Source: Patescibacteria group bacterium
GTDB lineage: Bacteria > Patescibacteriota > Minisyncoccia > Phycocordibacterales > Phycocordibacteraceae
Assembly (NCBI GenBank): GCA_029260935.1
Contig: JAJDCJ010000012.1
Span: forward strand, 33,315-97,314
Length of the DNA stretch: 64,000 nt
Reading direction: 5' to 3'
A program made the translations under genes and the position numbers. Positions 1 through 64,000 of the stretch are shown piece by piece (positions within the stretch are counted from its first letter, which is position 1; each line of letters opens with the position of its first letter). The notes under the pieces were generated by a model. It was not told the origin of the DNA. It made no database searches and was given only the letters and a program-made list of their open reading frames with translations.

Positions 1-583
1 AACAGGACACGGCAACAGTGGAGAGCTCGTATGGATGCGCGAGCAGGTAAAACCAAACTTCACAATGCCCGCCTATGGCTTTCACTCAATGCTTCGCTCA
101 CATGCACATGCTCATATTGAAAGCGGGTACCCCAAAGAGAATATTGTTCTTACCGACAACGGTATGGTTGTTGAAATTAAAAACGGCACCGAGATGAAAA
201 TCCTAAAAGAGCGCGTACCATCAGGGCCTATGATGGTTGACGGTTTTTCAATTGGCGATATGCAAGAGGTGGTGATACGCGACCGACAGTCGCTTGCCAA
301 AGATGGTATGTTTGTCATCATCGCAACAGTTAATATCCGCACTGGCCAATTAAAAAAATCACCTGATATTATCTCACGCGGATTCGTGTACCTACGAGAG
401 TCGCAAGGACTCCTATCTGAAACACGTTTACTGATCAAAAAATCAATTGAAGATATGACCCAAGGTATGAATCCTATTGATCTTGAGTATGTAAAATCAA
501 ACCTCACCGATACAGTGGAGAGATACCTACTTCAAAAAACGAGTAAGCGCCCGATGGTTATTCCCGTCCTCATTGGGGTCTGA
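1..583 (+). CDS. rnj: Ribonuclease J, C-terminal portion (5' end cut by window edge)
   Basis: Translation ...VVIRDRQSLAKDGMFVIIATVNIRTGQLKKSPDIISRGFVYLRES... matches the conserved C-terminal domain of RNase J; frame is open to position 1. Confidence 0.75.
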   Translation, partial: TGHGNSGELVWMREQVKPNFTMPAYGFHSMLRSHAHAHIESGYPKENIVLTDNGMVVEIKNGTEMKILKERVPSGPMMVDGFSIGDMQEVVIRDRQSLAKDGMFVIIATVNIRTGQLKKSPDIISRGFVYLRESQGLLSETRLLIKKSIEDMTQGMNPIDLEYVKSNLTDTVERYLLQKTSKRPMVIPVLIGV

Positions 584-705
584 TAACACATTCCCGAACA
601 AGTTGAGAAGTATTTCATACCACGTCTCGTCCGTGCACAAAAATACACATCTTAAAGATGTGTATTTTTGTGAGAGTTTGACACGGTATACTAGTATAGA
701 AATAT

Positions 706-1896
706 ATGCAGATAAATCATGTTGCACGGCACCCAAGGAAGTTTCTAAGCGCCTTTACGACACTTCTTTTATTGAACTTCATCCTCGCACTTCACCACGC
801 CTCAATTACCTACACCAACTCATCCCTTCTTGGACAATTTATGTCTCCTGAAGGAGTCAGTCTCCTCTATGTCATTGCATCCATAATTGTAGTTGGAGTA
901 TTGGCGCTCGGACCTCAGCTGGTGCACACCGTCGGAGTGTTACGGCTTTTTATTCTGAGTATCATCATTTTACAGATCTCTATATTTTTCCTTGGTTTTT
1001 CAAAAAATATCTGGAGCGCTGCAGCATTTTTTATACTCCAGGCAGTATTCATGTTTATTTTACGCTACCTCCTTGACCTCTACCTAGAGTCACTTTCAAA
1101 AGATGAGTCAAAAACTGGCAACACCAGAAGCCTCTTTATCACCGGGGGAAGTTTAGGGTGGCTTTTGGGTCCCGTTATTGCCTCTGTCCTTATCGTCGGT
1201 AGTTTTTTTGGTCCTCTCTATGCATTTTCAGCTTTGATCCTTACTCCGGCATTTTTAATCGCCATGACCACTCTAAAGCGGTTTACTCCTTCTATTCCAA
1301 AAACACCACGTATTATTGACGGATTCAAAAAGATTCTCTACTACAGGAAAAACGTGCGTGCAGTCATGTTTGTACATCTTCTTATGCACTTGTTTAATGT
1401 AATTATTATCATTTATGCACCACTCTATCTTTTTGAAGTGGGCGGTTACTCGTGGCAAGCAATTGGAAGTTTAATAGCGCTTGCGATGTTGCCCTATTTA
1501 ATAATAGAGATCCCCCTTGGTTTTTTTGCAGACCACTCAATAGGAGAAAAAGAAATTATGGTAGGAGGACTTGCTATATTAGGCATAACGACCGCACTCC
1601 TGTCATTCGTGCCACTCACACTCTTTTTCACATGGAGTCTACTATTTATCGCAACACGTATTGGTGGGGCAATGTTAGAAATTGGTACTGAAAGTTATTT
1701 CTTTAAACAAGTCAACGAACAGGATACTGAGATTATTAGTATCTTTCGTATACTGTGGCCCTTAGGTGGTGTCATAGCGCCATTAATTGCACTTTTAGTG
1801 CTTCCTCTAGTGGGGCTTGGAAATATCTTTGCGGTCTTCGGTGTAATTTTCCTTATGGGGATTCCTGTTGCACTCAAAATTGTGGACACCCGTTAG
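706..1896 (+). CDS. polytopic membrane transporter-like protein (MFS-like, about 12 predicted TM segments)
   Basis: 396-aa ORF, hydrophobic throughout with repeated TM-length segments; no recognisable catalytic motif. Confidence 0.45.
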   Translation: MQINHVARHPRKFLSAFTTLLLLNFILALHHASITYTNSSLLGQFMSPEGVSLLYVIASIIVVGVLALGPQLVHTVGVLRLFILSIIILQISIFFLGFSKNIWSAAAFFILQAVFMFILRYLLDLYLESLSKDESKTGNTRSLFITGGSLGWLLGPVIASVLIVGSFFGPLYAFSALILTPAFLIAMTTLKRFTPSIPKTPRIIDGFKKILYYRKNVRAVMFVHLLMHLFNVIIIIYAPLYLFEVGGYSWQAIGSLIALAMLPYLIIEIPLGFFADHSIGEKEIMVGGLAILGITTALLSFVPLTLFFTWSLLFIATRIGGAMLEIGTESYFFKQVNEQDTEIISIFRILWPLGGVIAPLIALLVLPLVGLGNIFAVFGVIFLMGIPVALKIVDTR

Positions 1897-1950
1897 ACTC
1901 CTCCGTCTACTGGATGATGTTAGGTCCTATGTTTTGGTATACTAAAACAT

Positions 1951-2463
1951 ATGTTAGAGGCCTGGATGAATTTTGCAATTGTTGTTTTTGTGCAGCTTCT
2001 CCTTTTCATTATCCATGCATATTATGAAAAAAAACTTTCTGAGGTACCTCGCATTCTCGGATATGGTGTTCTCAGCGGGATAGCGCTTGGCCTTCTCTTT
2101 GACCTTGTATTAGGAAAATTCTTTGGCTTATGGTCGTATACGCTTGGATTTGGTGCGTTCTTCTTAACCCTCAACGCTGCCCTTTTGTATGGACTCTTTG
2201 CAGCGAATACATTACTCATGAAACAGGTGCGTTTACTACACTTTTTTATCTGGACTATGGTAGTGGCATTAGTATTTGAAATCACCAATCTTCTCTTTCA
2301 TTCGTGGACATGGGAATTTGCATTGTCACCCACCAAACTCTTGTTCGTACTTTCAGCTGGTAATTTTGGAGGTGCAGTTCTTGTGGCAGTAGTCTGGCAC
2401 ATGTTTGGACATCGATTTTTGTTTATTGATAATTTGCTCAAAAATAATCAACTACTGGACTGA
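1951..2463 (+). CDS. small integral membrane protein, unknown function
   Basis: 170 aa with four or more hydrophobic helices. Confidence 0.4.
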   Translation: MLEAWMNFAIVVFVQLLLFIIHAYYEKKLSEVPRILGYGVLSGIALGLLFDLVLGKFFGLWSYTLGFGAFFLTLNAALLYGLFAANTLLMKQVRLLHFFIWTMVVALVFEITNLLFHSWTWEFALSPTKLLFVLSAGNFGGAVLVAVVWHMFGHRFLFIDNLLKNNQLLD

Positions 2464-2547
2464 GGTGCGGTAGTTTTGGTTCGTCCGATGAGGACGAACG
2501 ATTTGCTCACGGTGTGTACTTAAACCTCTTTGTGGTTATAACTTTTT

Positions 2548-2590
2548 CCACCATTACGGATGTCTGACATCCGTAATGGTGGGGCTTTTT
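2548..2590. terminator. perfect hairpin CCACCATTACGGATGTCTGACATCCGTAATGGTGG followed by a T-run
   Basis: Inverted repeat read directly; sits between convergent genes. Confidence 0.6.
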
Positions 2591-2618
2591 TGCTAAAAAT
2601 CTCACAGAATATTAAAGG

Positions 2619-3437
2619 TTACGGCAACCTATACCATCTTCCTTTCTTTTCTAACAAGCCCTCCTTAAGTAAAGCGTTGACTTGAGTTTTGGTCCGTTCT
2701 TTCTCAAACGGGAGTTTTTGAAGTTGGAGGATAGTTTGCGGATTGTCACTCACTGCGCGTAGTAGTGCCCCGCGGATTTCTCTATCTGAACCTTTGAACG
2801 ACTTTTGTTTTATGTGGTGGGTGCTTTTTCTTGATGGGTTAGGATGAGTTTTCTTGAGGTAAGAACCATAGTCCATCAAGGATGCATACCACGCACGTGG
2901 TTCAGTATTTTTAGGAATACCCGACTGTATCATATATGATACAATTTCTTTGTCAGAAATATTCTCTTTTTTTGTAAAAAAGTGATGAAGGAATACCGCG
3001 CGGATGTTGGTTTCAATCATCACTTCTGGTTTGTTATAGGCAAACACTCGTATTGCACGTGCGGTATATTCACCCACCCCCGACAGAGCAACCAATGCAT
3101 CATACTCTCGTGGCATCCGACCACTATGATTAATCATAGTGGTCTTTACTGCCTCATGAAGCATTTTTGCACGACGATTATACCCAAGGCCCTGCCACAC
3201 ACGGAGCACATCCCCCAGTGAAGCTTCAGCAAGCGCCTGTATAGTAGGAAACTTTTTAAGAAATGCTTTGTAATACGGAATGACTCTCTCAACTTGTGTT
3301 TGCTGCAACATCACCTCAGAAACTAAAATACGGTATGGGTTTTTAGTGGTCCGCCACGGCAGTGTGTGCCTTCCCTCTTTTCGGTAAAAAGTAAGTACCG
3401 TTTTTTGAAACTCCATTATTTTTTGGTGCGGGGCCAT
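2619..3437 (-). CDS. HhH-GPD superfamily DNA glycosylase (MutY/Nth-like, no 4-Cys Fe-S motif seen)
   Basis: LSGVGEYTARAI helix-hairpin-helix motif followed by a Gly/Pro-rich loop and Asp. Confidence 0.6.
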   Translation of the reverse strand: MAPHQKIMEFQKTVLTFYRKEGRHTLPWRTTKNPYRILVSEVMLQQTQVERVIPYYKAFLKKFPTIQALAEASLGDVLRVWQGLGYNRRAKMLHEAVKTTMINHSGRMPREYDALVALSGVGEYTARAIRVFAYNKPEVMIETNIRAVFLHHFFTKKENISDKEIVSYMIQSGIPKNTEPRAWYASLMDYGSYLKKTHPNPSRKSTHHIKQKSFKGSDREIRGALLRAVSDNPQTILQLQKLPFEKERTKTQVNALLKEGLLEKKGRWYRLP

Positions 3438-4153
3438 ATATTCACTGCCTTTGGGTATATTTTTGTTAATGCGTGTTCTTTACAATCGTGTGGACGAGCC
3501 GAACATACATAACGTCCATACAAAACGAGCCCATTATTTACGTACTGCCAGTCTTTTTTAGGAACCAGTGCCTCAAGTTCTTTTGAAATCTTCGTTAAAT
3601 CATTACTATCTGCTAAATCAAACCGCTTTGCAAAACGCTTCACATGAGTGTCAGTAGGAATACCCTCCCATATATTAAACAGCTCACCCAAAATAACATT
3701 CGCTGTCTTGTAGGCTACCCCAGGGAGACGTTCAAGCTCCTCTTTACTGCGCGGTATACGTCCACCAAAATCATCTATAATCATTTTTGCAGATCCAATA
3801 ATTGCCTTTGTTTTATTCCTATAAAACGGAATAGATGAAAGTTCCCGCTCCAGGACACTCGGTGTTGCTCCAGCAAAGTCTTTGGCTGTACGATATTTTT
3901 TAAAAAGAGTTTTCGTTGTGTTATTTACTGCTTTGTCAGTGCATTGCGCGCTCAACATCACCGCCACCGCAAACTGGAACTGCGTACGGTACCGAAGCTC
4001 GCTCTTGGGGCGAGGGTACATCTTTTTTAGTGCACCTACTATCGCCCGAGCGCGAGTACTTCTTTTATTCCGCGCCGAACTCCTTGAGGTCGTTGAGGAC
4101 TTCTTCTGCGTGGATTTCCGGTTTAACTTTTTCATAGATTTTGGCAACCTCAC
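3416..4153 (-). CDS. nth: endonuclease III-like HhH-GPD glycosylase; probable true start near 4021 (MYPRPKSEL)
   Basis: LPGVAYKTANVILGELF HhH motif. The annotated N-terminal basic extension overlaps bcp by 89 bp, so an internal start is likely. Confidence 0.65.
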   Translation of the reverse strand: MRLPKSMKKLNRKSTQKKSSTTSRSSARNKRSTRARAIVGALKKMYPRPKSELRYRTQFQFAVAVMLSAQCTDKAVNNTTKTLFKKYRTAKDFAGATPSVLERELSSIPFYRNKTKAIIGSAKMIIDDFGGRIPRSKEELERLPGVAYKTANVILGELFNIWEGIPTDTHVKRFAKRFDLADSNDLTKISKELEALVPKKDWQYVNNGLVLYGRYVCSARPHDCKEHALTKIYPKAVNIWPRTKK

Positions 4154-4535
4154 CTTCAGGGTTTATTAAAAATGACGTACGCACAATACCCATATACGCT
4201 TTACCCATCATCTTTTTTTCCTGCCATACGCCGTACTTGGTAACTGTCTCACCCGACTCATCGGCAAGTAAAGGGAATGGCAAACTATATTTTTCGGCAA
4301 AGCGTTTGTGGCTTGCCACTGAATCTTTAGAAATACCCAGCACGTCAGCGTGCATGTTCTCAAACTGCGGAAACGTGTCACGGAGCATGCATGCCTCTTT
4401 TGTGCACCCCGGAGTGTCGTCTTTTGGATAAAAATAGAGTAACGTCCAGCGCCCGCGGTACTTGGAAAGCGTATGAGACTTCCCCGCTTGGTCAGGCAGG
4501 GTAAAATCGGGAGCACTCTTCCCAACAGCAATCAT
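4065..4535 (-). CDS. bcp: thiol peroxidase / peroxiredoxin Bcp
   Basis: FYPKDDTPGCTKEAC peroxidatic Cys motif; 156 aa. Confidence 0.8.
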   Translation of the reverse strand: MIAVGKSAPDFTLPDQAGKSHTLSKYRGRWTLLYFYPKDDTPGCTKEACMLRDTFPQFENMHADVLGISKDSVASHKRFAEKYSLPFPLLADESGETVTKYGVWQEKKMMGKAYMGIVRTSFLINPEGEVAKIYEKVKPEIHAEEVLNDLKEFGAE

Positions 4536-4548
4536 ATCCTTGAGTATA

Positions 4549-5298
4549 TCACGAACCCTTTTCTTCTTTTTTGTTTTCTTTTTCTTTTTCGCTTATTTCT
4601 TTTATTTTTTCTGCTTCTTTTTCAACTTGTTTATCTGCGGTTCGTGCCGTTTTTTCAGCAATATTTCGTTTGACATAAAGGTTCATCAGTGAAAATACCA
4701 CCATACTGGCAAAAACAACACCAACAATGTTTACAAAAAGAAACACAGAAGCGCCAATTACTACATCCCAATTAAGTGCAGCAAGTCCTACACCCATTGA
4801 AGCAACCGGCGGAATAATAGCCACAGCAACGGCAATACCCGGCAATGTCGCACTCAACTCAGGTTTAATCAGTGTGTAGGCAACGGCAAAACCTGCAACT
4901 ATAGCGATTGCAACCGATACAAGTGTTGTGTGTGTGCGCAATAACACTTCGGGGGTAATAGTGTCACCAATTCCGAAAAATAGCGCCGCTAAAAATGAAG
5001 CGAGTAATCCAAGAATAAGCGCCTTTGCAAGTGTCCTGGTTGCGCGAGCAATAAGAACATAATCACTCATTACGACCGAAAGTGAGAGTGAGAGTATAGG
5101 AAATAAAATGGGAGCAATCAGCATACTGCCGATGACTACCGCGGGGCTATTTTCAAGCACACCGAATGTTGCCATAAGCACTGATAAAATAACAAGGAAA
5201 AAGAAATCAAAGTTCGGTGTTGATGCTTCAATTAACTTTTTTACTGCAACTGATTTGTCATGCTCTGATATTGCGCGAATGTGATTAAGAAAACCCAT
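4549..5298 (-). CDS. DUF389-like integral membrane protein with K/E-rich C-terminal tail
   Basis: Multiple TM helices and a charged tail EKEAEKIKEISEKEKENKKEEKGS. Confidence 0.4.
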   Translation of the reverse strand: MGFLNHIRAISEHDKSVAVKKLIEASTPNFDFFFLVILSVLMATFGVLENSPAVVIGSMLIAPILFPILSLSLSVVMSDYVLIARATRTLAKALILGLLASFLAALFFGIGDTITPEVLLRTHTTLVSVAIAIVAGFAVAYTLIKPELSATLPGIAVAVAIIPPVASMGVGLAALNWDVVIGASVFLFVNIVGVVFASMVVFSLMNLYVKRNIAEKTARTADKQVEKEAEKIKEISEKEKENKKEEKGS

Positions 5299-5328
5299 GT
5301 ATATCTGTAGTTATTTTAAAAAACTTTT

Positions 5329-5796
5329 CTATAGAGCATGATTTTCAACAACATCTTGGATACGGGTATTTTTTGTGCGCTCAAGGTAGAAAAGCCCTAT
5401 TGATAATAAGAATAGCATAGTTGAGAAAAGCAGTGAGAGGAGGCAATATTGACAGTACGCGTTGATAATAAATGCCTGAAGATAGAGGAAATATAGTGAG
5501 AGTATGAAGCCCGGAATGGTGAAAAAAAGGAAAAGTTGTGCCAGGTGAAGTTTTTTGTCTGAAAAACCCCATAGAGCAAAACCAAATATCGCTGAATAGA
5601 AAAAGACACCAAAAATGGCAAGAGGAATTCCAAAAACGCGCGAATAAGAACTTGCAGCAACCAAGTCGCATCCCTGAACAAAGTTACACACTGGAGAAAT
5701 ACCCGCAAGTGCGGTGTAGGCAAGGTACCCCGCGTCTATAATCCCAAGAAAACTAAAAAGGGTAAGGCCTGAGAAAATCCATATACGCGTATTCAT
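5329..5796 (-). CDS. vitamin K epoxide reductase (VKOR)-family membrane thiol oxidoreductase
   Basis: 4-TM protein with CNFVQGC and CQYC motif pairs typical of VKOR/DsbB-type proteins. Confidence 0.55.
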   Translation of the reverse strand: MNTRIWIFSGLTLFSFLGIIDAGYLAYTALAGISPVCNFVQGCDLVAASSYSRVFGIPLAIFGVFFYSAIFGFALWGFSDKKLHLAQLFLFFTIPGFILSLYFLYLQAFIINAYCQYCLLSLLFSTMLFLLSIGLFYLERTKNTRIQDVVENHAL

Positions 5797-5841
5797 GGGT
5801 TCAAGTATACTGTAAAAAAAATTTTATAAACTCCCCTTTTA

Positions 5842-6258
5842 ATGTTTTGTAGGTATACTATATGTATGGACAAAAAACCACCTAACGAAGAAGAATTAAA
5901 GGCAAAACTCACTGAGGAAGAGTATGCAGTACTTCGCGGTGGAGGAACAGAAGCGCCGTTTAGCGGAGCGCATCTTAATGTAGAAGGAGACGGTATTTTT
6001 CAGTGTAAAGTGTGCGACAACCAACTGTTTGCAACTGGTACAAAATTTGACTCCGGTACAGGGTGGCCAAGTTTTGATAGTGCTATTCCTGGCGCTGTTA
6101 CCATACTGAGAGATACGTCCCATGGCATGGAGCGCTCTGAGGTAGTATGTGCACAATGTAATTCACACCTCGGTCATGTGTTTGATGACGGCCCAACCAC
6201 GACCGGAAAACGTTATTGTATAAACTCAGTCTGTCTCAATGTAGAAGAGAAAAAATAA
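5842..6258 (+). CDS. msrB: peptide-methionine (R)-S-oxide reductase MsrB
   Basis: CxxC...CxxC zinc motif plus GTGWPSF and RYCINS catalytic-region motifs. Confidence 0.85.
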   Translation: MFCRYTICMDKKPPNEEELKAKLTEEEYAVLRGGGTEAPFSGAHLNVEGDGIFQCKVCDNQLFATGTKFDSGTGWPSFDSAIPGAVTILRDTSHGMERSEVVCAQCNSHLGHVFDDGPTTTGKRYCINSVCLNVEEKK

Positions 6259-6287
6259 CTTCTTTAGTTACGGTCTTTATATAGAGA

Positions 6288-8066
6288 TTATTTTCCTTTT
6301 GCACGTGATGATTCGTTGAGAACCTTTTTACGTAACCTAACGTTGTGTGGAGTAATTTCCAAATACTCATCTTCACTCATTATTTCCATACCACGCTCAA
6401 TGGTAAGTTCCCACGCAGGAGTCAGTTGTATAGCGTCATCATTTCCTGAGGATCGTACGTTGGTGAGGTTTTTTCCTTTAGTAGGATTGGCAACCATTTC
6501 TTCTCCTTTTGAAGTGTTCCCAATTACCTGACCTTCATACACTTCAGTTGCTGGAGGAATATAGATTACACCGCGGTCTTGTAAGTTCCACAAAGCATAG
6601 CCAAGTGCTTTTCCTGTTGCCATTGAGGTCATTGATCCCACTTGGCGCTTTTTAATTTCGCCCACAAACGGCTTAAATCCAATAACGCGACTTGAGAGTA
6701 TTCCATCTCCTTTCGTATCCACCACAAACTGGTTTTTATATCCTAAAAGACCTCGTGTTGGGCCTTCTAGCGTAATACGTACAGCATTGGTTCCTTCAGT
6801 GCGCATATCTTTCATTTGAAAACCACGTCTTCCTAATTTTTCAATAACCGTTCCCTGAAACTCAGCAGGCGTATCAATAATAACCTCTTCAAATGGCTCA
6901 GTTTTCTTTCCATCCTCTTCTCGTATAATCACGCGCGGTTGAGAAATCTGCATTTCATACCCTTCTCGGCGCATATTCTCCAAAAGTACTGCAATATGTA
7001 ATTCTCCACGACCTGAAACGTCAAACATATCGGGGCTTGTGAAATTAATTTTAAGTCCCACGTTTACTTCAAGTTCTTTCTCCAAACGCTCGCGTAGCTG
7101 GCGACTCGTTACAAATTTTCCATCACGCCCGGCAAGAGGAGAATTATTTACTAAAAAGTTTAATGTAATGGTAGGCTCATCAACGGCAATTGCAGGAAGC
7201 GCCTCTGTTGCCTGGTTAACACTCACCGTCTCACCAATAAAAATATCAGGGAGCCCTGCCAGCATGACAATGTCACCAGCTACTACTTCCTCAACTTCTA
7301 CTTTTTCAAGCCCTTTAAAGTTAAACATTTTTGTAACTTTTCCCTGTCTAATTTTTCCATCCATATCTTTTATAAAAACAGTAGATTGTGGAGAGAGCGT
7401 TCCGTCGTACACCCTACCAACTGCTAACCTACCAAGGAAATTGTCGTACCCGAGGTTAAACGGCTGGAAACGAAATGTCTTATCAACTGAACCAGACGCA
7501 GGAGGCACTTTTTCCAAAATCATATCCAAAAGAGGTGTGAGGTCTTTTGAGTCATCGCTCAAGTTTTTCTTTGCAACACCATCTCTCCCTATTGCATAGA
7601 TGACTGGAAAACTAGACTGCTCATTAGTCGCACCTAATTCCAAAAAGAGCTCTAGCACCTGTTCTTCTGCACGGTCAGGATCAGCAGCCGGTTTGTCAAT
7701 TTTATTTAAAATAACAATCGGTTTGAGCCCAAGCTCCAGTGATTTTTTTAATACAAAACGAGTCTGTGGCATCGGACCTTCTTGGGCATCAACAACGAGC
7801 AATACTGAGTCAATTGAACGTAAGACCCGCTCCACTTCACTACCAAAGTCGGCGTGCCCTGGTGTGTCAACGATATTGATCTTTGCGTCCTTATAGTTAA
7901 GTGAGCCGTTTTTTGCATAGATAGTAATACCGCGCTCTTTTTCAATAGAATCGGTGTCCATGGAAAAACCTTCTGCAACCATGCCGGTCTGGCGCATCAA
8001 AGCATCGGTAATAGTTGTTTTACCATGGTCAACGTGAGCAATAATTGCGATATTATACGTTTTCAT
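6288..8066 (-). CDS. typA: translational GTPase TypA/BipA
   Basis: NIAIIAHVDHGKTT G1 motif, DTPGHADF G3 motif, length 592 aa. Confidence 0.9.
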   Translation of the reverse strand: MKTYNIAIIAHVDHGKTTITDALMRQTGMVAEGFSMDTDSIEKERGITIYAKNGSLNYKDAKINIVDTPGHADFGSEVERVLRSIDSVLLVVDAQEGPMPQTRFVLKKSLELGLKPIVILNKIDKPAADPDRAEEQVLELFLELGATNEQSSFPVIYAIGRDGVAKKNLSDDSKDLTPLLDMILEKVPPASGSVDKTFRFQPFNLGYDNFLGRLAVGRVYDGTLSPQSTVFIKDMDGKIRQGKVTKMFNFKGLEKVEVEEVVAGDIVMLAGLPDIFIGETVSVNQATEALPAIAVDEPTITLNFLVNNSPLAGRDGKFVTSRQLRERLEKELEVNVGLKINFTSPDMFDVSGRGELHIAVLLENMRREGYEMQISQPRVIIREEDGKKTEPFEEVIIDTPAEFQGTVIEKLGRRGFQMKDMRTEGTNAVRITLEGPTRGLLGYKNQFVVDTKGDGILSSRVIGFKPFVGEIKKRQVGSMTSMATGKALGYALWNLQDRGVIYIPPATEVYEGQVIGNTSKGEEMVANPTKGKNLTNVRSSGNDDAIQLTPAWELTIERGMEIMSEDEYLEITPHNVRLRKKVLNESSRAKGK

Positions 8067-8155
8067 ATAAAAAGCGGCCTCGGGCCGTCAAGGCCATAAT
8101 AATAGCGCGTCTGAACCTTTTTTCCTAACTTATTCCTACAAACTAGTTCTTTTAT

Positions 8156-8443
8156 CTATTTATCTATTGTCCCACCGATAAAGTTTGCAATTTTAAATGC
8201 TGGCTTCGCCATCAAAGACGCAACCAACACAGGAATAAAGAGACGAGACGCACCTGCTAAAAGTTCATCCCAATCTTCTTCAGGAACAATCGGTGGTTGT
8301 ATCGTTTCAATGTCTGTGAGATAATCACCAGCTTCCCATACGCCCCATAAAGCCAATAAAGTGGGAATAAGCAAAGTTATTGCGCCAATTCCAAGTGCAA
8401 ATTTATCTCTAGCTTTTAGTTTTTCCGTATAATTTTCTGCCAT
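8156..8443 (-). CDS. small membrane protein, unknown
   Basis: 95 aa, one central TM segment. Confidence 0.3.
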   Translation of the reverse strand: MAENYTEKLKARDKFALGIGAITLLIPTLLALWGVWEAGDYLTDIETIQPPIVPEEDWDELLAGASRLFIPVLVASLMAKPAFKIANFIGGTIDK

Positions 8444-8755
8444 ATAAATTTAATAGTTAATTTAAAATAAATTATTAATCAAAGTATATCTACCAATGAC
8501 AGTATCTTACCACGATAAACGACTATTTGTCAAGTATTAAAATCGTGACTACCAGACCCAAAATAAGGGTAATGGGTTAAGTCGCTTACCTCCTTCTAGT
8601 ACTCTGCACACCGGAAACCTGGAGTAAACCATCCATATATTGCTAAACATCAGCAATATAGACAACCGCTTCTTTTTCAACCGTCCGAAACTCGCTCCAC
8701 ACATTCAGTATAGTCGCAAAAAGTGACAGACTGACAAAAACAAATAAGAATATCT

Positions 8756-8959
8756 CTAACCTTTACGCCTATGTTTTGCAAACTGAAAACCGCGAACTGC
8801 CAAGTATCCGGCAATCAATACTGCAACCCAGCTCACCCACACCGGAATAGCCACACCCGCAACAACCGCCTCCCATTGGTAGATACCGCGTACCGCGTGC
8901 AGTACCGCAATAATGCTAAAAATAACCGCAACGAGCTGATAGTATGTTTTTGTATTCAT
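8756..8959 (-). CDS. small 2-TM protein, unknown
   Basis: 67 aa, two hydrophobic helices. Confidence 0.3.
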   Translation of the reverse strand: MNTKTYYQLVAVIFSIIAVLHAVRGIYQWEAVVAGVAIPVWVSWVAVLIAGYLAVRGFQFAKHRRKG

Positions 8960-8987
8960 ATGAAAAAAGTATACCCCACCTTACTGT

Positions 8988-9776
8988 CTACCTGGCATTC
9001 AGCTGTGTATACTCCACAACACCCTCATTGGAAAAGTCTGGCCGGCTGTCGGGGATGACGGCGTCGTAAAATAGAGCCGGAATACCGATGTCTGCCACAT
9101 AGACCGTGCCGGACAGTGCTTTGCCCGCTTCGGTTTCAAAGAGCTTTTTTGGAACGGCAAGGGTGAGTGTTGCATCTGCATGCACACATACTCCGGTGCA
9201 CTCACCTGTGGTAGCGTCCGCACCCGACGGAAGGTCGTAGGAAATGACGCGGGCCTTGCTTTTTTGTATTACCTCAATGAGTGTTACAAAAACTCCGCGC
9301 GGAGCACCGAGAAGATGGTACCCAATAAGCGAGTCAATAATAACGTCCGCACCGGTTATTTTTTTCTGCATCTTTTCTTTCTCCTGTTCTTTGTAAACAG
9401 AAATTGGGATATTCATTTTTGTAAGGAGCGCACAGTGGTGTGCGGGGTCCGGTTTTATGTTTTCATCCGCAAGCACCACTGAAATGTTTTTCCATCCGTG
9501 GTTAAAGAGGTGTCGCACAGCGGAAAGCCCGTCGCCTCCTTTATTCCCCTTTCCGCACACCACCACAACCGCATCTTTTTTTGAGATTTTTTCTTTTTCA
9601 AACACACTCACCATATGGAACCCCGCCAGCTCCATCATTTGCCGTATCTCAAGACCGCCCGCAACCGCAACGCGGTCAAGCTCTTCTATTTCTTTTGTCG
9701 TGTAGTGCATAGTTTTAGCGTTTACTAGCCCCATTATACCCATCAAATCCACCCTATGATGGACGCCCAACGTCAA
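8988..9776 (-). CDS. NAD(P)H-hydrate epimerase (YjeF N-terminal domain)
   Basis: VVVCGKGNKGGDGLSAVRHL motif; likely start at the internal MGLVNAKT. Confidence 0.65.
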   Translation of the reverse strand: MTLGVHHRVDLMGIMGLVNAKTMHYTTKEIEELDRVAVAGGLEIRQMMELAGFHMVSVFEKEKISKKDAVVVVCGKGNKGGDGLSAVRHLFNHGWKNISVVLADENIKPDPAHHCALLTKMNIPISVYKEQEKEKMQKKITGADVIIDSLIGYHLLGAPRGVFVTLIEVIQKSKARVISYDLPSGADATTGECTGVCVHADATLTLAVPKKLFETEAGKALSGTVYVADIGIPALFYDAVIPDSRPDFSNEGVVEYTQLNAR

Positions 9777-9780
9777 TCAT

Positions 9781-10473
9781 TTATTGAGTGAGGGAAAAAC
9801 TCTGCGTGGCAAAGTGGCTCACCCACCCGTCAAAGTCAACCAAAAGGAGCTTCGCTGTGTATTTTTTCCCTGACTGTAATTCTGGCGTGCGCGCCGGTGG
9901 ACCAACAGAAAGAGACGCGCGTTGTGTATGCGGATAGGTCCACTGTGTCTCGCGAGTATAGAGCGCCGCGCAGGTCTCTCCCTCCTCATCTTCAACGGCT
10001 AGAAAATAAATAAGTGCGTCAAATTTTTGCGCGTCTTTCCATTTGAACGTTACCGTGCCGTTTGTATGCGGCAAAACACTGAGCACAGTGCGGTCATACA
10101 CGGTGCGTTCTTTAATCGTAATTTCGGGCGAAGCGAGTAGGCGCCCGTGGTGGTTTTTTGCGGTTATTTTGTAGTGCTCTCCAACCTGCGCGTCAGGTAC
10201 AGTAGCCCGTAGAACCACACTCCCTGAAAAATTCTGGGCAGGTATGGGTGTTCTAGGTTCCCATTGAGCGCTTCTTCGTGCCACGACCTGATACTCACTC
10301 CGCCCGGGCCACGGGGTATAAATCAGAGAAACACTGCCGTCTGTTTCCCTTAACCCGCAGGCAATGACTTCCTGATTGGCGTAGAGGCGGACAATAGGGC
10401 GAGCTAGAAAACCCACATACCGCGTCATCCAGCGCATGTTCCATACTAAAAAACGCAGAGCGACGCGCTTCAT
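9781..10473 (-). CDS. hypothetical protein
   Basis: 230-aa ORF tightly packed with its neighbours; no recognisable motif. Confidence 0.4.
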   Translation of the reverse strand: MKRVALRFLVWNMRWMTRYVGFLARPIVRLYANQEVIACGLRETDGSVSLIYTPWPGRSEYQVVARRSAQWEPRTPIPAQNFSGSVVLRATVPDAQVGEHYKITAKNHHGRLLASPEITIKERTVYDRTVLSVLPHTNGTVTFKWKDAQKFDALIYFLAVEDEEGETCAALYTRETQWTYPHTQRASLSVGPPARTPELQSGKKYTAKLLLVDFDGWVSHFATQSFSLTQ

Positions 10474-10474
10474 A

Positions 10475-10858
10475 TTATGTGGGGTTGTTTTCTAATTTTT
10501 CCAGAAGTATTTTTTTTAATCCTTCCATATCGCTTACTCCCTCAATCTCTTCCGCATTCACCAAAATGTTTAACCCGTCTTCAGATTCGGTCAAAATAAC
10601 CGGCAGAGCAGTGTCCGTATGGTGTGGATATTTTTTATGAAACTCATCTCGGTGGAGAAATGTCTTTTCATTCGGCAGTGAATCAAGAAAGTCCCGCCAC
10701 GGCGACTTCATAGCCACCGCACCATACGTCACCATACAGAGGTTGCAGGCATACTTGCTCGGTGTCACGATACGCGTAATAAAATCTTCTGCCGCAGCTT
10801 TCAGCGTTGCATCGGAATTATAAACAAAAATTATCTGAGGATTTTCTTTGTCACTCAT
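10475..10858 (-). CDS. hypothetical protein with a CNLC motif
   Basis: 127-aa ORF whose stop and start are adjacent to the neighbouring genes. Confidence 0.4.
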   Translation of the reverse strand: MSDKENPQIIFVYNSDATLKAAAEDFITRIVTPSKYACNLCMVTYGAVAMKSPWRDFLDSLPNEKTFLHRDEFHKKYPHHTDTALPVILTESEDGLNILVNAEEIEGVSDMEGLKKILLEKLENNPT

Positions 10859-11556
10859 CCGATAAGCATATCAGACTTTATATTCGGGATATCAAAAAAA
10901 TGTAATAATTCCTCAGGTGTATCAACTACTGCAACCGGGTTTCCTTGCTCTAAACGGGCGCGAGAGTGAAAGCCCCACGTTACAGCAACACTTTGTATAC
11001 CGGCACTATGCGCTTCGTGTATATCCCCAAGTGTATCCGTAATAAACCAGTAGTTTTCTTTTGGTAGCGCATACAGGGTAATCAATTCTTCTAGTTTTTC
11101 AATCTTACTGGTGCTTTTTTCCATCCCCCATACATGTTTGAAAAGTGAATGTATATTATTTTGCCGTAGGTACCCACAGAGCGCATCATCAAGACTAGAC
11201 GAAACAATAGAAAATGCAGAGTTTTTATGTAGTGTAGTAAGTGCTCGTTTCAAGGGTTTGCCGATAGACATTCTCTGTAGCCCTTCTGTATATTTTTTAT
11301 AAAAAATATACTTATCTACTGTGCTGATTTCCTTGGTGTGTATGGCGTTGTGAACATTACCATCAAACCAGCTACGATATTCTTCGCGAGTAAGCGTAGG
11401 TAACGGGTCCTTAAAAAGGTTAAAGGTTAACTCAAACGTGTCTTCAATAACCCCGTCAAAATCAAAAATAAGAAGCTTCTTCATAGTACAGTTTTGTTCA
11501 CGCTCTGAAATTATATATGCTTTATGAACGGCTCCTGCCGGTGGTGTGGCAGGCAT
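10855..11556 (-). CDS. HAD-superfamily hydrolase/phosphatase
   Basis: LLIFDFDGVIEDT motif I of the HAD fold. Confidence 0.7.
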   Translation of the reverse strand: MPATPPAGAVHKAYIISEREQNCTMKKLLIFDFDGVIEDTFELTFNLFKDPLPTLTREEYRSWFDGNVHNAIHTKEISTVDKYIFYKKYTEGLQRMSIGKPLKRALTTLHKNSAFSIVSSSLDDALCGYLRQNNIHSLFKHVWGMEKSTSKIEKLEELITLYALPKENYWFITDTLGDIHEAHSAGIQSVAVTWGFHSRARLEQGNPVAVVDTPEELLHFFDIPNIKSDMLIG

Positions 11557-11983
11557 GCAGGCGGTGCATATACCTGTTCACCACGAACACCGAAAGTGGG
11601 AGCAGGAGCGCCATTTGAAGCACGGGAGAGAGCCCGACATTCAGCCCCGGAATAATAGGCATGGTGTTCAGGTAAAACCAACGATCAAAAACAAAAGCTT
11701 TGTATTCCACAAACACGGCAATGAAGATACCTAAAATAAAGAGCCCTGCATAGTCGGTAATGCGAACGCTTTGAAACCACACCAAGCTCTTTTTAAACAA
11801 GGCAACAAGGAGCACCGCGCCGAACGTGTAGCGCACATCACCAAGGGTGGCCCATAGGGTAATAGGAACGCTCCCTGAAAGTCCCTCATATCCTCCGTAT
11901 AAAGAGAGGTGTGAAGATTCCCACACAAAGTGAAACACAAAAGAAACCACGGCAAGCAGACCATAAATATAGAGTGTTTTCAT
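11522..11983 (-). CDS. integral membrane protein, unknown
   Basis: 153 aa, four hydrophobic helices. Confidence 0.4.
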   Translation of the reverse strand: MKTLYIYGLLAVVSFVFHFVWESSHLSLYGGYEGLSGSVPITLWATLGDVRYTFGAVLLVALFKKSLVWFQSVRITDYAGLFILGIFIAVFVEYKAFVFDRWFYLNTMPIIPGLNVGLSPVLQMALLLPLSVFVVNRYMHRLHACHTTGRSRS

Positions 11984-12017
11984 GCACCTTCATAATACCT
12001 GAATTACTACAAAAAGC

Positions 12018-12269
12018 TCACAGTGATATTATTTTGAGTAAGTCTAACTTTTTATTACGAGACAACTTCTTGATTTGAGCTTCGCGTTTTTGTGCGGTGC
12101 CACGGCTAGGATGTTTCTCACTGTATACAATTTTCCGAGCGCCGTGTGAGCGAGTATAGTGCCCACCGTCGCCCTGTATATGTTCTTGTAAGCGTCGTGC
12201 TACGTCTGTAGTAATCCCCGTATAAAAAGAGTCGTCAGCGCATTCCAGTATATAGACGTAATAGTGCAT
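12018..12269 (-). CDS. GIY-YIG domain protein
   Basis: YVYILECADDSFYTGITTDVARRLQEH matches the GIY-YIG signature. Confidence 0.75.
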   Translation of the reverse strand: MHYYVYILECADDSFYTGITTDVARRLQEHIQGDGGHYTRSHGARKIVYSEKHPSRGTAQKREAQIKKLSRNKKLDLLKIISL

Positions 12270-12284
12270 TTCTTTAACTTTACA

Positions 12285-12827
12285 CTATCGCATCAAAGTA
12301 GACTTAAAAAGTTTTTCTTGTGTTGCTTTCTTTAAAACATCATCAAGTGAATGCCGAAACCAATATGTATAGTGCTCTTTGTGATTGTGTATATCTTCTT
12401 GTAGTGCTTTGAGTTCAATCCATTTCCAATCATCCGCCTCTTCAGGGTGTAGCACTGGAGGTTGGTCGGATATTCCAACAAGGACGTGGTCATATTCGTG
12501 TTCAATAAGACCATTAGGAAATTCTGTCTTATACACAAATGAATGCACCTCAGTAAGGTCGCAATCAAAGCCCATTTCCTCTTGAAGTCTGCGGTGGGCG
12601 GCATCTAAAGTACGTTCATTGGGCCGTGGGTGACTACAGCATGTATTTGTCCATAACCCACCTGAGTGGTATTTATCTTGCGCCCTTTTCTGAAGTAGCA
12701 TTCGCCCGTCAGGATGAAAAATAAATACTGAAATTGCGCGGTGCAGTTTCCCCTGCCTGTGAGCTGCAAGTTTTTCCATCGTTCCAATGTGTTCGTCGTT
12801 TTCGTTTACAAGAATGACCTCTTCCAT
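12285..12827 (-). CDS. idi: isopentenyl-diphosphate delta-isomerase, type 1 (Nudix)
   Basis: HRAISVFIF and WTNTCCSHP motifs plus a glutamate cluster. Confidence 0.85.
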   Translation of the reverse strand: MEEVILVNENDEHIGTMEKLAAHRQGKLHRAISVFIFHPDGRMLLQKRAQDKYHSGGLWTNTCCSHPRPNERTLDAAHRRLQEEMGFDCDLTEVHSFVYKTEFPNGLIEHEYDHVLVGISDQPPVLHPEEADDWKWIELKALQEDIHNHKEHYTYWFRHSLDDVLKKATQEKLFKSTLMR

Positions 12828-12966
12828 GCGTGTATTGTATCAAAATAGATATATAACCGAATTAACGACTGAACTAACGACAGAGTTATCTAAAGAGAAA
12901 GATTATCTTGAATAATCTGTTCATTTGGAAAACCGAGTAAATCATTTTTCCTATACCATTCTTGCC

Positions 12967-12995
12967 GACGCGATTTTTACGCTTCTGACTTCTTG
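12967..12995. repeat. 29-bp direct repeat GACGCGATTTTTACGCTTCTGACTTCTTG (copy 1)
   Basis: Exact match to the copy at 13657-13685; the two copies bracket the P-loop kinase gene. Confidence 0.9.
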
Positions 12996-13064
12996 ACGTA
13001 TGTGGTTTTACCAGATCCCGGCAAGCCACAGATGAGGTACGTGGTTGATTTTTCGTGCATATAT

Positions 13065-13613
13065 CTATAGTCCAGTGTCTTTTTTTATTAACGCTACAGT
13101 AGCTTCAAGCGTAAAATCGTCGGTGATGATTTTCTCGCCAGGAAAGCCGATTATGTCGTTTTCTTTGTACCATCGTGCCATTTGCTCCCCTGTAAACTCA
13201 TCTCGTTTTGGTTTTGTTTGATGGCGTTTTATTGTTTCCTCAAGAGAAATATTGAAGTAGTAATAGAACGTATTATTGGGGTGTTGCTTGTTTAATTTCA
13301 GGAAAAAGTCTTTATAGACATCAAACACAAAATTTCCCTCAAGAATTACATGAAAACCTCTTTCTAAGCAAAACATCACTGTTTGATAGATAAGGTCTGC
13401 GTTGTGTGTCCGGGGACGCCCTCTGCATTCTCGCAAGACTTCTCGACGAAGATAGTCTTGTTCAATAATCGCGATGTTTTCTTCTGACTGTTCGCGCAGC
13501 TTTTTGGCAACAGTACTTTTCCCACTCCCAGAACTGCCACGCAGGATGATAAGTTTGGTATCCATTGCTTTATCATAACAAAGGTTAATGGATGCAAACA
13601 TATCTAGTACCAC
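13065..13613 (-). CDS. P-loop nucleotide/nucleoside kinase-like protein
   Basis: LIILRGSSGSGKSTVAKKL Walker A motif; likely start at the internal MDTKL; size about 165-180 aa. Confidence 0.6.
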   Translation of the reverse strand: MVLDMFASINLCYDKAMDTKLIILRGSSGSGKSTVAKKLREQSEENIAIIEQDYLRREVLRECRGRPRTHNADLIYQTVMFCLERGFHVILEGNFVFDVYKDFFLKLNKQHPNNTFYYYFNISLEETIKRHQTKPKRDEFTGEQMARWYKENDIIGFPGEKIITDDFTLEATVALIKKDTGL

Positions 13614-13656
13614 ACTCAGCGGGTATGCAATTTCAGAATAGTCTTCGGAGGGTTTT

Positions 13657-13685
13657 GACGCGATTTTTACGCTTCTGACTTCTTG
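13657..13685. repeat. 29-bp direct repeat (copy 2)
   Basis: Identical to 12967-12995. Confidence 0.9.
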
Positions 13686-13707
13686 TGCCTAGGACGGCAC
13701 TGCGAAG

Positions 13708-13761
13708 CGAATTCGAGCTTTTTTAAAATCGAGCGTTTCACTTGTAAAAAACTCGAATTCG
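13708..13761. repeat. long inverted repeat with 21-nt loop
   Basis: Arms CGAATTCGAGCTTTTTT and AAAAAACTCGAATTCG give about 16 bp of pairing. Confidence 0.7.
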
Positions 13762-13770
13762 GCTGGCCGT

Positions 13771-13838
13771 CTCGAGCTAGAACCGCGGTCGGTTAAGCCC
13801 CACAAGGTTATTTTTAACTATTTTATTTTACCAATTCG
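13771..13838. repeat. conserved 3' flank of cassette locus A (about 80% identical to 42631-42700)
   Basis: CTCGAGCTAGAACCGCGGTCGGTTAAGCCCCACAAGGTTATTTTTAACTATT against CTCGGGCTGGAACTGTGGTCGGCTAAGCCCAGTAAGGTTATTTTTAACTATT. Confidence 0.8.
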
Positions 13839-13868
13839 ACGGGTCTCGAGCACCTTAATCTCATATAT

Positions 13869-15176
13869 TCAAAAAGATAAAACACTCAGCATGCTCTCAA
13901 TTGATTCTCGTAAGTCGCTTTCATTAAAATCAGGTCTAGCTGTTTCATCTGCATGATGAATTTTATTTCTTATGGATACAGGAAGAGACTCAATAACAAC
14001 ATCTCCGACTTTACATGTTGAGTGAGAAATAGTCGCAGTAAACTGACTTGCTTTTCTTACGTTCGAATCTCCATCTAATTTCCTTTTTAGTTGACTGTAG
14101 CCCCCTTCTTTTACCTCCAAAGCAGCGAAAAGCTCGATATGTAATAGTTCATCGACGATATCATAAACTTTATAGTTTATTAAATTTAAACTGGGACCGC
14201 CTCCAATCATGTTTTTATAAAACCCAATCTTTTCACCTATCTGCTCCTTATTTCTGTCAATCTTGTAACACACGCTTTTCCCGTCCCTCAATCCTTGCAG
14301 GATGTACGGAGAATGAGTTGCTATCACAAATTGAATATCTAAACCCGTAAACACATCCGTTAGAAACTGAATATATTTCTTCTGCCACTTAGGATGCAAA
14401 CTTGTCTCTGGTTCATCAATTAGTATTAAAGAACCGTCTAAATTTTCTAACTCTTTTAAAAGGTGACCGACTCTATAAATTATTTGTTTCTCTCCTGTGC
14501 TAAATGTACCCAAACCAACTTCGTTACTGTTTTCGTCTGTGAAGACAATCTTCAGTTCACCATCTTGAGGCTTAACAGTTTTGAATGTTTTTGTCCCATT
14601 AAACATTTTTTCAAATGCATTTGTAAATCTTTCAATTTTACGAGTATGTTGCTCTGGAATTTTTCCATGCTCTGCAATGTAGTCATCGATAAAAGTCGCA
14701 TCCTGGGTCTTAAGATTAACTAACAGTTGAGGAATTACCTCAGATAAATCCTCAGACTCTTCTCTTGGGTTCCTTTTCTCATCTATGGTTATTGCGGTTG
14801 CAGAAGTAACTTTAGGATTTTTAAAACCAACAGCAACCCTATCGTAAATAACTTTTAAATCTTTTGGGTGATTATCACTGCTAATTCGACTGTCCTCTAC
14901 ATTGATTTTCATTTCGGTGTACTCTTCGCCATCCAGGAGAGAAAGTACGGCTTTTATTTCATTACTGTCCACGTGTATTAAGTAACCCTCTTCTGTCTTT
15001 CCCAAGCTGTTATAAATCAAATCAAGAATGGACGTCTTTCCATATCCATTCTCACCAGCCAAAAAGAAGAAAGAGGGTATATTCTTTTTATCCTCAGACT
15101 TTTCAAAAAGTGTTAAAACTGAATCCCCTTTGAACGCAGGATGTGAAGTAAATTTGATTTGTTGAAGTTTTTTCAT
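13869..15176 (-). CDS. ABC/SMC-type P-loop ATPase (AAA_21/AAA_15-like), second gene of a two-gene operon
   Basis: Walker A LAGENGYGKTS, signature-like FSTGEKQ, Walker B LILIDEPETSLHP, H-loop ATHSP, and a 120-aa C-terminal extension with no TOPRIM or HNH motif. Confidence 0.75.
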   Translation of the reverse strand: MKKLQQIKFTSHPAFKGDSVLTLFEKSEDKKNIPSFFFLAGENGYGKTSILDLIYNSLGKTEEGYLIHVDSNEIKAVLSLLDGEEYTEMKINVEDSRISSDNHPKDLKVIYDRVAVGFKNPKVTSATAITIDEKRNPREESEDLSEVIPQLLVNLKTQDATFIDDYIAEHGKIPEQHTRKIERFTNAFEKMFNGTKTFKTVKPQDGELKIVFTDENSNEVGLGTFSTGEKQIIYRVGHLLKELENLDGSLILIDEPETSLHPKWQKKYIQFLTDVFTGLDIQFVIATHSPYILQGLRDGKSVCYKIDRNKEQIGEKIGFYKNMIGGGPSLNLINYKVYDIVDELLHIELFAALEVKEGGYSQLKRKLDGDSNVRKASQFTATISHSTCKVGDVVIESLPVSIRNKIHHADETARPDFNESDLRESIESMLSVLSF

Positions 15177-15679
15177 TTTTTATCATCAGTATTCCAAAAT
15201 CTCTCAACCTCTTCCTGTTTCTTTTTCCTTTCTGAATCCAACTCATTCCTAAATGACTGCCCCAATTCATTTGCAAATCTATTTTCAATTTCTTCAACTC
15301 TTAGGTATGCTTCACGACCTTCATTTTGGTGTTCTTTACTGCTTTCGTCATCTTCACTTTCTAATGATAGATAATGTGAAGAATTTTGTCTGCTGAGATT
15401 GTACGCGTAATCTTTCCAATCTTCAGCTAAACGAACCAATTTAGATTGATCATGTTTATGTTTTTCTTTCAATCGAATGTACCAGTCTTTCATTCTTACT
15501 ACTTCTGGTTCATCTTCTTCCAACCCATAGGCAACCTTAGCTGTTGTTCTGTATGAATTAAGCATTAAGTCTGCAAATTCCTCGTATTTTTCTATCTTTT
15601 TTGCAGGTGTCGAATCAAGCACTAGTTTTGCTATGTACCAAATTGCCACGATTATTAAAATTGTATAAATAAAACTCAT
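15173..15679 (-). CDS. membrane-anchored coiled-coil protein, first gene of the operon (start corrected to MSFIYTIL)
   Basis: N-terminal TM helix IYTILIIVAIWYIAKLVL followed by a highly charged E/K/D-rich region; overlaps the ATPase gene by 4 bp (ATGA). Confidence 0.55.
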   Translation of the reverse strand: MSFIYTILIIVAIWYIAKLVLDSTPAKKIEKYEEFADLMLNSYRTTAKVAYGLEEDEPEVVRMKDWYIRLKEKHKHDQSKLVRLAEDWKDYAYNLSRQNSSHYLSLESEDDESSKEHQNEGREAYLRVEEIENRFANELGQSFRNELDSERKKKQEEVERFWNTDDKK

Positions 15680-15780
15680 ATCTTTTATTCTATCGCAACC
15701 ACCATATTTATATAGTAAGTTGCCTGCAACGCTCTTCGAGCGCACGAGATCGCTATATTCCTCGAGCTAGCTCGATTTGG
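15680..15780 (-). promoter_or_regulatory. conserved 5' flank/promoter of cassette locus A (homologous to 43350-43447)
   Basis: Shares TTGCGATAG(A/T)ATAAAA(G/A)AT immediately before the ATG, plus CTCGTGCGCTCGA and GAGCTAGC blocks, with locus B. Confidence 0.7.
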
Positions 15781-15935
15781 CTGGGGGACAGGGACTCGAA
15801 CCCCGATTGATGGCACCAGAAACCATAGTCCTACCGACAAGCGAGTGAGGGTCACAGGAAAGTTTACTTTCATATGACCGAACGAGCGCAGTCGGAAAGC
15901 TTTGCTTACCACTGGACGATCCCCCAAGGCGTTAG
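15781..15935 (-). tRNA. tRNA-Gln(CUG) interrupted in the D-loop by an 81-nt insertion
   Basis: The exons fold into a canonical 74-nt tRNA with U1-A72, G73, D-arm GUCC/GGAC, anticodon loop UUCUGGU and T-loop UUCGAGU. The insert starts AGCAAAGCUU. Confidence 0.6.
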
Positions 15936-16044
15936 CAATACCTAACACTGGGCACACAATAGCCAAAAATGGGTATACTTTCAAGAGCGACGGTGCAGTG
16001 CGCTATACTGAATACATAAAAAATCTAATCCGTAATAAGAATAT

Positions 16045-16524
16045 ATGAAAGATGTAATTGTAATTGTAATCGTCCTTTTATTAGTGGCCGCTGGATATTA
16101 TTTCTTTTTCCAAAACCCACGACCAAACACGAGCGCTACAGAGCAACAATCAACCATACCTGAAGTGAGTTCACAAACCGCTGGAAATATTGACAGTGCC
16201 GAAGGTGAAGTTATAGACGATGGAGACGGACCGGTGAAAACCTTTACCATTGAAGGTCAGAACTTTTCTTTCTCTCCTTCTGTTATGAGCGTTGATCAGG
16301 GTGATACTGTACGCGTGGTATTTAAAAACGTTGGTGGTTTCCACGACTTCACACTGGACGAGTTTGGCGCAAAAACAAAACGCATCAACACTGGGGAAGA
16401 AGCCGTGGTTGAGTTTGTTGCCGACAAAACTGGTTCTTTTGAGTATTACTGTTCAGTGGGCACCCACCGACAATTCGGCATGAAAGGCACTATTACAGTA
16501 AATGAATTACCTGAAGAAAATTAA
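16045..16524 (+). CDS. membrane-anchored cupredoxin (plastocyanin/amicyanin-like type-1 copper protein)
   Basis: N-terminal TM anchor, then GGFHDF...YYCSVGTHRQFGM, which supplies His, Cys, His, Met copper ligands. Confidence 0.65.
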   Translation: MKDVIVIVIVLLLVAAGYYFFFQNPRPNTSATEQQSTIPEVSSQTAGNIDSAEGEVIDDGDGPVKTFTIEGQNFSFSPSVMSVDQGDTVRVVFKNVGGFHDFTLDEFGAKTKRINTGEEAVVEFVADKTGSFEYYCSVGTHRQFGMKGTITVNELPEEN

Positions 16525-16541
16525 ACCTTGTCACCATAACA

Positions 16542-18272
16542 CTACGATGTTCTTTTTCTTTTTCTTTTAAGGGACGCTTCTACGAAACCCGTAAACAGTG
16601 GGTGTGGATCAAGAGGGCGTGCTAAAAATTCAGGATGAAATTGTGTTGCTATAAAAAATGGATGATCGTTTTTAGGCAACTCTGCAATTTCCATCAACAC
16701 CCCGTCAGGTGATCTCCCTGAAAACACGAGACCCGCTGATTCAAGCTGTTCTACATACTCTGGATTTACTTCATAGCGGTGTCGGTGACGTTCCTGTATC
16801 GCATGTCTTTTATAAAGCGAGTGAGTATGACTTCCCTTTTTTAGTTTTGCAGGATAACTTCCCAGACGCATAGTGCCACCATATTGAGCCCTAGCAATTT
16901 TATCTTTCTGGTCATGCATAACATCAATAACCAAATGCTTCCCTTTCGGGTTTATTTCTCGTGTGGTTGCATCTTTTATTTTCAATACATTGCGTGCATA
17001 CTCAATCACCATCAACTGCATACCATAGCAAAGCCCCAAGTAAGGGATGTTATGTGTACGTAGATATTTAATAACATTGATCTTTCCTTCAATACCTGTT
17101 GAGCCAAAACCACCGGGTACAATAATTCCATCGTATGTTGCGAGTTTTTTAAGAGTTCCGGGTTTCTCAAAATCGCGAGCACTCAAATAGACGATCTCAG
17201 GTTGAGCGCCGTGGTGGTACGCAGAAAACTTAATCGCTTCAATAACAGAAATGTATACATCCGAGAGAACAAACTCGCCTGAGTTGAAATATTTTCCAAC
17301 TACACCGATAGTCACTTTCTTTTTTGAGGTTTTCCCTCTTTTTGCAAACGCTTCAAATTGAGAAAGATCTGTTTTTTGTCCATTTTTAAGATGGAGAACA
17401 TGTGAGAGAATTGACCCAAGATTATCTCTTTCAAAGTTAGTGGGAACGTCATAGATACTATGTACATTTGGAGCAGAAATAACGTGTTCTTTTTTTACAT
17501 TACAAAATGTTGCAATCTTTTCTTTTCTTTTATCATCAAGTGGAACCGAGGATCGCGCTAAAATTATATCGGCAAACACACCGGCACTGTTGAGTGTACG
17601 TGCCGCATGCTGTGTGGGTTTTGTTTTCATCTCACCGACTGAACTTGGCACTGGAAGATAGGACACCAGTACCACGGCAACATCGTCTGGATATTTTGTT
17701 TTCATCATGCGCGCTGCTTCTAAAAAGAGAATGTTTTGATACTCACCTACCGTACCTCCAATTTCAATAATAGTAATATCAGCGTCAGCATCTTCTGACG
17801 CCTGTTCAATGTTACGAATTGCTTCAAGTGGGATGTCGGGAACCACTTCAACATTTTTTCCTTTGTACTCTAAGTTGCGCTCCTTCTGAATTACGGAAAG
17901 ATACACACTGCCGGTGGTCATATAGTTTTTTCCTGAAAGTGTCGTGTTTAAAAAACGTTCATAGTTACCCATGTCCTGGTCGGTCTCAAGTCCACTGTCA
18001 AGAACAAACACCTCCCCATGCTCGGTTGGGTTCATCGTGCCCGCGTCTACGTTAATGTACGGGTCAATTTTAATGGCAGTGACTTTAAAACCGCGTGCTT
18101 TTAAAATAAGACCAATGGATGAGGAGGCAACACCTTTTCCAACACCGCTCATAACACCACCAACGACAAAAATATATTTGTGGTTGCGTACTTTTTTTTC
18201 TGTGGTCTTCTTTTTATTTTTTTGAGGGGTCTTTTTCTCGGGTTTGTTTTTAGTACCACGAGAATTATTCAT
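16542..18272 (-). CDS. pyrG: CTP synthase with Lys-rich N-terminal extension
   Basis: YIFVVGGVMSGVGKG and LCYGMQ glutamine amidotransferase motifs. Confidence 0.9.
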   Translation of the reverse strand: MNNSRGTKNKPEKKTPQKNKKKTTEKKVRNHKYIFVVGGVMSGVGKGVASSSIGLILKARGFKVTAIKIDPYINVDAGTMNPTEHGEVFVLDSGLETDQDMGNYERFLNTTLSGKNYMTTGSVYLSVIQKERNLEYKGKNVEVVPDIPLEAIRNIEQASEDADADITIIEIGGTVGEYQNILFLEAARMMKTKYPDDVAVVLVSYLPVPSSVGEMKTKPTQHAARTLNSAGVFADIILARSSVPLDDKRKEKIATFCNVKKEHVISAPNVHSIYDVPTNFERDNLGSILSHVLHLKNGQKTDLSQFEAFAKRGKTSKKKVTIGVVGKYFNSGEFVLSDVYISVIEAIKFSAYHHGAQPEIVYLSARDFEKPGTLKKLATYDGIIVPGGFGSTGIEGKINVIKYLRTHNIPYLGLCYGMQLMVIEYARNVLKIKDATTREINPKGKHLVIDVMHDQKDKIARAQYGGTMRLGSYPAKLKKGSHTHSLYKRHAIQERHRHRYEVNPEYVEQLESAGLVFSGRSPDGVLMEIAELPKNDHPFFIATQFHPEFLARPLDPHPLFTGFVEASLKRKRKRTS

Positions 18273-18324
18273 ACTGGTCTCTATTATACCTTAAACCTCA
18301 TCATACCCAAGGGTATTGTGTTTT

Positions 18325-19341
18325 CTAAACCGATAGATATTTCCTTACCGCAAGAAAGCTAGAAACAGCACCTAATAAAGCGCCCACCACTAACAGGGTG
18401 AGAAGAAATATGAAAAATTGACTGATATAAAACTCAAAGATATCCACATTAAATGCTGCCGATGTTGCCCCCTTCAGGAAATACGTTATTGGGAAAAAGA
18501 GAGTGAGTGCTATAACACCTGAGAAAAGGCCATAGAGTGTGCCCGCAACGATAAATGGCCCGCGAATATACCCATTTGATGCACCCACTAGGCGCATTAC
18601 CTTAATCTCCTCACGAGACGTATAAATAGCTAATCTGAGTGTATTAAAGGTAATAAGTATTGAAGCGAGCGCAAAAAGAATAATAATTGCGTAGCCAAAA
18701 CGCTTAACGTATGACGTTAGCGTTTGTAGTTGATCAATGACGGTTTTGTTTTGTGTGTAATTTACCGAGTCAATAAACGAACCACCCGAGTTATCAAATT
18801 GTTTATCCTGTAGGTACTGTGCAATACCTTCGTACTGCGAAGGTTCTTTTGCTTTTATTGAAAGTGTGGCGCCAAATGGATTTTCCGCAAGCTCATCAAG
18901 TGCTTGGAGTGTAAGTTGGTCATCTTGGTGACGGATGCGAAACTGAGAAAGCACTGTCTCTCGTGAATCAAGTTCAACGTAGGAAACTTCCGGAAAACTT
19001 TTAATCTCGTTTACAAAACTTTCAATTTCACTTTCGTCAGCACTGGGAACAAAATATACATTGACGTCCACTTTGTCCTGCACATACAAAACAAAGTCAC
19101 CAACAATGCCATTTAAGAACATGAGCGATCCTATAATAGTCAGTGTCATAGTCATTACAAACACCGCAGCAAGCGACACAAAGCTGTTTCTAAAGAAACT
19201 CATGAACCCGGAACGGAATATTCGTTTAATATTTACCCAAAACATAGTGTCATTATAATACGTATCTTCCCTCTTTATCGTCACGCACCACACGTCCATT
19301 ATCCATGGTGATAACACGCTTTCCAAGTGAATCAACCACAC
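18325..19341 (-). CDS. ftsX: cell division permease FtsX-like (likely start near 19240, MFWVNIK)
   Basis: 4-TM topology with a large periplasmic loop; directly downstream of ftsE. Confidence 0.7.
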   Translation of the reverse strand: MWLIHLESVLSPWIMDVWCVTIKREDTYYNDTMFWVNIKRIFRSGFMSFFRNSFVSLAAVFVMTMTLTIIGSLMFLNGIVGDFVLYVQDKVDVNVYFVPSADESEIESFVNEIKSFPEVSYVELDSRETVLSQFRIRHQDDQLTLQALDELAENPFGATLSIKAKEPSQYEGIAQYLQDKQFDNSGGSFIDSVNYTQNKTVIDQLQTLTSYVKRFGYAIIILFALASILITFNTLRLAIYTSREEIKVMRLVGASNGYIRGPFIVAGTLYGLFSGVIALTLFFPITYFLKGATSAAFNVDIFEFYISQFFIFLLTLLVVGALLGAVSSFLAVRKYLSV

Positions 19342-19933
19342 CTTTGTTGTGGCTCGTGAGCACTACCATGGTACCTAACTCATTAATGCGTTTTAAGATC
19401 TCAACAACTTGGTGTGTATTGATAGGGTCAAGGTTACCTGTTGGCTCGTCGGCTAACAGCACATCAGGCTGGTTCACGATGGCGCGGCCGATGGCGACCC
19501 GCTGACGCTCACCACCTGAAAGTTCTCGTGGAAAATTCCACGCTTTTTCAGTGAGATCAACTAACTCAAGAACGTGCGGCACGTCGGCTGCGATTTCCTC
19601 GTCGGTTCGCCCTGAAGCTTCCATTGCAAAGGCGATGTTTTCATACGCAGTCATGTTAGGAATAAGTCTAAAGTCTTGAAAAACCGTTCCTATTTTCCTA
19701 CGGAGCGTGTGCAACTGCGAGCGGGGTATTTTCTGAATTTCAGCGGACTCAAAATAGATTGCACCTGATGTTGGTTTCTCTTCAGCAAGAATCATTTTAA
19801 GGAGCGTGGTCTTACCAGCACCAGCATGTCCCACAACTGAAATAAACTCCTGTGGATCAATAGAAAGCGTCACTTTATCAAGCGCAATTGAATTGTCCGA
19901 ATATATTTTTGAAACATCGTCAAAGTAGATCAT
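19253..19933 (-). CDS. ftsE: cell division ATP-binding protein FtsE
   Basis: GHAGAGKTT Walker A, LSGGERQR signature, LLADEPT Walker B. Confidence 0.85.
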   Translation of the reverse strand: MIYFDDVSKIYSDNSIALDKVTLSIDPQEFISVVGHAGAGKTTLLKMILAEEKPTSGAIYFESAEIQKIPRSQLHTLRRKIGTVFQDFRLIPNMTAYENIAFAMEASGRTDEEIAADVPHVLELVDLTEKAWNFPRELSGGERQRVAIGRAIVNQPDVLLADEPTGNLDPINTHQVVEILKRINELGTMVVLTSHNKGVVDSLGKRVITMDNGRVVRDDKEGRYVL

Positions 19934-20019
19934 GACTGTGTTGAATACTAGGTGTTAGGTGCTGGGTGTTAGGTATGGGATGAAATATAAAATTTCATTT
20001 CTCTCTCGCGCAAACCTTT

Positions 20020-20931
20020 TTATTCTACCGCACTTTCTTTCATTGCGTCTATAAAGCTATCCAGAACCCCTTCAAAGACAGCATCAACATCGCTTTCTTC
20101 AACGCCGGTACGGTGATCTTTCACCATTTTATAGGGATGCTGGACATAGGAGCGTATTTGGCTCCCCCATTCAATTGGTGTGTGTGCGGCGATTGAAAGT
20201 CCTTGGCGTTCTTTTTCCTTCCGTTCCTCTTCTTTTTTAAAGAGCTTTGACTTTAAAAGCGCCAATGCTCGTTCGCGGTTTGCCTGCTGACTTCGCTCGT
20301 TTGACACATGCACTGAAAGTCCTGACGGCGTATGAGTAATACGCACCGCTGTTTCTCTTTTGTTTACATTCTGTCCGCCAGCGCCTCCTGATTTTGTAAA
20401 TTGAATTTCCAAATCATCTTCGTCCATTTCAATTTTATTTTGTGCACCAAGGTCAGGGAGGACTTCAACCAGCGCAAAAGAAGTCTGCCTCTTATCGTTT
20501 GCATTAAAAGGCGAGAGTCGCACCAGGCGATGCACCCCTGCTTCATGCTTTAAATTACCATATACACCCTTACCTTTAATTTCAAAAGTAACGTTTCGGT
20601 ACCCACCGTGATTATTTTCGTGGTCATGTAGAAAAGTGACGGTATAGCCCTTTTTGTCAGCATATCCTTGATACATTCTAAAAAGCATTCCTACGAAGTC
20701 CTCAGCATCATCACCTCCTGCGCCAGCTAAAATTGCAAGAGTAGCGGAACCTGCATCATGAGGCGAAACTCCTTCGGCTACAGAAGCAAGGTCTTTCATT
20801 TCTTTTATCAAAGACTGTGCCTTGTCTTTATCTACCCAAAAATCAGGTTGCCCCATAGCCGCTTCAATTTCAGCAATACGCATTTTTGCTTCTTTTTTGT
20901 CCATACACAGTACGCTACCATATTTTGGCAA
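20020..20931 (-). CDS. prfB: peptide chain release factor 2
   Basis: SPF tripeptide (RLSPFNAN) and GGQ motif (SGGAGGQNVN). Confidence 0.85.
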   Translation of the reverse strand: MPKYGSVLCMDKKEAKMRIAEIEAAMGQPDFWVDKDKAQSLIKEMKDLASVAEGVSPHDAGSATLAILAGAGGDDAEDFVGMLFRMYQGYADKKGYTVTFLHDHENNHGGYRNVTFEIKGKGVYGNLKHEAGVHRLVRLSPFNANDKRQTSFALVEVLPDLGAQNKIEMDEDDLEIQFTKSGGAGGQNVNKRETAVRITHTPSGLSVHVSNERSQQANRERALALLKSKLFKKEEERKEKERQGLSIAAHTPIEWGSQIRSYVQHPYKMVKDHRTGVEESDVDAVFEGVLDSFIDAMKESAVE

Positions 20932-21022
20932 AACAGACTTTTTTGGGTAAGATACTGAGGTGTTGGGGTACGTAAAACTTTCCTTGGCACTACTCAGACA
21001 AAGTCAGTAGTGTGCCGTTGTA

Positions 21023-21157
21023 AGCAAAGCTTGCACCGGCGGCGTTCTAACAAAATATACTCACGGGCGGTTTTGTTCTTTCAGAAAAATGTAAACGAGC
21101 TTTCATTTTTCTTCTATCACAAAACCACGCGCTTCGCGCAATTTCCGTGAGCAACTT
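21023..21157 (+). mobile_element. about 135-nt inserted element beginning AGCAAAGCTT, flanked by a 9-bp duplication of the tRNA-Thr 5' end
   Basis: GCCGTTGTA occurs at 21014-21022 and again as the first 9 nt of the tRNA at 21158-21166. Confidence 0.5.
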
Positions 21158-21233
21158 GCCGTTGTAGCTCAGCTGGTAGAGCGCATCCATGGTAAGGATG
21201 AGGTCCCCGGTTCAAACCCGGGCAACGGCTCCA
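21158..21233 (+). tRNA. tRNA-Thr(GGU)
   Basis: Cloverleaf with anticodon loop AUGGUAA, T-loop UUCAAAC, encoded CCA. Confidence 0.85.
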
Positions 21234-21272
21234 GACTAGTACTCTTGGCATTAGTGCCTAAAGTACTAGTGT

Positions 21273-21347
21273 GCCACCTTAGCTCAGTTGGTAGAGCATT
21301 TCACTCGTAACGAAAAGGTCCGCGGTTCAATCCCGCGAGGTGGCTCA
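21273..21347 (+). tRNA. tRNA-Thr(CGU)
   Basis: Acceptor GCCACCU/AGGUGGC, anticodon loop CUCGUAA, T-loop UUCAAUC. Confidence 0.8.
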
Positions 21348-21358
21348 TAAAACTAGAA

Positions 21359-21386
21359 AATAGTGACTTCGTAAGTCACTATTTTG
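21359..21386 (+). terminator. hairpin ATAGTGACTTCGTAAGTCACTAT followed by a T-run
   Basis: Immediately downstream of the tRNA pair. Confidence 0.6.
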
Positions 21387-21387
21387 C

Positions 21388-21762
21388 TCATATCTTTTTA
21401 GTGAAAAATTGTAATATCAATAATACAGCGAAAAAAAACGGTACAGTAACTAAAAATTGCTGGGCGTTATATTGCCTTTGCAAGACAGGCGAGTCCAATA
21501 TAACTTGAGCATGCTCCAGGTAATTATTTTTAATAATAAAATAACCGGAGTAAATACTCAAAGGTAAGTAATTAATACCTATCCCAATAAGCCAGAAGCC
21601 CATTGCGGTGGTTAGTAAGTGTGAATTCCCAAGAAGAAAATAACTTAATGCAAAAGAACCAAAACTCCCTACTAAAAACTCAGTGAAAATTAACCACTTA
21701 TTATTGACACTCATGTCGAAAGCAACGAGTTTACTTATGTTAAGTGAAGACATTAACATCAA
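21388..21762 (-). CDS. integral membrane protein, unknown
   Basis: 124 aa, three or four hydrophobic helices. Confidence 0.35.
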   Translation of the reverse strand: MMLMSSLNISKLVAFDMSVNNKWLIFTEFLVGSFGSFALSYFLLGNSHLLTTAMGFWLIGIGINYLPLSIYSGYFIIKNNYLEHAQVILDSPVLQRQYNAQQFLVTVPFFFAVLLILQFFTKKI

Positions 21763-21878
21763 CTATACCAATTCTACCGTCCCCCAGTATGTCCTATCGG
21801 GGGGGTGCTTTTTATTCTTATTTTCCACAATCATCTGTTACCCCCCCCTATAGACACTGGATGTCCATGGGGGATTCA

Positions 21879-21931
21879 GCCACGTAAAAGTAAATATGGA
21901 CACGCCGTGTCCATATTTACTTTTACGTGGC
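21879..21931. repeat. 53-bp perfect palindrome
   Basis: GCCACGTAAAAGTAAATATGGACACG / CGTGTCCATATTTACTTTTACGTGGC; its 27-bp core recurs at 44164-44196. Confidence 0.9.
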
Positions 21932-21932
21932 T

Positions 21933-22090
21933 CTCCGGCGAAGCCGGACCCAGCTCCGCCGGGCGGTCCGCATATGTAAGCAAAGCTTCCTCTCATCGAT
22001 CACTCGGAAGAGTAACCGCATTCACTCTTCCCTCGCTTCTCTCGATAGTAAAGAAAAACAGTACGCAGGTACTGTTTGTTCTTTCATATG
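21933..22090. repeat. repeat-family copy: GCTCCGCCGGGC motif, GTAAGCAAAGCTT, internal hairpins, ending at the tRNA-Asp 3' end
   Basis: Shares GCTCCGCCGGGC and GTAAGCAAAGC with the 48786-49225 array, and TTTGTTCTTTCA with 21023-21157. Confidence 0.6.
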
Positions 22091-22165
22091 CGCGGCCGAC
22101 CGGACTCGAACCGGCAACCTCCCGCGTGACAGGCGGGTGCTACTAACCAATTGAGCTACGGCCGC
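22091..22165 (-). tRNA. tRNA-Asp(GUC)
   Basis: Anticodon loop CUGUCAC, T-loop UUCGAGU, acceptor GCGGCCG/CGGCCGC. Confidence 0.8.
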
Positions 22166-22850
22166 ATTTCGGATACAGAGTATGTATTGCCTTCGAAAAT
22201 AGCTCGTATTTCCTTGGTAAATACAGTTCTGTATTAGGGCTAGTATGATACATCAGCTTGTAAAGTGCAAGACTATCGCGATGACTAAAAACAAGTTCAA
22301 AGCCTCGCTTCTTGTACTTTTCTAAAACAAATCCCCTATTCAGACCATTTTCTCTAAGAGTACTAAAGAGTGTTAGAAGAAATTTTTGAGATCCTGACGT
22401 GAATCTGCTTGTAAATACCCAACGTTTTTTGTTTCGATCTTTAGCAAAATATTTTTTAAAATGAACGCTGCCGTCGCCATCAAAATATCCCCTGACGAAA
22501 TGATGTAAATATCCTTGAGGGACTTTTGGGAAACAGATTGTTTTGCTTTTGTTTTGAGTGAAACCAAGTTTTATCAAATCAGAGAACCATTCTCTACTTC
22601 CAAACTGCACGCGATACTGTTGCTTCCATTTTTCGTTCCTTTGAGGACGTTCCGAAATTTTCTGAGTTCCTCCGACAATCTTCCGTAATTTTTGAAGCAA
22701 AATTTTGTCTGTAGATGTAAATTCAATATAGTGTCCTCCTCTTTTATTCTCAATCATTGAACCGTCTGCGGCAAAATACCCCAATACATACGCCATGTCT
22801 GATGTCCACGTTTTGAAAAAGTCTTGGTTTAGCTTCTTTTTTATTGGCAC
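22143..22850 (-). CDS. double-motif LAGLIDADG homing-endonuclease-family protein, free-standing, directly 5' of tRNA-Asp
   Basis: Two motifs, VLGYFAADGSM and VRGYFDGDGSV, spaced about 100 aa apart; the 3' end overlaps the tRNA 5' region by about 23 nt. Confidence 0.7.
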   Translation of the reverse strand: MPIKKKLNQDFFKTWTSDMAYVLGYFAADGSMIENKRGGHYIEFTSTDKILLQKLRKIVGGTQKISERPQRNEKWKQQYRVQFGSREWFSDLIKLGFTQNKSKTICFPKVPQGYLHHFVRGYFDGDGSVHFKKYFAKDRNKKRWVFTSRFTSGSQKFLLTLFSTLRENGLNRGFVLEKYKKRGFELVFSHRDSLALYKLMYHTSPNTELYLPRKYELFSKAIHTLYPKCGRSSIG

Positions 22851-22888
22851 TTTATAAGTATACCGTGACAGGATATCTATCTAACCAC

Positions 22889-23833
22889 TTATACCAACCC
22901 AAACAACTTGGCGCTGAACAAAAGATAGGCAAGCAGGTAGAAGGCGCCTTCCCAGGTATGAATTTTCTTTGATATGCCGGAAATTATGAAAAAGAATGTA
23001 GTTGCAAGAAGCATAGGAAGCGCTATTGTCACCGTTGCGGTGTCTAGTGTTTGAGTGCCAAACAAACCAGAAATTCCAACAACCAAAAGAAGGTTGAAAA
23101 TGTTTGAGCCAAATATGTTACCGATGGCAACTTCTGCATTATGATTCAGTGCGGCTTTTACCGAAACAATCAACTCCGGAAGTGACGTACCGACTGCAAC
23201 TGCAAGAATAGTCATCACACCCACTGAAATACCAACCATTGCCGAAAGCCCAAGTACTGAATCAATCAAATAATTAGCACCTCCAATGAGTGCAATAAAC
23301 CCAACGATAAGTATTGCCCAATCCAAGAGAGCCACTTTAGGCCGTTTTTCTAGTGGTTCAAGCGCTTTAGTACTTCCTTCTCTATGAAAGAGCGAGTAGA
23401 GAACATAGACAACAACACCTGCCAAAAGAAAGAACGACTCAGGGGTGGTAATAACACCGTCATATGCGGTGCCAAAAAAATAGAGCGTTGCCAGTGTCAA
23501 CAGTGGAAGCTCTAAGTCAATGAGGTTCCGTGTTACAGCCAGCGTTCCTTTTGCAACAATCGCGGCAATACCGATAACTAGCAAGATGTTGGCGATGTTT
23601 GAACCAATAGCGTTTGCCGCAGGAATTTCGGTGACTCCCTGCAACATACCAACAATTGACGACGCCAACTCCGGCGCACTGGTGCCGAGTCCGACAATTA
23701 AAACACCGACTACAAACGGTGACATGCCGAGCGAAAGCCCTATTTTCTCTGCACTATCAAGCACCCAGTCAGCACCCTTAACGAGAGCTACGAGTGAGAA
23801 CACGAAAATACCTACCAGAATCAAAAGTTCCAT
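22889..23833 (-). CDS. Ca2+/cation antiporter (CaCA family, YrbG-like)
   Basis: Two alpha-repeat motifs, GLGTSAPELASS and GTSLPELIVS. Confidence 0.8.
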   Translation of the reverse strand: MELLILVGIFVFSLVALVKGADWVLDSAEKIGLSLGMSPFVVGVLIVGLGTSAPELASSIVGMLQGVTEIPAANAIGSNIANILLVIGIAAIVAKGTLAVTRNLIDLELPLLTLATLYFFGTAYDGVITTPESFFLLAGVVVYVLYSLFHREGSTKALEPLEKRPKVALLDWAILIVGFIALIGGANYLIDSVLGLSAMVGISVGVMTILAVAVGTSLPELIVSVKAALNHNAEVAIGNIFGSNIFNLLLVVGISGLFGTQTLDTATVTIALPMLLATTFFFIISGISKKIHTWEGAFYLLAYLLFSAKLFGLV

Positions 23834-23853
23834 ATGAAGACCAGTTTAACATG

Positions 23854-24123
23854 CTAACCGGAACGTTTTGAAAAATAGATAATGACATCTCTGAAGGAAA
23901 AGAGGAACCATATGGCGTTGAGGATGAGGAACGGGACACTATCCAAAAGATACGCGTAAACAATAAGCACTCCGCTTCCGAGGGCATTTCCCGAGTCATA
24001 CCAAATGTTATCAATGGAAACCACCTTAAATTGGTTGAGCAGGAAAAAAATCAAAATAATCGCTGCGCCTAAAGTGCCGATTATTGTTATGATGTCCATA
24101 TAACCGTTAGTATACCCCCACAC
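23854..24123 (-). CDS. small membrane protein, unknown
   Basis: 89 aa, two TM helices. Confidence 0.3.
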   Translation of the reverse strand: MWGYTNGYMDIITIIGTLGAAIILIFFLLNQFKVVSIDNIWYDSGNALGSGVLIVYAYLLDSVPFLILNAIWFLFSFRDVIIYFSKRSG

Positions 24124-24161
24124 TCACTTTTTAATAAAAATGGGTGTGGGTGGTCTAGCAT

Positions 24162-24401
24162 TTATTTGGTAGGTCCCTTGGTACTGCCATGCCCACGACA
24201 CCCTTCGCATTTTTTAAATAGGTCTTCTACGAACCAACCGCCACGATTTCCGCAATGTTGACACCCTCCACCTTCACACTTCCTACATATATGCCACGAT
24301 TTTCCATACCCAGACCCCTTACATTTTGTACAAATAGTAGGATCAAAATCTTTTTTGTATTGAGTTTCAAACATATGGTGCCGACGGCAGGAATTGGTCA
24401 C
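24162..24401 (-). CDS. small DnaJ-type zinc-finger protein (four CxxCxGxG repeats); likely start MFETQYKK
   Basis: CTKCKGSG, CRKCEGGG, CQHCGNRG, CEGCRGHG; the annotated N-terminus overlaps the tRNA-Met-derived repeat. Confidence 0.55.
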   Translation of the reverse strand: MTNSCRRHHMFETQYKKDFDPTICTKCKGSGYGKSWHICRKCEGGGCQHCGNRGGWFVEDLFKKCEGCRGHGSTKGPTK

Positions 24402-24768
24402 CCGTCGCTAACCATTTTACTTCATAAACTCGTAAAATGCTAATCGCGCTCCACCCCGACTCGGCAACGTGTGCTCCGCCACGGCTTCGCACCCTCTGTC
24501 TTTCAATTCCTTCCGTCTTGTTCAAATTGTAAAAAATACTATGCATGCGCATAGTATTTAACAATTTGTGCCGACGGCAGGAATTGGTCAGGAGTCCATG
24601 AAAATTAGAGTCACTGCCGTTCCTTAATTTTCTATGGCTCACGACCCTGGCTCGGCGACAAGCACTCGTCGTACCTCCTCGTCTTGTATACCGCCTCCGC
24701 CTTTCAATTCCTGTCAATCAGGCACATTGTAAAAAACACCATACTCAAACGTATGATGTTTTACAATG
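24367..24768. repeat. two tandem about-200-bp units, each ending with a copy of the tRNA-Met 3' end (GTGCCGACGGCAGGAATTG)
   Basis: The 19-mer occurs at 24367, 24568 and 24768 (the last is the tRNA itself). The units share CTCGGC, CTTTCAATTCCT and TTGTAAAAAA blocks. Confidence 0.8.
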
Positions 24769-24844
24769 TGTGCCGACGGCAGGAATTGAACCTGCGACCT
24801 TAGCTTTATGAGTGCTACGCTCTAACCAACTGAGCTACGCCGGC
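24769..24844 (-). tRNA. tRNA-Met(CAU) elongator-type (could be the k2C Ile2 species)
   Basis: Acceptor GCCGGCG/CGUCGGC, anticodon loop CUCAUAA, T-loop UUCAAUU. Confidence 0.75.
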
Positions 24845-24896
24845 AAACGAGGAAGATAATGGAAGTGCGGAGCAATTACATTATTTCCGAGTGCAG

Positions 24897-25070
24897 CCGA
24901 CGCAAGCTCCGCTTACGCCGGCAAACTGCTTACGAGGATAGCGCGAAGCGCGTGTTTTTGCGAGTGAAGAAAAACAGAAGCTTGTTTATGTTTTTCTGAG
25001 AGAGCAAAAAAACTCGAAAGCGTATTCTGTCAGAGTGGGCCCGACGCAAGCTCCGCTTACGCCGGCAAAC
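24897..25070. repeat. two copies of a 30-nt acceptor-stem minihelix repeat CCGACGCAAGCTCCGCTTACGCCGGCAAAC
   Basis: Copies at 24897-24926 and 25041-25070. Read on the minus strand they give GCCGGCG-UAAGCGGAGCUUG-CGUCGGC, reproducing the tRNA-Met acceptor stem. Confidence 0.75.
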
Positions 25071-25121
25071 TCTTTCAGTTCTCAAAAAATACCATTTTTT
25101 GATGGAAAAAGAAATAAAAAA

Positions 25122-25450
25122 TGTTGCGGGGCCCAGAATCGAACTGGGGTCTGGAGGTTCTTTTACACTCAATGTTTCCAAAGAGAATGGACTATACCAT
25201 GGTCCACGTGGGACCCTCCCATTATAGTCTCTGAACCTTCCGAGCTATATCAAACGATATGGCTTGGCTTGGCTGCTGATTACCGAATCAACTTGCTTTT
25301 TAAACCATCGCACTCACCCTCTCAGGTCATGCTGTGGTGCAAGAAGCTCTAACGGCTTTCCAGCAATTTAGAGAGTTTTCCACCGTCTGTTGCCAAACGG
25401 GGTCACGTTCTTCACATGAGCCTCCCGAGGTACCTCTCCTCTACCCCGCG
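25122..25450 (-). ncRNA. about 330-nt structured RNA with tRNA-like T-arm and acceptor end; possible tmRNA (ssrA), unconfirmed
   Basis: 3' end CCCAGUUCGAUUCUGGG-CCCCGCA-A-CA pairs with 5' CGCGGGG. The region has no ORF and smpB is present in the window. There is no G3-U70 pair and no classic tag. Confidence 0.35.
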
Positions 25451-25537
25451 CTATCAGCATATGACATTAAGCTCTACTCGTCAACAAAGTAGCGAGATTA
25501 ACGTGACGCGCTCGTATTCTTGAGTCAATAACCACTA

Positions 25538-26233
25538 TTAAATATACTGATGTTCTTCAAACACCTGCTCGTAAAGCTTCATAGTGCGAAATGCTTCACG
25601 CTGGGTCAAAATAAAATCTGATTTACCATCTGAAATAATATTACGCACACGATGTGCCTCCCACGCCTGAGGCACCGTTAAAAATGCTTCTTCAGGGAGC
25701 GCCTTCATTCTGTCACTGGTCGTCGTACCTGAAACACCTAACAGTTCTAACAAATCACCCAACATTCTGTCTGCTGCCAATACACTTTCCTTCCACTGCT
25801 TAGGGTCTGACGAAAGAGCGCTTTCAAGCAACTCGTCCCACCGGTGACGCATGACAAGTTCTTCCTCTGTTTTTGCCGGCAACGTGCCGTAGGTCTTAAG
25901 CTCGCGAAGTCGTATAAACAAAAGAAGCCCGAGTGAGGTAAGAATAGTGAGGAATAGAAAGCTGGAAACACTCCAGGCAACTGCGCTATATACTCCCCAT
26001 AAAAAGGACACAACTCCAGAAATCGTATCCCCTACAACGCTCCATACACTGATAAAAAAATCTAGGAACTGTTCAAAAATACCTCCATTAGTAGGTAGAG
26101 TACCTGGTACTTCCGTTGGTACTTCAGGAAGAACGGGGTTACCCGCCTTATCAACAAACCTACACGACCCGCCAAAAGCAGAGAAGAAGAGGCAGTACCA
26201 GTATTGGAGATTTAAAAAATGGAGGAAATCCAT
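25538..26233 (-). CDS. membrane protein, unknown
   Basis: 231 aa with hydrophobic segments in the N-terminal half. Confidence 0.4.
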   Translation of the reverse strand: MDFLHFLNLQYWYCLFFSAFGGSCRFVDKAGNPVLPEVPTEVPGTLPTNGGIFEQFLDFFISVWSVVGDTISGVVSFLWGVYSAVAWSVSSFLFLTILTSLGLLLFIRLRELKTYGTLPAKTEEELVMRHRWDELLESALSSDPKQWKESVLAADRMLGDLLELLGVSGTTTSDRMKALPEEAFLTVPQAWEAHRVRNIISDGKSDFILTQREAFRTMKLYEQVFEEHQYI

Positions 26234-26255
26234 TGTCTATATAGTAACAAAGAAA

Positions 26256-27674
26256 TTAGTTCTTATTTTCATTCATAAGGTCGCGCGCAATGGCAAACAG
26301 TGCTTTTTCTGAGTTTTTTGGAGACATAAACTGAATACCAACGGGAAGTAATACTCCGTCTTTTTCTACGGTGCCATACGGCACTGAGAGCGCTGGATCA
26401 CCAGTGAGGTTTGCAGATACCGTAAAAATATCTTCTAAGTAAAGCGAGAGTGGGTCTAATTTCTCTCCTAGTTTGAACGCGGGACCAGGCGCAGTGGGAG
26501 TTGCGACAAAAGAGACGTTTTCAAACACTGCATCAAATTCCTTAACAAGTGCAGCACGAAGTGCGATAGCTCGTTTATAATAGGCATCGGCATATCCTGA
26601 GGAGAGTACATGTGTACCCAAAACAACCCTTCGTCTTGTTTCTGCACCGAAACCTTTGGTTCGCGAAAGCGTGTAGTCCTGAAGAAGAGACTCTCCTTCA
26701 ACGTGAAGTCCGTAACGCATACCATCATACCTGGCAAGATTCGTTGAAACTTCAGCCGGCATAATAATATAGTAGGCAGCAAGCGCATGTGGTGCAGTAG
26801 GAAGGTCAATATCAACAATGTCATACCCCTGTGACGCCATCGTATTGAGCGCTCGCTCAAACTCAGCAACCGCATCAGGTTGTGCATCTTTTACAAAACT
26901 TCTTGGTACACCAATGCGTTTGTGTGTGTTCGGTGCTGGCCTCGCGGGTAATGTCGTACTATCGTTTTTATCAAGCCCACGTACAGTATCAAAAACAGTC
27001 TCAATATCATCTACCTTTCTAGCTAAAACACCGAGCTGGTCTAAAGAGGAACCCATTGCAACGAGTCCATAGCGCGAAATACCTCCATAGGTTGGTTTGA
27101 AACCATACACACCACATATGCTTGCCGGCTGACGTACTGAGCCCCCTGTGTCCGTACCAAGGGCAATAGGAGCAAGGTGTGCAGCAACTGAAGCGGCTGA
27201 ACCACCGGAAGAACCACCGGGTGAGCGCGTCGGATCAATTGGATGTTTAGTGGGTCCGAACGCTGAATTTTCAGTACTTGAGCCCATTGCAAACTCGTCC
27301 ATATTGGTGCGCCCTAAGAAAACTGCATTCGCGCCCTTGAGACGCTCAACAACAGTAGCGTCATACGTTGCCGTATGATTCTCTAAAATTTTTGATGCAG
27401 CACTCGCGGTTTTTCCTTTAATTAAAATGTTATCCTTGGTGGCGATAGGAACGCCGGTGAGTGGATGGGTGCTTTCAGGAGATGTTTGAAACAGTTCATC
27501 TGCTTTTTTTGCAGAAGCAACAGCGTCCGAAAATGCTTCTAAATAAATATTGAGCGCGCTGTTTTCTTTGTCTATTTTTTTTAAATAAGCTTCAGTCACT
27601 TCAACTGCAGAAAATTTCTTTTCCCTATATCCACGTGCAAGCTCTCCTGCTGAATATGTAGTCAACTCATCCAT
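26256..27674 (-). CDS. gatA: Glu-tRNA(Gln)/Asp-tRNA(Asn) amidotransferase subunit A
   Basis: Amidase signature GGSSGGSAASVAA; adjacent to gatC. Confidence 0.9.
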   Translation of the reverse strand: MDELTTYSAGELARGYREKKFSAVEVTEAYLKKIDKENSALNIYLEAFSDAVASAKKADELFQTSPESTHPLTGVPIATKDNILIKGKTASAASKILENHTATYDATVVERLKGANAVFLGRTNMDEFAMGSSTENSAFGPTKHPIDPTRSPGGSSGGSAASVAAHLAPIALGTDTGGSVRQPASICGVYGFKPTYGGISRYGLVAMGSSLDQLGVLARKVDDIETVFDTVRGLDKNDSTTLPARPAPNTHKRIGVPRSFVKDAQPDAVAEFERALNTMASQGYDIVDIDLPTAPHALAAYYIIMPAEVSTNLARYDGMRYGLHVEGESLLQDYTLSRTKGFGAETRRRVVLGTHVLSSGYADAYYKRAIALRAALVKEFDAVFENVSFVATPTAPGPAFKLGEKLDPLSLYLEDIFTVSANLTGDPALSVPYGTVEKDGVLLPVGIQFMSPKNSEKALFAIARDLMNENKN

Positions 27675-27676
27675 AC

Positions 27677-27970
27677 TTATCCAAGAATTTTTTTAACCGT
27701 TACAAAACGACCGTCGCGAGATGGCGCTTGCGCAAGTAACTCATCGGTAAAAGCGTCTGCCTCATAAGGATCTTCGTCTTCCCGAAAGACATTCACAACG
27801 TCCAGGTGCGGTGACTGATTGTCAGAATCGCTCAACTCAATTTTCTGTACCACATCAACGTAGGCGAGAATATTCTCAATATCCTCCTGCATTTTCTCAA
27901 GCTCAGTTTCAGTAAGCTCAATCCGAGAAAGTTCCGCGAGTTTTTTTACGTGATCTTTAGAAACGGCCAT
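27677..27970 (-). CDS. gatC: amidotransferase subunit C
   Basis: 97 aa, VKKLAELSRIELTETELEK. Confidence 0.8.
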   Translation of the reverse strand: MAVSKDHVKKLAELSRIELTETELEKMQEDIENILAYVDVVQKIELSDSDNQSPHLDVVNVFREDEDPYEADAFTDELLAQAPSRDGRFVTVKKILG

Positions 27971-28005
27971 ATAGAAGGCATCATAGCAAGATTAGACGAT
28001 TGGTT

Positions 28006-30054
<2,049 letters not shown>

Positions 30055-30089
30055 TCAAAGTCAAACATCACCGAGCCCCGAGGGAACTC

Positions 30090-30680
30090 TTAAAACTGTA
30101 CACGAATGGCACGCTCAATACGGCGGGGGTTTGTGGTAACACATGTATTATGACCTGAGGAAACTACAGTGGTGCGTGTTGGATTTTCAGTTCTCTTCAC
30201 TTCAACATTTGAACACGCCTCTGATATAGCGTTCCCGAGTGAAAAAGAGAACGTAGTGGTATACGTTTGTGAAACCGGTTCAAATACACGAGTCAAAGGA
30301 ACAGTACTGCTTGGTAAGTCTCCGGTGCCACACGCTATTTCGGTTAACGGTGATGAGGTAGAGAAAGCATCTTGTTTACTATCCCAATAAAGGGCGCACT
30401 CTATTCCTGAGTCGGCTGCATAAAATGCAAACTGCGACTCCCTTCCTGATGAGGAAAGAATGACGTCTTTCACCGCGATATTAAAAATTGCGAAGCCAAG
30501 CGCCAGCAGTACGCTGGAAATCAAAACCGAGAGTAATAATGTGAACCCACGCAGTGGTTTTGTAGTGTGAGCGCTCAGTAGTAATGAGCGGTCAGTTTTT
30601 TCCTGACTGCTGAGCGCTGGATACTGATTGCTCATTGCTGATTGCTCATTGCTGATTGTTAGTTTTTTTATCATAGCCAA
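30090..30680 (-). CDS. pseudopilin / minor type IV pilin with long N-terminal leader
   Basis: Prepilin motif RG|FTLLLSVLISS; the leader contains SNEQSAMSNQ...KTDRSLL. Confidence 0.6.
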   Translation of the reverse strand: MAMIKKLTISNEQSAMSNQYPALSSQEKTDRSLLLSAHTTKPLRGFTLLLSVLISSVLLALGFAIFNIAVKDVILSSSGRESQFAFYAADSGIECALYWDSKQDAFSTSSPLTEIACGTGDLPSSTVPLTRVFEPVSQTYTTTFSFSLGNAISEACSNVEVKRTENPTRTTVVSSGHNTCVTTNPRRIERAIRVQF

Positions 30681-31270
30681 TCAAAAAGTTGTTCTCTTAC
30701 TTCAAACGAGCGCTCTAGACGTCCACTTTGCCAAGAGACCGTAACGCTCACCGTCACTTCGTCAGGGTTCAATGTAGACGGATCAACACGAAGGGTACGG
30801 GTATATATACTTGGAATGCCGGCAACTAAATTAAAAAACCCTGTAGTTTCTCCTATTAAGACAGTTGGACATTGTCCCGAACATGATTGATGAGAGAAGT
30901 TTGGAAAATCAATAGCACAATCCAAGCCAACACACTCTGAAAGTCCATTGAGCCACCCACTTCCTACAAGATAATTTTGATCACGGACTGCACGCACATA
31001 CTCCACTGCTTCTTGCGCAAGATAAAATGCTGTAATTTGATCGCGTGCATAGAACGCAGACTGAAGTGATTGCGATGCAATTGAAAGTGGGCCTGCAAGT
31101 GAGACAAGAAGCACTGAAATTGCAACGAGAGTTTCAATCAACGTAAAACCACCTCGCAACTTCACACGATGAATAGTGAACAGCGAGCGGTCAGTTTTCT
31201 GCTGATTGCTGAGCGCTGATTGCTCATTGCTGTTTACTGTTTGCTGGATGCTGGATGCTATTTTCATCAT
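30671..31270 (-). CDS. pseudopilin / minor type IV pilin
   Basis: GG|FTLIETLVAISV; same conserved leader; possible GTG or TTG start just before KLRGG. Confidence 0.6.
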   Translation of the reverse strand: MMKIASSIQQTVNSNEQSALSNQQKTDRSLFTIHRVKLRGGFTLIETLVAISVLLVSLAGPLSIASQSLQSAFYARDQITAFYLAQEAVEYVRAVRDQNYLVGSGWLNGLSECVGLDCAIDFPNFSHQSCSGQCPTVLIGETTGFFNLVAGIPSIYTRTLRVDPSTLNPDEVTVSVTVSWQSGRLERSFEVREQLFDWL

Positions 31271-31929
31271 ATATCAATTATACGTTGCGTAACGGATGCC
31301 TGAACAGAGAAATTTGTAGTTCCTCCAGGAACAGGGGCCGACCCTTGTATTTTCATTAACACGCGCGGTTGAATAGAATCGCCTTTCACTGCACCCACCA
31401 CAAAAAACTCAAAAGAATCAATAGAGACTTCGGGTGCCGTGAGTGCAACCCACGAACCGTTAATGCCTGCCTGTACGGAGCGCTCAAGTTGTGTACCGTT
31501 AATGCGATAAACGATCTGATCATTGACGTCTGCAGTCTCTCCATTTGCCGCTTCAAAGGCAAATAACTGTCCACCACCAACCGGACAGTCCTGTGGGGTG
31601 CTGAGCTGGCCAGGGAAAGGTGCGGCTGATGAGATACGGCAATGATACGTAGTCCCGACGCGAATAGACCGCGACATACCTTCAAGCGCTGCATTCATAT
31701 TATTTACCACTGAGTTGATGGCCTGCGCCCGGCGGTTTGCGTCAATAAGTGACAAAAGTGCGCCTACCCCAATAAGCATAACCACTGAGAACAGCGTCAC
31801 CGCAACCATCATTTCAATCAATGTGAAGCCGGCTCTGGGCTTCATGCGGTGAGCAGTGAGCAGTGAGCGATCAGTTTTCTGCTGATTGCTGATTGCTGGA
31901 TGCTGGATGCTGATTGCTGTTTTACTCAT
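31267..31929 (-). CDS. pseudopilin / minor type IV pilin
   Basis: AG|FTLIEMMVAVTLF; an internal MKPRAG would give a conventional short leader. Confidence 0.6.
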   Translation of the reverse strand: MSKTAISIQHPAISNQQKTDRSLLTAHRMKPRAGFTLIEMMVAVTLFSVVMLIGVGALLSLIDANRRAQAINSVVNNMNAALEGMSRSIRVGTTYHCRISSAAPFPGQLSTPQDCPVGGGQLFAFEAANGETADVNDQIVYRINGTQLERSVQAGINGSWVALTAPEVSIDSFEFFVVGAVKGDSIQPRVLMKIQGSAPVPGGTTNFSVQASVTQRIIDI

Positions 31930-32516
31930 AGGTTTTGTACGGAAATCTGCCCTGTTGAAGCAATGTTAATAGTGCGTGTTTCTCCTCCCTGGGAAGCAAC
32001 AGTGATAATGCCACGCGAGTAAATACCTGGTTCATTTGAACTTATAAGAGCATCAGGGTTTGGACGAAGGAACACTACATCAAGGTGACTAATAGGAGTG
32101 CTTGAGTTAGAGCATCGCTCAGTGCCACCTACGGTGACTCCACAGAAGCTCTGTATGGTATGTCCACGACTTAAAGAGAACGTATCTATGACCGCATCAG
32201 TGCCAACATCATATGTTTGGTTTGTATTAGTGTCCACGAAAAAAAGGTATGTACTGTTTGGAAGAAAACGCACCCCATAGCCGACTTGAAAATTATCTGA
32301 GAATTGCCGTACCGAAAGACCAAACACCTGTGCCTCACGAACCGAGAGTGCAATATCGTAGGCGAGCGAACCAAGGAGCACTGAGCTATTAAATTTATTA
32401 TTGTTCGCCAAAACAACCGTTGATATAAATGCAAAAATACTTACCGCAACGATAAGCTCTATAAGAGAAAAACCTCGTGACTGTTTAGTTAAGACATTCA
32501 TATGGCGAGCGCCCAC
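31926..32516 (-). CDS. pseudopilin / minor type IV pilin
   Basis: RG|FSLIELIVAVSIFAF. Confidence 0.6.
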   Translation of the reverse strand: MGARHMNVLTKQSRGFSLIELIVAVSIFAFISTVVLANNNKFNSSVLLGSLAYDIALSVREAQVFGLSVRQFSDNFQVGYGVRFLPNSTYLFFVDTNTNQTYDVGTDAVIDTFSLSRGHTIQSFCGVTVGGTERCSNSSTPISHLDVVFLRPNPDALISSNEPGIYSRGIITVASQGGETRTINIASTGQISVQNL

Positions 32517-33409
32517 TGCGCAATAATAAAAGGAGAAATAGTGGTAAACATGCCGACTAAGGCTGCTATAAACAGAAAGGGCACGAATGCTATTTCACTC
32601 TTCATCTTAAACCAGAAATTGCCTTCTGTTTGAGAAACACCTCGCCTGTGTGGTGATAAAGAAAATACCATTTTTCTAATGAAAAACGCTATCCGCGGTG
32701 CAAGGATAAGAGACACTCCAATAAGTGCCCCTATCCAAAAAGCAATTGTTATCACTTCAATACCGCGCCCCACTCCAAACAACACACCGAGGGCACTTGC
32801 GATATAAATATCCCCCACTCCCATTCCTTTTCCATGGGAAAGAAACACAATTGCAGTAAAAAACCCACCCAACACAAGCGCGCCCAAAAATGCATCAAGA
32901 AGTGGTGTAACACTGTTCATTGAAAAAGCTTCAAACACACGGACCAGAATAACTGAACCCAACACTACCCACGCAAACAAAGACGGCACCAATGTGTGGC
33001 GTATGTCGTACACCACTAATACAAGAAAACTTGACCAAAACACCAGGAGTACAACAAAAGAAAAGAGATGCCATATCGAGATAAAAGGAAACGCACCATA
33101 TGCAACACCAAGGAACAGTAATCCTGTTGCGAGTTCAACTAATGGGTACTGCAAGGAAAGTCGGCTCCCGCAGTAACGACATGTCCCCAAAAGGAAAAAG
33201 TACGAAAGTAGCGGAATGAGTTCATACCACACAAGCGTGTGCTGACATGACTGACACTGCGAGCGGGGTCTTTTTGACTCATAAAATCCAAAGCGAAAAA
33301 TAACAACATTGAGAAAACTCCCTACAATGAGACCTAACAAAAACATGCTTATTAAAAATATATCCATAACGGTTTCTCCATTGAGTATGCCATATAAAAA
33401 AACCGACAT
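32498..33409 (-). CDS. pilD: prepilin peptidase PilD (likely start at MDIFLIS, about 33367)
   Basis: Zinc-finger cysteines CQSC...CRYC, DIRHTLVP and multiple TM segments. Confidence 0.8.
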   Translation of the reverse strand: MSVFLYGILNGETVMDIFLISMFLLGLIVGSFLNVVIFRFGFYESKRPRSQCQSCQHTLVWYELIPLLSYFFLLGTCRYCGSRLSLQYPLVELATGLLFLGVAYGAFPFISIWHLFSFVVLLVFWSSFLVLVVYDIRHTLVPSLFAWVVLGSVILVRVFEAFSMNSVTPLLDAFLGALVLGGFFTAIVFLSHGKGMGVGDIYIASALGVLFGVGRGIEVITIAFWIGALIGVSLILAPRIAFFIRKMVFSLSPHRRGVSQTEGNFWFKMKSEIAFVPFLFIAALVGMFTTISPFIIAQWALAI

Positions 33410-33424
33410 GTGTCGGTTTTTTTA
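33396..33424 (-). terminator. hairpin AAAAAAACCGACATGTGTCGGTTTTTTT 25 nt after the pilA stop
   Basis: Perfect stem with flanking A and T runs; overlaps the first candidate pilD ATG. Confidence 0.65.
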
Positions 33425-33448
33425 TTAACTAAAATATCTTTAGTTATA

Positions 33449-33916
33449 CTACGGAGAAATGTCGTAGATTGCATCAGTACTTACACTGGTGAAATCAGCG
33501 GCGCTACCGGTACAAATGTTAAGAGTAGCAGCATCGTCATTGTCAGCACCAAGTGCTTGATGAGTTGTGTTCTCGAGCGTTGCACCAATGTGGTAGCTCG
33601 TACATACTGTAGCTCCAACTGAAGTGCCAATACCTGCATATGAGTAGGTCTCACCAGATAACGGTCCTGTGGGAACAACAGCAAGGAACCCTCCAGTTGA
33701 AAGAGGAGTGAGTGTTGGCGGGTAAGACCCGTTTGAATCAAAGTACAACTCTAGTGCTAACTGAACCTGACGAATATCTGCAATTCGTTTCGCGTCACGT
33801 GATTTCTGACGAGCATCGTTTAGAGACGCAAGCACCACTGACGAAAGAATACCGATGATCGCAATAACGACGAGAAGTTCAATCAACGTAAAGCCTCGCA
33901 TTGAGCGTTTGAACAT
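33449..33916 (-). CDS. pilA: major type IV pilin PilA
   Basis: MFKRSMRG|FTLIELLVVIAIIGIL class III signal plus N-methyl-Phe motif. Confidence 0.85.
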   Translation of the reverse strand: MFKRSMRGFTLIELLVVIAIIGILSSVVLASLNDARQKSRDAKRIADIRQVQLALELYFDSNGSYPPTLTPLSTGGFLAVVPTGPLSGETYSYAGIGTSVGATVCTSYHIGATLENTTHQALGADNDDAATLNICTGSAADFTSVSTDAIYDISP

Positions 33917-34018
33917 AAATGTTACTTGTTGTAATCAGTTAATAAAGACCGTTTTCTAAATTCAAGGTCCTCTCCATTGTAACGAGAGTATTTGCCTATC
34001 GCCAAGGGTGATGTGGAT

Positions 34019-34255
34019 AAGAGACGCTCCGTAATACGGGTATTTTGGAGAGCGCTCCGGGCCGCGAGATTAAGTCTTACTCTCCAAAATACCCGTATTA
34101 CTTCGCTGAGGTTGAGGAACCGAACGCTTACCCAAGTCTTACGCTCTCAAATACTCATTTTGCTCCGCTAAAGTATAAGAACCAGGGCCGCGAGATTAAG
34201 TCTTACGCTCCAAAATACCCGTATTACTTCGCTGAGGTTGAGGAACCGAACGCTA
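34019..34255. repeat. pilA upstream region: 22-nt inverted repeat plus two copies of a 72-nt direct repeat (period 132)
   Basis: GGCCGCGAGATTAAGTCTTAC...GAACCGAACGCT at 34052-34124 and 34184-34255; GTAATACGGGTATTTTGGAGAG is inverted against CTCTCCAAAATACCCGTATTAC. Confidence 0.8.
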
Positions 34256-34300
34256 GGCAAAGTCTAAGTCTGCAACAGTACCGTTTTACTGAGCGACCTT

Positions 34301-35503
34301 TTAAATTGCCGAGGAAATATTATAAATAGGAATCAACACTGAAGCCAGAAGCACACCAACCCCTAAACCAAGCGACACAATCATAAGCGGTTCAATCAGG
34401 TCAACGAGAGTATCAACTGCGTTATTCACTTCGCGACTATAGAAACGAGAGAGAGTCTTTAAAATACTACCGAGCTCTCCTGTTTCCTCTCCTACCTTTA
34501 TCATCGCAGTAACTATGCCAGGTATCTCTTCATATTTACTCAACGCTTCTGAAATAGATCCACCACCCTTAACGGCAGTTGATGTTTCGTTCAAGATTTT
34601 TGCGTATACCTCGTTTCCCACAACGGTTGCCGTTATTTCAGTTGCCTGAAGCACTGAGATACCACTGCCAAGCATAGTTGATAGGTTGTCAGAAATTCGT
34701 GAGAGATATAGTTTTTTATATAACGACCCGACATAGGGAATAGAGAGTTGTATCCTATCAAATTGCGCCTTTCCTTTTCCAGTAAGCGCGTACTGAACAA
34801 GAAAATATCCACCGACGACAATTAAAATAAGCAGGAAGACTCCGTAGTTAACGAAAAAAGCAGATAAGCTCACCACAATTTGAGTATAAAAAGGAATCTC
34901 CTGCCCTGAATCAATCAAAATAGTTGAAATGCGAGGAATGACCATCGTCATCATTAAAATCATAACGATAACAAATGTGGAGATAACGAACGCAGGATAA
35001 ATCAAAGCATTCCGTGCTTTTGAAACAATGTCATAGGTTCTGTCCAAGTAGTCAGCAAGGAACAAAAAAGTCTCATCAAGTTTTCCTGACTCCTCACCGG
35101 CGCGCACCATATTGACATAAAACGTAGAAAAGACTTTTGGATGTTTTGAAAGTGACTTGGAAATAGGGCTTCCGGCCTGTAGCTCGTCGGCGACTTCAGT
35201 GAGCACTCTTTGTAACATAGGACCTTCCGACTCTGATGCCAGTAGTCTGAAAATACGAAGCGCTGAAACTTGTGCTTCAAACAATGTCGCAATTTGTCGA
35301 CTGAGAAGCACCACGTCTTTGTTTGACACTGATTCAAACAACGTAATGTTGAGTCCTCCCCTTTTTGTTTGCGTTGGCTCAACGTTCGTTATTGAAAAAC
35401 CTCGGCGCTGTAATGAACTGATGGCAACGTCACGCGACACTGCATCAATAGTGCCTGATTGTTTTGCGCCATTTTCATCAAGTGCTTCGTAGGAAAATAA
35501 CAT
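34301..35503 (-). CDS. pilC: type IV pilus platform protein PilC (GspF family)
   Basis: Two GspF-type repeats, three TM segments, 400 aa. Confidence 0.85.
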   Translation of the reverse strand: MLFSYEALDENGAKQSGTIDAVSRDVAISSLQRRGFSITNVEPTQTKRGGLNITLFESVSNKDVVLLSRQIATLFEAQVSALRIFRLLASESEGPMLQRVLTEVADELQAGSPISKSLSKHPKVFSTFYVNMVRAGEESGKLDETFLFLADYLDRTYDIVSKARNALIYPAFVISTFVIVMILMMTMVIPRISTILIDSGQEIPFYTQIVVSLSAFFVNYGVFLLILIVVGGYFLVQYALTGKGKAQFDRIQLSIPYVGSLYKKLYLSRISDNLSTMLGSGISVLQATEITATVVGNEVYAKILNETSTAVKGGGSISEALSKYEEIPGIVTAMIKVGEETGELGSILKTLSRFYSREVNNAVDTLVDLIEPLMIVSLGLGVGVLLASVLIPIYNISSAI

Positions 35504-35506
35504 ACG

Positions 35507-36589
35507 CTAAATAAGACGAGAAAATGATTTTGGATTAAGTGAACGGGATAAGCCCATTTCAGGAGTAATATCACCTTTACGAACCAACTCGGCAAGAGAT
35601 CGGTTCATGTCAATCATACCGCTTTCCATTCCGGTCTCAATAACCGCATTAATTTCGTGCGTCCTTTTTTCACGGATGAGGTTTGCAATCGCTTCATTAT
35701 TTATAAGAAGCTCATACGCGGGAATGAGTCCACCTGAAATGCGCGGTATGAGTCGTTGCGAAAAGATACCCGCAAGAGACGCTGCTAATTGCAGGCGGAT
35801 TTGATCTTGCTGACCCGCTGGAAATGAGTCAATAATACGGTCAATGGTTTGTGCAGCGTTGTTGGTGTGTAGTGTTGAAAGAACCAAATGACCAGTTTCA
35901 GCGGCCGTCACCGCCGCACTCATGGTGTCAGGGCCACGCATCTCACCAACCATAATGACGTCAATGTCTTGCCTGAACGAAGACTTCAAGGCACTATGGA
36001 AACTTTTGGTATCAACGCGCACTTCACGCTGATTGATAATTGACTTCTTTGGGGTAAATAAATACTCAATAGGATCCTCAATAGTGACAATATGTTCAGT
36101 ACGGCTCTGATTAATACGCTCAATCATTGAAGCAAGTGTGGTTGATTTCCCCTGTCCCACCGGGCCTACGACGAGAAAGAACCCTTGCTCAAGATTAGCG
36201 AAAGTATCAAGAATACTGGGAAGATTAAGCTCCTCAAACGATTTAATGACACTCGGGATAGCGCGGAGCGCAATTGATATTGACCCCTTTTCAAAAAATG
36301 CGTTACCGCGAAAACGAGCTTGGTCTTTATACTGGAATGAAAAATCTAATTCCTGTGTATCTACAAAACTCTGCTTCTCCCCTGGAGTTACCAGCACCTC
36401 CAAAAGACCCATGATATCTTCGGCTGAATATTCTTGGCGCTTCACCAAAGGAATAAGAGAGCCCGATACACGGATAATAGGGTGTAGTTTGTCCGTGAGG
36501 TGTAAATCAGAGGCACCTTCTGCGATAACCGTTTCTATAAGAGAGTTTAATTCGTCAGAGTAATTCATAATTAAAAATTTGTGCCACAC
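35507..36589 (-). CDS. pilT: twitching-motility retraction ATPase PilT
   Basis: GPVGQGKSTT Walker A and the histidine-box region. Confidence 0.8.
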   Translation of the reverse strand: MWHKFLIMNYSDELNSLIETVIAEGASDLHLTDKLHPIIRVSGSLIPLVKRQEYSAEDIMGLLEVLVTPGEKQSFVDTQELDFSFQYKDQARFRGNAFFEKGSISIALRAIPSVIKSFEELNLPSILDTFANLEQGFFLVVGPVGQGKSTTLASMIERINQSRTEHIVTIEDPIEYLFTPKKSIINQREVRVDTKSFHSALKSSFRQDIDVIMVGEMRGPDTMSAAVTAAETGHLVLSTLHTNNAAQTIDRIIDSFPAGQQDQIRLQLAASLAGIFSQRLIPRISGGLIPAYELLINNEAIANLIREKRTHEINAVIETGMESGMIDMNRSLAELVRKGDITPEMGLSRSLNPKSFSRLI

Positions 36590-36679
36590 AGAACGTGTGC
36601 TACTAATTGTAAGTATACCCTCAAAAACAATCAGCAGTTGACCTCTGTGTGTATTACAAAATACCCGACACTCATTTTA

Positions 36680-37078
36680 TTATTTTTTAGCGGCAAGCTC
36701 AATTGTTTTTTCCAGAACCTCAGAAGGTATGGCACTTGCTTTTATGATGTAGCCAACAGCGCCAAGATCCATTGCTTTTTTTAAGTCCTCATCCTGTCCT
36801 TGGTTTGAAAGCACAATAAGTGTTGTTTTTTTTGCTAACTTTTCTTTTTTAATAGCCTCCATGAAATCAAACCCATCAAGGGTGGGCATAATGATATCCA
36901 AAAGGATAATGTCAGGATTAAAATCTTCGCGAAGTAGGCCAAGTGCTTTTGTAGAATCTGCCTCAGCGGTAATGTTAAAACCACGTTCCCTGAATTTTAG
37001 AGAGTAGATATCAAGAAGAAATCTATCATCATCAACGAGGAGTACGGAACGACCATCTTTTTGTTTTGAATCTGCCAT
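36680..37078 (-). CDS. single-domain response regulator (CheY/PilH-like)
   Basis: LLVDDD...D(54-like)...K receiver motifs, 132 aa. Confidence 0.75.
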   Translation of the reverse strand: MADSKQKDGRSVLLVDDDRFLLDIYSLKFRERGFNITAEADSTKALGLLREDFNPDIILLDIIMPTLDGFDFMEAIKKEKLAKKTTLIVLSNQGQDEDLKKAMDLGAVGYIIKASAIPSEVLEKTIELAAKK

Positions 37079-37091
37079 ACGTCTTTATATA

Positions 37092-38849
37092 TTAGTTTTG
37101 AGGCGCTACATCTATTCCTAGAGTGGTCACCTCTTCAAAGGGGATTGCGCCCTCAAGCATTTTAATAATAGCATCCTCCTTCATGGTCACCATTCCCTGT
37201 TCTCGAGCAACTTTAAATATAGAGTCTTCAACAGGGTTATTTAGAATTTCCCGCTCTAGCTCTTTTGAGGTAGGGAGTAGTTCAAAAACACCAATACGTC
37301 CACGTGTTCCGTTAGGACACTCAGGTGTCGGCTCAATACTATATACTTCTTTCGGAAGAACAATATCTTTTCGCACAACCTGAGGCAACTCTGCGAACTC
37401 TTTATGCACCATTGCCTCTACACTTCCTTCAAAGGGAATCTTTTTTCCAGCGTCAGGACAGCGTTTCCTTACAAGACGCTGTGCCACAGACAAAATAAGT
37501 GTTGGTGCAATCAGGTATGGGTCAACACCCATATCAACAAGACGTGGTACCACGCCAATGGCGTTGTTGGTGTGTAGTGTTGAAAGAACCAAGTGGCCAG
37601 TAAGCGCTGCCTGAATGGCAAGTTGTGCTGTTTCCTTATCGCGAATTTCTCCCACCATAATAATGTCTGGATCCTGACGCAAAATTGAACGGAGACCACT
37701 TGCAAACGTATAGCCAATTTCCGGACGAACCTGAGACTGTGCAACTCCAGGAATGTCATACTCAACTGGATCCTCAAGTGACACGACGTTGACCGAGTCA
37801 CGGTCAAGTTCCTGCAACATGCCGTACAGTGTTGTTGACTTACCACTTCCTGTAGGTCCTGAAATAACCACCAAACCAAATGGGCGTTTTATTGCACGTA
37901 GGATTGTTTCCATATTCCTTTGCGATAACCCTAAACTTTCCAATGTTAGTTTTTCTTGCTCGCGGTCCAAAATACGCATCACTACTTTCTCACCATGCGA
38001 CGTTGGGAATGAAGATACACGAAAATCAATCCGTTTATTATCAATAGTTGCAGAGAATCTGCCGTCTTGTGGTTTTCTCTTTTCATCAAGTTTAAGGGAT
38101 GCGAGCACTTTAATACGCGCTACAACCGCACGCTCAACATTTTTAGGAAGCACGAGTGACTGATGCATAATACCGTCAACACGGAACCTGACCTTGAGTT
38201 CAGTGCGTGTTGGCTCCACATGGATGTCGGATGCTTTGCCGTCAACTGCATAACGCAACATTGTCGCTACAATTTTTGTTACTGGTGCATCTTCTTTAAT
38301 AGGTCCGGGAGCACCACCGGGAATACTTTTTTCAACGGCGTCCACTGCTCCGGCACTGTCCTCTGGTATGTCGTCTGTACTAATGGTTGTCTGCAGTTCA
38401 GTCAATGCCTTCCCCACCTCACCTGAGAGACCTTTGTATGTTGCGATAACTTCGTTAAAATCTTCATCTGAAATAAGAAACAACTTATACGGAATGTTAG
38501 TTCGCGCGGTTATGAAATTAAGCGCCTCAACGGCCTCTAGGTTGTCCGGGTCCGTTGTCCCCACCTCAAGTACGCCATCAATAATACTGATCGGCACAAA
38601 ATGGTAGTGACGCGCAGACTCTTCAGGAATATATTTTAAAACCTCATACGCTACCTTTTGCCCTTCAAGGCTTTTAGTAGGTGTTTGAAAGTACTCACCC
38701 CTTGCATTTAAAATATCTTCAGATGAAACACCGCGGTCAAGAAGTGCCTGCTCAAGTGTGACAGAACCGCCACTGGTGTGCTCTTTAATTGAAGCAACGG
38801 CGCTCTCGTCAATGAGGTTTTTGTCTTTTAATAAACTAAGTACGTCCAT
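37092..38849 (-). CDS. pilB: type IV pilus assembly ATPase PilB (GspE family)
   Basis: GPTGSGKSTT Walker A with an N-terminal GSPII domain, 585 aa. Confidence 0.85.
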   Translation of the reverse strand: MDVLSLLKDKNLIDESAVASIKEHTSGGSVTLEQALLDRGVSSEDILNARGEYFQTPTKSLEGQKVAYEVLKYIPEESARHYHFVPISIIDGVLEVGTTDPDNLEAVEALNFITARTNIPYKLFLISDEDFNEVIATYKGLSGEVGKALTELQTTISTDDIPEDSAGAVDAVEKSIPGGAPGPIKEDAPVTKIVATMLRYAVDGKASDIHVEPTRTELKVRFRVDGIMHQSLVLPKNVERAVVARIKVLASLKLDEKRKPQDGRFSATIDNKRIDFRVSSFPTSHGEKVVMRILDREQEKLTLESLGLSQRNMETILRAIKRPFGLVVISGPTGSGKSTTLYGMLQELDRDSVNVVSLEDPVEYDIPGVAQSQVRPEIGYTFASGLRSILRQDPDIIMVGEIRDKETAQLAIQAALTGHLVLSTLHTNNAIGVVPRLVDMGVDPYLIAPTLILSVAQRLVRKRCPDAGKKIPFEGSVEAMVHKEFAELPQVVRKDIVLPKEVYSIEPTPECPNGTRGRIGVFELLPTSKELEREILNNPVEDSIFKVAREQGMVTMKEDAIIKMLEGAIPFEEVTTLGIDVAPQN

Positions 38850-38885
38850 GGTTTTTATGAGCTGTTGGCTCAGTTTTGAGTATTC

Positions 38886-39206
38886 CTACTGGCCAATAGG
38901 TGCAAAGGGGTTTTCTCGTCCTACTGGTTCTGCAACAATTTGCTGACTGAAGTCCTCTAAGCTTCTGAAACGCGCGTCGTCAAACACATCAGTATCAAGA
39001 GTTATTGAGCGAAGCTCAAGAAGAAGCCCAATTAATTCCTGCTCTACTGCCGACTGACCTGCACGTACCGTTCTTTCTACAGTGAGTGGATTTGAACGGT
39101 CAGGAGTGAAGAAAATTCCATATACTACAAACGCTACAAGTACCACTGCGACAACTATAAGACTATTTTTATATCGTTTAATAATGTTTATCATGGTTTT
39201 AGCCAA
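38886..39206 (-). CDS. pilus-cluster-associated small membrane protein (PilP-like position)
   Basis: Single TM helix; located between pilO and pilB. Confidence 0.35.
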   Translation of the reverse strand: MAKTMINIIKRYKNSLIVVAVVLVAFVVYGIFFTPDRSNPLTVERTVRAGQSAVEQELIGLLLELRSITLDTDVFDDARFRSLEDFSQQIVAEPVGRENPFAPIGQ

Positions 39207-39736
39207 TACGTTTTAAGGGCAATTGAGTAATCGTAAATACCGCTTTGGTTTGAAGTGAATGAAACTGACATAACGTCAACGAGACGCAGACTTCGCTCCA
39301 GGTCAGTAAGAAATGAAAGGAACGAAGCATACGAACCACTAACACTAAAAGAAACAATAAGTGAGTCGTATTTATTTTCATCCGATATTCCAACTTGACC
39401 ACGTTGAGTGCGCGACTCATCTTTTAGAAGCGCTACATTTCTGATACGCATTCCATACCGTGAGGCAGTAGAGTCAAGGTCTAAAATAAGACGGACGTTA
39501 TCTACATTGTCTGGTATTAACTTTTCTAACCGGTCAACATCACCCTGTGGAAATGTGTTGTACTTGCTCAACAGCTGGTCACGCACCTGCTGTAATTCTT
39601 TTGAACGGTTAAGTGCTTCATCAAATTTTGCTTGTTCTGCACGCAGTTCTTTTACTTGTGCGAGCGTTGGGTCAATAAAGCCAAGGAAGATACCGCCGGC
39701 AATGAGAATAAAAAGGATAGGGAGTAGAATTCTCAT
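39191..39736 (-). CDS. PilO-like protein
   Basis: N-terminal TM helix plus coiled-coil, in the pilMNO gene order. Confidence 0.55.
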   Translation of the reverse strand: MRILLPILFILIAGGIFLGFIDPTLAQVKELRAEQAKFDEALNRSKELQQVRDQLLSKYNTFPQGDVDRLEKLIPDNVDNVRLILDLDSTASRYGMRIRNVALLKDESRTQRGQVGISDENKYDSLIVSFSVSGSYASFLSFLTDLERSLRLVDVMSVSFTSNQSGIYDYSIALKTYWLKP

Positions 39737-40353
39737 AGATCCACTTCATTGGTGACTTCACTCTGCACACCAGCGTTGGTGCGATAGCGAATACTATTTT
39801 CAGTAACTATCCCCGTAAAACTGAATACTACATTTCCAGATTCATTAATATTTAAATTATCAAAAATTGGTTCGCTGAAAAAGTCGCTGTCGCCAAATGC
39901 GTCTGACTGAAGCGCGAGTGCATTAAAGCTGAGTGCCTCGCCACTCATTGCAACCACAAGAACCCCTGGTGCTGACTCTGAAATAGAGAAGTTTTCAAAC
40001 CTCACAGAGTCAAGAGTTATTTTTTCTATTTCCGAGAAGAGTTGCGACTGGGAAACATGAATACCGAGAAGCGACTCAGCTGCAACAAGGCGCGTGTTAA
40101 GACGAGATAATTCCTTGATGGTTGCCGGTTCAAATGCAGCACGTGCACGGTCAAGCGAGACACGTTTTCTCTCAATGTTTTGGATAGTAAATTTTTCAAA
40201 CAAAAAGAGACCTCCTGCACCAACTATTGCCAATAGCAAAATGAGGCTTGCAATGACATTTACAATACCAATAGATCCTTTTGATACGGCTGTATGACGC
40301 TCAACTTTAAGCGACTGCTTAGGTATAAATGATGTTTTTACTCTGTCCGGCAT
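39733..40353 (-). CDS. PilN-like protein
   Basis: TM anchor plus periplasmic domain; follows pilM. Confidence 0.55.
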   Translation of the reverse strand: MPDRVKTSFIPKQSLKVERHTAVSKGSIGIVNVIASLILLLAIVGAGGLFLFEKFTIQNIERKRVSLDRARAAFEPATIKELSRLNTRLVAAESLLGIHVSQSQLFSEIEKITLDSVRFENFSISESAPGVLVVAMSGEALSFNALALQSDAFGDSDFFSEPIFDNLNINESGNVVFSFTGIVTENSIRYRTNAGVQSEVTNEVDL

Positions 40354-40454
40354 GTGTATAAAAAGTGTACCTTACCCGAAGCGTTTGTATAGTGCTTTTG
40401 CAAGACCGCTGTGTATTTTGCAAAAAATACACACAACACACTCATTCTGCATTT

Positions 40455-41561
40455 TTATTTGAGCGCACGGAGTGCCAAACCAATTGCCGTTGAAAAAGAA
40501 GGACCAGCCGATTGCAATACGTCGTCAATAAACGCAGGTGTGTGCACTCGCCCAAACGCAGAACTGAATATAATTGGCGCGTCAAAATATTGACCTGCAA
40601 TATTTTCTAGCCCCGTAAGCTGTGCCCCACCACCGACAAGCACTACTTTTGAAATAATCTTTCCTTCTTGTCTTTGGTAGGTGAGGAAAATACGCCGTGC
40701 CTCGGAAAAAATATAATCAAGCGCTGATTTTCCTACCTCGGTATTTTCTAGTCCCTCTGTTCGTTTTAGTTTCTCGGCTTCGGTAAACGTAAGCCCCTGT
40801 GAGCGAGAAATAGCATGGGTGATTTCTTGCCCTCCACGGTTTATGGTGTGCGACACATCAATGATTCCGAATTCAATAACATACACACGGGTACCTGAGG
40901 CACCTAAATCAATCACCATGACTGGCGCCGTGTCATGTTCATAGGCGGCACGGCTCATACTGAATGGTTCAATTTCATAGAAACGTGGAGTTACCGATGC
41001 GGTATTTACTATCGTATTCAATCTATTCAGCGTGGCATTATGGATTGCAACAAGAAGAACATCAGTTGAGTTTGGTTTTTTTGTTCTGCCGGCGGCACTG
41101 AGAAATTCTGATTCCGATTCAGGAATGACAAACCAATCCAGAGTGACTTCTCCAACAGGAACAGGAATATATTTTCGTGCCTCAATAGGTATCATGGCAG
41201 CTAAGTCGTTTTCATCTTTTGTGGGGAGTGTGATCAAATTGATAAGACTTGCCGAGAGTGACACTGCAATTCCCCCAACACGGCTCGTCACGTTTGCCTC
41301 GCGCATCAGGTCGCCGAGCGCTTCGGCAACTTTTTCAGGAGGTGGGTTTACTGCCTGCCCCACCTCAGCATCGCCATAAGGACCCAGGGCAATTTCCCCA
41401 TACGTTTCCAAAACTGCGGCACCTTTTTTTTCAGCAAGTTGTACGATTTTTATTGACGACGTACCGATATCAATGCCCACCACGCTTTCACCGTCCCTTT
41501 TTTGAAAAGAGTCAATAAGAGTACTGAACGTTTTTGAAAAATCCTTCAGGGAAAATGCCAT
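40455..41561 (-). CDS. pilM: PilM (actin-like ATPase fold)
   Basis: VVGIDIGTSSIKIV phosphate-1 motif and VLVGGGAQL adenosine motif. Confidence 0.75.
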   Translation of the reverse strand: MAFSLKDFSKTFSTLIDSFQKRDGESVVGIDIGTSSIKIVQLAEKKGAAVLETYGEIALGPYGDAEVGQAVNPPPEKVAEALGDLMREANVTSRVGGIAVSLSASLINLITLPTKDENDLAAMIPIEARKYIPVPVGEVTLDWFVIPESESEFLSAAGRTKKPNSTDVLLVAIHNATLNRLNTIVNTASVTPRFYEIEPFSMSRAAYEHDTAPVMVIDLGASGTRVYVIEFGIIDVSHTINRGGQEITHAISRSQGLTFTEAEKLKRTEGLENTEVGKSALDYIFSEARRIFLTYQRQEGKIISKVVLVGGGAQLTGLENIAGQYFDAPIIFSSAFGRVHTPAFIDDVLQSAGPSFSTAIGLALRALK

Positions 41562-41589
41562 ATTCGTACTAGAATAATAGCAGAGTATT

Positions 41590-42234
41590 ATGGCACACGA
41601 CCTTTTTAAGAGAATACTGGATATACTGTTTCCTCCTCACCCGGATAGCCAAAGTGTGGCGACACTTTCCTTGGAAGAGCTTTTTTCTGTAGTATCTCTC
41701 AACTATAGGACCCCGTTCAAGACCTATACCGTGCTTCCTTATAAAGATATACGTGTCCGCGCGCTTATGCGCGCCAATAAATACCATCACGACACCTATG
41801 CGGCGTCGCTTTTAGGAGCGGTGCTTGCCGAAGCACTTATTGATATTTCAGAAGAGTACGCGCTTGATTCCGGATGGAAACACCCTCTTTTGGTACCCAC
41901 ACCAACCAGCCCGAGCCGTGTGCGAGAACGTGGCTACCATCAGGTAAAGCAGATTATAGAGCGCCTTCCCTCTCACCTGTACAGCGCATATACGTATGCC
42001 GATGTATTGGCGCGTAAAAATAGAGAAAGCCAGGCGCGCATTGGGAACAATGACCGCATACAAAACATCGCTGGTGCGTTTTACGTACCGGAAAAACACC
42101 AAAAAGACGTTCTTGGAAAAAGGATTCTGCTCGTTGACGACGTTATTGAAAGTGGCGCTACCATGGGCGATATGCACCGTGCACTCTATGAAGCTGGCGC
42201 CGAATCAGTAATCGGAATAGCCCTGGCAACGTAG
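41590..42234 (+). CDS. comF: ComF-family phosphoribosyltransferase-domain protein
   Basis: PRTase motif ILLVDDVIESGATM. Confidence 0.7.
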   Translation: MAHDLFKRILDILFPPHPDSQSVATLSLEELFSVVSLNYRTPFKTYTVLPYKDIRVRALMRANKYHHDTYAASLLGAVLAEALIDISEEYALDSGWKHPLLVPTPTSPSRVRERGYHQVKQIIERLPSHLYSAYTYADVLARKNRESQARIGNNDRIQNIAGAFYVPEKHQKDVLGKRILLVDDVIESGATMGDMHRALYEAGAESVIGIALAT

Positions 42235-42236
42235 TG

Positions 42237-42545
42237 TTATTCCTTGATGCGCGTAACTTTAGAAATCGCATCCACGGGAATTCTTTGTTCGGTATTAAGA
42301 TTTACATAAGTTCTCCAACTGCACCCTTCGCACTCCGTCTGACGATAGACACTGACGATTTTTCCTTTAAATATTTGTTTCGGAATCGTGTCGGTTGGAC
42401 TATCAGGAAGTACTATACGTACCTTTTCATGGATTTTGTACGTTGAGAAGCCCTTTTTAAAGGAATCCAATTGAATAGTTTTAGGATATGTTTCTTGAGA
42501 ACCTGCATCTCCCTCAAACTTTTGTGAAATATCTTCTCCAGCCAT
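42237..42545 (-). CDS. hypothetical protein
   Basis: 102-aa ORF; no recognisable motifs. Confidence 0.35.
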   Translation of the reverse strand: MAGEDISQKFEGDAGSQETYPKTIQLDSFKKGFSTYKIHEKVRIVLPDSPTDTIPKQIFKGKIVSVYRQTECEGCSWRTYVNLNTEQRIPVDAISKVTRIKE

Positions 42546-42630
42546 AATATTTTTGATTAGTTATTACCTGGTTTCAAAGTAGTCTTTCTATTTTGGTCTG
42601 TCAACCGTTTCAGGTAAAAGTGAAAATTGG

Positions 42631-42700
42631 CGGGCTACCTCGGGCTGGAACTGTGGTCGGCTAAGCCCAGTAAGGTTATTTTTAACTATTTCAGTTTATC
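42631..42700. repeat. conserved 3' flank of cassette locus B (homologous to 13771-13838)
   Basis: See the 13771-13838 entry. Confidence 0.8.
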
Positions 42701-42728
42701 AACATTAAGGTCCTCAAGCTCTTTTGTA

Positions 42729-43349
42729 TTATTTGTCTAAATTTGAAAGTTTTTTTAACTTAATACCAGCACTTGACGTTGTGATTTTTTCAATCTTTTG
42801 TAAAAGGATCTTAATTCTATCGACAGTAACCTTTGGAGAGTAGGGGGTATTATACAGATCCATACCATTTCCATACTCAGTTAACCTATCTTTTACATAC
42901 TTATTAGGGTCGGCATTCTCAAACGAACCAGTCACAAATTTTGCTATTGTTTGTACTGTAGTTCTTGCTCGCTCTTCTGTTGTGATCCAAAAATAATTAG
43001 CATTTCTTCTCGCAAAATTCTCTATTAATTCTCCATGATCATAAAAAGAGTTGATGAGCTTTAGTTCATCTTGATCAAAATCGCTTATAAATAAATGTGC
43101 GTATTTTTTCCAATTACCTGACTTAATAACTGATGTTGGTAAGTCGCTCAGATTTCCACTAGAAATTTTGTCGTCGATAATCGCAATTTGTTCTTCAGCG
43201 GTCCTAATTTCTGTGAGCAGAACTCTTGCCGCTTGTATTTTGTTACTCTTCTTTTGCGAGAAATAAGTAAGAATAGCAACACTCCCTGTCAAAATGGTGG
43301 CGAATCCAGCAAATCCATTTGAATTAAGAATTGAAATTAAAATTTCCAT
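42729..43349 (-). CDS. cargo gene of cassette locus B: membrane-anchored protein of unknown function
   Basis: N-terminal TM helix GFAGFATILTGSVAILTYF followed by a 180-aa soluble domain. Its ATG is preceded by TTGCGATAGTATAAAAAT, the same element found upstream of the locus A operon. Confidence 0.55.
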   Translation of the reverse strand: MEILISILNSNGFAGFATILTGSVAILTYFSQKKSNKIQAARVLLTEIRTAEEQIAIIDDKISSGNLSDLPTSVIKSGNWKKYAHLFISDFDQDELKLINSFYDHGELIENFARRNANYFWITTEERARTTVQTIAKFVTGSFENADPNKYVKDRLTEYGNGMDLYNTPYSPKVTVDRIKILLQKIEKITTSSAGIKLKKLSNLDK

Positions 43350-43447
43350 ATTTTTATACTATCGCAATTAATAAATTTGTATAGCGAACTGCCTACAAAC
43401 TGCCTCGAGCGCACGAGGAATATAGCTTCTTCGTGCTAGCTCTAAAC
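43350..43447 (-). promoter_or_regulatory. conserved 5' flank/promoter of cassette locus B
   Basis: Homologous to 15680-15780; the overlapping ORF 43368-43622 is probably spurious. Confidence 0.65.
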
Positions 43448-43468
43448 GGCGGAGACGCAGGGATTCGG
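43448..43468. repeat. partial copy of the tRNA-Ser 3' end (GCGGAGACGCAGGGATTCGG)
   Basis: Matches 43641-43661, the tRNA T-arm and acceptor, at 20 of 21 positions. Confidence 0.75.
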
Positions 43469-43639
43469 TCACCTTTACTAAGTATTTTACTCCTCTCGTT
43501 CGTAAAACACTAAGTGACGCGACCCCGTCGGCTACTACTGCGTATTCTCGCAGGCTTCGCAGTAGCCTCTTTTCGAATCCCTCATCGTCCGTAGAATGTA
43601 CAAGCCAAAATGCTATTCGCATCAGGGCTTACCATTTTA

Positions 43640-43728
43640 TGCGGAGACGGAGGGATTCGAACCCTCGAGGGGTATTACCCCCTGGCACATTAGCAGCGTG
43701 CTGGTTTCAACCACTCACCCACGTCTCC
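43640..43728 (-). tRNA. tRNA-Ser(GCU), class II with long variable arm
   Basis: Acceptor GGAGACG/CGUCUCC, D-arm GGU/ACC with loop GAGUGGUUGAA, anticodon loop CUGCUAA, variable arm CAGGGGGUAAUACCCCUCG, T-loop UUCGAAU. Confidence 0.8.
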
Positions 43729-43772
43729 AATCAGTTCACTAGTTTTACATCGTTACGGATGAGAGACGAAGG

Positions 43773-43791
43773 ACCACTCACCCACGTCTCC
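43773..43791. repeat. partial copy of the tRNA-Ser 5' end (CCACTCACCCACGTCTCC)
   Basis: Duplicates 43711-43728, about 45 nt beyond the tRNA 5' end. Confidence 0.75.
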
Positions 43792-43895
43792 TCAACAAGT
43801 AGTATAGTGCCTTATTGTGTGTATCTTTTCAAATTCTTTGAGAAAAAGGTATCTAACACCATTTAATCCCTAAATATTAAGATATACAAGGACCT

Positions 43896-44075
43896 TTATT
43901 TCTCCCAGTCCTCAATAATCAGTTTCTTCCCTGACTTCCGTATGACAAGTTTCTGATGTTCTTGCCACCTCAGTGCCCGCACATACTCAATAGGGAGCGT
44001 AACGCCATAGCTGGTACCTCCTGCCATTTTGCTGAGTTTGCGAATGTTATGATCTTCAATTCTATTTCTAGACAT
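43896..44075 (-). CDS. unannotated 59-aa AbrB/MazE (swapped-hairpin) family DNA-binding protein
   Basis: Translation MSRNRIEDHNIRKLSKMAGGTSYGVTLPIEYVRALRWQEHQKLVIRKSGKKLIIEDWEK is not in the ORF track because it is under 60 aa. It matches the AbrB/MazE pattern (S.gvtiPke....lg...gd.l.i...g..i.i.p). Confidence 0.55.
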   Translation of the reverse strand: MSRNRIEDHNIRKLSKMAGGTSYGVTLPIEYVRALRWQEHQKLVIRKSGKKLIIEDWEK

Positions 44076-44085
44076 AACGGTATAG

Positions 44086-44196
44086 TAGCACAGTACCTAC
44101 GTATATAAATACGTATTTATATACGTAGGTGTTGTAAGAAACAAAAACCCTTTCACACACTAGTTGAAATATGGACACGGCGTGTCCATATTTCAA
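44086..44196. promoter_or_regulatory. divergent intergenic region with two perfect palindromes
   Basis: Palindrome 1 (44086-44119): CCTACGTATATAAATACG/CGTATTTATATACGTAGG. Palindrome 2 (44164-44196): TTGAAATATGGACACG/CGTGTCCATATTTCAA. Both lie between the AbrB-like gene and zwf. Confidence 0.7.
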
Positions 44197-44281
44197 CATA
44201 AGTGAACCGTGCGTGTGTATTGTGTGAATATAATCTTGTGTAGAATAAACGCCGTTCACTCGTCTGCTACTATGGAAAGAT

Positions 44282-45628
44282 ATGTCTTCTATTCCAAAAG
44301 CAAAAAACCCCACCACTTTTATTGTGTTCGGCGCAACGGGTGACCTTTTTTCGCGAAAAATTATCCCCTCGCTCTATTTTCTGTACTGTTCAAAAAAATT
44401 ACCTGATGTATTCCTTGTTGTTGGGTTTGCCCGAAAAAAACACTCAACTGAAAGTTACCGCGCTTTTGTTTTTGAAAACCTAAAGAACGTTGCACCAACC
44501 ATTTCTGAAAAAGAAGCTACGCCATTTTTAGAACTTTTTGAATATCAGCAAGGCGACTTTGATGACCAAGATACCTTTACTGCACTGGGTGACACACTTC
44601 GCGCGCGCGACGCAACCTGTGGATGCGAGACTATTAAAAGTTTTTACTTAGCAGTACCACCCGCGCTCGTACCCGCGCTCGTCTCATGCATTTCAAAAGC
44701 AATACCGAGAGACGAAAGCCCTCGCCGACTTATCGTTGAAAAACCGTTTGGCAGTGATGAGTCAAGCGCGCGCGAACTTAACGAGCATATACACGCGTAC
44801 TTTAAAGAGGAAGAAGTCTATCGCGTAGACCACTACCTCACCAAGCCTGCGCTTGATACGCTTCTGAATGCCCGCACACAGCACGATGTATATGAGGCAC
44901 TGATAGCGAAAGAAACCATACGAGGCATTGAAGTCACGTTGTTTGAAACACTCGGCGTTGAAAAACGTGGTGCCTTCTACGACAGTGTGGGCACCTTAAA
45001 GGACGTCGGGCAGAACCACCTTCTTGAAATGCTCGCGCTTGCCATTATGAATATACCGGAGCCAACGCCAGCACAAATCTGCCGTGCACGCGCTGAGTTT
45101 ATCGGCGCACTTCCACAACTGAGCCCTGCACACATTACAAAACACACTATTCGTGCGCAGTACGAAGGATACCGAGACATTAAAGGGGTTACACCAACCT
45201 CCCACACAGAAACATATTTCCGCGTGCCGTTTACCTTAACTACAGGAAAACATAAAGACGTTGCAGTGGTCATTCAGTCAGGAAAAAGAATGCATATGGT
45301 ACAGAAAGATATTGTTATTTACTTTAACTGCGACCACACCGACTCGCTCCATATTGAACTTGAGCCAAATCCACGCATCTATACCAAAAAAGGAGAGACT
45401 CTCACTGAAATTGCAAAATATGAAGACCCGGAGCCAACAATTCAGTATGCAAACGAATATGCCTCACTGTTTGCGCACGCATGGGACGGCAATCCAACGC
45501 ACTTCCCTACCGCAAAAGAAGTGGAGCACGCCTGGCGGTTTATTGATCCGGTTATTGCCACATGGAAAGGGGGCACCCCCGAGTTAAAAACATACACACC
45601 TGACGTGGTGGTACCATGGAGTATATGA
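44282..45628 (+). CDS. zwf: glucose-6-phosphate 1-dehydrogenase
   Basis: FIVFGATGDLFSRKIIPSLY NADP-binding motif; 448 aa. Confidence 0.8.
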   Translation: MSSIPKAKNPTTFIVFGATGDLFSRKIIPSLYFLYCSKKLPDVFLVVGFARKKHSTESYRAFVFENLKNVAPTISEKEATPFLELFEYQQGDFDDQDTFTALGDTLRARDATCGCETIKSFYLAVPPALVPALVSCISKAIPRDESPRRLIVEKPFGSDESSARELNEHIHAYFKEEEVYRVDHYLTKPALDTLLNARTQHDVYEALIAKETIRGIEVTLFETLGVEKRGAFYDSVGTLKDVGQNHLLEMLALAIMNIPEPTPAQICRARAEFIGALPQLSPAHITKHTIRAQYEGYRDIKGVTPTSHTETYFRVPFTLTTGKHKDVAVVIQSGKRMHMVQKDIVIYFNCDHTDSLHIELEPNPRIYTKKGETLTEIAKYEDPEPTIQYANEYASLFAHAWDGNPTHFPTAKEVEHAWRFIDPVIATWKGGTPELKTYTPDVVVPWSI

Positions 45629-46533
45629 ACAAAGAGATTGCAGTAATCGGATTAGGGAAAATGGGTATGGGTATTGCACTTTCCGCGCGCGAACACGGCT
45701 GGCGTGTCGTTGGGTACGATATTGGAGAGGAAGCACGCACGCAATTTGAAAAAGAAGGCGGTGAAGTAGCGTCTTCCATTGATGACCTGCTGAATACAGT
45801 CACGGCACCAAGAGTGGTGTGGGCTATGTTGCCGTCGGGTGACATTAGTGAAAATCTTTTTCTCACAGGCGAAGGTCTTTTTTCTAAACTTTCAGAAGGC
45901 GACACTATAATTGACGCGGCAAACGCATTTTATGAAGATACAACTCGTAGAAATACCATTGCTCAAGAAAAAGGTATCCATTTTATAGACGTAGGGTACT
46001 CAGGTGGTCCCAGTGGGGCGCGAAATGGTGGCAGTATTATGGTGGGCGGTGAAAAAGAGCATGTGAACGCTCTTGCCCCTCTTTTTGATGCGCTCTCAGC
46101 AAAAGATGCATGGATACACACAGGGCCCAGTGGCTCGGGACACTTTGTAAAAATGGTACACAACGGCATTGAGTACGGCATGATGCAATCGCTCGCCGAA
46201 GGTTTTGCTGTGTTGAAAAAAGCACCGTTTCCACTTGATTTAAAAAACGTCGCGCATGTGTATAACCACAGTAGCGTTATTGAGTCACGCCTTGTCGGCT
46301 GGCTTCAGAGTGGTATTGAAAAACACGGCGCTGAACTAGAGGAAATTTCAGGAACAGTGGCGCACACTGGTGAAGGAAAGTGGACGGTAGACACCGCAAA
46401 AAAACTACAAGTACCCACGCCGTCAATTGAGCTTGCCTACAATTTTCGCGTAGACTCAGAAAAGAACCCTTCCTACACTGGCAAGATACTTTCAATGCTT
46501 CGCAACCAGTTTGGCGGGCACAGCGCACAATAA
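45616..46533 (+). CDS. gnd: 6-phosphogluconate dehydrogenase, short (about 300 aa) decarboxylating form
   Basis: IAVIGLGKMGMGIAL Rossmann motif; translationally coupled to zwf. Confidence 0.8.
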   Translation: MEYMNKEIAVIGLGKMGMGIALSAREHGWRVVGYDIGEEARTQFEKEGGEVASSIDDLLNTVTAPRVVWAMLPSGDISENLFLTGEGLFSKLSEGDTIIDAANAFYEDTTRRNTIAQEKGIHFIDVGYSGGPSGARNGGSIMVGGEKEHVNALAPLFDALSAKDAWIHTGPSGSGHFVKMVHNGIEYGMMQSLAEGFAVLKKAPFPLDLKNVAHVYNHSSVIESRLVGWLQSGIEKHGAELEEISGTVAHTGEGKWTVDTAKKLQVPTPSIELAYNFRVDSEKNPSYTGKILSMLRNQFGGHSAQ

Positions 46534-46568
46534 CCACGCTTCCATTTTTCGGTATACTGAAGGGGTCT

Positions 46569-48713
46569 ATGGTACTTGACGACCTTTTGGGCACCCATAC
46601 CCGTCTTACAAAACACCACACCCCCGGGCTTGAAAAGCTCGGGATTACAACGGTGCGCGACCTCCTCTATCACCTGCCAAGCCGGTATGAATCTTCAGCT
46701 GATATTAGACAAGTTAAAAATGTTACCTCAGGAGAAACGGTAGTGCTGTATGGACAATTTTCAAAACTAGAAACAAAGCGTTCATTTAAAACGCGCGTGC
46801 CTATAGCGGAAGGAACATTCAGCGACGATACTGGCTCAGTAAAAGTAACGTGGTTTCATCAGCCATACCTTGCAAAAATGATTCCTACGGGACAGTTAGT
46901 GCGACTCCGCGGTAAAGTAACGGAACGCTCGGGAAGAAAATATATCGCAAACCCCACTGTTGAAAAAACAGACGGCATTCCTTTACTGGAGGGACGTGAC
47001 GGGCTCTTTCCGGTCTACCCCGAGTCGCTTGGACTTTCGTCCCTGTGGGTGTATCACACGGTGCAGAAGTTATTGCGCGACATTGACTGGGACACTGTTG
47101 TTGATCCTCTTCCTGAGGCAATCCGCAAAAAATACCATTTACCCGATATTAAATCAGCGCTCATCTTTGCACACGAGCCAAAAAAAGAAAAAGACGCTGA
47201 GGCCGCGCGCAAGCGTTTTGCGTTTGAAGAAGTGTTCCTTATCCAAATAGCACGCGCGCTTCAAAGAGAAGCACACACCCAGGAACACTCCTATGAGGTT
47301 TCGGTTGAACCTGACCTCATTCAAGAGTTTATTGACTCGTTCCCTTTTACACCGACTTTAGGACAAACAACATCTATTAATGAAATCCTTGAGGACTTTA
47401 AAAAACCGGCACCTATGTATCGCCTTCTTGAGGGCGATGTCGGCAGTGGAAAAACAGCAGTTGCTGCGGCAACCGCATACGCAGTTGCCACGAGCAGGCC
47501 AAAAAACTCAAACGGGGAAAAGCAGTCTTTCGGACGATTGCAGGTTGCCTACATGGTACCGACTGAAATACTTGCCAAACAACACTTTAAAACATTCACT
47601 GATTTTTTTATTGACCACCCATTGAACATTGGGTTGATTACCGGTAGCGGATGTTACAAGTTTCCCTCTAAAGTAAAACCAACAGAGGCAACACCGCTTT
47701 CACGTGCGCAGTTTTTAAAGCTGGTTAAAAACGGCGAGATACCTATTGTTATCGGCACTCATGCACTCATTCAAAAAACAATTGAATTTAAACACCTCGC
47801 CTACGCCATTATTGATGAACAACATCGCTTTGGAACAGTACAGAGAAAGAAAATTACTACGAAAAACGATACGCAACCACACCTGCTTTCAATGACCGCA
47901 ACCCCCATTCCCCGCACACTAGCGCTCACCCTGTATGGCGACCTGGATTTAACAGTACTTGAACACATGCCGCAAGGTAGAAAAGAAATACAAACCGAAA
48001 TAATAACTCCCGCACACCGCGCTCGCGCATATGAGCACATACGAGCCCTTATAAAAGAAGGTCGGCAAGCGTATGTTATTTGCCCCCGCATTGATGAACC
48101 GGACCCCACCAAACACATGGCGCTCCAGACACGTTCAGTTGCAAGTGAAGTAAAAAAATTGTGCACTGACGTGTTTCCTGAATACTCAATTGGAAAACTT
48201 CACAGCCGCATGACACCGAAGGAAAAAACAGAAGCTATGGAAGCTTTTGAAAAAGGAGAAACTGATATTTTGGTTTCAACAAGTGTGGTTGAAGTGGGGG
48301 TGAATGTGCCGAATGCAACGGTTATTATGATTGAAGGAGCAGAGCGTTTTGGGCTGGCACAACTTCATCAACTCCGCGGTCGGGTGATGCGTTCCAGTCA
48401 CCAGCCCTACTCATATTTAATGGTTGAATCAAATGCAAAAGCAGAATCAGCACGCCTCAAGGCAATTGTAAAAGCAAAAAACGGCTTTGAGTTAGCAGAG
48501 AAAGATTTAGAAATACGTGGCGCCGGCGAGCTGTACGGAGCGCGACAGTCCGGCCTCTCCGACATCGGCATGGAGGCGCTGAAAAACTTGAAACTGGTAG
48601 AAGCGGCGCGAAGCGAAGCCAGCCTCCTAGTAAAAAAAGACCCGACCCTTAAAAAACATCCAGTTCTTTTGGAACGGGCCCAAAAAACCGTGAAGGCGTT
48701 GCATTTTGAATAA
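46569..48713 (+). CDS. recG: ATP-dependent DNA helicase RecG
   Basis: Wedge domain followed by a DEQH helicase core with GDVGSGKT Walker A; 714 aa. Confidence 0.85.
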   Translation: MVLDDLLGTHTRLTKHHTPGLEKLGITTVRDLLYHLPSRYESSADIRQVKNVTSGETVVLYGQFSKLETKRSFKTRVPIAEGTFSDDTGSVKVTWFHQPYLAKMIPTGQLVRLRGKVTERSGRKYIANPTVEKTDGIPLLEGRDGLFPVYPESLGLSSLWVYHTVQKLLRDIDWDTVVDPLPEAIRKKYHLPDIKSALIFAHEPKKEKDAEAARKRFAFEEVFLIQIARALQREAHTQEHSYEVSVEPDLIQEFIDSFPFTPTLGQTTSINEILEDFKKPAPMYRLLEGDVGSGKTAVAAATAYAVATSRPKNSNGEKQSFGRLQVAYMVPTEILAKQHFKTFTDFFIDHPLNIGLITGSGCYKFPSKVKPTEATPLSRAQFLKLVKNGEIPIVIGTHALIQKTIEFKHLAYAIIDEQHRFGTVQRKKITTKNDTQPHLLSMTATPIPRTLALTLYGDLDLTVLEHMPQGRKEIQTEIITPAHRARAYEHIRALIKEGRQAYVICPRIDEPDPTKHMALQTRSVASEVKKLCTDVFPEYSIGKLHSRMTPKEKTEAMEAFEKGETDILVSTSVVEVGVNVPNATVIMIEGAERFGLAQLHQLRGRVMRSSHQPYSYLMVESNAKAESARLKAIVKAKNGFELAEKDLEIRGAGELYGARQSGLSDIGMEALKNLKLVEAARSEASLLVKKDPTLKKHPVLLERAQKTVKALHFE

Positions 48714-48742
48714 ACGGCTCAACCTTGATTGAGCCGTTTATT
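48712..48742 (+). terminator. hairpin AAACGGCTCAACCTTGATTGAGCCGTTT after recG
   Basis: Inverted repeat followed by a T-rich tail. Confidence 0.6.
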
Positions 48743-48785
48743 CATACCAACTGACCCTTCTGCAAGATGGCAGTGTGTAGGCTTG

Positions 48786-49225
48786 TTTGTCGTCACAAGT
48801 AATTTTCCTGACGGAAAATTTTCGCGCGACCAATTTCTCTTATGAGTCAGACGAATTAGAGAAATGGAAGTACTCCTGTGGTGACCCCGGCTCGCCCGGC
48901 TCCGCCGGGCTGCGCCTCTCGGACATGTACGCGAAAACGCCAAGCAGTTGGCTTACGTGTCGTCACAGATAATCCTTCGTCGCCACTCAGGATTTCCGCG
49001 ACCCCGGCTCGTGGTTTTTCCTGCTGGAAAAACATCACTGCGCCTCGGACAAACGCACAAAAACCTGCCGCAGGGCAGGTCTTTGTGTACTTGTCGTCAC
49101 AAGTTGCTAAGTATTTTAGAGCGCTTCGCTTCTAGAATACTAAGCACTCGCGACCCCGGCTCGCCCGGCTCCGCCGGGCTGCGCCTCTCGAACCAGCGCC
49201 GTAAGCAAAGCAGTTTGCTTACTAA
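48786..49225. repeat. tandem array of three composite repeat units (130-170 nt each)
   Basis: Each unit is TGTCGTCACARRT, a unit-specific palindromic hairpin, CGCGACCCCGGCTCG, a second hairpin (CCCGGCTCCGCCGGG in units 1 and 3), CTGCGCCTC(T)CG, then a variable tail. Unit 3 ends with GTAAGCAAAGCAGTTTGCTTAC. Confidence 0.8.
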
Positions 49226-49260
49226 TAAAAAACATCCCTCTATAACTGGGGATGTTTTTT
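49226..49260. terminator. hairpin AAAAAACATCCC...GGGGATGTTTTTT, bidirectional
   Basis: Perfect stem flanked by A and T runs, immediately 3' of tRNA-Ile. Confidence 0.6.
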
Positions 49261-49267
49261 ATTACGC

Positions 49268-49345
49268 TGGTCCGCCCTCTTGGACTCGAACCAAGAAACC
49301 TTCTAGGTATAAGCTAGATGCTCTAACCAATTGAGCTAAGGGCGG
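49268..49345 (-). tRNA. tRNA-Ile(UAU)
   Basis: Acceptor CCGCCCU/AGGGCGG, D-arm GCUC/GAGC, anticodon stem UCUAG/CUAGA with loop CUUAUAC, T-loop UUCGAGU, encoded CCA. Confidence 0.75.
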
Positions 49346-49352
49346 ACTTAAA

Positions 49353-50063
49353 CTATAGCGCTTTTGTGGGGTCAAACGCAACACCACCATACACCTCTCT
49401 CAATCTCGCAATACCTGCCGCAATTTTCTCGCGCAGATCTCTGTTCCTGAAATATATATTGCATGTTCCGTAACCAAAGCGTCCTTTATAGTTTTTCTGC
49501 TTCTTCGTGGTCGTTTTTTTGATATATGGTTTTCTAAAGGAAGATTTTGCAATACCCAACTCCTCTGACCAAAAAGAAATCGCTGAAGCAATGTTCATAT
49601 CTTCGTAAAGGTGTAAATAAACTTTTAGTTCGTCTTTTTTAACACCCAAAAATTCAATCCATTTAATAAAACTTTTTATCATAGCTGGGTCAGTGTTGGT
49701 GAACATGACCGTATACGGATCTGCTTTAAGCCCTTCACCCCAATAGAGGAAAAAGCCAGCGATGTATAATTCGCGCTTTGAGATTCTCCCAATATCTCTC
49801 ACTGCTAATGTATAAACATTTTGCAAGCGGGCAAGTTTTTTCTTCCGTTTTGTCTCTCTTGTTTTCTCTATGCGCTTTTCTGAATGATCACGAAGCTCTC
49901 TGATGCGTTTTTCTGACAATGGCATATCACGAAGCCATAGACTCAATGTACTTTTACTCACATTAAGTTTTTCTTTAATCTGACCATAACTCATCCCCTT
50001 TTTACGTAAGGATACTGCCTGTTCTCTGTCTTTATGTCGCGCCATAATCAAACCTTTAAACAA
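49353..50063 (-). CDS. HTH-domain protein with a single degenerate LAGLIDADG-like motif, directly 5' of tRNA-Ile
   Basis: N-terminal HTH (MSYGQIKEKLNVSKSTLSLWLRD) and LAGLIDADG-like IAGFFLYWGEGL with Glu in place of Asp. Confidence 0.45.
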   Translation of the reverse strand: MFKGLIMARHKDREQAVSLRKKGMSYGQIKEKLNVSKSTLSLWLRDMPLSEKRIRELRDHSEKRIEKTRETKRKKKLARLQNVYTLAVRDIGRISKRELYIAGFFLYWGEGLKADPYTVMFTNTDPAMIKSFIKWIEFLGVKKDELKVYLHLYEDMNIASAISFWSEELGIAKSSFRKPYIKKTTTKKQKNYKGRFGYGTCNIYFRNRDLREKIAAGIARLREVYGGVAFDPTKAL

Positions 50064-50167
50064 AAATATCGGTATTATAGTTCACAGGTACATAATAACA
50101 CCTTTATATTTCTAACACTAAAACAAACCCACACACCTTTAGGTGTGTGGGTTTGTGTACGAGAAGT

Positions 50168-50659
50168 TTAGACTGATGGCATTTCACTTGGGCCAGACAT
50201 AGAATGCGCAGACCCTTCTTCTTTTACGAAGTAGCCAATGTAAAGAATTACAAGAGCAGACAGAAGATGGAAGTAATTGTCAGCGGTGTTTACGTCCACA
50301 AGTCCAAGTATTGTGTCACCTTGAGCAAAGCCAATTACAGCAACAATTGCCGCAATAATTCCTACCACTTTAAATGTCAGTACTGCAATCTTTTCTGATG
50401 CGTATGCGGCATAGACAAATATAAGTCCTGTTACTAAGTGAATAATGTTGTGTACAGTATCAACTTCAAGAAAACCGAAAAGTTGTCCATTCGGAGCTAC
50501 TGCTGGAATAAATCCCAGAACGCCAACCAGCAATAAAATGATCGCAATGATCCATGCTAATTTTTTAATCATACTTTTATAATTAGGGGTTTGATAAGTG
50601 TGTGCGCTTTTATTGTACAAAGCGCATCTGTAAGCTGCCCTATTAAGTAAGGGAAGCAA
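50168..50659 (-). CDS. integral membrane protein, unknown
   Basis: 163 aa, four TM helices. Confidence 0.35.
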   Translation of the reverse strand: MLPLLNRAAYRCALYNKSAHTYQTPNYKSMIKKLAWIIAIILLLVGVLGFIPAVAPNGQLFGFLEVDTVHNIIHLVTGLIFVYAAYASEKIAVLTFKVVGIIAAIVAVIGFAQGDTILGLVDVNTADNYFHLLSALVILYIGYFVKEEGSAHSMSGPSEMPSV

Positions 50660-50766
50660 CCAACCTACAATAATAAGTGTAGAACACCCTGCCTCTAGTC
50701 AAACACCCCCTGTGTAAAACCCCCACGTTTTGGCGTGAGGGTTTTGTTTTTTCAGTCTTCAAGTGT

Positions 50767-52767
50767 TTAGTCTTGGTGCTCTATGTCTGCTTTCTTTTTT
50801 AAAGCAATACCGTGCGCAGTAAGGAGTTTTTCAAGTTCATCACGTTCAATTGTTTCCTCCTCAACAAGTTTCAACGCAATAGCGTCAAGCGCTTTTCGGT
50901 GTGTGGTTAATACTTCCTCTGCTTGTGCACGCGCTTCTTCAATAATTTTCTTCACTTCCTTGTCAATTTGTGCCGATACATCGTTTGAGTACTCTTTATC
51001 ATTCACCCCTCTTCCAAACATGGCGCGACCACCGGCACCTTCAAGTGCAATAGGACCCAGCGGGCTCATACCATATTTGGTAACCATATCGCGGGCAAGC
51101 GCCGTTAACACCTGCAAGTCATTTGATGGACCGGTCGTAAGGTCGTCAAAGATCATCTGCTCTGCCAAGTATCCACCGAGTGAAACTGAAATATCATCAA
51201 CAAACTCTTTCTTGGATTGCATTTTTTTATCATCAAGAGGTAATTTCAAAGTGTAGCCAGCGGCACGTCCACGTGAGATCACTGAAATTTTATGTACCGG
51301 GTCTGAGTAGGGCAAGACACTGGCAATAAGCGCGTGCCCTGCTTCGTGGTACGCAGTTATTTCTTTTTCTTTTTTGTTCAATAGGTGTGACTTTCGCTCA
51401 GGGCCTAGCATTACTTTTTCAATAGAACGAATGAGATCAAACTGTGCAATTTTCTTTCTGTCTTCGCGGGCTGCCAAAATTGCACCTTCGTTCATCAAGC
51501 TCTGCAAGTCAGCTCCTGAAAAACCAGGGGTACGCTCGGCAATAACGCGCAAGTCTACGTCTTCTCCAAAAGGTTTTTTACGTGAGTGTATTATTAGAAT
51601 TTCCTCGCGGCCGTCACGGTCAGGAAGGTCAATGGTTACTCTACGATCAAAGCGTCCGGGGCGCAAAAGTGCAGGGTCCAACACGTCAGGGCGGTTGGTT
51701 GCGGCCATTACGATAACTTTTTGGGAGGGTTCAAACCCATCCATTTCAACTAGAATTTGATTCAGGGTTTGTTCACGCTCATCATTCCCCCCACCAACAC
51801 CAGTACCACGTACACGTCCTACTGCATCAATTTCATCAACAAAAATAATAGCTGGCGCTGTGTTTTTTGCTATTTTAAATAAGTCACGTACACGACTAGC
51901 ACCAACACCAACAAACATTTCAACAAACTCACTTCCTGAAATTGAGAAAAATGGTACCCCTGCCTCACCTGCAACGGCACGCGCAAGCAGTGTCTTTCCA
52001 GTTCCGGGTGAGCCCATTAGTAGAACACCTTTTGGAATCTGCGCACCAATGTCTAGAAACTTTTTAGGGTTCTTAAGAAAATCAACAATTTCAGTGAGTT
52101 CCTCTTTTGCTTCTTTTGCTCCTGCAACATCAGAAAACGTGATACGAGTTACTTTATCTTTCGGGTCAGTCATGCGCGCCTTTGACTGTCCAAACGTAAA
52201 CGCTTGCATACCAGCACCTTTTACTTGGCGTGAAAAATACCAGATAAGCAAAAGAATAAGAAGGAGCGGTACAAAAATCGGAGCGAGTGCAAAGAACCAA
52301 AATCGTAAACCACCTTCATTTTCAACCTCAATTGAAACAGCAGCTATTTCGTCGGCGGTCAGTCCATAGTTCACCAGCGTCTCTGAAAACGCAGCGTCTA
52401 CTTCTTTTCGTCCGCGACGCTCTGTTTCATCTGTATACGTAACCGTGAGACGGTCACCGGCAACGACAATACCTTCAACTTCACCCGAGCGAATACTGGT
52501 AGCAATATCAGAAAGTGAAACCTGTTCGGGGGTATTTCCGCCTGAAATTAAAGAATATGTAGCGCTCACCAGAAGCAAAATGATAAGGAATGTAGTGATG
52601 CTGTTCCATGGATTATTCTTTGGTATCCCTGTTTTGGCTAACTGGTGGAGTTGCTTTGGTAATACTGGTTTTTTCCCACGACCTACCCCTTTTCCTTTTG
52701 GGGTATCTTTTGCCGTTTTCTTTTTTGAGCCTTTGTCCATGCAGGGTATTATACAGGTATATGGCAT
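50767..52767 (-). CDS. ftsH: ATP-dependent zinc metalloprotease FtsH
   Basis: AAA module [11 protein letters not shown] region, HEAGHAL zinc site. Confidence 0.9.
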
Positions 52768-53204
52768 ATATAGAAAATAAAAAGGCCCGATTTGATTTTG
52801 AAATCCTTACAACACTGGAAGCAGGTGTTGAGTTGTTTGGTTTTGAGGTTAAAGCAGTACAAAAAAACGCCGGCTCACTTGAAGGCGCACGCGTCGTAGT
52901 GCGAGGAGGTGAAGCGTTTCTTATTGGCGCCACTATTTCCCCCTACCAAGTTAAAAACACACCGAAGTCGTACGATCGTGAACGATCTCGGCGGTTGCTT
53001 CTCAATAAAAAAGAACTCTTTGAACTTGCGGAAAATGAGAGCCAGAAGGGATTGACAATTATCCCACTAAAGTGGTATAATAAGGGTCGGAAAGTAAAGC
53101 TAGAAATTGCTGTCGCTCGTCGAAAAAAGAAGTATGATAAAAGGGCAACGCTTAAAGAGCGTGACAGTAAAAGACAGATAGACCGTACCTTGAAAAATCA
53201 ATAA
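52761..53204 (+). CDS. smpB: SsrA-binding protein SmpB (start corrected to MAYIENKK)
   Basis: ARFDFEIL...GFEVKA...LLLNKKE core plus a basic C-terminal tail; the upstream part of the annotated ORF overlaps ftsH. Confidence 0.8.
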   Translation: MAYIENKKARFDFEILTTLEAGVELFGFEVKAVQKNAGSLEGARVVVRGGEAFLIGATISPYQVKNTPKSYDRERSRRLLLNKKELFELAENESQKGLTIIPLKWYNKGRKVKLEIAVARRKKKYDKRATLKERDSKRQIDRTLKNQ

Positions 53205-53240
53205 ATATCGGAACAAACTATAATGTTCTGGCTGGTGATT

Positions 53241-53293
53241 CCCCGAAATTGTCCGAATTGTCCGAAGTCTAGACTTCGGACAATTTCGGGGGG
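53241..53293 (+). terminator. nested palindrome CCCCGAAATTGTCCGAA[TTGTCCGAAGTCTAGACTTCGGACAA]TTTCGGGG after smpB
   Basis: 26-nt perfect inner palindrome inside an outer 8-bp stem. Confidence 0.55.
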
Positions 53294-54120
53294 TGATCGG
53301 CTTCGACAATAAGTTTTTGTTTTCTACGTGCAAAACGGTGAATGCTGGAGAACACCTTAAACCTCGAGTAAATACAACGTGCAAACGCTGTAAAGAGTCC
53401 GTACCAAGCCCTTTTGGGTCTTGGTCAACTCGTTCCTGTTCGCGCGTAAGCGTAGAACGGCATCACATTCTCTGACTCCTGATATGGGAGTGCTGGTGTA
53501 ATACCATCAGGATAAGGAAGCGACGTGCTCGTTCGCTTCTCAAAAATTAAGAGCTCGATACCACATGCTTTTGTTTACTTTTTATATGTGTTATTTAAAA
53601 CCCTAAAGTAAACTACGTTTTGTAGAATCGTCTTAAACTTTCTTGTTGCATCCGGGTTCGATTCCCGGCATCTCCACAGCTGAACGAACCGCCTTTCGAG
53701 GCGGTTTTCGTTTTGCTGAGAGATGGAGCGAGTGAACTGCTTCACTCGCGTTGGGAATTGAAAGCCGGAATGCCACACCTCGCGAGGTGTGGCATGCGTC
53801 GGGTCGCGGAATTTCCGAGTGGCTGACGAGGAAATATCTGTGACCGATGCGTGCGAGCGCCAGCGAAGACACTTCTCGGCATCTCCACCAGTGAAATAAA
53901 ATACCGCCCAGCTCGGGTGGTATTTATTTTTCCTTACAAACTACAAAAACAAGTTATCTCCCCTTTCCAATTATGAGAACACGCGTAGCACCCACCCGAT
54001 TTTCCTTTACATCTATTGCAGAGCACCGTCCCCGTACCACAACAAGCGCTACACCACTTCGTCTCTTTTAGAGCTCTTTTCTCAGACATACCTACTTACT
54101 ATTAATAGTATACTAGCCAT
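53294..54120. other. about 830-bp ORF-poor region with two tRNA-3'-end-like fragments, palindromes and two hairpin-plus-T-run terminators
   Basis: T-arm plus acceptor-like TTGCATCCGGGTTCGATTCCCGGCATCTCCACA at 53646-53678 and a CGGCATCTCCACCA copy at 53887-53900. Perfect palindrome GCCACACCTCGCGAGGTGTGGC. Only short overlapping ORFs. Confidence 0.5.
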
Positions 54121-54435
54121 ATGGAAACACAAAATAATCACCCTGTGCAAGTTGTTGCACCCCACCTTGAAAGGCCGTCACGGTGGCTCGCTCTGGGAAC
54201 ATTACTCTTTATGGTGCCGAAATTAATTCTTCTTGTACCACACATAATACTCCTCTATTTCTTAGGTATTGTTGCTATCGTGGTCGCTGCGATTGCCCAA
54301 ATAGTGGTGCTCTTTACTGGGAAATACCCCCATAATCTATTTGATATGGTCAGAGGGGTTTTCCAGTTACAACTACGGGTTAATTTCTATCTCCTCGGCC
54401 TGACGGACACCTACCCACCATTTTCACTCAAATAA
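54121..54435 (+). CDS. small integral membrane protein, unknown
   Basis: 104 aa, two long hydrophobic helices. Confidence 0.35.
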   Translation: METQNNHPVQVVAPHLERPSRWLALGTLLFMVPKLILLVPHIILLYFLGIVAIVVAAIAQIVVLFTGKYPHNLFDMVRGVFQLQLRVNFYLLGLTDTYPPFSLK

Positions 54436-54489
54436 CCGCAAATACGCAGAGGGTGCTTGCTAAAAACGTATAAAGCCGTAGAATAGTGA

Positions 54490-55155
54490 GATATAGCTAT
54501 CCGATCTAAAAAAAAGAATAGAAAAGCTTTCGTACAGAAAGACCGAACACGTATTAATTCGCAGATTCGGGCTCCAGAGCTACGAATTCTTGATCAAGAG
54601 GGAGAGAACCTTGGTGTTAAAACGCTTGAGGAGGCCCTGAAGGCAGCCAAAGAAGCAGAGCTGGATCTCATTGAAATATCGCCAAATGCCAAGCCACCGA
54701 TTGCAAAAATCATGGATTATGGTAAATTTCAATACGACCAGCAAAAAAAGGCGCGGGAGGCAAAAACCAAGGCGCACGTCACTGAAACCAAGTCTATACA
54801 GGTTGAAGTGGTTACCGGAGAGCATGACCTTACCCGGAAAGCTCGACAGGCGGCCAGCTGGCTGAGAGAAGGTCATCGGGTAAAAATAGAGCTGTTTTTA
54901 AAAGGGCGCTACAAGTACATGGAACCCTCCTTTCTTAAGGAGAAACTCCACCGTTTCGTCCTCCTCGTCCCCGAAGAGTACAAGATAGCCGCAGACGTAG
55001 TGCGTGGACCAAAAGGATTCTTTATAATCCTGGAGCGCGTGTCGTCAAAGAAAAAGAAAGACCCAACAGAGACAGAGGACACAACTCTTCCGTCTAATAT
55101 CCCTGAAGAAAAAAGTAAACCTGAGGCGGAGGAGAAGAAACAAACAAGCACATGA
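54490..55155 (+). CDS. infC: translation initiation factor IF-3 with non-AUG start (AUA at 54490 or AUC at 54496)
   Basis: The in-frame upstream extension DRTRINSQIRAPELRILDQEGENLGV is the IF3 N-domain. It begins right after a TAG stop with no ATG, the classic infC arrangement. Confidence 0.75.
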   Translation, partial: DIAIRSKKKNRKAFVQKDRTRINSQIRAPELRILDQEGENLGVKTLEEALKAAKEAELDLIEISPNAKPPIAKIMDYGKFQYDQQKKAREAKTKAHVTETKSIQVEVVTGEHDLTRKARQAASWLREGHRVKIELFLKGRYKYMEPSFLKEKLHRFVLLVPEEYKIAADVVRGPKGFFIILERVSSKKKKDPTETEDTTLPSNIPEEKSKPEAEEKKQTST

Positions 55156-55343
55156 AAACTAACAAATCATTTACCAAAAGAATACGCGTAACCAAAAACG
55201 GTAAGCTTGTTGCACGAAAAGTCGGACAAAACCACTTTAATGCAAAAGAAAATGCAAGCACCAAGGGCAGGAAACGCCGAACGGTAACTATACAGCTTAG
55301 CAACAAAGTAAAAGCGCGCTTCCTCCCAGGAAGTGGTGCATAA
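55152..55343 (+). CDS. rpmI: 50S ribosomal protein L35
   Basis: 63 aa, basic; infC-rpmI-rplT gene order. Confidence 0.8.
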   Translation: MKTNKSFTKRIRVTKNGKLVARKVGQNHFNAKENASTKGRKRRTVTIQLSNKVKARFLPGSGA

Positions 55344-55393
55344 ATATTATTTCAATTTTTTTCTAGCGCCTAGTAACCTAGAACCTACATTAT

Positions 55394-55744
55394 ATGTCAC
55401 GAGTAAAAAGAGGAACCATTAAGAACAAAACCAGAAGGAACGTCCTGAAGGCGGTCAAGGGTTTTCGTTTTGCACGGAGTAAGAAAAAGAAGGCGGCTAA
55501 GGAAGCGCTTCTTCACGCAGGAACATATGCGTTCCGTGACCGAAAAAACAAGAAACGAACCATGCGTGCACTTTCCATCACTAAAGTAAATGCCGGCGTT
55601 CGTGCATTAGGATTTAAAAGCTACAGCACCTTTATAGCGCTCATGAAAAAAAGAGGTGTAGAACTCAATCGTACCGTCTTAGGGCAACTTGCCGAAAATG
55701 AACCAAAGGTGTTTGAGAGAACTCTCGCAGAAATCACCAAGTAA
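55394..55744 (+). CDS. rplT: 50S ribosomal protein L20
   Basis: MSRVKRGTIKNKTRRNVLKAVKGFRF N-terminus. Confidence 0.9.
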   Translation: MSRVKRGTIKNKTRRNVLKAVKGFRFARSKKKKAAKEALLHAGTYAFRDRKNKKRTMRALSITKVNAGVRALGFKSYSTFIALMKKRGVELNRTVLGQLAENEPKVFERTLAEITK

Positions 55745-55765
55745 GCTACGTGGCTCTAGATAATA

Positions 55766-55797
55766 AAGAAACCCCCGCGTTCGCGGGGGTTTCTTTA
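55766..55797 (+). terminator. hairpin AAAGAAACCCCCGCG-TTCG-CGGGGGTTTCTTT
   Basis: GC-rich stem with a T-run, after rplT. Confidence 0.75.
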
Positions 55798-56078
55798 TTT
55801 ACAAACCAATTTAAACTTTCCACCTTCATTGCTATATCTCCATTTTCCAAGAGTCCCATCGGACATAATACAAGACTCGCCTTCCCTTTTAATAAAACAT
55901 CTAATATATTCCCTACCTCCAGAGCCGAAGCCACTAGATGAACCCATAAAAAAAATTAAATTAAATAATAACGCCTTAAAGTATATAGGAAAATATCTTT
56001 TTGTTGAACACAGAAGTGAACAGTCTCTAGTTGGAGAGACTAAGACTAGGACACGCGCCCCGAAGGGGTCTTTTCAAC

Positions 56079-57551
56079 TTAAGACATAAGTGGTAATTCA
56101 AACCGTTCTCCTTTCTGGGGCACAGTGGTTTTAATACCCAAAAAACCACTAATGCGCTGTGCTAGAAATGCCGACGCTTCAGTTTCACCAAGCGCTACAA
56201 AAACTTCCAAAGGATTTTCCCCAGAGTGTGCTCTGCCTTTAGTGGCGACCTCTTCTGCAAAAGCAACGAGGTCATCACGGTCAGCGTGTGCCGAAAAGCC
56301 TCCCGTTTTTGAAATAGTGGCACGCACTTTCACTTTCTTTCTATCAATAACTACAGTCTTGTTTCCGTCTTGTAAGCGCCTTCCTAAACTCCCTGGCACC
56401 TGATAGCCGACAAGCAGTAATGAGGCGTTGGGATCAGGAAGATAGGTTTTTTCGTGGCTTCTAATTCTTCCACCGTGGCTCATACCGGCGCCGGCAATAA
56501 TTATTTTTGTACCAACCGTTTCATCTATTTCTTTTGAATCTTCTCTGGTATAGGTAACCTTAAGGCGGGGGAAAGAAAAAGGATCGTCGCCACGTGCAAA
56601 CTGTTCTTTCAGGTTCTCTCTCATGTAGTGTGTGTTGAGCTTGTATATTTCAGTGACTTTGGTGGCAAGAGGTGAATCAAGGAAGACCGGTACTGGTTCA
56701 ATAAGACCCTCTCTAATGAAGCGATCAAATGCTTCCAAAATTATTTGGGTGCGCTCCAGCGAAAATGATGGGATAAGGAGCGTGCCTTTTCTTTCCGTCG
56801 TGTGCCTGACACTTTTGAGTAACGCTTCTTCGCTTTCGCTTACCTCTTCATGTTTTCGGTTGCCATACACGCTTTCAGTGATAAGGTAGTCAATACCACC
56901 TTCAACTTCAGGAACTTCAGGATCAGGTAATAAAATTGCCGGGGTGCGTCCTAAGTCGCCAGTAAACAGAATTTTAGTTCCCCACACCTCAACTAACACC
57001 AGCGCTGAGCCCAAAATATGCCCCGCGTTATAGAATGTCACCGAAAAAGTGTCATGTACGACTACTGTTTTTTTATATTCAAGTGGCTGGAGTAGTGCCA
57101 TTGCCTGCTCAATATGTTCGCGTGTATACGGTGGCTCTTGGGAGCATTTAGCTGCCTCTCTCCCGATAATTGAAACGGAGTCGGCAAGCATAACCGGAAT
57201 AAGGGCACTAGTCGGTGGAGTGGCGTAGGCGGTACCGGTAAAACCTTCTTTTGCTAGTTTTGGAAACAGTCCGATGTGGTCGGCGTGCGCATGGGTGAAG
57301 AATACTGCGTCAACGGTATGTGCGTCATAAGTAAACGGTTTGTTATTTGAAGACTCACAAAACTGCTGTCCTTGCTTGAGTCCTACGTCTATTAAAATCC
57401 GCACCACTTTTTCTTTTTTGCCCGTTGTATCGGTTGCCTCCAAAAGAAAATTTGCCCCGGTTACCGAGCGGGCACCTTCTGCGAAAGTAAGCGAGAGTGA
57501 TTTACCTTTGACTTCATTGGTTGGCGGTGTTGATTCTGTTCTGTTGTTCAT
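56079..57551 (-). CDS. beta-CASP family MBL-fold RNA-metabolising hydrolase (RNase J / CPSF73-like)
   Basis: THAHADHIG zinc motif and TESVYG beta-CASP motifs; 490 aa. Confidence 0.6.
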   Translation of the reverse strand: MNNRTESTPPTNEVKGKSLSLTFAEGARSVTGANFLLEATDTTGKKEKVVRILIDVGLKQGQQFCESSNNKPFTYDAHTVDAVFFTHAHADHIGLFPKLAKEGFTGTAYATPPTSALIPVMLADSVSIIGREAAKCSQEPPYTREHIEQAMALLQPLEYKKTVVVHDTFSVTFYNAGHILGSALVLVEVWGTKILFTGDLGRTPAILLPDPEVPEVEGGIDYLITESVYGNRKHEEVSESEEALLKSVRHTTERKGTLLIPSFSLERTQIILEAFDRFIREGLIEPVPVFLDSPLATKVTEIYKLNTHYMRENLKEQFARGDDPFSFPRLKVTYTREDSKEIDETVGTKIIIAGAGMSHGGRIRSHEKTYLPDPNASLLLVGYQVPGSLGRRLQDGNKTVVIDRKKVKVRATISKTGGFSAHADRDDLVAFAEEVATKGRAHSGENPLEVFVALGETEASAFLAQRISGFLGIKTTVPQKGERFELPLMS

Positions 57552-57597
57552 ACAATAGCTTTATAGTATCTCTCTAGTATACAGCCATCAAGAATGC

Positions 57598-58029
57598 CTA
57601 TTGTTTAGTATTCGTAGTGTGTTTTGTAAACCGGCTGAATAGTACATAGGCACTGAGTGCCCCCACTATGTCCATTGCAAGATCAAATACAGTATCTCGT
57701 GTGTAGTTAAGTGCTGTGTGCAGGCCAGTAAGGTATTCAAAAAGTTCCCATACGAGACCTACAAAAAACACACCAAGCACCACCGTTAAAAACTGCGGAA
57801 TAAAAGGCCTGATACCAATGGGAACCTCGTAGGCAACCAACCATAATATACTCAGTCCAACAAAGAGCCCTCCTAAAAAATGCATGAAAATATCAAACCA
57901 CCACCATGCCCAATAGAGAAAAAACATGTTTGCCAAAAAATGAAGAAGTGCAATGAGTAGCCCAAGCACGGCAATTGCTATTCCTGACTGTGACCTGGGG
58001 TGCATATAGGACCTATTGTACCTCACCAA
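57598..58029 (-). CDS. integral membrane protein, unknown
   Basis: 143 aa, four TM helices. Confidence 0.35.
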   Translation of the reverse strand: MVRYNRSYMHPRSQSGIAIAVLGLLIALLHFLANMFFLYWAWWWFDIFMHFLGGLFVGLSILWLVAYEVPIGIRPFIPQFLTVVLGVFFVGLVWELFEYLTGLHTALNYTRDTVFDLAMDIVGALSAYVLFSRFTKHTTNTKQ

Positions 58030-58037
58030 TAAAAACC

Positions 58038-58072
58038 CGATGCAAGAAATTGCATCGGGTTTTTATTGAGGG
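58038..58072. terminator. hairpin AAAAACCCGATGCAAGAAATTGCATCGGGTTTTT
   Basis: Perfect stem flanked by A and T runs; bidirectional. Confidence 0.7.
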
Positions 58073-58239
58073 TCATCGGAATCCACATTAACCTAAAAAA
58101 TATAGGTGGGTGCTCGCAACAATCATCTGTCGGTAACGTTCCCCAAAATGAAGTGATATAAAGCTCCCGAGGATTTTCAATTCAGTGGTTAATGTTCAAC
58201 CAATAACCCTACTTTTAGTATACACCCAAGAAAATCCCA

Positions 58240-58839
58240 CTACTCTAAAATACCGTCCAAATTTACATCATAAAGAATTTGTTCAGTGACTAAACGATAG
58301 TCAATAATCTCATCAGGTGAGAACCACACCCCAATTTCCCGCTGTGCTTCGCTTACTTCGTCAGAACAGTGCACTAAGTTACGTACTGCACGCCCCGTAA
58401 AACCGGCAAGTTCATATGAGTCAACGGTGTAGTCGCCACGTAGTGTGCCCACGTCAGACGTGGTTGGTTCGGTACTGCCCACGAGTTTTTTCACAATAGG
58501 AACGACATCATTGCCCTGCACAACCATCGCTACCACGGGCCCCGACGTCATAAACGCCACATTCTGGCGCATAATGTCTTTACCGTACTCAATAGGTTCT
58601 TTTTCAATCGGAAGATCATTTTTTTCACGTGTCTCAACAATGTTTTTTCCTTTCTTTAGAAACCAGTCGTCATCTTTATTGTAGTGTGTAATGATTTGAT
58701 CCTCATTCGGAATAACCATCTTCATGGCAACTATTTTAAAACCAGCTCGTTCAACACGTGAGATAACATCACCGATGAACGACCGTTGGACTCCGTCAGG
58801 TTTCACTATTAAAAGTGTGCGTTGTTTATCAAATTTCAT
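58240..58839 (-). CDS. ndk: nucleoside diphosphate kinase (long form with insertions)
   Basis: LLIVKPDGVQRSFIGDVISRVERAGFKIVAMK and the catalytic-His region NLVHCSD. Confidence 0.75.
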   Translation of the reverse strand: MKFDKQRTLLIVKPDGVQRSFIGDVISRVERAGFKIVAMKMVIPNEDQIITHYNKDDDWFLKKGKNIVETREKNDLPIEKEPIEYGKDIMRQNVAFMTSGPVVAMVVQGNDVVPIVKKLVGSTEPTTSDVGTLRGDYTVDSYELAGFTGRAVRNLVHCSDEVSEAQREIGVWFSPDEIIDYRLVTEQILYDVNLDGILE

Positions 58840-59025
58840 ATAGCGAGTGTACCCCGTTATCAGACTTTTGTCATTATGGGTTTCGTGCGTTTTTATGTAC
58901 GTGTTTCAAAATGTACGCAGGAAGTATGGTTTAGGTTTGGCGCGTACCCAATGACTTTACAATGACAAAAGCTCGATACGGGGTGTATCATGAATACACT
59001 AAAAAAGCGAGTCAATAAGCCATAT

Positions 59026-61881
59026 CTAGACACTGCGCATTCCTTTATACTTTTCTTTAATTTCATCTTCAATGGCAGCACGTTCTTTTCCGTAACGCTG
59101 ATATGACATTTGTTTTAATGCTTCAATTTGTGCGGGATCACCGGAACGGAATGCGATTGTTTCCATTGAAAACGGCGTAAGTGGTTTTCCATGGGCAAGC
59201 ATTTTGATATATGCATTGTAGTTATCAATATGAAGCATATCTTTTGAATTAAATGTAGGGACAAACTGTTTTTCCAAAAATGATGCGTCATCTGATCCAA
59301 CACGGAAGATAGCCATTGACCCAACGTTACCGAACACTGCGTCTGAGATTGATGGCTGTAGTTGTTTGATAAACTGGTGCGCCATAGTGAGTGACAGTTT
59401 GTATTTACGAGCCTCAGAAAGAATTGTGGCAATGGTGTTGGTGGTGATGTTTTGGAACTCATCCATATAAAGGAAAAACGGTGGAGGGTTAAGGTGTAAC
59501 GAATCACTTCTACTGAGTGCCGACATTAAAATCTTTCCAACGATGATAAGACCGAGAAGGTTTGCATTAACATCTCCCAAGCGCCCCTTTGAAAGATTCA
59601 CTAAGAGGATCTTCTTGTTATTCATAATGTCTTGGAAGTTGAATGCACTCCTTTGTTGCCCAATAATCGGGCGCATAATTTCGTTTGCAATAAAGATATC
59701 AAACTTACTGGTGATGTATGGCACCACATTGCGTAGGTCACCTTCTCCACGCACCTGTTCTGCAACTTCCTCCCAGAAGTGATTGACGATTGGGTTTCTT
59801 GAACGTGAGAGCTTAAGATGTCTGAAGTCTTCATCTGAGAGCACACGTGAAATATCCATCAACGTAGAGCCGGTTTCCGGATCTTCCAACACGAGCAAGG
59901 TGGCATTTCTAAAGTACTGCTCAAAGATAGGACCGAACGCTTCAGGAGTATCACCATACAACTTTTTAAATATCTGAAACATTTCATCCACCACGAACGT
60001 CTTCTGCTCTGGGAAGCGTGGGTCATATTCCAACATATTGAGACCCATAGGGCGGTCAGTATGGGCCGGGTCAAAATAAATGAGGTCATCATAACGCTCC
60101 GGTGGAATACGTCCCAAAATATCCTGAACATCAACGCCATGCGGGTCAATAAAAGCGACACCTTCACCCCGCTCAATATCCTGGATAATCATTTGCTTTA
60201 GGAAGTTTGTTTTACCGGTACCGGTTTGCCCCACAGTGTAAAAGTGGCGCATACGGTCTTCGTTTGAGAAATGAATATCCGTTTCGACATTGGCGTGGCG
60301 ATTTTTGCCCAAAAGAATACCTTCAGTGGGCATGCCCGTCGGTGCCGGAGCAAATCTTGCATTTGAACTCTTTACTTCACGTGAGCTTGTTCCTCCACAA
60401 ATAGTTAAGTGAAAAAGCGTTGCAAGTTCAGTGAGGTTCATAGGCATGGCGGGAGTTGAATACACAAGAAGTGATTTTACCTTGAACCCACTAAACTCAA
60501 ACCTGAAAGCACGCCAAAAAGACTCAATAGGCCCTTTATCAAAGGTTCGGAAAATAAAGGAACGCAACAGAGCTTGTTTTGCTTTTTTATCTTTCGGGCG
60601 CCTGAATTTAAAGCGGTTACCGTCTGCTTCTTCATATTGTCCGAATGCCAACTCTAATTCTTCAAGCATGGCGTCTGCCCTATCGCCAGTACGTGCTGAC
60701 GTTACAATTCTGATATTCACCCCAGAAAGAATGCTTTTCATTTTCGCAATTAATTTTTCAGTTCTCTGTCCGTCAACAGTTTTTTCTCCTTCTTTTTTTT
60801 CTGAAGTATTAAAAATATTTTTAGTTCCTTTGACAAGCGAGGGAAAGAGACGACGCATAAAAGAGTACCGAGGTAAATATTTATGATCTTGAAAAATTTT
60901 TCCCGACTTTGCAGTACCAAGTTTATTTATTTCATCAAGAACACTACGGAAGCGTTTTATATGATACTCGCCGGCTCCGGCAACAGAAATCTGGATAGCG
61001 GCACCTTCTCCTTCTTTGGTGATCTTTGAAAGTGCTGACAGAAGAAGGTTCAGTGGGTCGTAAGCAAACCCCTGTGCAGTCCTAATAGGTAATAATGCTG
61101 GACGAAACAGTGTTCCATACGCAATAGAGGATTCGCCAAATTGGTTAAAGATATTATAATCATCTTTCTTTTCAACAATTCTCGTGCGGGGGAAATTTGC
61201 GAAAATTTGTTTTTCAAAAATGTCGCGACGCATACGTGGCATTGCTATATAAAAGACAGCTTCTTCACTTTCCTGTGACACCGCAATTTCCATTGAAAAA
61301 TGTTCATTATGGATTCCTTTTCTTCTTCTCCAATCTTTCAAGAAAATAGGGTCGGGAACACTCACAAACGGAATTACGCTCTGATACAGCTGTTCCATTT
61401 TTGTTACAACGTCTGCAAGCGAACTACCCTCTGCTCCAGACTCTGCCACAGGCACCGCAATTTCAAGGAGAACAAAATCAAGTGCGCGCACCAGAGGATC
61501 ATCTTTTTCCGCGCCAACAATAGCGTGTCCTCCACCCTTAAACTGCACCAATAATCTATGAAAGTCATCTTCTATATGCGGATTATCAATCTTATCAAGC
61601 TCTGCGAGTACCGCCTTAAGCCCTTTTTGATTAAGAATACCGAGCAACTCTTCCATATCCTTATCGTTATGGTCGGGACGCAACTCAAGTGAAATTTCTG
61701 GTTCATCAAGTACTGGCTGTGGCGCTGGTTGTCCTATTGGTTCAAACTCAAGCGACGGTGCCTCATCAGTGCCCCCAAAATTTGAACTTCCACCACCGGC
61801 ACCACCCGTACGCGTTTGTTCACGTAATTTAACCATTTGGTGCTCTGGTGATTGGTTTGTTTCTCCTCCGGGAGTTTTCAT
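59026..61881 (-). CDS. large HerA/FtsK/TraG-superfamily P-loop ATPase with a 570-aa N-terminal domain of unknown function
   Basis: C-terminal Walker A GQTGTGKT followed by FIDPHGVD (HerA/DUF87-like DPHGE motif), FDPAHTDRPMGLNML, Walker B FFLYMDEFQ, then AHQ. Confidence 0.55.
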   Translation of the reverse strand: MKTPGGETNQSPEHQMVKLREQTRTGGAGGGSSNFGGTDEAPSLEFEPIGQPAPQPVLDEPEISLELRPDHNDKDMEELLGILNQKGLKAVLAELDKIDNPHIEDDFHRLLVQFKGGGHAIVGAEKDDPLVRALDFVLLEIAVPVAESGAEGSSLADVVTKMEQLYQSVIPFVSVPDPIFLKDWRRRKGIHNEHFSMEIAVSQESEEAVFYIAMPRMRRDIFEKQIFANFPRTRIVEKKDDYNIFNQFGESSIAYGTLFRPALLPIRTAQGFAYDPLNLLLSALSKITKEGEGAAIQISVAGAGEYHIKRFRSVLDEINKLGTAKSGKIFQDHKYLPRYSFMRRLFPSLVKGTKNIFNTSEKKEGEKTVDGQRTEKLIAKMKSILSGVNIRIVTSARTGDRADAMLEELELAFGQYEEADGNRFKFRRPKDKKAKQALLRSFIFRTFDKGPIESFWRAFRFEFSGFKVKSLLVYSTPAMPMNLTELATLFHLTICGGTSSREVKSSNARFAPAPTGMPTEGILLGKNRHANVETDIHFSNEDRMRHFYTVGQTGTGKTNFLKQMIIQDIERGEGVAFIDPHGVDVQDILGRIPPERYDDLIYFDPAHTDRPMGLNMLEYDPRFPEQKTFVVDEMFQIFKKLYGDTPEAFGPIFEQYFRNATLLVLEDPETGSTLMDISRVLSDEDFRHLKLSRSRNPIVNHFWEEVAEQVRGEGDLRNVVPYITSKFDIFIANEIMRPIIGQQRSAFNFQDIMNNKKILLVNLSKGRLGDVNANLLGLIIVGKILMSALSRSDSLHLNPPPFFLYMDEFQNITTNTIATILSEARKYKLSLTMAHQFIKQLQPSISDAVFGNVGSMAIFRVGSDDASFLEKQFVPTFNSKDMLHIDNYNAYIKMLAHGKPLTPFSMETIAFRSGDPAQIEALKQMSYQRYGKERAAIEDEIKEKYKGMRSV

Positions 61882-61981
61882 AGTTAATAGCCGTACCTTG
61901 ATAGTATAGCAATAATCATGCCTATAGTGGCGCGCCTATTATATTCTGGTCTGAAAATTAGTAGGACGTTCCCTTAAAAAA

Positions 61982-62758
61982 CTACGGTAATTTTGTCAAA
62001 ATTTCGGGAGCTCCGTCAGTAATAAGAATAGTATGTTCAAAATGTGCAGAGCGTGAACTGTCACGTGTCACGTACGTGTAGTCGTCAGGGAGGAGTCTTA
62101 TATGTGCAGTGCCTTCAGTTAACATCGGCTCAATGGCAATCACCATACCGGGTACTAACTCTTCGCCCTCGCCCTTTTCTCCTTCGTTCATAATGTATGG
62201 TTCCTCGTGAACGACGTACCCCACACCGTGACCACCAAGATCAATAACATTGCCGTAGTTGTACGAACGTGCAACCTTTGAAATAGCATCACCGATGTCG
62301 CCAACGTGGTTACCGCCACGAGAGGCCCTTATACCTGCCTCCAACGCTTCTTTTGTAGCACGTAGAAGTCTATCTGTTTCAGGATTAGAAGCACCCGCCA
62401 CCACACTGACCGCGTGGTCTGTGATAAGCCCTTGGTGAGTGAGCCCACAGTCAAGAGAGACAATATCCCCTTCTTTAACATCATGAGGACTTTCATTGGG
62501 GATACCATGCACTATCTCGTCGTTTACTGAAATACAAATACTCGCTGGATATTCACGGTGTGCACCTTCTGGTTTGTATCCTAAGAAAGATGGTATGTCT
62601 CCTGTTTCGCGTATAAGATCATCTGCTTTTTGGTTCAACGCCAGAAGAGAAACACCAGGGACTACTAAAGCGGCAGTTGTAGCCACTACGCGCGCCAAAC
62701 GTTCTCCTCCGATACGGAGTAGTATAATATCTTCTGGTTTTTTTATAGAAGGACTCAT
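61982..62758 (-). CDS. map: methionine aminopeptidase type I
   Basis: Conserved metal ligands: D in SLDCG, then HGVGY and IEPM. Confidence 0.85.
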   Translation of the reverse strand: MSPSIKKPEDIILLRIGGERLARVVATTAALVVPGVSLLALNQKADDLIRETGDIPSFLGYKPEGAHREYPASICISVNDEIVHGIPNESPHDVKEGDIVSLDCGLTHQGLITDHAVSVVAGASNPETDRLLRATKEALEAGIRASRGGNHVGDIGDAISKVARSYNYGNVIDLGGHGVGYVVHEEPYIMNEGEKGEGEELVPGMVIAIEPMLTEGTAHIRLLPDDYTYVTRDSSRSAHFEHTILITDGAPEILTKLP

Positions 62759-62767
62759 AAAAACAGT

Positions 62768-63361
62768 TTAGAGAACATGCTCTGCTACTATACGCTCTAT
62801 TTCCTCAACTGGTAGTTGTCCATCAACATCAACAACCTTGCCCAGCGAACGGAAGTAGTCAATAGCAGGAACAGTATTTTTTTGATATTCGGCAAGACGT
62901 GTCTTTACCGACTCTGCTTTGTCTGCGCCATCACGCGCACGACCGAGAGAGCGTTCCATAACAGTTTCTTCAGAAACCTCTAAATTAAACACTGTATATG
63001 GTCTCCCAAGCCATTGAGTTACTTTTTCAAACGTTTCAGCTTCTTCTTTCGCGCGGCCAGTCCCCTCAAATACCGCGTGCTGGTCGTCAGGTAATTCAAA
63101 AAGAAAATCTTGAAAAAGATACACCGCAACCCATGCGGGCATCAAAAGCCCAGTGCCGTATTCTTTCTCAATACGCTTACCTAAATAGGAGCCAGAAGCA
63201 ATAATTTCGCGGAACCGCGCACCCGTCATAAAAAGAGGAGCACCAAGTTTTTCCGCAAGTAATTTGCCCTGCGTCTCCTTACCTGAGGCAGGTCTTCCTA
63301 CAAAAAGAAAAAGTTGTGTTGATGTGGACATACTAGGAGGTAAGAATAACAAAAAAACCAC
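62768..63361 (-). CDS. adk: adenylate kinase-like nucleoside monophosphate kinase (likely start MSTSTQ)
   Basis: P-loop FVGRPASGKETQG and an NMP-binding region. Confidence 0.55.
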   Translation of the reverse strand: MVFLLFLPPSMSTSTQLFLFVGRPASGKETQGKLLAEKLGAPLFMTGARFREIIASGSYLGKRIEKEYGTGLLMPAWVAVYLFQDFLFELPDDQHAVFEGTGRAKEEAETFEKVTQWLGRPYTVFNLEVSEETVMERSLGRARDGADKAESVKTRLAEYQKNTVPAIDYFRSLGKVVDVDGQLPVEEIERIVAEHVL

Positions 63362-63394
63362 TAAAAACCTAACGCTCTCAGAATATGATTCTAT

Positions 63395-63438
63395 CCCCTA
63401 CACTAACCCTGACCGTACGGTCAGGGTTAGTGTAGGGG
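63395..63438. terminator. 44-nt perfect palindrome CCCCTACACTAACCCTGACCGTACGGTCAGGGTTAGTGTAGGGG
   Basis: Between convergent adk and cmk; bidirectional. Confidence 0.7.
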
Positions 63439-63521
63439 AAGATTGGAATGAGGTGCTTCAAGGAAATTGTCCATACAATGCCCGGTGGCACGCTAGTATC
63501 ATTACGTATATAATACCTCGT

Positions 63522-64000
63522 ATGAGAAAGAAAATAATCACCATCACAGGAATGCCGGGGAGCGGAAAGTCATCAACAGCAAAACTTGTTGCTCCTTCGT
63601 TGGGATTTTCCCATTTTTCTTCTGGAGACTTTATGCGGGAAATTGCAGAACAACGAGGGGTTTCTATAGATGAACTAAACACCACAATGGAGCGGGAACC
63701 GATGCTTGATTATGAGGTTGACGCTGTCGTGCGTAGTAAAGAGACTGAGCATGATATTGTACTTGACTCGCGCCTTGCATGGCACTGGATACCCGACTCT
63801 TTTAAGGTGTTCCTTCGTCTTGATCAGAAAATGGCAGCGCAGAGAATTTTCAAACAAATACAAGAAGAGGGGCGTACGAGTGAAAAATTTGATACCGAGG
63901 AAGAAGTGCTTACATCAATCACTGGTCGTCTCACAAGTGAGCAGTCGCGTTACCAAGAGCTGTACGGTATCAACTACCTTGATGAGTCCCACTACGACAT
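63522..64000 (+). CDS. cmk: cytidylate kinase (3' end beyond the window)
   Basis: Translation MRKKIITITGMPGSGKSSTAKLVAPSLGFSHFSSGDFMREIA; open to the window end and not in the ORF track. Confidence 0.75.
   Translation, partial: MRKKIITITGMPGSGKSSTAKLVAPSLGFSHFSSGDFMREIAEQRGVSIDELNTTMEREPMLDYEVDAVVRSKETEHDIVLDSRLAWHWIPDSFKVFLRLDQKMAAQRIFKQIQEEGRTSEKFDTEEEVLTSITGRLTSEQSRYQELYGINYLDESHYD

Follow-up and report, generated by a model that had tools for sequence, protein, structure and literature searches.

What history is recorded by two identical 29-nt sequences that stand on either side of a small kinase gene? The question is raised by a 64,000-nt stretch of a Patescibacteria group bacterium contig (hereafter the window), for which an earlier note had proposed that the pair looks like att-type recombination junctions or the edges of a recombination-mediated insertion. 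An exact-match search of the window found two copies of GACGCGATTTTTACGCTTCTGACTTCTTG just where they had been reported, at 13657-13685 (here termed R1) and 12967-12995 (R2), and these are in direct orientation, identical at 29/29 positions, 690 bp apart, and separated by a segment of 661 nt. The edges of the duplication are sharp, with the flanks of R1 and R2 lacking similarity on either side. Moreover, the count in the 64-kb window stays at two when up to three mismatches are allowed, the chance expectation is zero (no match in 100 shuffles), and whole-window repeat searches returned no other member of such a repeat family. The 29-mer had no match in the genome_contigs or viral_contigs collections either, and within these sequences it is thus not a motif common throughout genomes, which the earlier note had named as one finding that would speak against its reading. 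Here, we also rejected a shared terminator, there being just these two copies in 64 kb with three mismatches allowed and no terminator-like site in 12800-13900, an interval in which no promoter-like prediction overlaps R1 or R2. Rfam models gave nothing at their gathering thresholds in the region, and only chance-level matches below them. The sequence itself forms a small imperfect palindrome (GACGCG-ATTTTTA-CGCTTC). A CRISPR array (at least three repeats with spacers of 25-50 nt) was likewise dismissed, as there are only two copies, they lie 661 nt apart, and the would-be spacer is a gene. In addition, a plasmid or phage origin was set aside for the locus, since no plasmid or phage sequence was matched by 12828-13868 in blastn.

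Every gene at the locus lies on the minus strand, and we describe the features in that reading direction. The most upstream are a 190-aa ORF (15745-15173) with no family match and a PtuA-like AAA_21/AAA_15 ATPase (13869-15176), which matches Pfam AAA_21 (E 7e-18) and the PADLOC PtuA models (down to E 7e-29), though with 69.5 bits against an NCBIfam PtuA cutoff of 500. The ATPase gene overlaps the ORF upstream of it by 4 nt, and no PtuB/HNH partner is recognisable in this unit (13869-15745). It is followed by a noncoding stretch (about 13686-13885), here called U, that comprises a repeated junction element and a long hairpin, and which is homologous to another part of the window (42729-42601; E 3e-13) and to positions 7727-7942 of L013, a 687-kb ENA scaffold (E 3e-15). 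The inverted repeat previously described at 13708-13761 is a genuine hairpin (minimum free energy of −44.7 kcal/mol, z −3.8), with no T-run after it. R1 then stands in noncoding DNA, and a conserved leader of 91 nt (13566-13656) connects it to the start of an intact gene for a 166-aa P-loop kinase (kinase A; 13065-13565, stop codon at 13067-13065). Only 4 nt beyond this stop begins a 65-nt N-terminal stub (MHEKSTTYLICGLPGSGKTTYV...) of a second kinase, kinase B (12996-13060), and beyond the stub come R2 and the C-terminal end left over from a third kinase, which is A-type (A'; about 12863-12966). Last in the row is idi (12285-12827), a NUDIX-type isopentenyl-diphosphate isomerase (Pfam NUDIX, E 6e-21) whose homologues are named isopentenyl-diphosphate delta-isomerase by their sources. 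The 29-mers had been described as flanking the P-loop kinase ORF and nothing else, but the 661-nt segment also takes in 65 nt from the start of kinase B, its Walker-A N-terminus, and R2 lies inside a broken gene.

The kinase ORF itself proved to be real. While the mechanical ORF extends to a GTG at 13613, the likely start is the ATG at 13565, with which the start of P0002, the closest homologue (86% amino acid identity), is aligned. Kinase A carries a Walker A motif (GSSGSGKS) and reaches 43.2 bits against Pfam AAA_33 (cutoff 27, E 6e-11), with positions 1-134 of the 143 in the profile covered, and it therefore qualifies as a P-loop kinase of this family. Two other families fared differently in the profile searches, where Zeta_toxin (PF06414) gave a partial match (29.8 bits, cutoff 22.3, profile positions 16-92 of 199), and the NCBIfam PRK06762 models matched at E 6e-53. 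With the best of the latter at 179.5 bits, against a cutoff of 258, the relation to PRK06762 is one of family-level similarity only, below every equivalog cutoff. Kinase A thus resembles the PRK06762/AAA_33 small P-loop kinases in its Walker A motif, its full-length AAA_33 match and its strong PRK06762 similarity, yet differs in falling under all NCBIfam equivalog cutoffs and in matching Zeta_toxin only in part. The closest solved structure is a weak match, L-seryl-tRNA(Sec) kinase (E 1.5e-3), and more than 100 homologues of 160-190 aa occur in Patescibacteria and Actinobacteria.

For the two broken kinases, we turned to contigs that carry related genes. These are L002, a 5.8-kb Logan contig that encodes P0002, together with L013 and L014-16, which were found by a search with kinase B. 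L002 has a complete kinase B of 159 aa downstream of kinase A, with the same 4 nt separating the two genes, and L013 has an intact kinase B without a kinase A before it. In fact, kinase B is intact in L002, L013, and L014-16 alike (158-159 aa), and the 29-mer is not found in it in L002, L013, or L014. The stub in the window is 77% identical to amino acids 1-26 of the L002 kinase B (tblastn, E 2e-8) and 74-80% identical in nucleotides to the genes in L002, L013, and L014-16, with the blastn homology stopping at 12999 in each case, 4 nt before R2. When read in register from the ATG with intact B genes, identity is 78% (51/65) before R2, 38-41% (11-12/29) inside it, and 26-29% after it, and this drop indicates that R2 is foreign to kinase B. 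We accordingly discarded the idea that R2 is native kinase B sequence, as it reaches an identity of about 40% in register with each of three intact B genes. At the start of R2, 6-7 of 13 nt do match intact B (AAGAAG vs AAAAAA), with KKSE encoded where B has KKLE, a likeness that could be microhomology at a switch point or chance, and that could leave some room for R2 being native in part.

On the downstream side of R2, the A' remnant corresponds to the last ~35 codons of an A-type kinase (...RRQEWYRKNDLLGFPNEQIIQDNLSL, a stop, then ITLSLVQSL). We identified it with a family HMM built from about 100 members, from which P0001 (kinase A itself, a single-member cluster) and P0002 (the 86% relative) had been left out, and to which it aligns at positions 128-171 of 184 (23.3 bits, E 2e-9). 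It is 38% identical to amino acids 120-161 of kinase A (tblastn, E 2e-7), and 52 of 90 nucleotides are shared with the kinase A gene, which marks A' as an old paralogue and not a fresh duplicate; on the same count, a recent duplication of kinase A was rejected as its origin. The alternative that U is the decayed N-terminal part of the A' gene was also rejected, as no frame of U yields a kinase-like match with the family HMM. An in-frame TAG in A' (12892-12890) takes the place of a glutamate that is conserved in the family, and the profile alignment continues beyond it, so that A' has at least one inactivating change besides its truncation. Translation across R2 opens with the ATG at 13060 and runs as MHEKSTTYLICGLPGSGKTTYVKKSEA, a stop, KSRRQEWYRKNDLLGFPNEQIIQDNLSL, and a second stop. 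The last codons of MHEKSTTYLICGLPGSGKTTYVKKSEA and its TAA (12979-12977) fall within R2, and KSRRQEWYRKNDLLGFPNEQIIQDNLSL, its stop, and ITLSLVQSL carry on in the same frame. The fusion of B stub, R2, and A' is best regarded as a pseudogene, which could encode a peptide of 27 aa at most.

As the contig was assembled from a metagenome, strain variants or chimeric reads could have been joined falsely through a short shared sequence, and this has to be considered here, the more so as 29 is the k-mer size of some assemblers. However, the Logan assembly of run SRR15505513, which uses k=31, matches window positions 2285-15122 at 100% identity with the 29-mer present twice, so that the NCBI and Logan contigs agree fully through both copies. 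Although the two assemblies probably share their source reads, their agreement makes the structure independent of any one assembler. A de Bruijn path from the B stub through R2 into A' requires k-mers in the reads that span the joints, and the sequences on the two sides of R2 make biological sense as gene fragments that share a reading frame. An assembly or amplification artefact consequently appears improbable.

Which of the two copies is the native one can be judged from their surroundings. In a three-way alignment, the last ~20 nt of R1 (its 3' two-thirds) align to TCCACGAGCGCACGAGACCCGTC, which is conserved in L002 and L013, and the CGTC|AAAA junction between R1 and the downstream leader is conserved in the window, L002, and L013. 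Within this leader, CTATTCTGAAATTGCATACCCGCTGAG has counterparts of about 90% identity at L002 1230-1257 and L013 7915-7943, the latter pairing with window 13641-13613 at 90% identity. On the other side of R1, L013 7726-7845 corresponds to window 13880-13761 (73% over 121 nt, E 6.5e-12). Moreover, a single colinear nhmmer alignment of L013 7715-7960, the region upstream of the L013 kinase B, with window 13878-13608 runs straight across R1 (E 5.3e-17). The 29-mer by itself gives no significant match to the upstream region of L002 (z 0.9), and the native status of R1 therefore rests on the colinear alignment of its flanks. Being enclosed in a unit that is conserved on both sides, R1 is identified as the native copy, whereas R2 is best regarded as a derived copy of 29 nt. 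Furthermore, the full identity of the two copies and their sharp edges, set against the 52/90 of A' and kinase A, suggest that the patch is young and not the relic of a longer duplication.

The locus is then most readily understood, with a probability that we put at roughly 60%, as a scar left by rearrangement, with a pseudogene, in a kinase cluster that is decaying inside a mosaic accessory locus. There are only two novel joints, those of the B stub with R2 and of R2 with A', and the 29 nt that they enclose recur without a mismatch 690 bp upstream, a pattern characteristic of deletions with a templated insertion. Insert and nearby sequence agree at 29/29 positions in direct orientation, the genes on both sides of it are truncated relative to intact homologues, and the presumed template sits in its native context. 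The starting state would have been a row of small P-loop kinase genes arranged in tandem within an accessory region, with kinase B and A' presumably still at full length in this lineage. A deletion would then have removed the remainder of kinase B, the greater part of A', and anything between the two, giving the novel joint. Most likely, through a template switch during replication or repair, a DNA end in kinase B was primed for a short time on the sequence lying 690 bp upstream, and 29 nt were copied before rejoining took place in A'. An identical product would arise in two steps if a 690-bp tandem duplication, creating the joint of B and R, were succeeded by a deletion that begins 29 nt into the second copy. 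The sequence fits the single-step and two-step routes equally and does not distinguish them. The 29-mer itself, we propose, would be functionless.

Deletion junctions with inserts identical to nearby flanking sequence are a documented footprint of repair in animals (PMC4032859). The junction in the window is like those of the polymerase-theta/MMEJ or FoSTeS/MMBIR type in that a short insert is identical to a sequence a few hundred bases off in direct orientation, and in that the sequences on both sides of the joint are truncated; it differs in that those junctions are described in animals with the template near the break, whereas here the template lies 690 bp away and the DNA is bacterial (probably Patescibacteria). 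For the two-step route, the model is the tandem duplication followed by a remodelling deletion that is familiar from the Salmonella and E. coli duplication literature. This would give the same product, namely the B stub joined to the start of R and then the first 29 nt of the second copy, but two events are needed, and no intermediate with a full second copy was observed.

The same alignments bear on whether the leader, kinase A, and the start of B arrived together as foreign DNA at a staggered break, whose fill-in would have duplicated a 29-bp target. The clear homology to L002 is in keeping with this, as window 13588-12999 aligns to L002 1303-1892 (blastn; 78% identity, ungapped, 590 nt), entirely within the segment between the repeats, with nothing else in L002 matching the window by blastn; the ends of the 661-nt segment, too, look arbitrary. 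Such a very long target-site duplication would be similar to the duplication of repeats by integrases of the Cas1-Cas2 type. However, the homology to L013 and L002 runs leftward through R1 into U, so the left edge is not a breakpoint, and neither terminal inverted repeats nor, among the ORFs scanned, a transposase were found. We know of no mechanism that yields a 29-bp duplication around a 661-bp insert, and a landing beside the remnant of a kinase of the same family would be a coincidence. This course of events is therefore quite improbable. The related option of a transposon with its target-site duplication was rejected, since 29 bp exceeds the typical 2-15 bp, inverted repeats are missing from the ends of the 661-bp segment, and the scanned ORFs gave no transposase match; here, the judgement of the earlier note that the repeat is too long for a target-site duplication stands.

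That the region is a mosaic accessory one, as had also been suggested, is borne out by the relatives. The closest idi homologues (68% identity, on three contigs) have no kinase adjoining idi, the kinase module sits in differing gene neighbourhoods among the relatives, and the DNA upstream of it is a repeated junction element. Constant synteny of the kinase with idi, the other observation that had been named in advance as counting against an insertion, is thus absent from the three nearest idi-bearing contigs. Among the distant relatives that possess the module, there is one diverged R1-like stretch and no R2, and no flanking repeats of note surround the module in L002. The searched collections contained no close relative of the host genome, and protein-guided scans of genome_contigs and metagenome_contigs gave matches of at most 45% identity or short fragments alone. 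As a separate observation, kinase A constitutes an insertion/deletion difference between L002 (1303-1830) and L013 (7960-8000), the order being U, leader, hairpin, A, and B in the former and U, leader, hairpin, and B in the latter. Just before its kinase B, L013 has TATACTGAAATC, which resembles the 3' end of kinase A (GATACTGGACTT) and hints at a loss of kinase A in L013.

The junction DNA itself falls into two types of element. The R-element (~130 nt), to which U belongs, is present at 13884-13758 and 42741-42625 in the window, at 7715-7850 and 464-577 in L013, and at 1047-1165 in L002 (HMM E-values of 1e-16 to 1e-34), and it follows immediately on the stop codons of genes that are unrelated to one another. 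The two copies in L013 stand at either end of a 7.2-kb island with genes for a large serine recombinase (513-2024), a Rep protein, and a TIR protein, and the R-element may be an attachment site. We rejected a structured RNA as its identity, its consensus fold being weak (−8 kcal/mol, covariation term 0.5). The L-element, with copies at 15811-15690 and 43473-43359 (minus strand) in the window, at 1129-1217 in L002, and at 7814-7904 in L013, opens with a sequence like a tRNA 3' end, continues with AGCTAGC.CGA...CTCGTGCGCTCGAG, and is located immediately before cargo genes of unrelated kinds. R- and L-elements jointly bound two units in the window, one with the 190-aa ORF and the PtuA-like ATPase and the other with a 206-aa ORF, and no similarity was found between the cargo proteins of the two. 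In both L002 and L013, an R-element abuts an L-element directly upstream of the kinase module. Junction elements of about 130-250 nt that resemble partial tRNAs separate unrelated genes in the locus.

Repetition of this kind prompts the thought that two tandem kinase modules once had U-R leaders of their own and were reduced by two deletions or by gene conversion, which would leave R2 as the last piece of the second leader. Elements of the U type do recur in the genome (13884-13758 and 42741-42625), and A', being A-type, could once have had its own leader. On the other hand, other copies of the junction elements are about 70-80% identical, against 29/29 with sharp edges for R1 and R2, and this course needs two separate deletions that both happened to stop right at the edges of the identical stretch. 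We consider this origin unlikely.

The junction elements also bear on the att-type proposal, according to which a circular element with kinase A was inserted at a 29-bp core and left attL and attR behind. A perfect direct repeat does bracket the 661-bp segment, the region is accessory with repeated junction elements, and the L013 island, with its large serine recombinase between R-element copies, implies that site-specific integration operates in such loci. Nevertheless, the repeats are not at joints of host and element. The putative element would stop after the first 65 nt of a gene that relatives have in full, R2 lying inside the truncated kinase B, and the joint of U, R1, and leader is not novel but colinear with L013 and L002 on both sides. 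No integrase, recombinase, or transposase is encoded among the ORFs with Pfam scans or annotation, from ~2.6 kb to 24 kb of the window (~10 kb to either side), and genome_contigs and viral_contigs offer no further copies of the 29-mer. Moreover, the hypothetical joined U-R-A', tested as the would-be old empty site, is no more kinase-like than the present arrangement (23.7 vs 23.3 bits with the family HMM), so that an earlier truncation would still be needed. The att-type integration is hence largely refuted and, in our estimation, very improbable. For comparison, tycheposons are tRNA-targeting islands with successive integrations and partial-tRNA attachment sites (bioRxiv 10.1101/2020.12.28.424599). 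The locus shares with these and with other attL-attR islands the direct repeats flanking accessory DNA and the junction elements, like partial tRNAs, between unrelated cargo. It departs from them in that the 29-mer is not a junction element, R2 is in a broken gene, R1 lies off the homology breakpoint, and there is no adjacent integrase. The arrangement of the R- and L-elements in L013 and the window, as distinct from the 29-mer, resembles the accretion of elements at the partial-tRNA attachment sites of tycheposons.

It is more improbable still that the 29-mer is a functional joining site of a recombination system that shuffles small cargo genes in the accessory locus, in which event R2 would mark a site-directed gene fusion or cassette exchange and not a random repair scar. 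Taken as the rearrangement scar that we favour, the finding is in itself minor, being another example of decay in an accessory gene cluster. It has some value for annotation, in that the ORF after kinase A should be recorded as a pseudogene stub and the repeat should be labelled neither an att site nor the termini of a mobile element. If confirmed at the level of reads, it would be of modest use as a documented instance in which a templated patch at a deletion joint in bacteria can be traced. The architecture of the junction elements is more interesting than the 29-mer, is shared with distant metagenome contigs, and may show how these small genomes acquire accessory and defence genes.

Several further observations concern tRNA-related sequences in the window. 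A tRNA-like gene at 15781-15927 (minus strand) has a perfect 7-bp acceptor stem (TGGGGGA...TCCCCCA), a T-arm, an encoded GCCA, and an internal insertion of 50-80 nt. It was missed by ARAGORN with default settings, is a partial match to the Rfam tRNA model (16 bits), and appears in the ARAGORN intron mode as an odd tRNA-Asp with a 51-nt intron. A tRNA-Ser(gct) at 43641-43728 (minus strand) is preceded, at about 43790-43763, by a partial copy of its own 5' end, and ~180 nt downstream of it, a copy of its 3' end (CGAATCCCTGCGTCTCCGCC; about 43470-43451) opens an L-element. A group I intron (25168-25500, minus strand; Rfam, 55 bits) adjoins tRNA-Met (24770-24844), and the 3' motif GTGCCGACGGCAGGAATTG has three copies within 24341-24788. 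A LAGLIDADG ORF (22143-22850) abuts tRNA-Asp. Finally, the window contains a perfect palindrome with arms of 27 nt (21878-21932), whose core, AAATATGGACACG.CGTGTCCATATTT, is common to 44167-44193, and a separate perfect palindrome with arms of 23 nt (63394-63439).

Follow-up and report, generated by a model that had tools for sequence, protein, structure and literature searches.

Candidate integrase-less gene cassettes at tRNA 3′ ends in Patescibacteria: conserved noncoding ends and unrelated cargo

Closest described systems

Integrative elements that use tRNA genes typically have on both flanks a direct repeat of 15 to 60 nt that corresponds to the 3′ segment of the tRNA. Nonautonomous elements are found in Firmicutes: CIMEs and similar elements are bounded by att sites, contain no recombination genes, and presumably depend for their movement on the integrase that a related element with the same site supplies in trans. 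Elements that exploit Xer, CTX phage among them, bring no integrase and rely on a folded single-stranded att site and the host recombinase. The tycheposons of Prochlorococcus are located at the 3′ ends of tRNA and tmRNA genes, are flanked by partial tRNA copies, and stack in tandem outward; they bring variable adaptive or defense cargo into a streamlined genome without classical mobile elements (bioRxiv 10.1101/2020.12.28.424599).

Described here are two loci, A and B, in a 64-kb stretch of Patescibacteria DNA, referred to as the window throughout. Each contains a cassette on the minus strand, in which a conserved noncoding 5′ module and 3′ module enclose the cargo. The cassettes are best read as a new variant of tRNA-targeted integrative elements. 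They resemble tycheposons in their insertion at tRNA/tmRNA 3′ ends, in tandem stacking, and in the variable cargo, and possibly in partial tRNA copies at their flanks. However, they are far smaller (0.7–3 kb), contain no tyrosine recombinase, replication, or packaging gene, and add conserved noncoding 5′ and 3′ modules together with a promoter of their own. Repeats of the tycheposon type are typically ~40 nt long, as opposed to 5 to 6 nt in A, B, and the related cassette F.

As in CIMEs, putative att sites are found on both sides, and recombination genes are absent. CIMEs, however, are deletion derivatives of ICEs or IMEs without the conserved promoter–cargo–end layout, and no cognate autonomous element is known for the cassettes described here. 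The stubs of ~190 nt in this genome hold inverted and direct copies of the target end, and by their predicted pairing they recall the forked-hairpin attP of CTX phage. CTX phage uses dif, whereas the target here is a tRNA end; in the cassettes proper, such an inverted/direct arrangement is weak and present in A alone.

Integron cassettes are similar in that they consist of one to a few genes with a variable ORF and a conserved noncoding 3′ recombination end, use one defined site, form arrays, and contain no recombinase within the cassette. In contrast to integrons, intI and an attI platform are absent here, and the 3′ end of a tRNA serves as target. Most integron cassettes have no promoter, whereas those described here carry their own −10-like box 6 to 7 nt ahead of the ATG (A, B, C, and F), and the imperfect palindrome of attC (R″–L″/L′–R′) has no counterpart in supported pairing of the 3′ module. 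A transposon of the MITE/TIR type was considered and rejected: an inverted repeat across the ends occurs in A only (10/12), and the flanking repeats of 5, 6, and 18 nt have no fixed length.

Architecture of locus A

Cassette A (13761–15777, minus strand) starts directly after the 3′ end of its target, a tRNA-Gln(CTG) gene (15778–15926, minus strand), which was parsed by hand and aligned with the uninterrupted tRNA-Gln(CTG) of relatives. A hairpin insertion of 69 nt (15836–15904) interrupts its D-loop; the gene receives no ARAGORN call, and only positions 10–63 of the Rfam tRNA model are matched. The 5′ module (15683–15777, minus strand) directly follows the tRNA CCA. It consists, in sequential order, of the palindromic motif TCGAGCTAGCTCGAG with a hairpin region, the conserved block CTCGTGCGCTCGA, and the promoter-like TTGCGATAGAAT, which is positioned 7 nt ahead of the cargo ATG.

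The cargo comprises two genes. Gene 1 (15173–15682, minus strand) encodes a protein of 169 aa that has a membrane helix at its N terminus and matches no family in Pfam or PADLOC; its stop codon overlaps the start codon of gene 2 (ATGA). Gene 2 (13869–15176, minus strand) encodes an AAA_21/AAA_15 ATPase of 435 aa (Pfam E 6.7e-18) and has a G+C content of ~35% compared with 40 to 46% in the flanks. PtuA (Septu) models are the best defense-library matches of this ATPase (PADLOC PtuA, E 7e-29). The likeness to Septu lies in the ATPase, which matches many PtuA profiles; its membrane-anchored partner, however, shows no PtuB/HNH nuclease match in Pfam or PADLOC.

The 3′ module (13761–13868, minus strand) begins just past the stop codon and is arranged as the motif GCTCGAGAC, the conserved core AAATAGTTAAAAATAACCTT..GGGCTTAACCGACC, and GGTTCTAGCTCGAGACGGCCAGCC. 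Its final 6 nt are a repeat of the tRNA-Gln terminus CCAGCC. A reading of the DNA made from the sequence alone (the sequence-only reading) had reported a 10-bp direct repeat at both ends of locus A, and this repeat, CTAGCTCGAG, is present at 13771 and 15761.

Architecture of locus B

The array at locus B is anchored by a tRNA-Ser(GCT) gene (43641–43728, minus strand). Between this gene and the cassette lies a stub of 193 nt without genes (43448–43640, minus strand), which is structured (fold z-score −6.7), contains an inverted copy of the tRNA-Ser 3′ end, and closes with a second copy of that end (19 nt, one mismatch). A homologous stub is found ahead of cassette C in locus L002 of another organism. 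In the predicted fold of the ~190-nt stubs of this genome, the inverted copy of the target end pairs with the direct one to form a target-like duplex. Cassette B (42629–43447, minus strand) directly follows the degenerate second copy of the tRNA-Ser 3′ end. In the claimed order of a tRNA followed by the conserved 5′ segment, the tRNA at A is thus an interrupted one, and at B the stub lies between the two.

The 5′ module (43350–43447, minus strand) leads from the hairpin GCACGAAGAAG/TTCCTCGTGC through GCTCGAGG to the promoter-like TTGCGATAGTAT, 6 nt ahead of the ATG. Cargo B (42729–43349, minus strand; G+C ~34%) is a single membrane-anchored, all-helical protein of 206 aa and a member of a family of ~200-aa proteins spread across Patescibacteria. 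It has no Pfam, PADLOC, or structural match; its predicted all-helical structure (mean pLDDT 81.5) found no PDB match, with a best E of 0.3. The 3′ module (42629–42728, minus strand) ends with GGTTCCAGCCCGAGGTAGCCCGCC; the CCGCC at its terminus is a repeat of the tRNA-end copy that forms the left boundary.

Shared ends and unrelated cargo

The shared layout that had been proposed for the minus strand of both loci, with conserved 5′ and 3′ segments, is real. The 5′ segments are identical at 70 of 102 positions (69%), with a global alignment score of 34 compared with −12.6 ± 5.0 for shuffles. For the 3′ segments, the values are 71/106 (67%) and a score of 33 compared with −15.6 ± 4.9. Both 3′ modules contain the 20-mer AAATAGTTAAAAATAACCTT exactly; it occurs nowhere else in the 64 kb even at three mismatches (0.01 expected). 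Within the window, CTCGTGCGCTCGA and GGGCTTARCCGACC are restricted to loci A and B, GCTAGC occurs twice, once per 5′ segment, and profile searches revealed no third copy of either module. The cargo of A and the cargo of B are unrelated, as had been supposed (hhalign E 0.44), and both have a G+C content of 34 to 35%, compared with 40 to 52% in the surroundings.

A TAGNAT-type box is positioned 6 to 7 nt upstream of the ATG in A, B, C, and F, and no Shine–Dalgarno sequence precedes the cargo ATG in these four. As judged from this arrangement, a leaderless mRNA transcribed from the cassette promoter is plausible. At least two other genes are preceded by the TGCGNTAGNAT box, ftsE (20022) exactly and a GIY-YIG gene (12282) with one mismatch; the −10-like motif shows no statistical enrichment when one mismatch is allowed. 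The description of the box as a generic promoter is based on three exact sites, one near-exact site, and a looser count of 16-mers. The possibility raised at the outset, that the shared segments are generic promoter or terminator sequence, applies to the last ~12 to 20 nt of the 5′ segment and not to the rest.

Recurrence in other Patescibacteria

The 3′ module is also found on four other Patescibacteria contigs (cassettes C–F), including sites behind tRNA-Gln(CTG) or tRNA-Ser. Cassette C (L002) carries a gene for a 230-aa protein. Cassette D (L003), behind tRNA-Gln(CTG), carries genes for a decarboxylase-like protein, a hypothetical protein, and a methyltransferase. Cassette E (L005–L010, Wolfebacteria), likewise behind tRNA-Gln(CTG), contains a GIY-YIG gene and a homolog of cargo B, and it was found at E = 2e-10 by a 3′ profile built without it. 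Cassette F (L011/L012), behind tRNA-Ser(GGA), carries a cargo-B homolog. Altogether, at least seven independent cassettes were recovered, and the 3′ module, mostly together with the 5′ module, flanks five different cargo sets in five organisms. The proposal of constant ends around exchangeable cargo is borne out by this recurrence of the same modules with other cargo. Where visible, module-flanked cassettes always follow a tRNA or a copy of a tRNA end.

The closest relative of B is F, with 83% identity in the 3′ module, 76% in the 5′ module (about 85% over the first 60 nt), and 71% in the cargo DNA. Their similarity falls to background exactly past GAGGTAGCCCGC(C/A), and the point where it ends is the 5-nt repeat of each cassette's own tRNA terminus. 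Homologs of cargo B also exist elsewhere between housekeeping genes or inside a restriction–modification operon, without tRNA or modules; hence, this cargo family is not tied to the cassette.

In relatives with the gene order prfB–ftsE–ftsX–pyrG–small gene–tRNA-Gln, the tRNA-Gln is intact and neither module is present. Among these close relatives, the DNA behind the syntenic tRNA-Gln differs from lineage to lineage. The six contigs of the Wolfebacteria locus show no difference in cassette presence or absence, and no excised, circular, or polymorphic form was seen among them.

Boundary repeats and joining ends

The terminal repeats track the target: CCAGCC in A, CCGCC in B, and CCGCA in F. The part of the 3′ module that resembles a tRNA 3′ end is confined to the stretch from GGTTC(T/C)A to the terminus. 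In A–F, the terminal repeats are only 5 to 6 nt long, and the overall similarity between tRNA end and cassette end is not above that of shuffles; it is clearly significant in L017 alone. In this locus, a single gene of the cargo-B family lies between tRNA-Ser(GCT) and a copy of the tRNA 3′ end that is perfect over 18 nt. L017 is without the conserved modules; it is linked to A and B by having the same cargo family and the same type of target. Directly upstream of its tRNA-Ser lies a GIY-YIG gene flanked by a 12-nt repeat of the tRNA 5′ end. A 3′-end position is common to A, B (behind tRNA-Ser(GCT) and the stub), D, E, F, and L017.

Two more general descriptions of the ends were rejected. The whole 3′ module is not a decayed tRNA copy since its overall similarity is not above that of shuffles, and a palindromic core is not rebuilt at every joined end since a clear palindrome on the joining ends is found in A only. 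Neither of the modules nor the stubs match a family in Rfam, which also does not recognize the 3′ module as tRNA-like. A consensus RNA fold of four 3′ modules has 14 pairs, none with a compensatory change, and an unfavorable covariation term. Neither a canonical terminator nor a hairpin with a T-run is present in the 3′ modules of A and B.

Small insertions (stubs) were also observed at RNA genes of the same genome. Behind tRNA-Met, two of them lie in tandem, with exact 14-nt copies of the host tRNA's 3′ end at their boundaries; similar insertions with near-exact 14-nt end copies are found behind tRNA-Ser (one mismatch) and tmRNA (two mismatches). The outermost end copy behind tRNA-Met and tmRNA carries CCA, as expected of the displaced original gene end.

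Search for a recombinase or parent element

No integrase, resolvase, or transposase ORF was found in the 64-kb window or in any cassette; herein, the cargo, flanking genes, and unrecognized ORFs were searched with Pfam, and the other ORFs of the window were read by eye. An autonomous element that shares the att site and supplies an integrase was not seen in 34 loci. Searches of viral contigs with five DNA patterns and one protein profile yielded nothing or chance matches (L001, L019, and L004-type).

Origin of the cassettes

The reading favored here, tentatively and somewhat short of probable, is that A and B are small integrase-less cassettes that insert site-specifically at tRNA 3′ ends, with the 5′ module acting as hairpin and promoter of a probably leaderless mRNA and the 3′ module as recombination end. 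They are best explained as members of a family of 0.7- to 3-kb recombinase-less cassettes located directly at tRNA 3′ ends in Patescibacteria. Since no recombinase was found, the mechanism of insertion is one that we infer. The hairpin of the 5′ module behind the tRNA would probably terminate or insulate the tRNA transcript, and the promoter 6 to 7 nt from the ATG would give rise to the leaderless mRNA. The cargo consists of one to three genes, foreign by base composition and often defense-like. It is followed by the 3′ module of ~100 nt, which leads from a strongly conserved core through the T-loop-like GGTTC(T/C)A to a short copy of the 3′ terminus of the target tRNA. The whole cassette would be inserted, presumably from a circular intermediate, when its joined ends recombine site-specifically with the 3′ terminus of the tRNA. 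The recombinase may act in trans, with its gene at another place in the genome or carried by a phage or plasmid. Older insertions would be displaced outward by newer ones, as at locus B, and the ends would outlast the cargo because they are needed for insertion and expression.

Homologous exchange would require no dedicated recombinase: with the constant ends as homology arms, DNA taken up by natural transformation would swap the cargo when one crossover falls in the conserved tRNA plus 5′ module and another in the 3′ module. The failure to find a recombinase agrees with this, as do the type IV pilus and competence genes encoded in the window (PilB/T/C/M-like and ComF-like) and the use of tRNA-Gln(CTG) as the site of A, D, and E alike. 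In addition, the ends of A are mosaic. Their boundary parts resemble D, which has the same target tRNA (17/20 in the first block of the 5′ module and 20/27 in the block after the stop codon), and the inner parts resemble B, C, and F, with 27–31/42 in the hairpin and spacer as opposed to 11/42 for D, and 33–35/39 in the center of the 3′ module as opposed to 28/39 for D. However, arms of ~100 nt with 67 to 83% identity and perfect blocks of at most 20 nt are a poor substrate for RecA-type recombination, and the 3′ arm is wholly absent in close relatives. Homology of the tRNA also cannot place the same modules behind Gln-CTG, Ser-GCT, and Ser-GGA, and neither target-matched terminal repeats nor the perfect 18-nt repeat of L017 are expected from double crossovers. 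Exchange of this kind is considered unlikely, though it is a rival to be taken seriously. The repeats of the tRNA terminus at the boundaries favor site-specific insertion at the end of the tRNA over plain homologous exchange, and the mosaic ends of A are compatible with some recombination between cassettes. Repair-based homing, in which free-standing endonucleases cut cassette-free tRNA loci and repair co-converts the cassette, is very improbable. Small GIY-YIG genes do occur inside cassette E (L005), directly upstream of the L017 tRNA-Ser, and 1.5 kb from cassette A, and a LAGLIDADG gene adjoins tRNA-Asp in the window. Yet A, B, C, D, and F are without an endonuclease, the GIY-YIG proteins (83–99 aa) comprise the catalytic domain only and no DNA-binding domain, and homing by repair does not create terminal repeats of the target.

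Two further explanations deny the cassettes present mobility or any mobility at all. Quite unlikely is a descent from larger tRNA-integrated elements such as prophages or conjugative and mobilizable islands, as decayed remnants that lost the integrase and most genes. Arrays of partial 3′-end copies at tRNA and tmRNA ends of the same genome are as in island remnants, a comparable picture is known from tycheposon remnants (bioRxiv 10.1101/2020.12.28.424599), and the tRNA at A is itself damaged or interrupted. Nevertheless, seven independent cases with just a promoter, one to three genes, and the same end of ~100 nt would need the same deletion pattern repeatedly. Ends more constrained than the cargo are unexpected for dead DNA, and an integrase fragment is absent in or beside every cassette. 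It is also scarcely credible that an ordinary host promoter and a terminator or processing signal flank unrelated genes by chance. The occurrence of the −10-like box at ftsE and the GIY-YIG gene is in line with host regulatory DNA, and so is the hairpin behind the tRNA, which heads every cassette and differs in sequence in C, D, and E. Once the −10 box is set aside, however, the modules have just two copies each in 64 kb, the 3′ module offers no terminator-like hairpin, the composition of the cargo is foreign, and the 3′ module is kept across distant lineages while missing in close relatives.

Significance for Patescibacteria

Site-specific insertion of integrase-less cassettes, the reading preferred above, can be extended to an integron-like system proper to Patescibacteria. 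Herein, tRNA 3′ ends would be the landing site at which promoter-bearing leaderless cassettes with a conserved recombination end of ~100 nt are captured and stacked by a recombinase in trans; this extension is doubtful. The substrates of such a recombinase might be folded att sites that imitate the end of a tRNA gene, as the structured ~190-nt stubs of the same genome suggest. If true, the system would be a route for swapping defense and accessory genes among tiny genomes.

Patescibacteria have very small genomes with few recognizable mobile elements. Yet a substantial share of their genes stems from horizontal transfer, which in one survey made up as much as 13% of the genome length (PMC12455944). 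A recombinase-less cassette that docks at universal tRNA ends and brings its own promoter would be a concrete route of exchange, including that of defense-like genes. For the few genetically tractable members, the cassettes would offer natural insertion sites and expression modules, and with the conserved 3′ module as a search sequence, cassettes and their cargo can be cataloged in a simple way across metagenomes.

Cassettes A and B

Cassettes A and B lie on the minus strand, in the order tRNA sequence, 5′ segment, cargo, and 3′ segment that the sequence-only reading had claimed for both loci. Cassette A spans 15777 to 13761, beginning with the base that follows the CCA of a tRNA-Gln, and cassette B spans 43447 to 42629. 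Between A and B, the 5′ segments (15683–15777 in A, 43350–43447 in B) are identical at 70 of 102 positions and the 3′ segments (13761–13868 and 42629–42728) at 71 of 106, each alignment lying ∼9 to 10 standard deviations over shuffled sequence, which bears out the claim of shared ends. Within the window, the 20-mer AAATAGTTAAAAATAACCTT is found only at A and B, with up to three mismatches allowed; CTCGTGCGCTCGA and GGGCTTARCCGACC are confined to the two loci, and GCTAGC occurs twice in 64 kb, once per 5′ segment. Profile searches of the window returned no third copy of either module. The cargo is unrelated by sequence comparison, as had also been proposed: cassette A encodes a 169-aa membrane-anchored protein and, in translational coupling with it, a 435-aa AAA_21/AAA_15 ATPase with matches to PtuA profiles, and cassette B a single 206-aa helical, membrane-anchored protein (cargo B), for which no family match was found. 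The G+C content of both cargos is 34 to 35% versus 40 to 52% in the surroundings.

The tRNA reported at cassette A is present as a tRNA-Gln(CTG) (15778–15926, minus strand), but it is interrupted by a 69-nt D-loop insertion (15836–15904) that is flanked by GGTAAG/GGTAGG and folds as a long hairpin; ARAGORN gives no call here. The syntenic tRNA-Gln is uninterrupted in relatives (L028 to L034), and the insertion may represent an intron or an extra arm that is tolerated, or else mark a pseudogene. Cassette B does not directly follow its tRNA as had been described. It is separated from tRNA-Ser(GCT) by a structured, gene-less stub of 193 nt and hence borders on another copy of the 3′ end of that tRNA.

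Two relatives, whose PyrG is 80% and 76% identical, share the gene order prfB–ftsE–ftsX–pyrG–small gene–tRNA-Gln(CTG). In both, the tRNA-Gln is uninterrupted, both modules are absent within 10 kb, and the DNA after the tRNA differs per lineage. This speaks against the 3′ module having been inherited vertically next to tRNA-Gln and marks the tRNA end as a variable hotspot. The closest relative carries a ∼150-nt noncoding stretch behind its tRNA-Gln(CTG) (L028, 5667–5830, plus strand), with a 13-bp long-range inverted repeat (GCGCTTGAGTGG.../...CCACTCAAGCGC) and an 8-nt tRNA-end repeat (CCGGGCAG); it may be another stub-like insertion. The nearest relatives of the window PyrG are annotated Paceibacterota/Parcubacteria; together with a tmRNA, a group I intron, and type IV pilus genes, this places the window in the Patescibacteria (candidate phyla radiation).

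Relatives with other cargo

Extending the search with the conserved ends beyond the window, as the sequence-only reading had suggested, yields further cassettes with other cargo. Scans of genome and metagenome collections with the 3′ core gave at least two true relatives. Cassette C (L002, from a MAG deposited as Saccharibacteria) carries a 230-aa protein. Cassette D (L003, a 131-kb contig) consists of an intact tRNA-Gln(CTG), three genes (decarboxylase-like, hypothetical, and methyltransferase), and the 3′ module; just 3′ of it (3632–3907, plus strand) lies a gene with a weak match, below the family cut-off (Pfam E 5e-4), to cyclodipeptide synthase, a tRNA-dependent enzyme. The remaining relatives were reached via cargo-B homologues. 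Cassette E (Wolfebacteria, L005–L010) comprises tRNA-Gln(CTG), a GIY-YIG gene, the homologue, and a 3′ module detected at E = 2e-10 by a profile built without E. In cassette F (L011/L012), tRNA-Ser(GGA) is followed by the 5′ module, a homologue with 67% amino acid identity, and the 3′ module. Relative G (L017) lacks the conserved modules; its homologue lies behind tRNA-Ser(GCT) and a short promoter region, and 18 nt of the tRNA 3′ end (ATCCCGCCCTCTCCGCCA) are perfectly repeated after it. In total, five different cargo sets carry the 3′ module, and the RNA gene upstream, wherever visible, is tRNA-Gln(CTG) or tRNA-Ser.

The cargo-B family has 73 homologues across Patescibacteria. In Nomurabacteria (L013–L016; 5001–5600 in L013), the homologue lies inside a methyltransferase/DUF6996–6997 operon, in Wolfebacteria, it adjoins an MvaI/BcnI restriction-modification system (L005, 5893–8679), and elsewhere, it lies between housekeeping genes. 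The restriction-modification and methyltransferase neighbors hint at a role linked to defense.

Boundaries and possible roles of the ends

Cassettes B and F can be aligned end to end. Identity is 76% in the 5′ module (∼85% in its first 60 nt) and 83% in the 3′ module versus 71% in the cargo DNA, which indicates that the noncoding ends are under more constraint than the protein-coding cargo. The tRNA terminus forms the left boundary, and similarity ends after GAGGTAGCCCGC(C/A). Both boundaries of B end in the pentamer CCGCC and both of F in CCGCA, in agreement with the respective target; cassette A has CCAGCC as its boundary repeat. As judged from these alignments, the cassette unit stops where a few bases of the target terminus recur. 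For A to F, this argument is based on position and covariation with the target, not on length; when tRNA and cassette ends are compared by crude local alignment, their overall similarity is significant for G only. A transposon with TIR/TSD was ruled out from the comparison of cassette ends.

In every cassette, a hairpin comes first, immediately after the tRNA: a strong 11-bp stem in B and F, an unrelated 16-bp stem in C, a small hairpin followed by TTTT in D, and a 12-bp stem in E. An insertion at a tRNA end would cut the tRNA off from its own downstream signals, and the simplest reading of the hairpin is that it would replace them. In A, B, C, and F, the 5′ module is closed by TTGCG(A/T)TA(G/A)NAT, 6 to 7 nt ahead of an ATG that no Shine-Dalgarno sequence precedes. 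This box also occurs upstream of ftsE and, with one mismatch, before a GIY-YIG gene of the window, and would fit a promoter of host type from which a leaderless mRNA starts. Six cassettes share an invariant core in the 3′ module (AAAAA.A.CCTT...G.G..T, then GGTTC.A), and the module has neither a canonical terminator nor a covariation-supported fold. We read it as a putative recombination end, combining a protein-binding site with a mimic of the tRNA terminus, and this reading is the weakest link in the argument.

Insertions at RNA genes of the window

Stubs of the kind preceding cassette B lie behind three RNA genes: two in tandem, ∼190 nt each, behind tRNA-Met (24376–24769, minus strand), the cassette B stub itself behind tRNA-Ser (43448–43640, minus strand), and one behind tmRNA (53680–53893, plus strand); a further stub lies in L002 (3346–3560, minus strand). 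Each window stub is closed by a direct copy of the host RNA 3′ end, exact over 14 nt for tRNA-Met, with one mismatch for tRNA-Ser, and with two for tmRNA; by eye, the tRNA-Met and tRNA-Ser copies reach ∼19 nt. For tRNA-Met and tmRNA, CCA is present on the outermost copy but not on gene-proximal ones, as it should be if the original gene end was displaced to the outermost position. In addition, the stubs contain an inverted copy, with predicted pairing to the direct copy (very stable predicted folds, z = −4.1 to −6.7), a terminator-like hairpin, and a conserved GGGGTCG..hairpin..GGTGACC motif, and have no Rfam match. These features indicate a signature of repeated small insertions, in an arrangement like the “tandem accretion” described for tRNA-targeted elements of Prochlorococcus (bioRxiv 10.1101/2020.12.28.424599).

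The tmRNA itself (53289–53679, plus strand) scores 91.6 bits in Rfam with no ARAGORN call; its gene-proximal 3′ end lacks CCA, which a copy 200 nt downstream has. An 18-nt copy of the tRNA-Ser 5′ end lies 63 nt upstream of tRNA-Ser (43774–43791, minus strand), and in L017, a 12-nt copy of the 5′ end of its tRNA-Ser and the tRNA bracket a small GIY-YIG gene (4520–4533 and 4858–4870). Judging from these partial duplications, insertions also appear to occur on the 5′ side of tRNA genes. On the minus strand, a LAGLIDADG homing-endonuclease–like ORF (22143–22850) overlaps the start of tRNA-Asp (22090–22165), and a 236-aa ORF with an N-terminal HTH match only (49353–50063) lies directly upstream of tRNA-Ile (49268–49345). 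A group I intron (25168–25500, minus strand, Rfam 55 bits) is followed at ∼25115–25160 by an apparent tRNA 3′ half (T arm CCCAG-TTCGATT-CTGGG and acceptor strand), with no matching 5′ half recognizable upstream. The window also contains type IV pilus genes and a 951-aa protein (59026–61881, minus strand) that weakly matches type IV secretion coupling proteins (TraG/TrwB/VirD4-like).

Mechanism and relationship to known systems

Because no recombinase gene is found in the 64-kb window or in any cassette, we infer site-specific insertion by a recombinase acting in trans from cassette anatomy alone, and consider it a reasonable possibility somewhat short of probable. The main rival, homologous exchange following DNA uptake, is rather unlikely; it accounts for the missing recombinase and fits the mosaic ends of A, whose boundary-proximal parts resemble D (same target) and whose inner parts resemble B, C, and F, yet leaves unexplained why three different tRNAs are followed by the same modules, why the repeats match the target, and why close relatives have no arm at all. 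The same minimal layout in seven cases and ends more constrained than cargo make it improbable that the cassettes are remnants of larger elements. Endonuclease-driven co-conversion is suggested by the GIY-YIG and LAGLIDADG genes adjoining tRNAs, but most cassettes have no such gene, so that this origin is hardly to be expected. Equally remote is generic regulatory DNA: a promoter or terminator at many genes, named by the sequence-only reading as one of two outcomes that would speak against cassettes, is contradicted by copy number and phylogenetic distribution.

In function, the cassettes most resemble nonautonomous tRNA-targeted integrative elements (CIME-like, tycheposon remnants), but they have no integrase of their own. 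Integron cassettes have a similar layout; however, the cassettes here have neither an intI/attI platform nor an attC-like fold, and each Patescibacteria cassette has its own promoter (promoter-like by sequence). The cassettes thus miss defining tests of both systems. The literature covered on mobile elements of Patescibacteria/Saccharibacteria/CPR and on tycheposons, itself incomplete, gave no description of such cassettes in Patescibacteria, which is a weak sign of novelty. The finding is real and nontrivial and can be reproduced across lineages, and the cassettes are best filed among tRNA-targeted integrative elements, as a variant.

Follow-up and report, generated by a model that had tools for sequence, protein, structure and literature searches.

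The window, i.e. the whole 64,000-nt stretch of Patescibacteria DNA that was analyzed here, carries two adjoining genes on the minus strand which in the initial annotation had been described as a two-gene, defense-like operon inserted next to a tRNA gene. Both open reading frames exist as described, one coding for a 435-aa ATPase and the other for a 168-aa membrane protein (hereafter TM168), and the 4-bp overlap between them is an ATGA at positions 15173-15176. The features of the locus are listed in Table 1. The longest mechanical open reading frame for TM168 opens at a GTG (position 15745), but the 168-aa start is correct because 16 of 16 homologues begin at the same methionine, encoded by an ATG. 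The expected transmembrane helix and high charge were both found in TM168 (mean Kyte-Doolittle value of 2.37 for residues 3-21; 43% charged residues among the other 143 aa). An alignment of the homologues revealed well-conserved motifs in the soluble part of TM168, including the invariant EEIENRF and LAEDWKDY, and TM168 is therefore a real gene under selection, although no family match was obtained for it in Pfam, PADLOC or NCBIfam. The window additionally holds a group I intron and a tmRNA.

Table 1. Features of the ATPase locus and of the second locus with shared ends (positions counted from the first nucleotide of the window).
Feature	Position	Strand	Remarks
ATPase ORF	13869..15176	-	435 aa; PtuA/OLD-type ABC ATPase with C-terminal HEPN-like domain; core of the finding
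ABC ATPase head, aa 1-315	14232..15176	-	From invariant columns in 103 sequences and secondary structure of the model
HEPN-like domain, aa 322-435	13872..14213	-	
Predicted RNase active-site motif R403-N-K-I-H-H408 (Rx4H)	13953..13970	-	From conservation in 103 sequences
TM168 ORF	15173..15679	-	168 aa; N-terminal TM helix and charged soluble domain
Conserved upstream non-coding region	15680..15777	-	Putative promoter and 5′-end of the cassette; starts right after the tRNA CCA
tRNA-Gln(CUG)	15778..15926	-	75-nt D-loop insertion at 15832-15906; upstream border of the variable region; reading by eye
~95-nt element	13754..13855	-	Begins the 3′ flank of the ATPase gene and closes the cassette downstream; two GCTCGAGAC copies ~75 nt apart
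Second locus	42625..43470	-	Same non-coding ends, other cargo; downstream of a tRNA-Ser
Cargo of second locus, 206-aa TM protein	42729-43349	-	Unrelated protein
Partial copy of tRNA-Ser 3′-end	43447-43470	-	Precedes the cargo of the second locus

The tRNA-Gln gene had been regarded as disrupted. The insertion is indeed present, but by sequence reading the gene is otherwise a complete tRNA-Gln(CUG), with the acceptor strands TGGGGGA/TCCCCCA, the D-stem GTCC/GGAC, the anticodon loop TTCTGGT and the T-arm CGGGG-TTCGAGT-CCCTG, followed by GCCA. Neither ARAGORN nor Rfam called a tRNA-Gln at this position, and a weak Rfam tRNA match spans the 3′ part of the gene. Of 32 relatives that were scanned, 28 have a normal tRNA-Gln behind pyrG, to which the gene of the window is the syntenic counterpart, and a homologous insertion was identified in L078.

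The idea that the operon has its own conserved promoter could be upheld for the conservation of the upstream region (92% over 63 nt with locus L008 and 71% with the second locus of the window), but not for a sigma-70 site. In the scan, sigma-70 sites were no commoner than in shuffled sequence and none was located within the upstream region; terminator sites, too, were no commoner than in shuffled sequence. The upstream region recurs ahead of TM168 in L008, about 110 nt after the 3′-end of a tRNA, and ahead of the 206-aa gene of the second locus, right after the partial tRNA-Ser 3′-end. Both ends of the cassette are shared between the two loci of the window, as had been claimed, with 80% identity over 79 nt between 13756-13834 and 42625-42702 and 72% over 97 nt between 15677-15773 and 43347-43442. 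The 206-aa protein enclosed by these ends at the second locus has no family match in Pfam, PADLOC or NCBIfam. Copies of the ~95-nt element furthermore border the ATPase gene of L001 at either end, a partial one follows the second gene of L008, and additional copies (74-78% identity over 84-97 nt) were found in L024, L053, L080 (two copies) and L085, all of which have a PyrG only 63-67% identical to that of the window. The element was also considered as an attC-like or structured RNA element, a reading that was rejected after RNAalifold yielded 4 pairs only and Rfam gave no match.

Exchange of cargo beside the tRNA is directly visible in the comparison with L008, in which a 210-aa TM protein is encoded in the slot of the ATPase gene, again with a 4-bp overlap, and at the second locus with its different cargo between the same ends. 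Homology between the window and L008 extends through the promoter region and the TM168 gene (87% nucleotide identity; 92% at the protein level), breaks at the ATGA and returns 18 nt past the stop codon of the second gene, i.e. the second open reading frame has been cleanly replaced. The two genes were also missing from 80 Paceibacteria relatives of a GTDB set, none of them closer than ~70% PyrG identity (best PyrG matches 62-70%), with neither the ATPase nor TM168 present within 10 kb (0/80). FtsE-FtsX-PyrG is kept in most of these relatives, and the cupredoxin, kinase and NUDIX genes that neighbor the operon in the window were likewise not found within 10 kb in any of the 80. The ATPase region has the lowest G+C content of the window (0.365). 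Just downstream of it an AAA_33/zeta-like kinase gene is located together with a deleted pseudogene copy of a paralogue, and the 29-nt exact repeat at the deletion junction of this pseudogene is further evidence of rearrangement. An att-type duplication of the tRNA-Gln 3′-end was not found in the window. Due to the fact that no recombinase gene is present near the operon (window positions 1-13,000), any mobility at this locus is historical.

The motifs that had been read in the 435-aa protein, i.e. Walker A GENGYGKTS, the signature-like STGEKQ, Walker B LILIDEPE and ATHSP, were all found. Besides Walker A and the signature, the ATPase head carries a Q-loop (Q150), the Walker B/D-loop and an H-loop (H288), and an inserted beta/helical region is located at about aa 60-215 in the structural model. 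The residues N43, K47, Q150, S226, E229, D254-E257 and T287-H288-S289 are invariant in 103 homologues. The best Pfam matches of the ATPase were AAA_21 (6.7e-18) and AAA_15 (6.3e-17). In PADLOC the ATPase was matched best by PtuA (7e-29), followed by AriA, whereas TM168 was matched by nothing. The best NCBIfam model for the ATPase was retron Ec78 PtuA at 2.6e-19, which is far under the equivalog cut-off. When the profile of the 103 homologues was searched against the PDB, the ATPases of retrons Ec83 and Ec78, PtuA, AriA and OLD were matched. All of these structure matches stop near aa 310-330, and among the PADLOC matches listed none reaches beyond about residue 322. A housekeeping identity had been named as one outcome that would overturn the proposal, but RecF scored 18.7 bits against a cut-off of 172 and the transporter models remained far under their cut-offs. 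The ATPase is placed in the defense-associated OLD/PtuA/AriA branch and has no RecF, RecN or transporter identity.

The initial annotation had further stated that no TOPRIM, HNH or helicase motif could be found in the protein. This stood insofar as no TOPRIM or DUF4435 match was obtained in the ATPase or the neighboring genes, with the OLD and AriA matches stopping near aa 330; a lack of any nuclease module is nevertheless probably not the case, since the C-terminal region bears the hallmarks of a HEPN domain. Conservation within the family extends over the final ~115 residues, and outside the ATPase core no residue but R403 is invariant. R403 belongs to a family motif I-R-N-x-I-H-H, of which N404, H407 and H408 are kept in at least 90% of the 103 sequences, as is E348. 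HEPN domains are characterized by an Rx4-6H motif at the end of the penultimate helix and by an acidic residue that belongs to one of the preceding helices, with an insert separating the two (PMC3710099). In the window protein R403-N404-K-I-H-H408 has the form Rx4-6H with a polar residue (N/D/H) after the arginine. In the models (pLDDT 93.8 for that of the isolated domain) the E348-bearing helix (343-357) is followed by an insert of helix and beta elements (358-397) and by the penultimate helix (398-407) with the motif at its end, from which a loop leads directly to the last helix (419-434). Single members of the family weakly match Cas13c (3.8e-6), Cas13a and CARF_HEPN in PADLOC and Ribonuc_2-5A in Pfam. 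From motif conservation and modeled fold, the C-terminal domain is predicted with good confidence to be a HEPN-type RNase domain.

It is highly improbable, in our view, that this domain instead serves regulation, oligomerization or nucleic-acid binding in an ATPase of DNA metabolism or another housekeeping process. Such a role would fit the fact that significant HEPN matches were missing, as neither Foldseek nor a PDB sequence-profile search with the C-terminal domain returned any match, no Pfam HEPN model matched the window protein's own sequence and the isolated domain had no significant PADLOC match. HEPN-like domains that are non-catalytic are known; however, the Rx4-6H motif is typically lost in them (PMC3710099), whereas here the arginine is invariant and N and H are kept in at least 90% of the sequences. 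The gene is moreover patchy and missing from syntenic relatives, and the nearest ATPases are all defense proteins, which likewise speaks against a housekeeping function.

The proposal of a conserved two-gene system did not survive the comparison of neighborhoods. TM168 was found in none of 18 other distinct loci of the ATPase family (tblastn over 17 ATPase-family rows plus L248 and L249/L250), including those of the closest homologues with 67-78% identity, and the ATPase in none of the 4 other TM168 loci; among the loci compared, the combination occurs in the window only. Instead, the closest ATPase homologues lie beside a tRNA-Gln and a serine recombinase or beside a restriction-modification system, and more distant ones in prophage contigs. 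The homologue with 78% identity (L248) is accompanied by an HTH gene, a Bsp6I-type restriction enzyme and a methylase (R-M system), and that with 77% (L249) by a 124-aa unknown protein and a phosphatase. At 75% identity (L005), a tRNA-Gln(TTG) is located 230 nt upstream, and the downstream side carries the gene of a 543-aa protein, then a serine recombinase and a gene resembling a terminase. Of two homologues with 71% identity, one (L089) adjoins a tRNA-Gln and a serine recombinase and the other (L004) SOUL and nitroreductase genes with two tRNA-Ser upstream. A methylase, an HTH gene, proteins of 1127 aa and 201 aa and a weak Sf6-terminase match surround the homologue in L001 (67%), and ordinary genes that in Leeuwenhoekiella (L002, 51%). 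Beyond the homologues just named, ten full-length loci were compared that stem from metagenomes and from viral contigs of IMG/VR, and these contributed no shared neighbor; across the 16 distinct family loci the only recurrence is the serine recombinase of L005 and L089. Full-length or C-terminal-domain-bearing homologues of the ATPase are encoded on six IMG/VR viral contigs.

TM168 and the ATPase are co-transcribed in the window genome, yet TM168 is not a conserved partner of the ATPase and in all probability belongs to the hotspot as a gene in its own right. The ATGA overlap suggests translational coupling in the window genome, so both genes may be functionally linked locally, which is a point against the stand-alone reading of the ATPase. 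We regard it as quite unlikely that the two proteins form a true two-component system with TM168 as sensor, anchor or effector, perhaps as one of several interchangeable effectors. The overlap, implying co-transcription and probably coupled translation, would agree with such a system, and a close co-directional gene lies downstream of TM168 in all five TM168 loci, in L008 with the same overlap. The downstream gene codes for a 173-aa TM protein in L006 (TM168 identity 64%), for a 213-aa protein in L007 (57%) and, in L251 (63%), for a membrane-anchored protein, possibly an Mrr-like nuclease, that is matched weakly by Mrr_cat_2 (4e-4, under the cut-off of Pfam). Taken together, this pattern would agree with an adaptor that stays the same while the effectors vary. 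Against a two-component system stand, in addition to the absence of TM168 from all other ATPase-family loci, the occurrence of the ATPase family in several phyla compared with only 17 clusters of TM168 homologues and the fact that TM168 matches no defense-protein model. A wider version, which we hold to be very unlikely, would make TM168 the unchanging part, a sensor or adaptor in the membrane, of a modular system in Patescibacteria whose cassettes are swapped at tRNA hotspots via the ~95-nt element with its GCTCGAGAC copies. The downstream slot would then be filled by the ABC-ATPase-HEPN protein here, by the Mrr-like nuclease in L251 and by unknown proteins in L006, L007 and L008; if true, this would be a new integron-like organization of defense genes in ultra-small genomes.

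With the ATPase gene considered on its own, the profile of its C-terminal domain was matched by 1118 representatives of 50%-identity clusters, 630 of them at E <= 1e-10. In the best 150 of the 1118 matches the domain is located at the C-terminal end, and most of these proteins have a length of 430-500 aa. The ATPase family spans several phyla with a patchy distribution that includes prophages. The vicinity of serine recombinases, prophage genes and R-M systems could also be expected if the gene were a selfish, toxin-like addiction or stabilization module of integrated elements, kept in check by its own ATPase, rather than an anti-phage gene. The name of the closest Pfam family points in the same direction, namely to a type IV TA toxin (AAA_21, AbiEii). 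We consider an addiction module unlikely, since no conserved antitoxin-like small gene adjoins the ATPase in the 16 family loci and no mobile-element backbone is left in the window that could be stabilized; moreover, anti-phage and addiction roles are not mutually exclusive.

The explanation that we favor, and hold to be somewhat more probable than all others taken together, is that the 435-aa gene constitutes a self-contained, single-protein module of the abortive-infection type, composed of a PtuA/OLD-type ABC ATPase and a predicted HEPN RNase. A mechanism is proposed by analogy to PrrC/RloC, the PtuA proteins of Septu and retrons, AriA of PARIS and OLD. The N-terminal ATPase would act as sensor and switch and the C-terminal HEPN domain as RNase effector. 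At rest, a nucleotide-bound oligomer formed via the ATPase heads may keep the HEPN domains separated or shielded. A phage-derived trigger would change the conformation of the ATPase, upon which two HEPN domains could jointly make up a composite Rx4H site. Cleavage of tRNA or another RNA at this site, independently of metal, would then stop translation. The gene itself may have arrived as cargo of the tRNA-Gln-adjacent variable region, where it would have taken the place of an earlier occupant between the TM168 gene and the ~95-nt element.

If the prediction holds, the protein represents a sizeable family of single-gene ABC-ATPase-HEPN RNases, with 1118 clusters (at 50% identity) in several phyla and in prophages, and for its predicted effector domain no covering model was found in Pfam, NCBIfam or PADLOC. 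With a HEPN domain in cis, a PtuA-type ATPase would then join the effector swaps (TOPRIM, HNH, HEPN) on the OLD/PtuA/AriA scaffold, and a defense-like gene would be present in Patescibacteria. To our knowledge, the phage biology, the triggers and the immune repertoire of Patescibacteria are poorly known. With regard to annotation, the locus should no longer be called a two-gene system.

In the OLD/PtuA/AriA branch an ABC ATPase serves as the sensor or switch for a nuclease to which it is coupled. This nuclease is of the TOPRIM type for OLD, PARIS and Gabija, of the HNH type for Septu and of the HEPN type for PrrC and RloC (10.64898/2026.07.10.737580; PMC3710099). Fusions of an ABC ATPase with HEPN have been described for PrrC, RloC and others (PMC3710099), so that the system cannot be termed undescribed, as it initially was; only the window protein's own family is uncharacterized. 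PrrC and RloC resemble the window protein in that a single chain starts with an ABC-type ATPase and ends with an Rx4-6H RNase domain, the latter being predicted here. RloC stands alone and PrrC beside R-M genes, for which L248 may be compared, and both occur in mobile islands and prophages (PMC3710099). Membership in PrrC/RloC was rejected, as the window protein has no AAA_13 (PF13166) match at E <= 0.1. The AAA_13 protein of the P2-like prophage of APEC O1 (2e-111 to AAA_13), which is probably the APECO1_4465 cited in PMC3710099, resembles the window protein in Walker A only and has a length of 738 aa compared with 435 aa. An hhalign comparison of the C-terminal profile with one HEPN_Swt1 protein (L002) and with the AAA_13 protein was uninformative. 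The long coiled-coil and the zinc hook of RloC are presumably also missing from the window protein.

ERFG_01251-type proteins, which are listed as HEPN/ABC-ATPase fusions (Anantharaman et al. 2013, Table 1, PMC3710099), could be the same family as the window protein or a related one; compared by description only, they carry one more domain, HEPN/TOPRIM-NTD1, whose ~240 aa would be too many for a 435-aa protein. PARIS (AriA/AriB), OLD and Gabija combine an ABC ATPase with TOPRIM, whereas a metal-independent HEPN effector is predicted for the window protein. The nearest ATPases by sequence profile and fold are the PtuA proteins of Septu and of type I-A retrons. The C-terminal region of PtuA is unmatched in the window protein, with matches stopping near aa 310, and a PtuB/HNH gene is neither present in the window nor recurrent in the 16 family loci. 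While PtuA acts with the separate HNH nuclease PtuB, the window protein has its HEPN-like domain in cis. It is plausible from sequence and model that this PtuA-type ATPase with a predicted HEPN effector in cis is what is new here, the ABC-ATPase-HEPN architecture itself being already known.

The tRNA-Gln gene next to the exchangeable genes (cargo) of the variable region is interrupted in its D-loop, and a homologous insertion was found in locus L078, from a relative whose PyrG shares just 66% identity with that of the window. The closing stems, CCGAC/GTCGG in the window versus CTGTC/GACAG in L078, differ by two compensatory pairs. The L078 gene additionally carries a second insertion of about 95 nt in its T-loop and is directly followed by an intact tRNA-Gln. 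A group I intron was ruled out as the identity of the window insert due to its short length, and no mention of this insert was made in a survey of Patescibacteria tRNA introns (PMC13011429). The insert could represent an intron-like element, or the gene could be a pseudo-tRNA. The positions of all features are listed in the table.

Positions of tRNA-associated and other features in the window and in comparison loci
Feature	Position	Strand	Remarks
tRNA-Gln(CUG) with D-loop insertion	15778-15926	-	insertion 15832-15906, 75 nt; tRNA syntenic with pyrG
tRNA-Gln(TTG)-like gene	L078 8247-8480	+	homologous D-loop insertion
~95-nt non-coding element, window	13754-13855; 42625-42702	-	directly 3′ of unrelated cargo genes
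~95-nt element, L001	5838-5945; 7340-7440
~95-nt element, further genomes	L053, L080 (two copies), L085, L024
Repeats of tRNA 3′ ends	24341-24788 (tRNA-Met); 43447-43640 (tRNA-Ser)	-
GTAAGCRRAGCTT sites, window	21014-21042 (+); 24895-24925 (-); 25040-25070 (-); 21976-21988 (+)
GTAAGCRRAGCTT site, L042	1490-1520	-	upstream of tRNA-Asp
Group I intron	25168-25500	-	Rfam 55.1 bits
Deleted pseudogene of second AAA_33 (zeta-toxin-like) kinase	12870-13040	-
29-nt exact direct repeat	12967-12995 / 13657-13685
543-aa protein downstream of ATPase homologue	L005 1839-3470	+
525-aa protein adjoining 78%-identical ATPase homologue	L248 1034-2611	-

The non-coding element of about 95 nt contains two GCTCGAGAC repeats about 75 nt apart. 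Its copies in L024, L053, L080 and L085 showed 74-78% identity over 84-97 nt, and PyrG of these genomes is only 63-67% identical to that of the window. Neither a consensus RNA fold of the copies nor an Rfam match was found. The element may be a site of recombination or of protein binding that delimits the cassettes. Downstream of the cassette, the pseudogene located just downstream of the intact AAA_33 kinase gene (13065-13613) has retained the P-loop together with the final ~45 codons; one copy of the direct repeat lies at its deletion junction and the other upstream of the intact gene.

Sequences matching parts of tRNA genes also recur elsewhere in the window. Downstream of the tRNA-Met gene, its 3′ end (CAATTCCTGCCGTCGGCAC) recurs three times at intervals of about 200 nt, that of tRNA-Ser is partially repeated about 180 nt downstream, and in every repeat unit the 5′ strand of the T-stem is present about 130 nt ahead of the 3′-end copy. 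These repeats could be serial att-like scars or elements mimicking tRNA 3′ ends. Moreover, GTAAGCRRAGCTT occurs five times in the window (0.34 expected). Four of the five copies lie at a tRNA gene or immediately precede one, and the fifth (21976) lies on the strand opposite to the tRNA-Asp gene, at a distance of about 100 nt from it. GTAAGCRRAGCTT caps a hairpin upstream of tRNA-Thr(GGT), tRNA-Met (twice) and the L042 tRNA-Asp. The 5′ arm of this hairpin repeats the first 7-9 nt of the adjoining tRNA and the 3′ arm resembles its 3′ acceptor strand; because of these matches the hairpin looks like an acceptor-stem minihelix.

Among the neighbours of the ATPase homologues, the L005 543-aa protein had no match in Pfam or PADLOC families; it ends in ...LRSSSIAHRKG, and the Rx5H motif in this sequence may indicate that the island encodes another HEPN-type protein. 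The L248 525-aa protein, located within a Bsp6I-type R-M cluster, combines LexA_DNA_bind, Peptidase_S24 and DNA_methylase matches, an unusual fusion in which a LexA-like domain is joined to a cytosine methylase.

Finally, the sequence after the group I intron resembles the 3′ half of a tRNA, and the two constitute an intron-containing tRNA for which ARAGORN gave no call. Intron-containing tRNAs of this kind have recently been described in Patescibacteria (PMC13011429).

Follow-up and report, generated by a model that had tools for sequence, protein, structure and literature searches.

A tRNA-leader repeat unit in the D-loop of a Patescibacteria tRNA-Gln(CUG) gene

The 64-kb stretch of DNA analysed here (referred to throughout as the window) carries genes for RF2, FtsE, FtsX, CTP synthase, GatA, LigA, type IV pilus proteins and other housekeeping functions. 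Named best matches to the encoded CTP synthase come from metagenome-assembled genomes (MAGs) of Candidatus Paceibacterota and other Patescibacteria, the closest other match being 80% identical. A cyanobacterial origin was considered and rejected, as the DNA has no HIP1 sites and the encoded proteins point to Paceibacterota. Adjacent to the CTP synthase gene lies a gene for tRNA-Gln(CUG) that is interrupted in its D-loop by an insert of 75 nt (Table 1). A split in the D-loop of this gene had been proposed in the first-pass annotation and is real, both halves aligning to uninterrupted tRNA-Gln(CUG) genes of relatives, and an interruption of this sort is, as was also pointed out there, unusual for bacteria. 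The boundaries given at that stage require revision: in place of a gene at 15781-15935 with an 81-nt insert at 15835-15915, we find a minus-strand gene at 15778-15926 and an insert of 75 nt at 15832-15906, and cutting out the longer segment leaves ...GGGGGATCGT|GTAGGAC..., with part of the D-arm gone. Read 5' to 3' on the minus strand, the locus consists of TGGGGGATCGTCCAGTGGTA (15926-15907), AGCAAAGCTTTCCGACTGCGCTCGTTCGGTCATATGAAAGTAAACTTTCCTGTGACCCTCACTCGCTTGTCGGTA (15906-15832, 75 nt) and GGACTATGGTTTCTGGTGCCATCAATCGGGGTTCGAGTCCCTGTCCCCCAGCCA (15831-15778). Because GGTA stands before the insert and also at its end, the edge of the insert slides by up to 4 nt; the insertion point lies between A21 and G22 of tRNA-Gln or, equivalently, anywhere within G18-A21.

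The two exon halves are flawless, i.e. all stems are paired, the conserved nucleotides are present and CCA is encoded. ARAGORN calls no tRNA in the intact 171-nt stretch, and its intron mode produced only a forced, spurious tRNA-Asp with a 51-nt intron, so that an anticodon-loop intron in the split gene was rejected. Once 15832-15906 are removed, ARAGORN calls a 74-nt tRNA-Gln(ctg) with U1-A72, G73 and CCA, and the minimum-free-energy fold of the spliced 74-mer is the exact cloverleaf (-27.5 kcal/mol), both in agreement with the canonical 74-nt tRNA-Gln proposed earlier. The 3' segment is recognised by a partial Rfam tRNA match as well as by alignment to orthologues. In the 149-nt precursor, a structure that keeps both the full cloverleaf and a separate insert domain has a calculated energy of -52.8 kcal/mol, only 0.9 kcal/mol above that of the most stable fold (-53.7 kcal/mol). 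The sigma-70-like site upstream of the gene is a consensus match only, and a single such match is what shuffled sequences also yield. No other tRNA-Gln was found within the 64-kb window, in the open reading frames of which CAG accounts for 48% of glutamine codons, with no sign of avoidance.

Table 1. Positions of the interrupted tRNA-Gln(CUG) gene, of structural elements within the insert, and of the repeat units in the window.
Feature	Position	Strand	Remarks
tRNA-Gln(CUG), interrupted	15778-15926	-	including CCA
tRNA-Gln(CUG) 5' segment	15907..15926	-	acceptor UGGGGGA, U8 C9, D-stem GUCC, D-loop AGUGGUA; aligns to orthologues
Insert	15832..15906	-	75 nt; one full unit of tRNA-leader repeat (AGCAAAGCTT...CTCGCTTGTCGGTA)
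tRNA-Gln(CUG) 3' segment	15778..15831	-	D-stem GGAC, anticodon arm with CUG, T-arm, acceptor 3' strand, G73, encoded CCA
Sigma-70-like promoter match	15956..15984	-	TTGAAA-17-TATTGT; ~30 nt upstream of tRNA-Gln nt 1
Apical hairpin of insert	15898..15906	-	AGC-AAA-GCU, family signature; 97% of cells paired in family alignment
X'	15891..15895	-	CCGAC; 5' strand of helix closing insert
X	15834..15838	-	GUCGG; 3' strand of closing helix; corresponds to first bases of GUCGGCG-type tRNA-Met acceptor strand in related units
Second hairpin of insert	15850..15879	-	GGUCAUAUGAAAGU-AAAC-UUUCCUGUGACC; equivalent hairpin in L137 unit 2
Unit A	15832..15906	-	in tRNA-Gln D-loop
Unit B	21011..21166	+	144 nt from AGCAAAGCTT; upstream copy of tRNA-Thr nt 1-9; 3' end equals nt 1-9 of intact tRNA-Thr(GGU)
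Unit C	21979..22050	+	72 nt; 3' of tRNA-Asp, opposite strand; exact empty site in L127
Unit D	24914..25070	-	144 nt; upstream copy of GTTT + tRNA-Met nt 1-9
Unit E	24836..24913	-	78 nt; last 9 nt equal nt 1-9 of intact tRNA-Met; 84 bits, model training sequence

The insert is assigned to the AGCAAAGCTT repeat family, as the first-pass annotation had it: its motif GTAAGCRRAGCTT is present in five copies in the window, each within 150 nt of tRNA genes (0.34 copies expected; 0/100 shuffles). The usual setting of a unit, in the window and in three metagenome contigs, is directly in front of a tRNA-Met or tRNA-Thr gene, with which it shares its orientation. In the window, units D and E stand in tandem upstream of tRNA-Met, and unit B stands upstream of tRNA-Thr(GGU). 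Each of these three is preceded by the first 9 nt of the following tRNA together with 1-4 nt of its leader (a 9-13-nt copy), and each ends with that same tRNA 5' sequence, which is at the same time the real 5' end of the intact downstream tRNA. Family units have a period of ~75 nt and a length of about 72-80 nt, start with AGCRRAGCTT and end in a tRNA-Met leader plus the first tRNA bases. Their elements follow one another in the order AGC-RRA-GCU hairpin, X', second hairpin, leader CCTCAYTT (tail CTCAYTT/CTCGYTT) and X-GTA (tRNA nt 1-9); the CCTCAYTT tail matches the native tRNA-Met leader even in a related locus that is free of leader units (L127, described below). X' directly follows AGCRRAGCTT and equals the tRNA 3' acceptor strand, or nearly so; in units D and E it reads CGTCGGC, with the same G5-U68 wobble as tRNA-Met. 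Within leader units it yields a 12-bp hairpin, X-GUAAGC-RRA-GCUUG-X'. Every copy in the family is preceded by GTA, has GTA as its own last three bases and contains hairpins. A duplicated promoter cassette was also considered as the nature of the units and rejected, the sigma-70 scan having placed sites upstream of units and of tRNA-Gln and none inside units.

The insert folds as a stable self-closed two-hairpin domain (z = -3.9; 0/200 shuffles as stable) and, since it is closed by its own helix, its ends lie together. In the family alignment, and on the small sample of six sequences on which these statistics rest, the apical hairpin is almost fully paired (Table 1) and the X'-X helix is paired in 83% of cells, the two together reaching 89% against 17-42% when the partner is slid; four pairs are changed on both sides. 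Two compensatory pairs in the equivalent second hairpin can be read directly from the letters of unit B (AGAAAAATG/CATTTTTCT) and unit D (AGAAAAACA/TGTTTTTCT). A covariance model built from six units (R1) recovers only the five copies in the window; in the metagenome contig L137 it additionally detects a unit of a sixth kind, which stands upstream of tRNA-Asp. The insert scores 63 bits over all 90 positions of R1, but was itself one of the six training sequences.

Scanning metagenomes with GTAAGCRRAGCTTGCRYCGG, which joins the motif to a GC-type acceptor complement, gave 19 matches, three of which are real units directly 5' of tRNA-Met or tRNA-Thr sequences (L137, L138 and L140). The remaining 16 were rejected as chance, nearly all coming from GC-rich DNA without a neighbouring tRNA. 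Of the three contigs, L138 and L137 represent syntenic relatives (GatA identity 74% and 56%, respectively). A viral scan for the family motif returned only single chance matches among the matches listed, and phage and plasmid collections contained no match to the locus. In a full-text literature search, leader repeats and short D-loop inserts of this kind were undescribed; what the literature does describe are group I introns in Patescibacteria tRNAs (PMC13011429) and att-derived tRNA fragments (PMC9897764).

Comparison with individual family members identifies the insert more closely. It and unit 2 of L137 are both 75 nt long and are 70% identical over their whole length. With the first 10 nt of the insert (the shared 10-mer) left out, the similarity z is 7.5 for L137 unit 2, 5.9 for the L140 unit, 5.2 for L137 unit 1 and 3.1 for unit C. 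The end of the insert, CTT-GTCGG-TA, aligns with TTT-GTCGGCG-TA, i.e. with the L137 leader followed by tRNA-Met nt 1-9. The first-pass annotation had read this end as a partial duplication of the flanking D-loop (GUGGUA/GUCGGUA); only GGTA is common with the target, and because the rest of GTCGGTA aligns to the conserved 3' end of the family, the supposed duplication is family sequence. Unlike the leader units, the insert does not lie 5' of an intact tRNA, and its end matches a tRNA-Met-type 5' end and not that of tRNA-Gln. Judged by its sequence, the insert is a single full period of a leader repeat of the tRNA-Met type, placed ectopically at a GTA site.

The locus is well conserved in relatives. 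L002 (CTP synthase 80% identical) and L003-L005 (76%) retain the order RF2-FtsE-FtsX-CTP synthase-tRNA-Gln(CUG), and the tRNA-Gln gene also adjoins CTP synthase in L127, so that this neighbourhood is found in at least five relatives. Further loci came from a degenerate scan of genome collections with the 3' exon, which returned ten in Patescibacteria, L127 included. In all 14 of the 14 relatives' loci, tRNA-Gln(CUG) is uninterrupted according to ARAGORN and can be aligned to the two halves of the split gene; the insert is thus confined to this lineage. The closest relative is the one at 80% CTP synthase identity, none closer having been found in the collections searched, and so distant a relative gives no support to the 'recent' insertion of the first-pass annotation. 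The acceptor stem of the split gene differs from those of the relatives by fully compensated substitutions. The exact 3' exon was not found in JGI metagenomes. Over 1869 nt the window is matched at 100% identity by a Logan contig (L001), which extends 26 nt into the insert with the same 5' junction; it may derive from the same reads and so is not independent. Partial 5' copies of tRNA-Gln stand upstream of an intact gene in other Patescibacteria, breaking off in the D-loop after nt 17 in L134 and L131 and stopping after nt 9 in L135. As the D-loop break-offs lie near the position of the insert, this same part of tRNA-Gln is a recurrent breakpoint.

Of particular use is L127, a Paceibacteria MAG with a CTP synthase 59% identical to that of the window, in which the same order of eleven genes and tRNAs is retained in compact form. 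It provides an exact empty site for the 72-nt unit C, CCGCATATGTA|AAGAAAAAC (also written CCGCATATGTA|AAGAAAAACAG), and is also without units B, D and E, the LAGLIDADG gene and a group I intron that the window carries in tRNA-fMet. The absence of units B, D and E from this compact syntenic locus, together with the empty site for unit C, argues for insertion.

That tRNA-fMet intron, 9 kb away from the split gene, is a genuine one (256 nt; Rfam RF00028, 55 bits), and the insert in tRNA-Gln is unlike it. Between 15650 and 16050, an Rfam search at E<=10 returned nothing beyond the partial tRNA, its T-arm and a D5-like match of 20 nt at chance level; neither a search at the gathering threshold nor a permissive scan of the whole window (E<=0.5) found anything in the insert. 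A group I intron has G as its last nucleotide, and the exon before it closes with a U that pairs with G in P1. Within the 4-nt ambiguity of the insert, no choice of boundary provides the U and the G together, RF00028 has no match (E<=10, 15650-16050), the core P3-P9 was not detected, the length is 75 nt against the usual >200 nt, and the position is the D-loop rather than the anticodon loop. Group II introns comprise six domains, including the catalytic domain V, over hundreds of nucleotides; against these can be set 75 nt of insert and the single D5-like match (20 nt, 12.6 bits, E = 8.5), which is at chance level. The best candidate for a bulge-helix-bulge motif combines an outer helix of 2 bp with a central one of 4 bp that contains one mismatch and two G-U pairs, and its score was reached by 144 of 2000 shuffled inserts (7%). 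Small self-cleaving ribozymes (hammerhead, twister, pistol, hatchet, HDV-like) gave no match at E<=10 near the insert or at E<=0.5 across the window.

We regard ectopic insertion of a tRNA-leader repeat unit, most likely with inactivation of tRNA-Gln(CUG), as the probable explanation of these observations. A unit with a tRNA-Met-type end (CTT-GTCGG-TA) would have been copied or integrated ectopically at GGTA in the D-loop of tRNA-Gln, using only the 3-4 nt of identity (GTA or GGTA) that every family junction shows. In the normal setting the downstream tRNA is intact and a 9-13-nt copy of its 5' end precedes the unit; at tRNA-Gln the gene is split and not rebuilt, because the unit brings tRNA-Met-type bases and not the 5' bases of tRNA-Gln. 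Transcription from the gene's own promoter would then give a 149-nt RNA with the insert as a self-contained two-hairpin domain within the D-loop. Since the insert is too short and unstructured to self-splice, has no ribozyme match and contains no convincing endonuclease motif, the standard tRNA-Gln(CUG) is most probably lost. CAG codons would in that case be read by a tRNA-Gln(UUG) encoded elsewhere, which must exist because CAA codons are used.

Both the route of insertion and the loss of function are what we infer from the locus and its relatives. No integrase, resolvase, recombinase or transposase (including Y1) was found among the ~40 open reading frames of the window, so that the mechanism of insertion is a putative one. 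Several observations stand against inactivation. A long-dead gene should show decay, and the exons are undecayed, a promoter-like site is present and the acceptor changes are compensated; the precursor can hold the cloverleaf 0.9 kcal/mol above its minimum, and CAG is heavily used. In addition, none of the relatives examined has lost tRNA-Gln(CUG) from this locus, and a cost of losing it is therefore to be expected. The first-pass annotation had left the choice between a new kind of intervening sequence and an inactivating insertion. The evidence leans towards the latter, the gene being uninterrupted in 14/14 relatives, the insert being an ordinary family unit and neither Rfam nor the bulge-helix-bulge search supporting an intron; the former is less favoured, with the flawless exons, the 0.9 kcal/mol gap and the 48% share of CAG on its side.

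Rather less likely, in our assessment, is that the interrupted gene is functional, i.e. that its RNA is still a tRNA-Gln(CUG), by way of an unknown maturation or a tolerated expansion of the D-loop. Three routes may be envisaged: the insert could be removed from the 149-nt precursor or nicked, for instance by a protein endonuclease and an RtcB-type ligase; the tRNA could consist of two pieces, held to each other through the acceptor and D stems; or the 75 nt could be retained as an expansion of the D-loop where its length varies (positions 17 or 20a/b). The perfect exons with their encoded CCA and promoter-like site, the heavy use of CAG and the conservation of the locus in all relatives are each consistent with function, as are the small energetic cost of combining the cloverleaf with an independent insert domain and the unusual stability of that domain, closed by its own helix. 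The GGUA repeat, moreover, lets the insert sit between G19 and U20 or between U16 and G18, and these gaps are length-variable, solvent-exposed parts of the D-loop. On the other side, we know of no bacterial pathway for excising a non-ribozyme insert from a tRNA, and the insert has neither a significant bulge-helix-bulge motif nor a ribozyme match. It is also a typical unit of its family, whose members are elsewhere located outside mature tRNAs, and 0/14 relatives carry an insert at this position. There is a further difficulty: the D-loop and elbow are touched by RNase P and the ribosome, and features of the D-arm and D-loop matter for recognition by GluRS and GatCAB, contacts with which a 75-nt domain in the D-loop is likely to interfere.

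A broader proposal, which we consider doubtful, is that the leader units are functional pre-tRNA modules that mimic the acceptor stem, and that the copy in tRNA-Gln is handled likewise, the gene still yielding a working tRNA-Gln(CUG). X' may in that case pair either within the 12-bp minihelix-like hairpin or with the real 5' acceptor strand, thereby gating folding or processing, and the tRNA-Gln may be matured by removal of the 75-nt intervening sequence, or may function with a large D-loop expansion.

It is improbable that the insertion is reversible or polymorphic, with precise excision at the GGTA/GTA repeats or with an empty allele, in which ...CCAGTGGTA is joined directly to GGACTATGG, persisting in part of the population. 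GTA on both sides of every family junction and the undamaged exons fit such a course of events, and the direct repeats of tandem units could release circles of one period. The sole other assembly covering the site (L001, possibly from the same reads) nevertheless shows no branch at the junction, no recombinase was seen in the window, and no empty allele with identical exons was found in JGI metagenomes. A MITE-like transposon that duplicated its D-loop target (GUGGUA/GUCGGUA) is more improbable still. It would account for the several copies (five in 64 kb), for the empty site of unit C and the absence of B, D and E from L127, and for a unit flanked by GGTA...GGTA. Against it, the terminal GTCGGTA aligns with the family end (leader plus GTCGGCGTA of the L137 tRNA-Met) and not with the D-loop, and the flanking repeats have no fixed length, being 3-4, 10 and 13 nt in different copies; nor are there terminal inverted repeats when the unit ends are read, X' and X being internal to the fold of one strand, and no transposase was found among the window ORFs. 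Misjoining of a repeat copy into the tRNA gene during assembly is hardly credible, for all that the source is a MAG and the family is repeated, because the tRNA halves are in the correct order and orientation and lie flush against a complete unit, the insert has a sequence of its own, with no other copy more than 70% identical to it, and the Logan contig has the same 5' junction.

Ectopic insertion of a leader unit, as favoured here, has partial parallels in several known systems. Passages of PMC9897764 that cite Williams 2002 and Reiter 1989 describe integrative elements as leaving partial tRNA copies and attL/attR duplications. Units B, D and E resemble such scars in being flanked by 10-13-nt copies of a tRNA 5' end, with the tRNA rebuilt at one junction; a direct tRNA repeat with an intact tRNA at one junction is found for B, D, E, L137 and L140, and the tRNA-Gln insert repeats only GGTA. 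They differ in that a non-coding stretch of no more than 44-144 nt is inserted, which duplicates the 5' and not the 3' end, carries the complementary acceptor strand and is conserved at the tRNA-Met locus between distant genomes, in that no integrase was found in the window, and in that tRNA-Gln is not rebuilt by its unit. Classical 19-nt copies of a tRNA 3' end are also present in the window, after tRNA-Met.

The group I introns described in Patescibacteria tRNAs (PMC13011429) likewise interrupt tRNA genes of this phylum in a way overlooked by standard tRNA finders; they are self-splicing elements of >200 nt with a catalytic core, and their site is the anticodon loop, in contrast to the 75-nt D-loop insert without a match. 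In archaea, bulge-helix-bulge introns occur at the D-loop and other positions, as do split tRNA genes (PMC3978253, PMC3241643), and a model of disruption by insertion has been put forward for archaeal tRNAs (PMC3293823); the insertion of mobile DNA as an origin is discussed across these papers. Like the archaeal introns, the insert is a short non-self-splicing sequence outside the anticodon loop, and its exons rebuild a perfect tRNA; the archaeal introns are cut at a bulge-helix-bulge by the EndA splicing endonuclease, whereas the motif in the insert is not significant. None of these systems (att duplications, archaeal introns and split genes, Patescibacteria group I introns) fits the unit, which is tiny, non-coding, 5'-copying, acceptor-mimicking and here sited in a D-loop without a recognised splicing signal. 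No EndA-type enzyme is known from bacteria.

Two families of mobile repeats offer a different kind of comparison. Repeats derived from IS200/IS605, and REP/REPIN repeats mobilised by RAYT, insert 3' of a short fixed sequence, have hairpins near their ends and produce no target duplication of fixed length. The units described here similarly stand 3' of GTA, end in GTA and have hairpins near their ends; unlike those repeats, they are accompanied by no Y1 transposase in the window, their leader copies have 10-13-nt flanking repeats, they track the acceptor stem of the adjacent tRNA and their sites are almost exclusively tRNA genes. Rickettsia palindromic elements are found within both coding and RNA genes, whose products may tolerate them, and they share with the tRNA-Gln insert the placement of a short structured repeat inside an otherwise intact gene of essential type; they belong to another sequence family and another host group, and we know of no report of one in a tRNA D-loop.

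Should the split gene prove functional, it would be without precedent among bacterial tRNAs, whether as a short non-ribozyme intervening sequence or as a giant D-loop expansion, and the disruption of tRNAs by insertion, so far an archaeal topic, would become testable in bacteria; if the leader units are pre-tRNA modules and the copy in tRNA-Gln is handled likewise, the split gene would represent a new class of bacterial tRNA interruption. If, as we think probable, the gene is dead, the locus would be a clean natural example of small tRNA-associated repeats splitting a tRNA gene in a reduced genome, and would account for the 'missing' tRNA-Gln(CUG) that a standard annotation of the source MAG would list. 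The more useful by-product is the repeat family itself, which lies in the tRNA-Met and tRNA-Thr leaders of several Paceibacterota.

Partial copies of tRNA-Ser(GCU) lie on both sides of the gene (Table). Upstream, a second copy of nt 1-19 sits at a distance of 63 nt and is followed by a mimic of the acceptor 3' strand (CGTCTCT); about 170 nt downstream lies a 3'-end fragment, CGAATCCCTGCGTCTCC, with an inverted partial copy between it and the gene. Over about 110 nt, the 3' side of tRNA-Gln (window 15683-15790) is 77% identical to the DNA adjoining this tRNA-Ser 3' fragment (43350-43470), and the sequence shared by the two loci is a second repeat family, of 3'-trailer type. At tRNA-Met, around 140 nt that begin with the complementary CAGGAATTG, together with a terminator-like hairpin, precede each of the additional 3'-end copies. 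Rfam returned no match for this 3'-copy region, and the copies represent either att-like 3'-end scars or a structured RNA whose 3' end is tRNA-like.

Table. Coordinates of tRNA-derived copies, repeats, an interrupted tRNA gene and a homing-endonuclease-like ORF (window positions unless a locus is named)
Feature	Position	Strand	Remarks
tRNA-Ser(GCU) with partial copies around gene	43440-43800	-	
Two further copies of tRNA-Met final 19 nt (CAATTCCTGCCGTCGGCAC)	24378-24770	-	downstream of tRNA-Met
tRNA-fMet(CAU), intron-split	25122-25450	-	Rfam RF00028
LAGLIDADG homing-endonuclease-like ORF	22143-22850	-	235 aa
Perfect 29-nt direct repeat	12967-12995 and 13657-13685		
GACCCCGGCTCG...CTGCGCCTC hairpin repeat	48880-49220	+	three copies
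Perfect 27+27-nt palindrome	21878-21932		
80-120-nt repeat	30586-31944		where each of three tandem paralogous ORFs begins (30090-31929)
Upstream 5' tRNA-Gln(CUG) copy, L134	369-700		nt 1-17
Upstream 5' tRNA-Gln(CUG) copy, L131	12-165		nt 1-17
Upstream 5' tRNA-Gln(CUG) copy, L135	around 3519-3589	-	nt 1-9
Two tandem leader-type units, L137	6733-6887		upstream of tRNA-Asp

A group I intron of 256 nt (25160-25415; 55 bits) splits the tRNA-fMet(CAU) gene after U36, and ARAGORN did not call this gene; its orthologue in L127, a syntenic Paceibacteria locus, is intron-less. The same L127 locus has no counterpart of the LAGLIDADG ORF, the end of which falls within the first 23 nt of tRNA-Asp. The 29-nt direct repeat encloses an AAA_33/zeta-toxin-like ORF (13065-13613), and an AAA_21 (AbiEii/OLD-like) ATPase and a 168-aa ORF are located downstream of tRNA-Gln; together these may constitute a small island on its 3' side.

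After the three GACCCCGGCTCG...CTGCGCCTC copies comes a perfect hairpin, GTAAGCAAAGCAGTTTGCTTAC, with 11 nt in common with the AGCRRAGCTT-family motif that begins the tRNA-leader units; repeats and hairpin adjoin tRNA-Ile(UAU), an unusual isoacceptor. A GC-rich piece resembling these repeats occurs at 21930-21970, upstream of unit C (the leader-unit copy beside tRNA-Asp), and the central 27 nt of the palindrome recur 22 kb away, at 44167-44193. The three paralogous ORFs adjoin type IV pilus genes.

Partial copies are also found elsewhere in Patescibacteria, 5' copies of tRNA-Gln(CUG) preceding the intact gene in Saccharibacteria, Dojkabacteria and Paceibacterota (L134, L131 and L135); in L135 the 3' acceptor strand comes after the copy. 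In L137, a metagenome contig from a syntenic relative, the units upstream of tRNA-Asp share the leader-family architecture but have different apical hairpins (CTTTGC-TTCG-GCAAAG and CGTGC-TTCG-GCACG), and the architecture of the tRNA-leader unit therefore extends beyond the AGCRRAGCTT motif.
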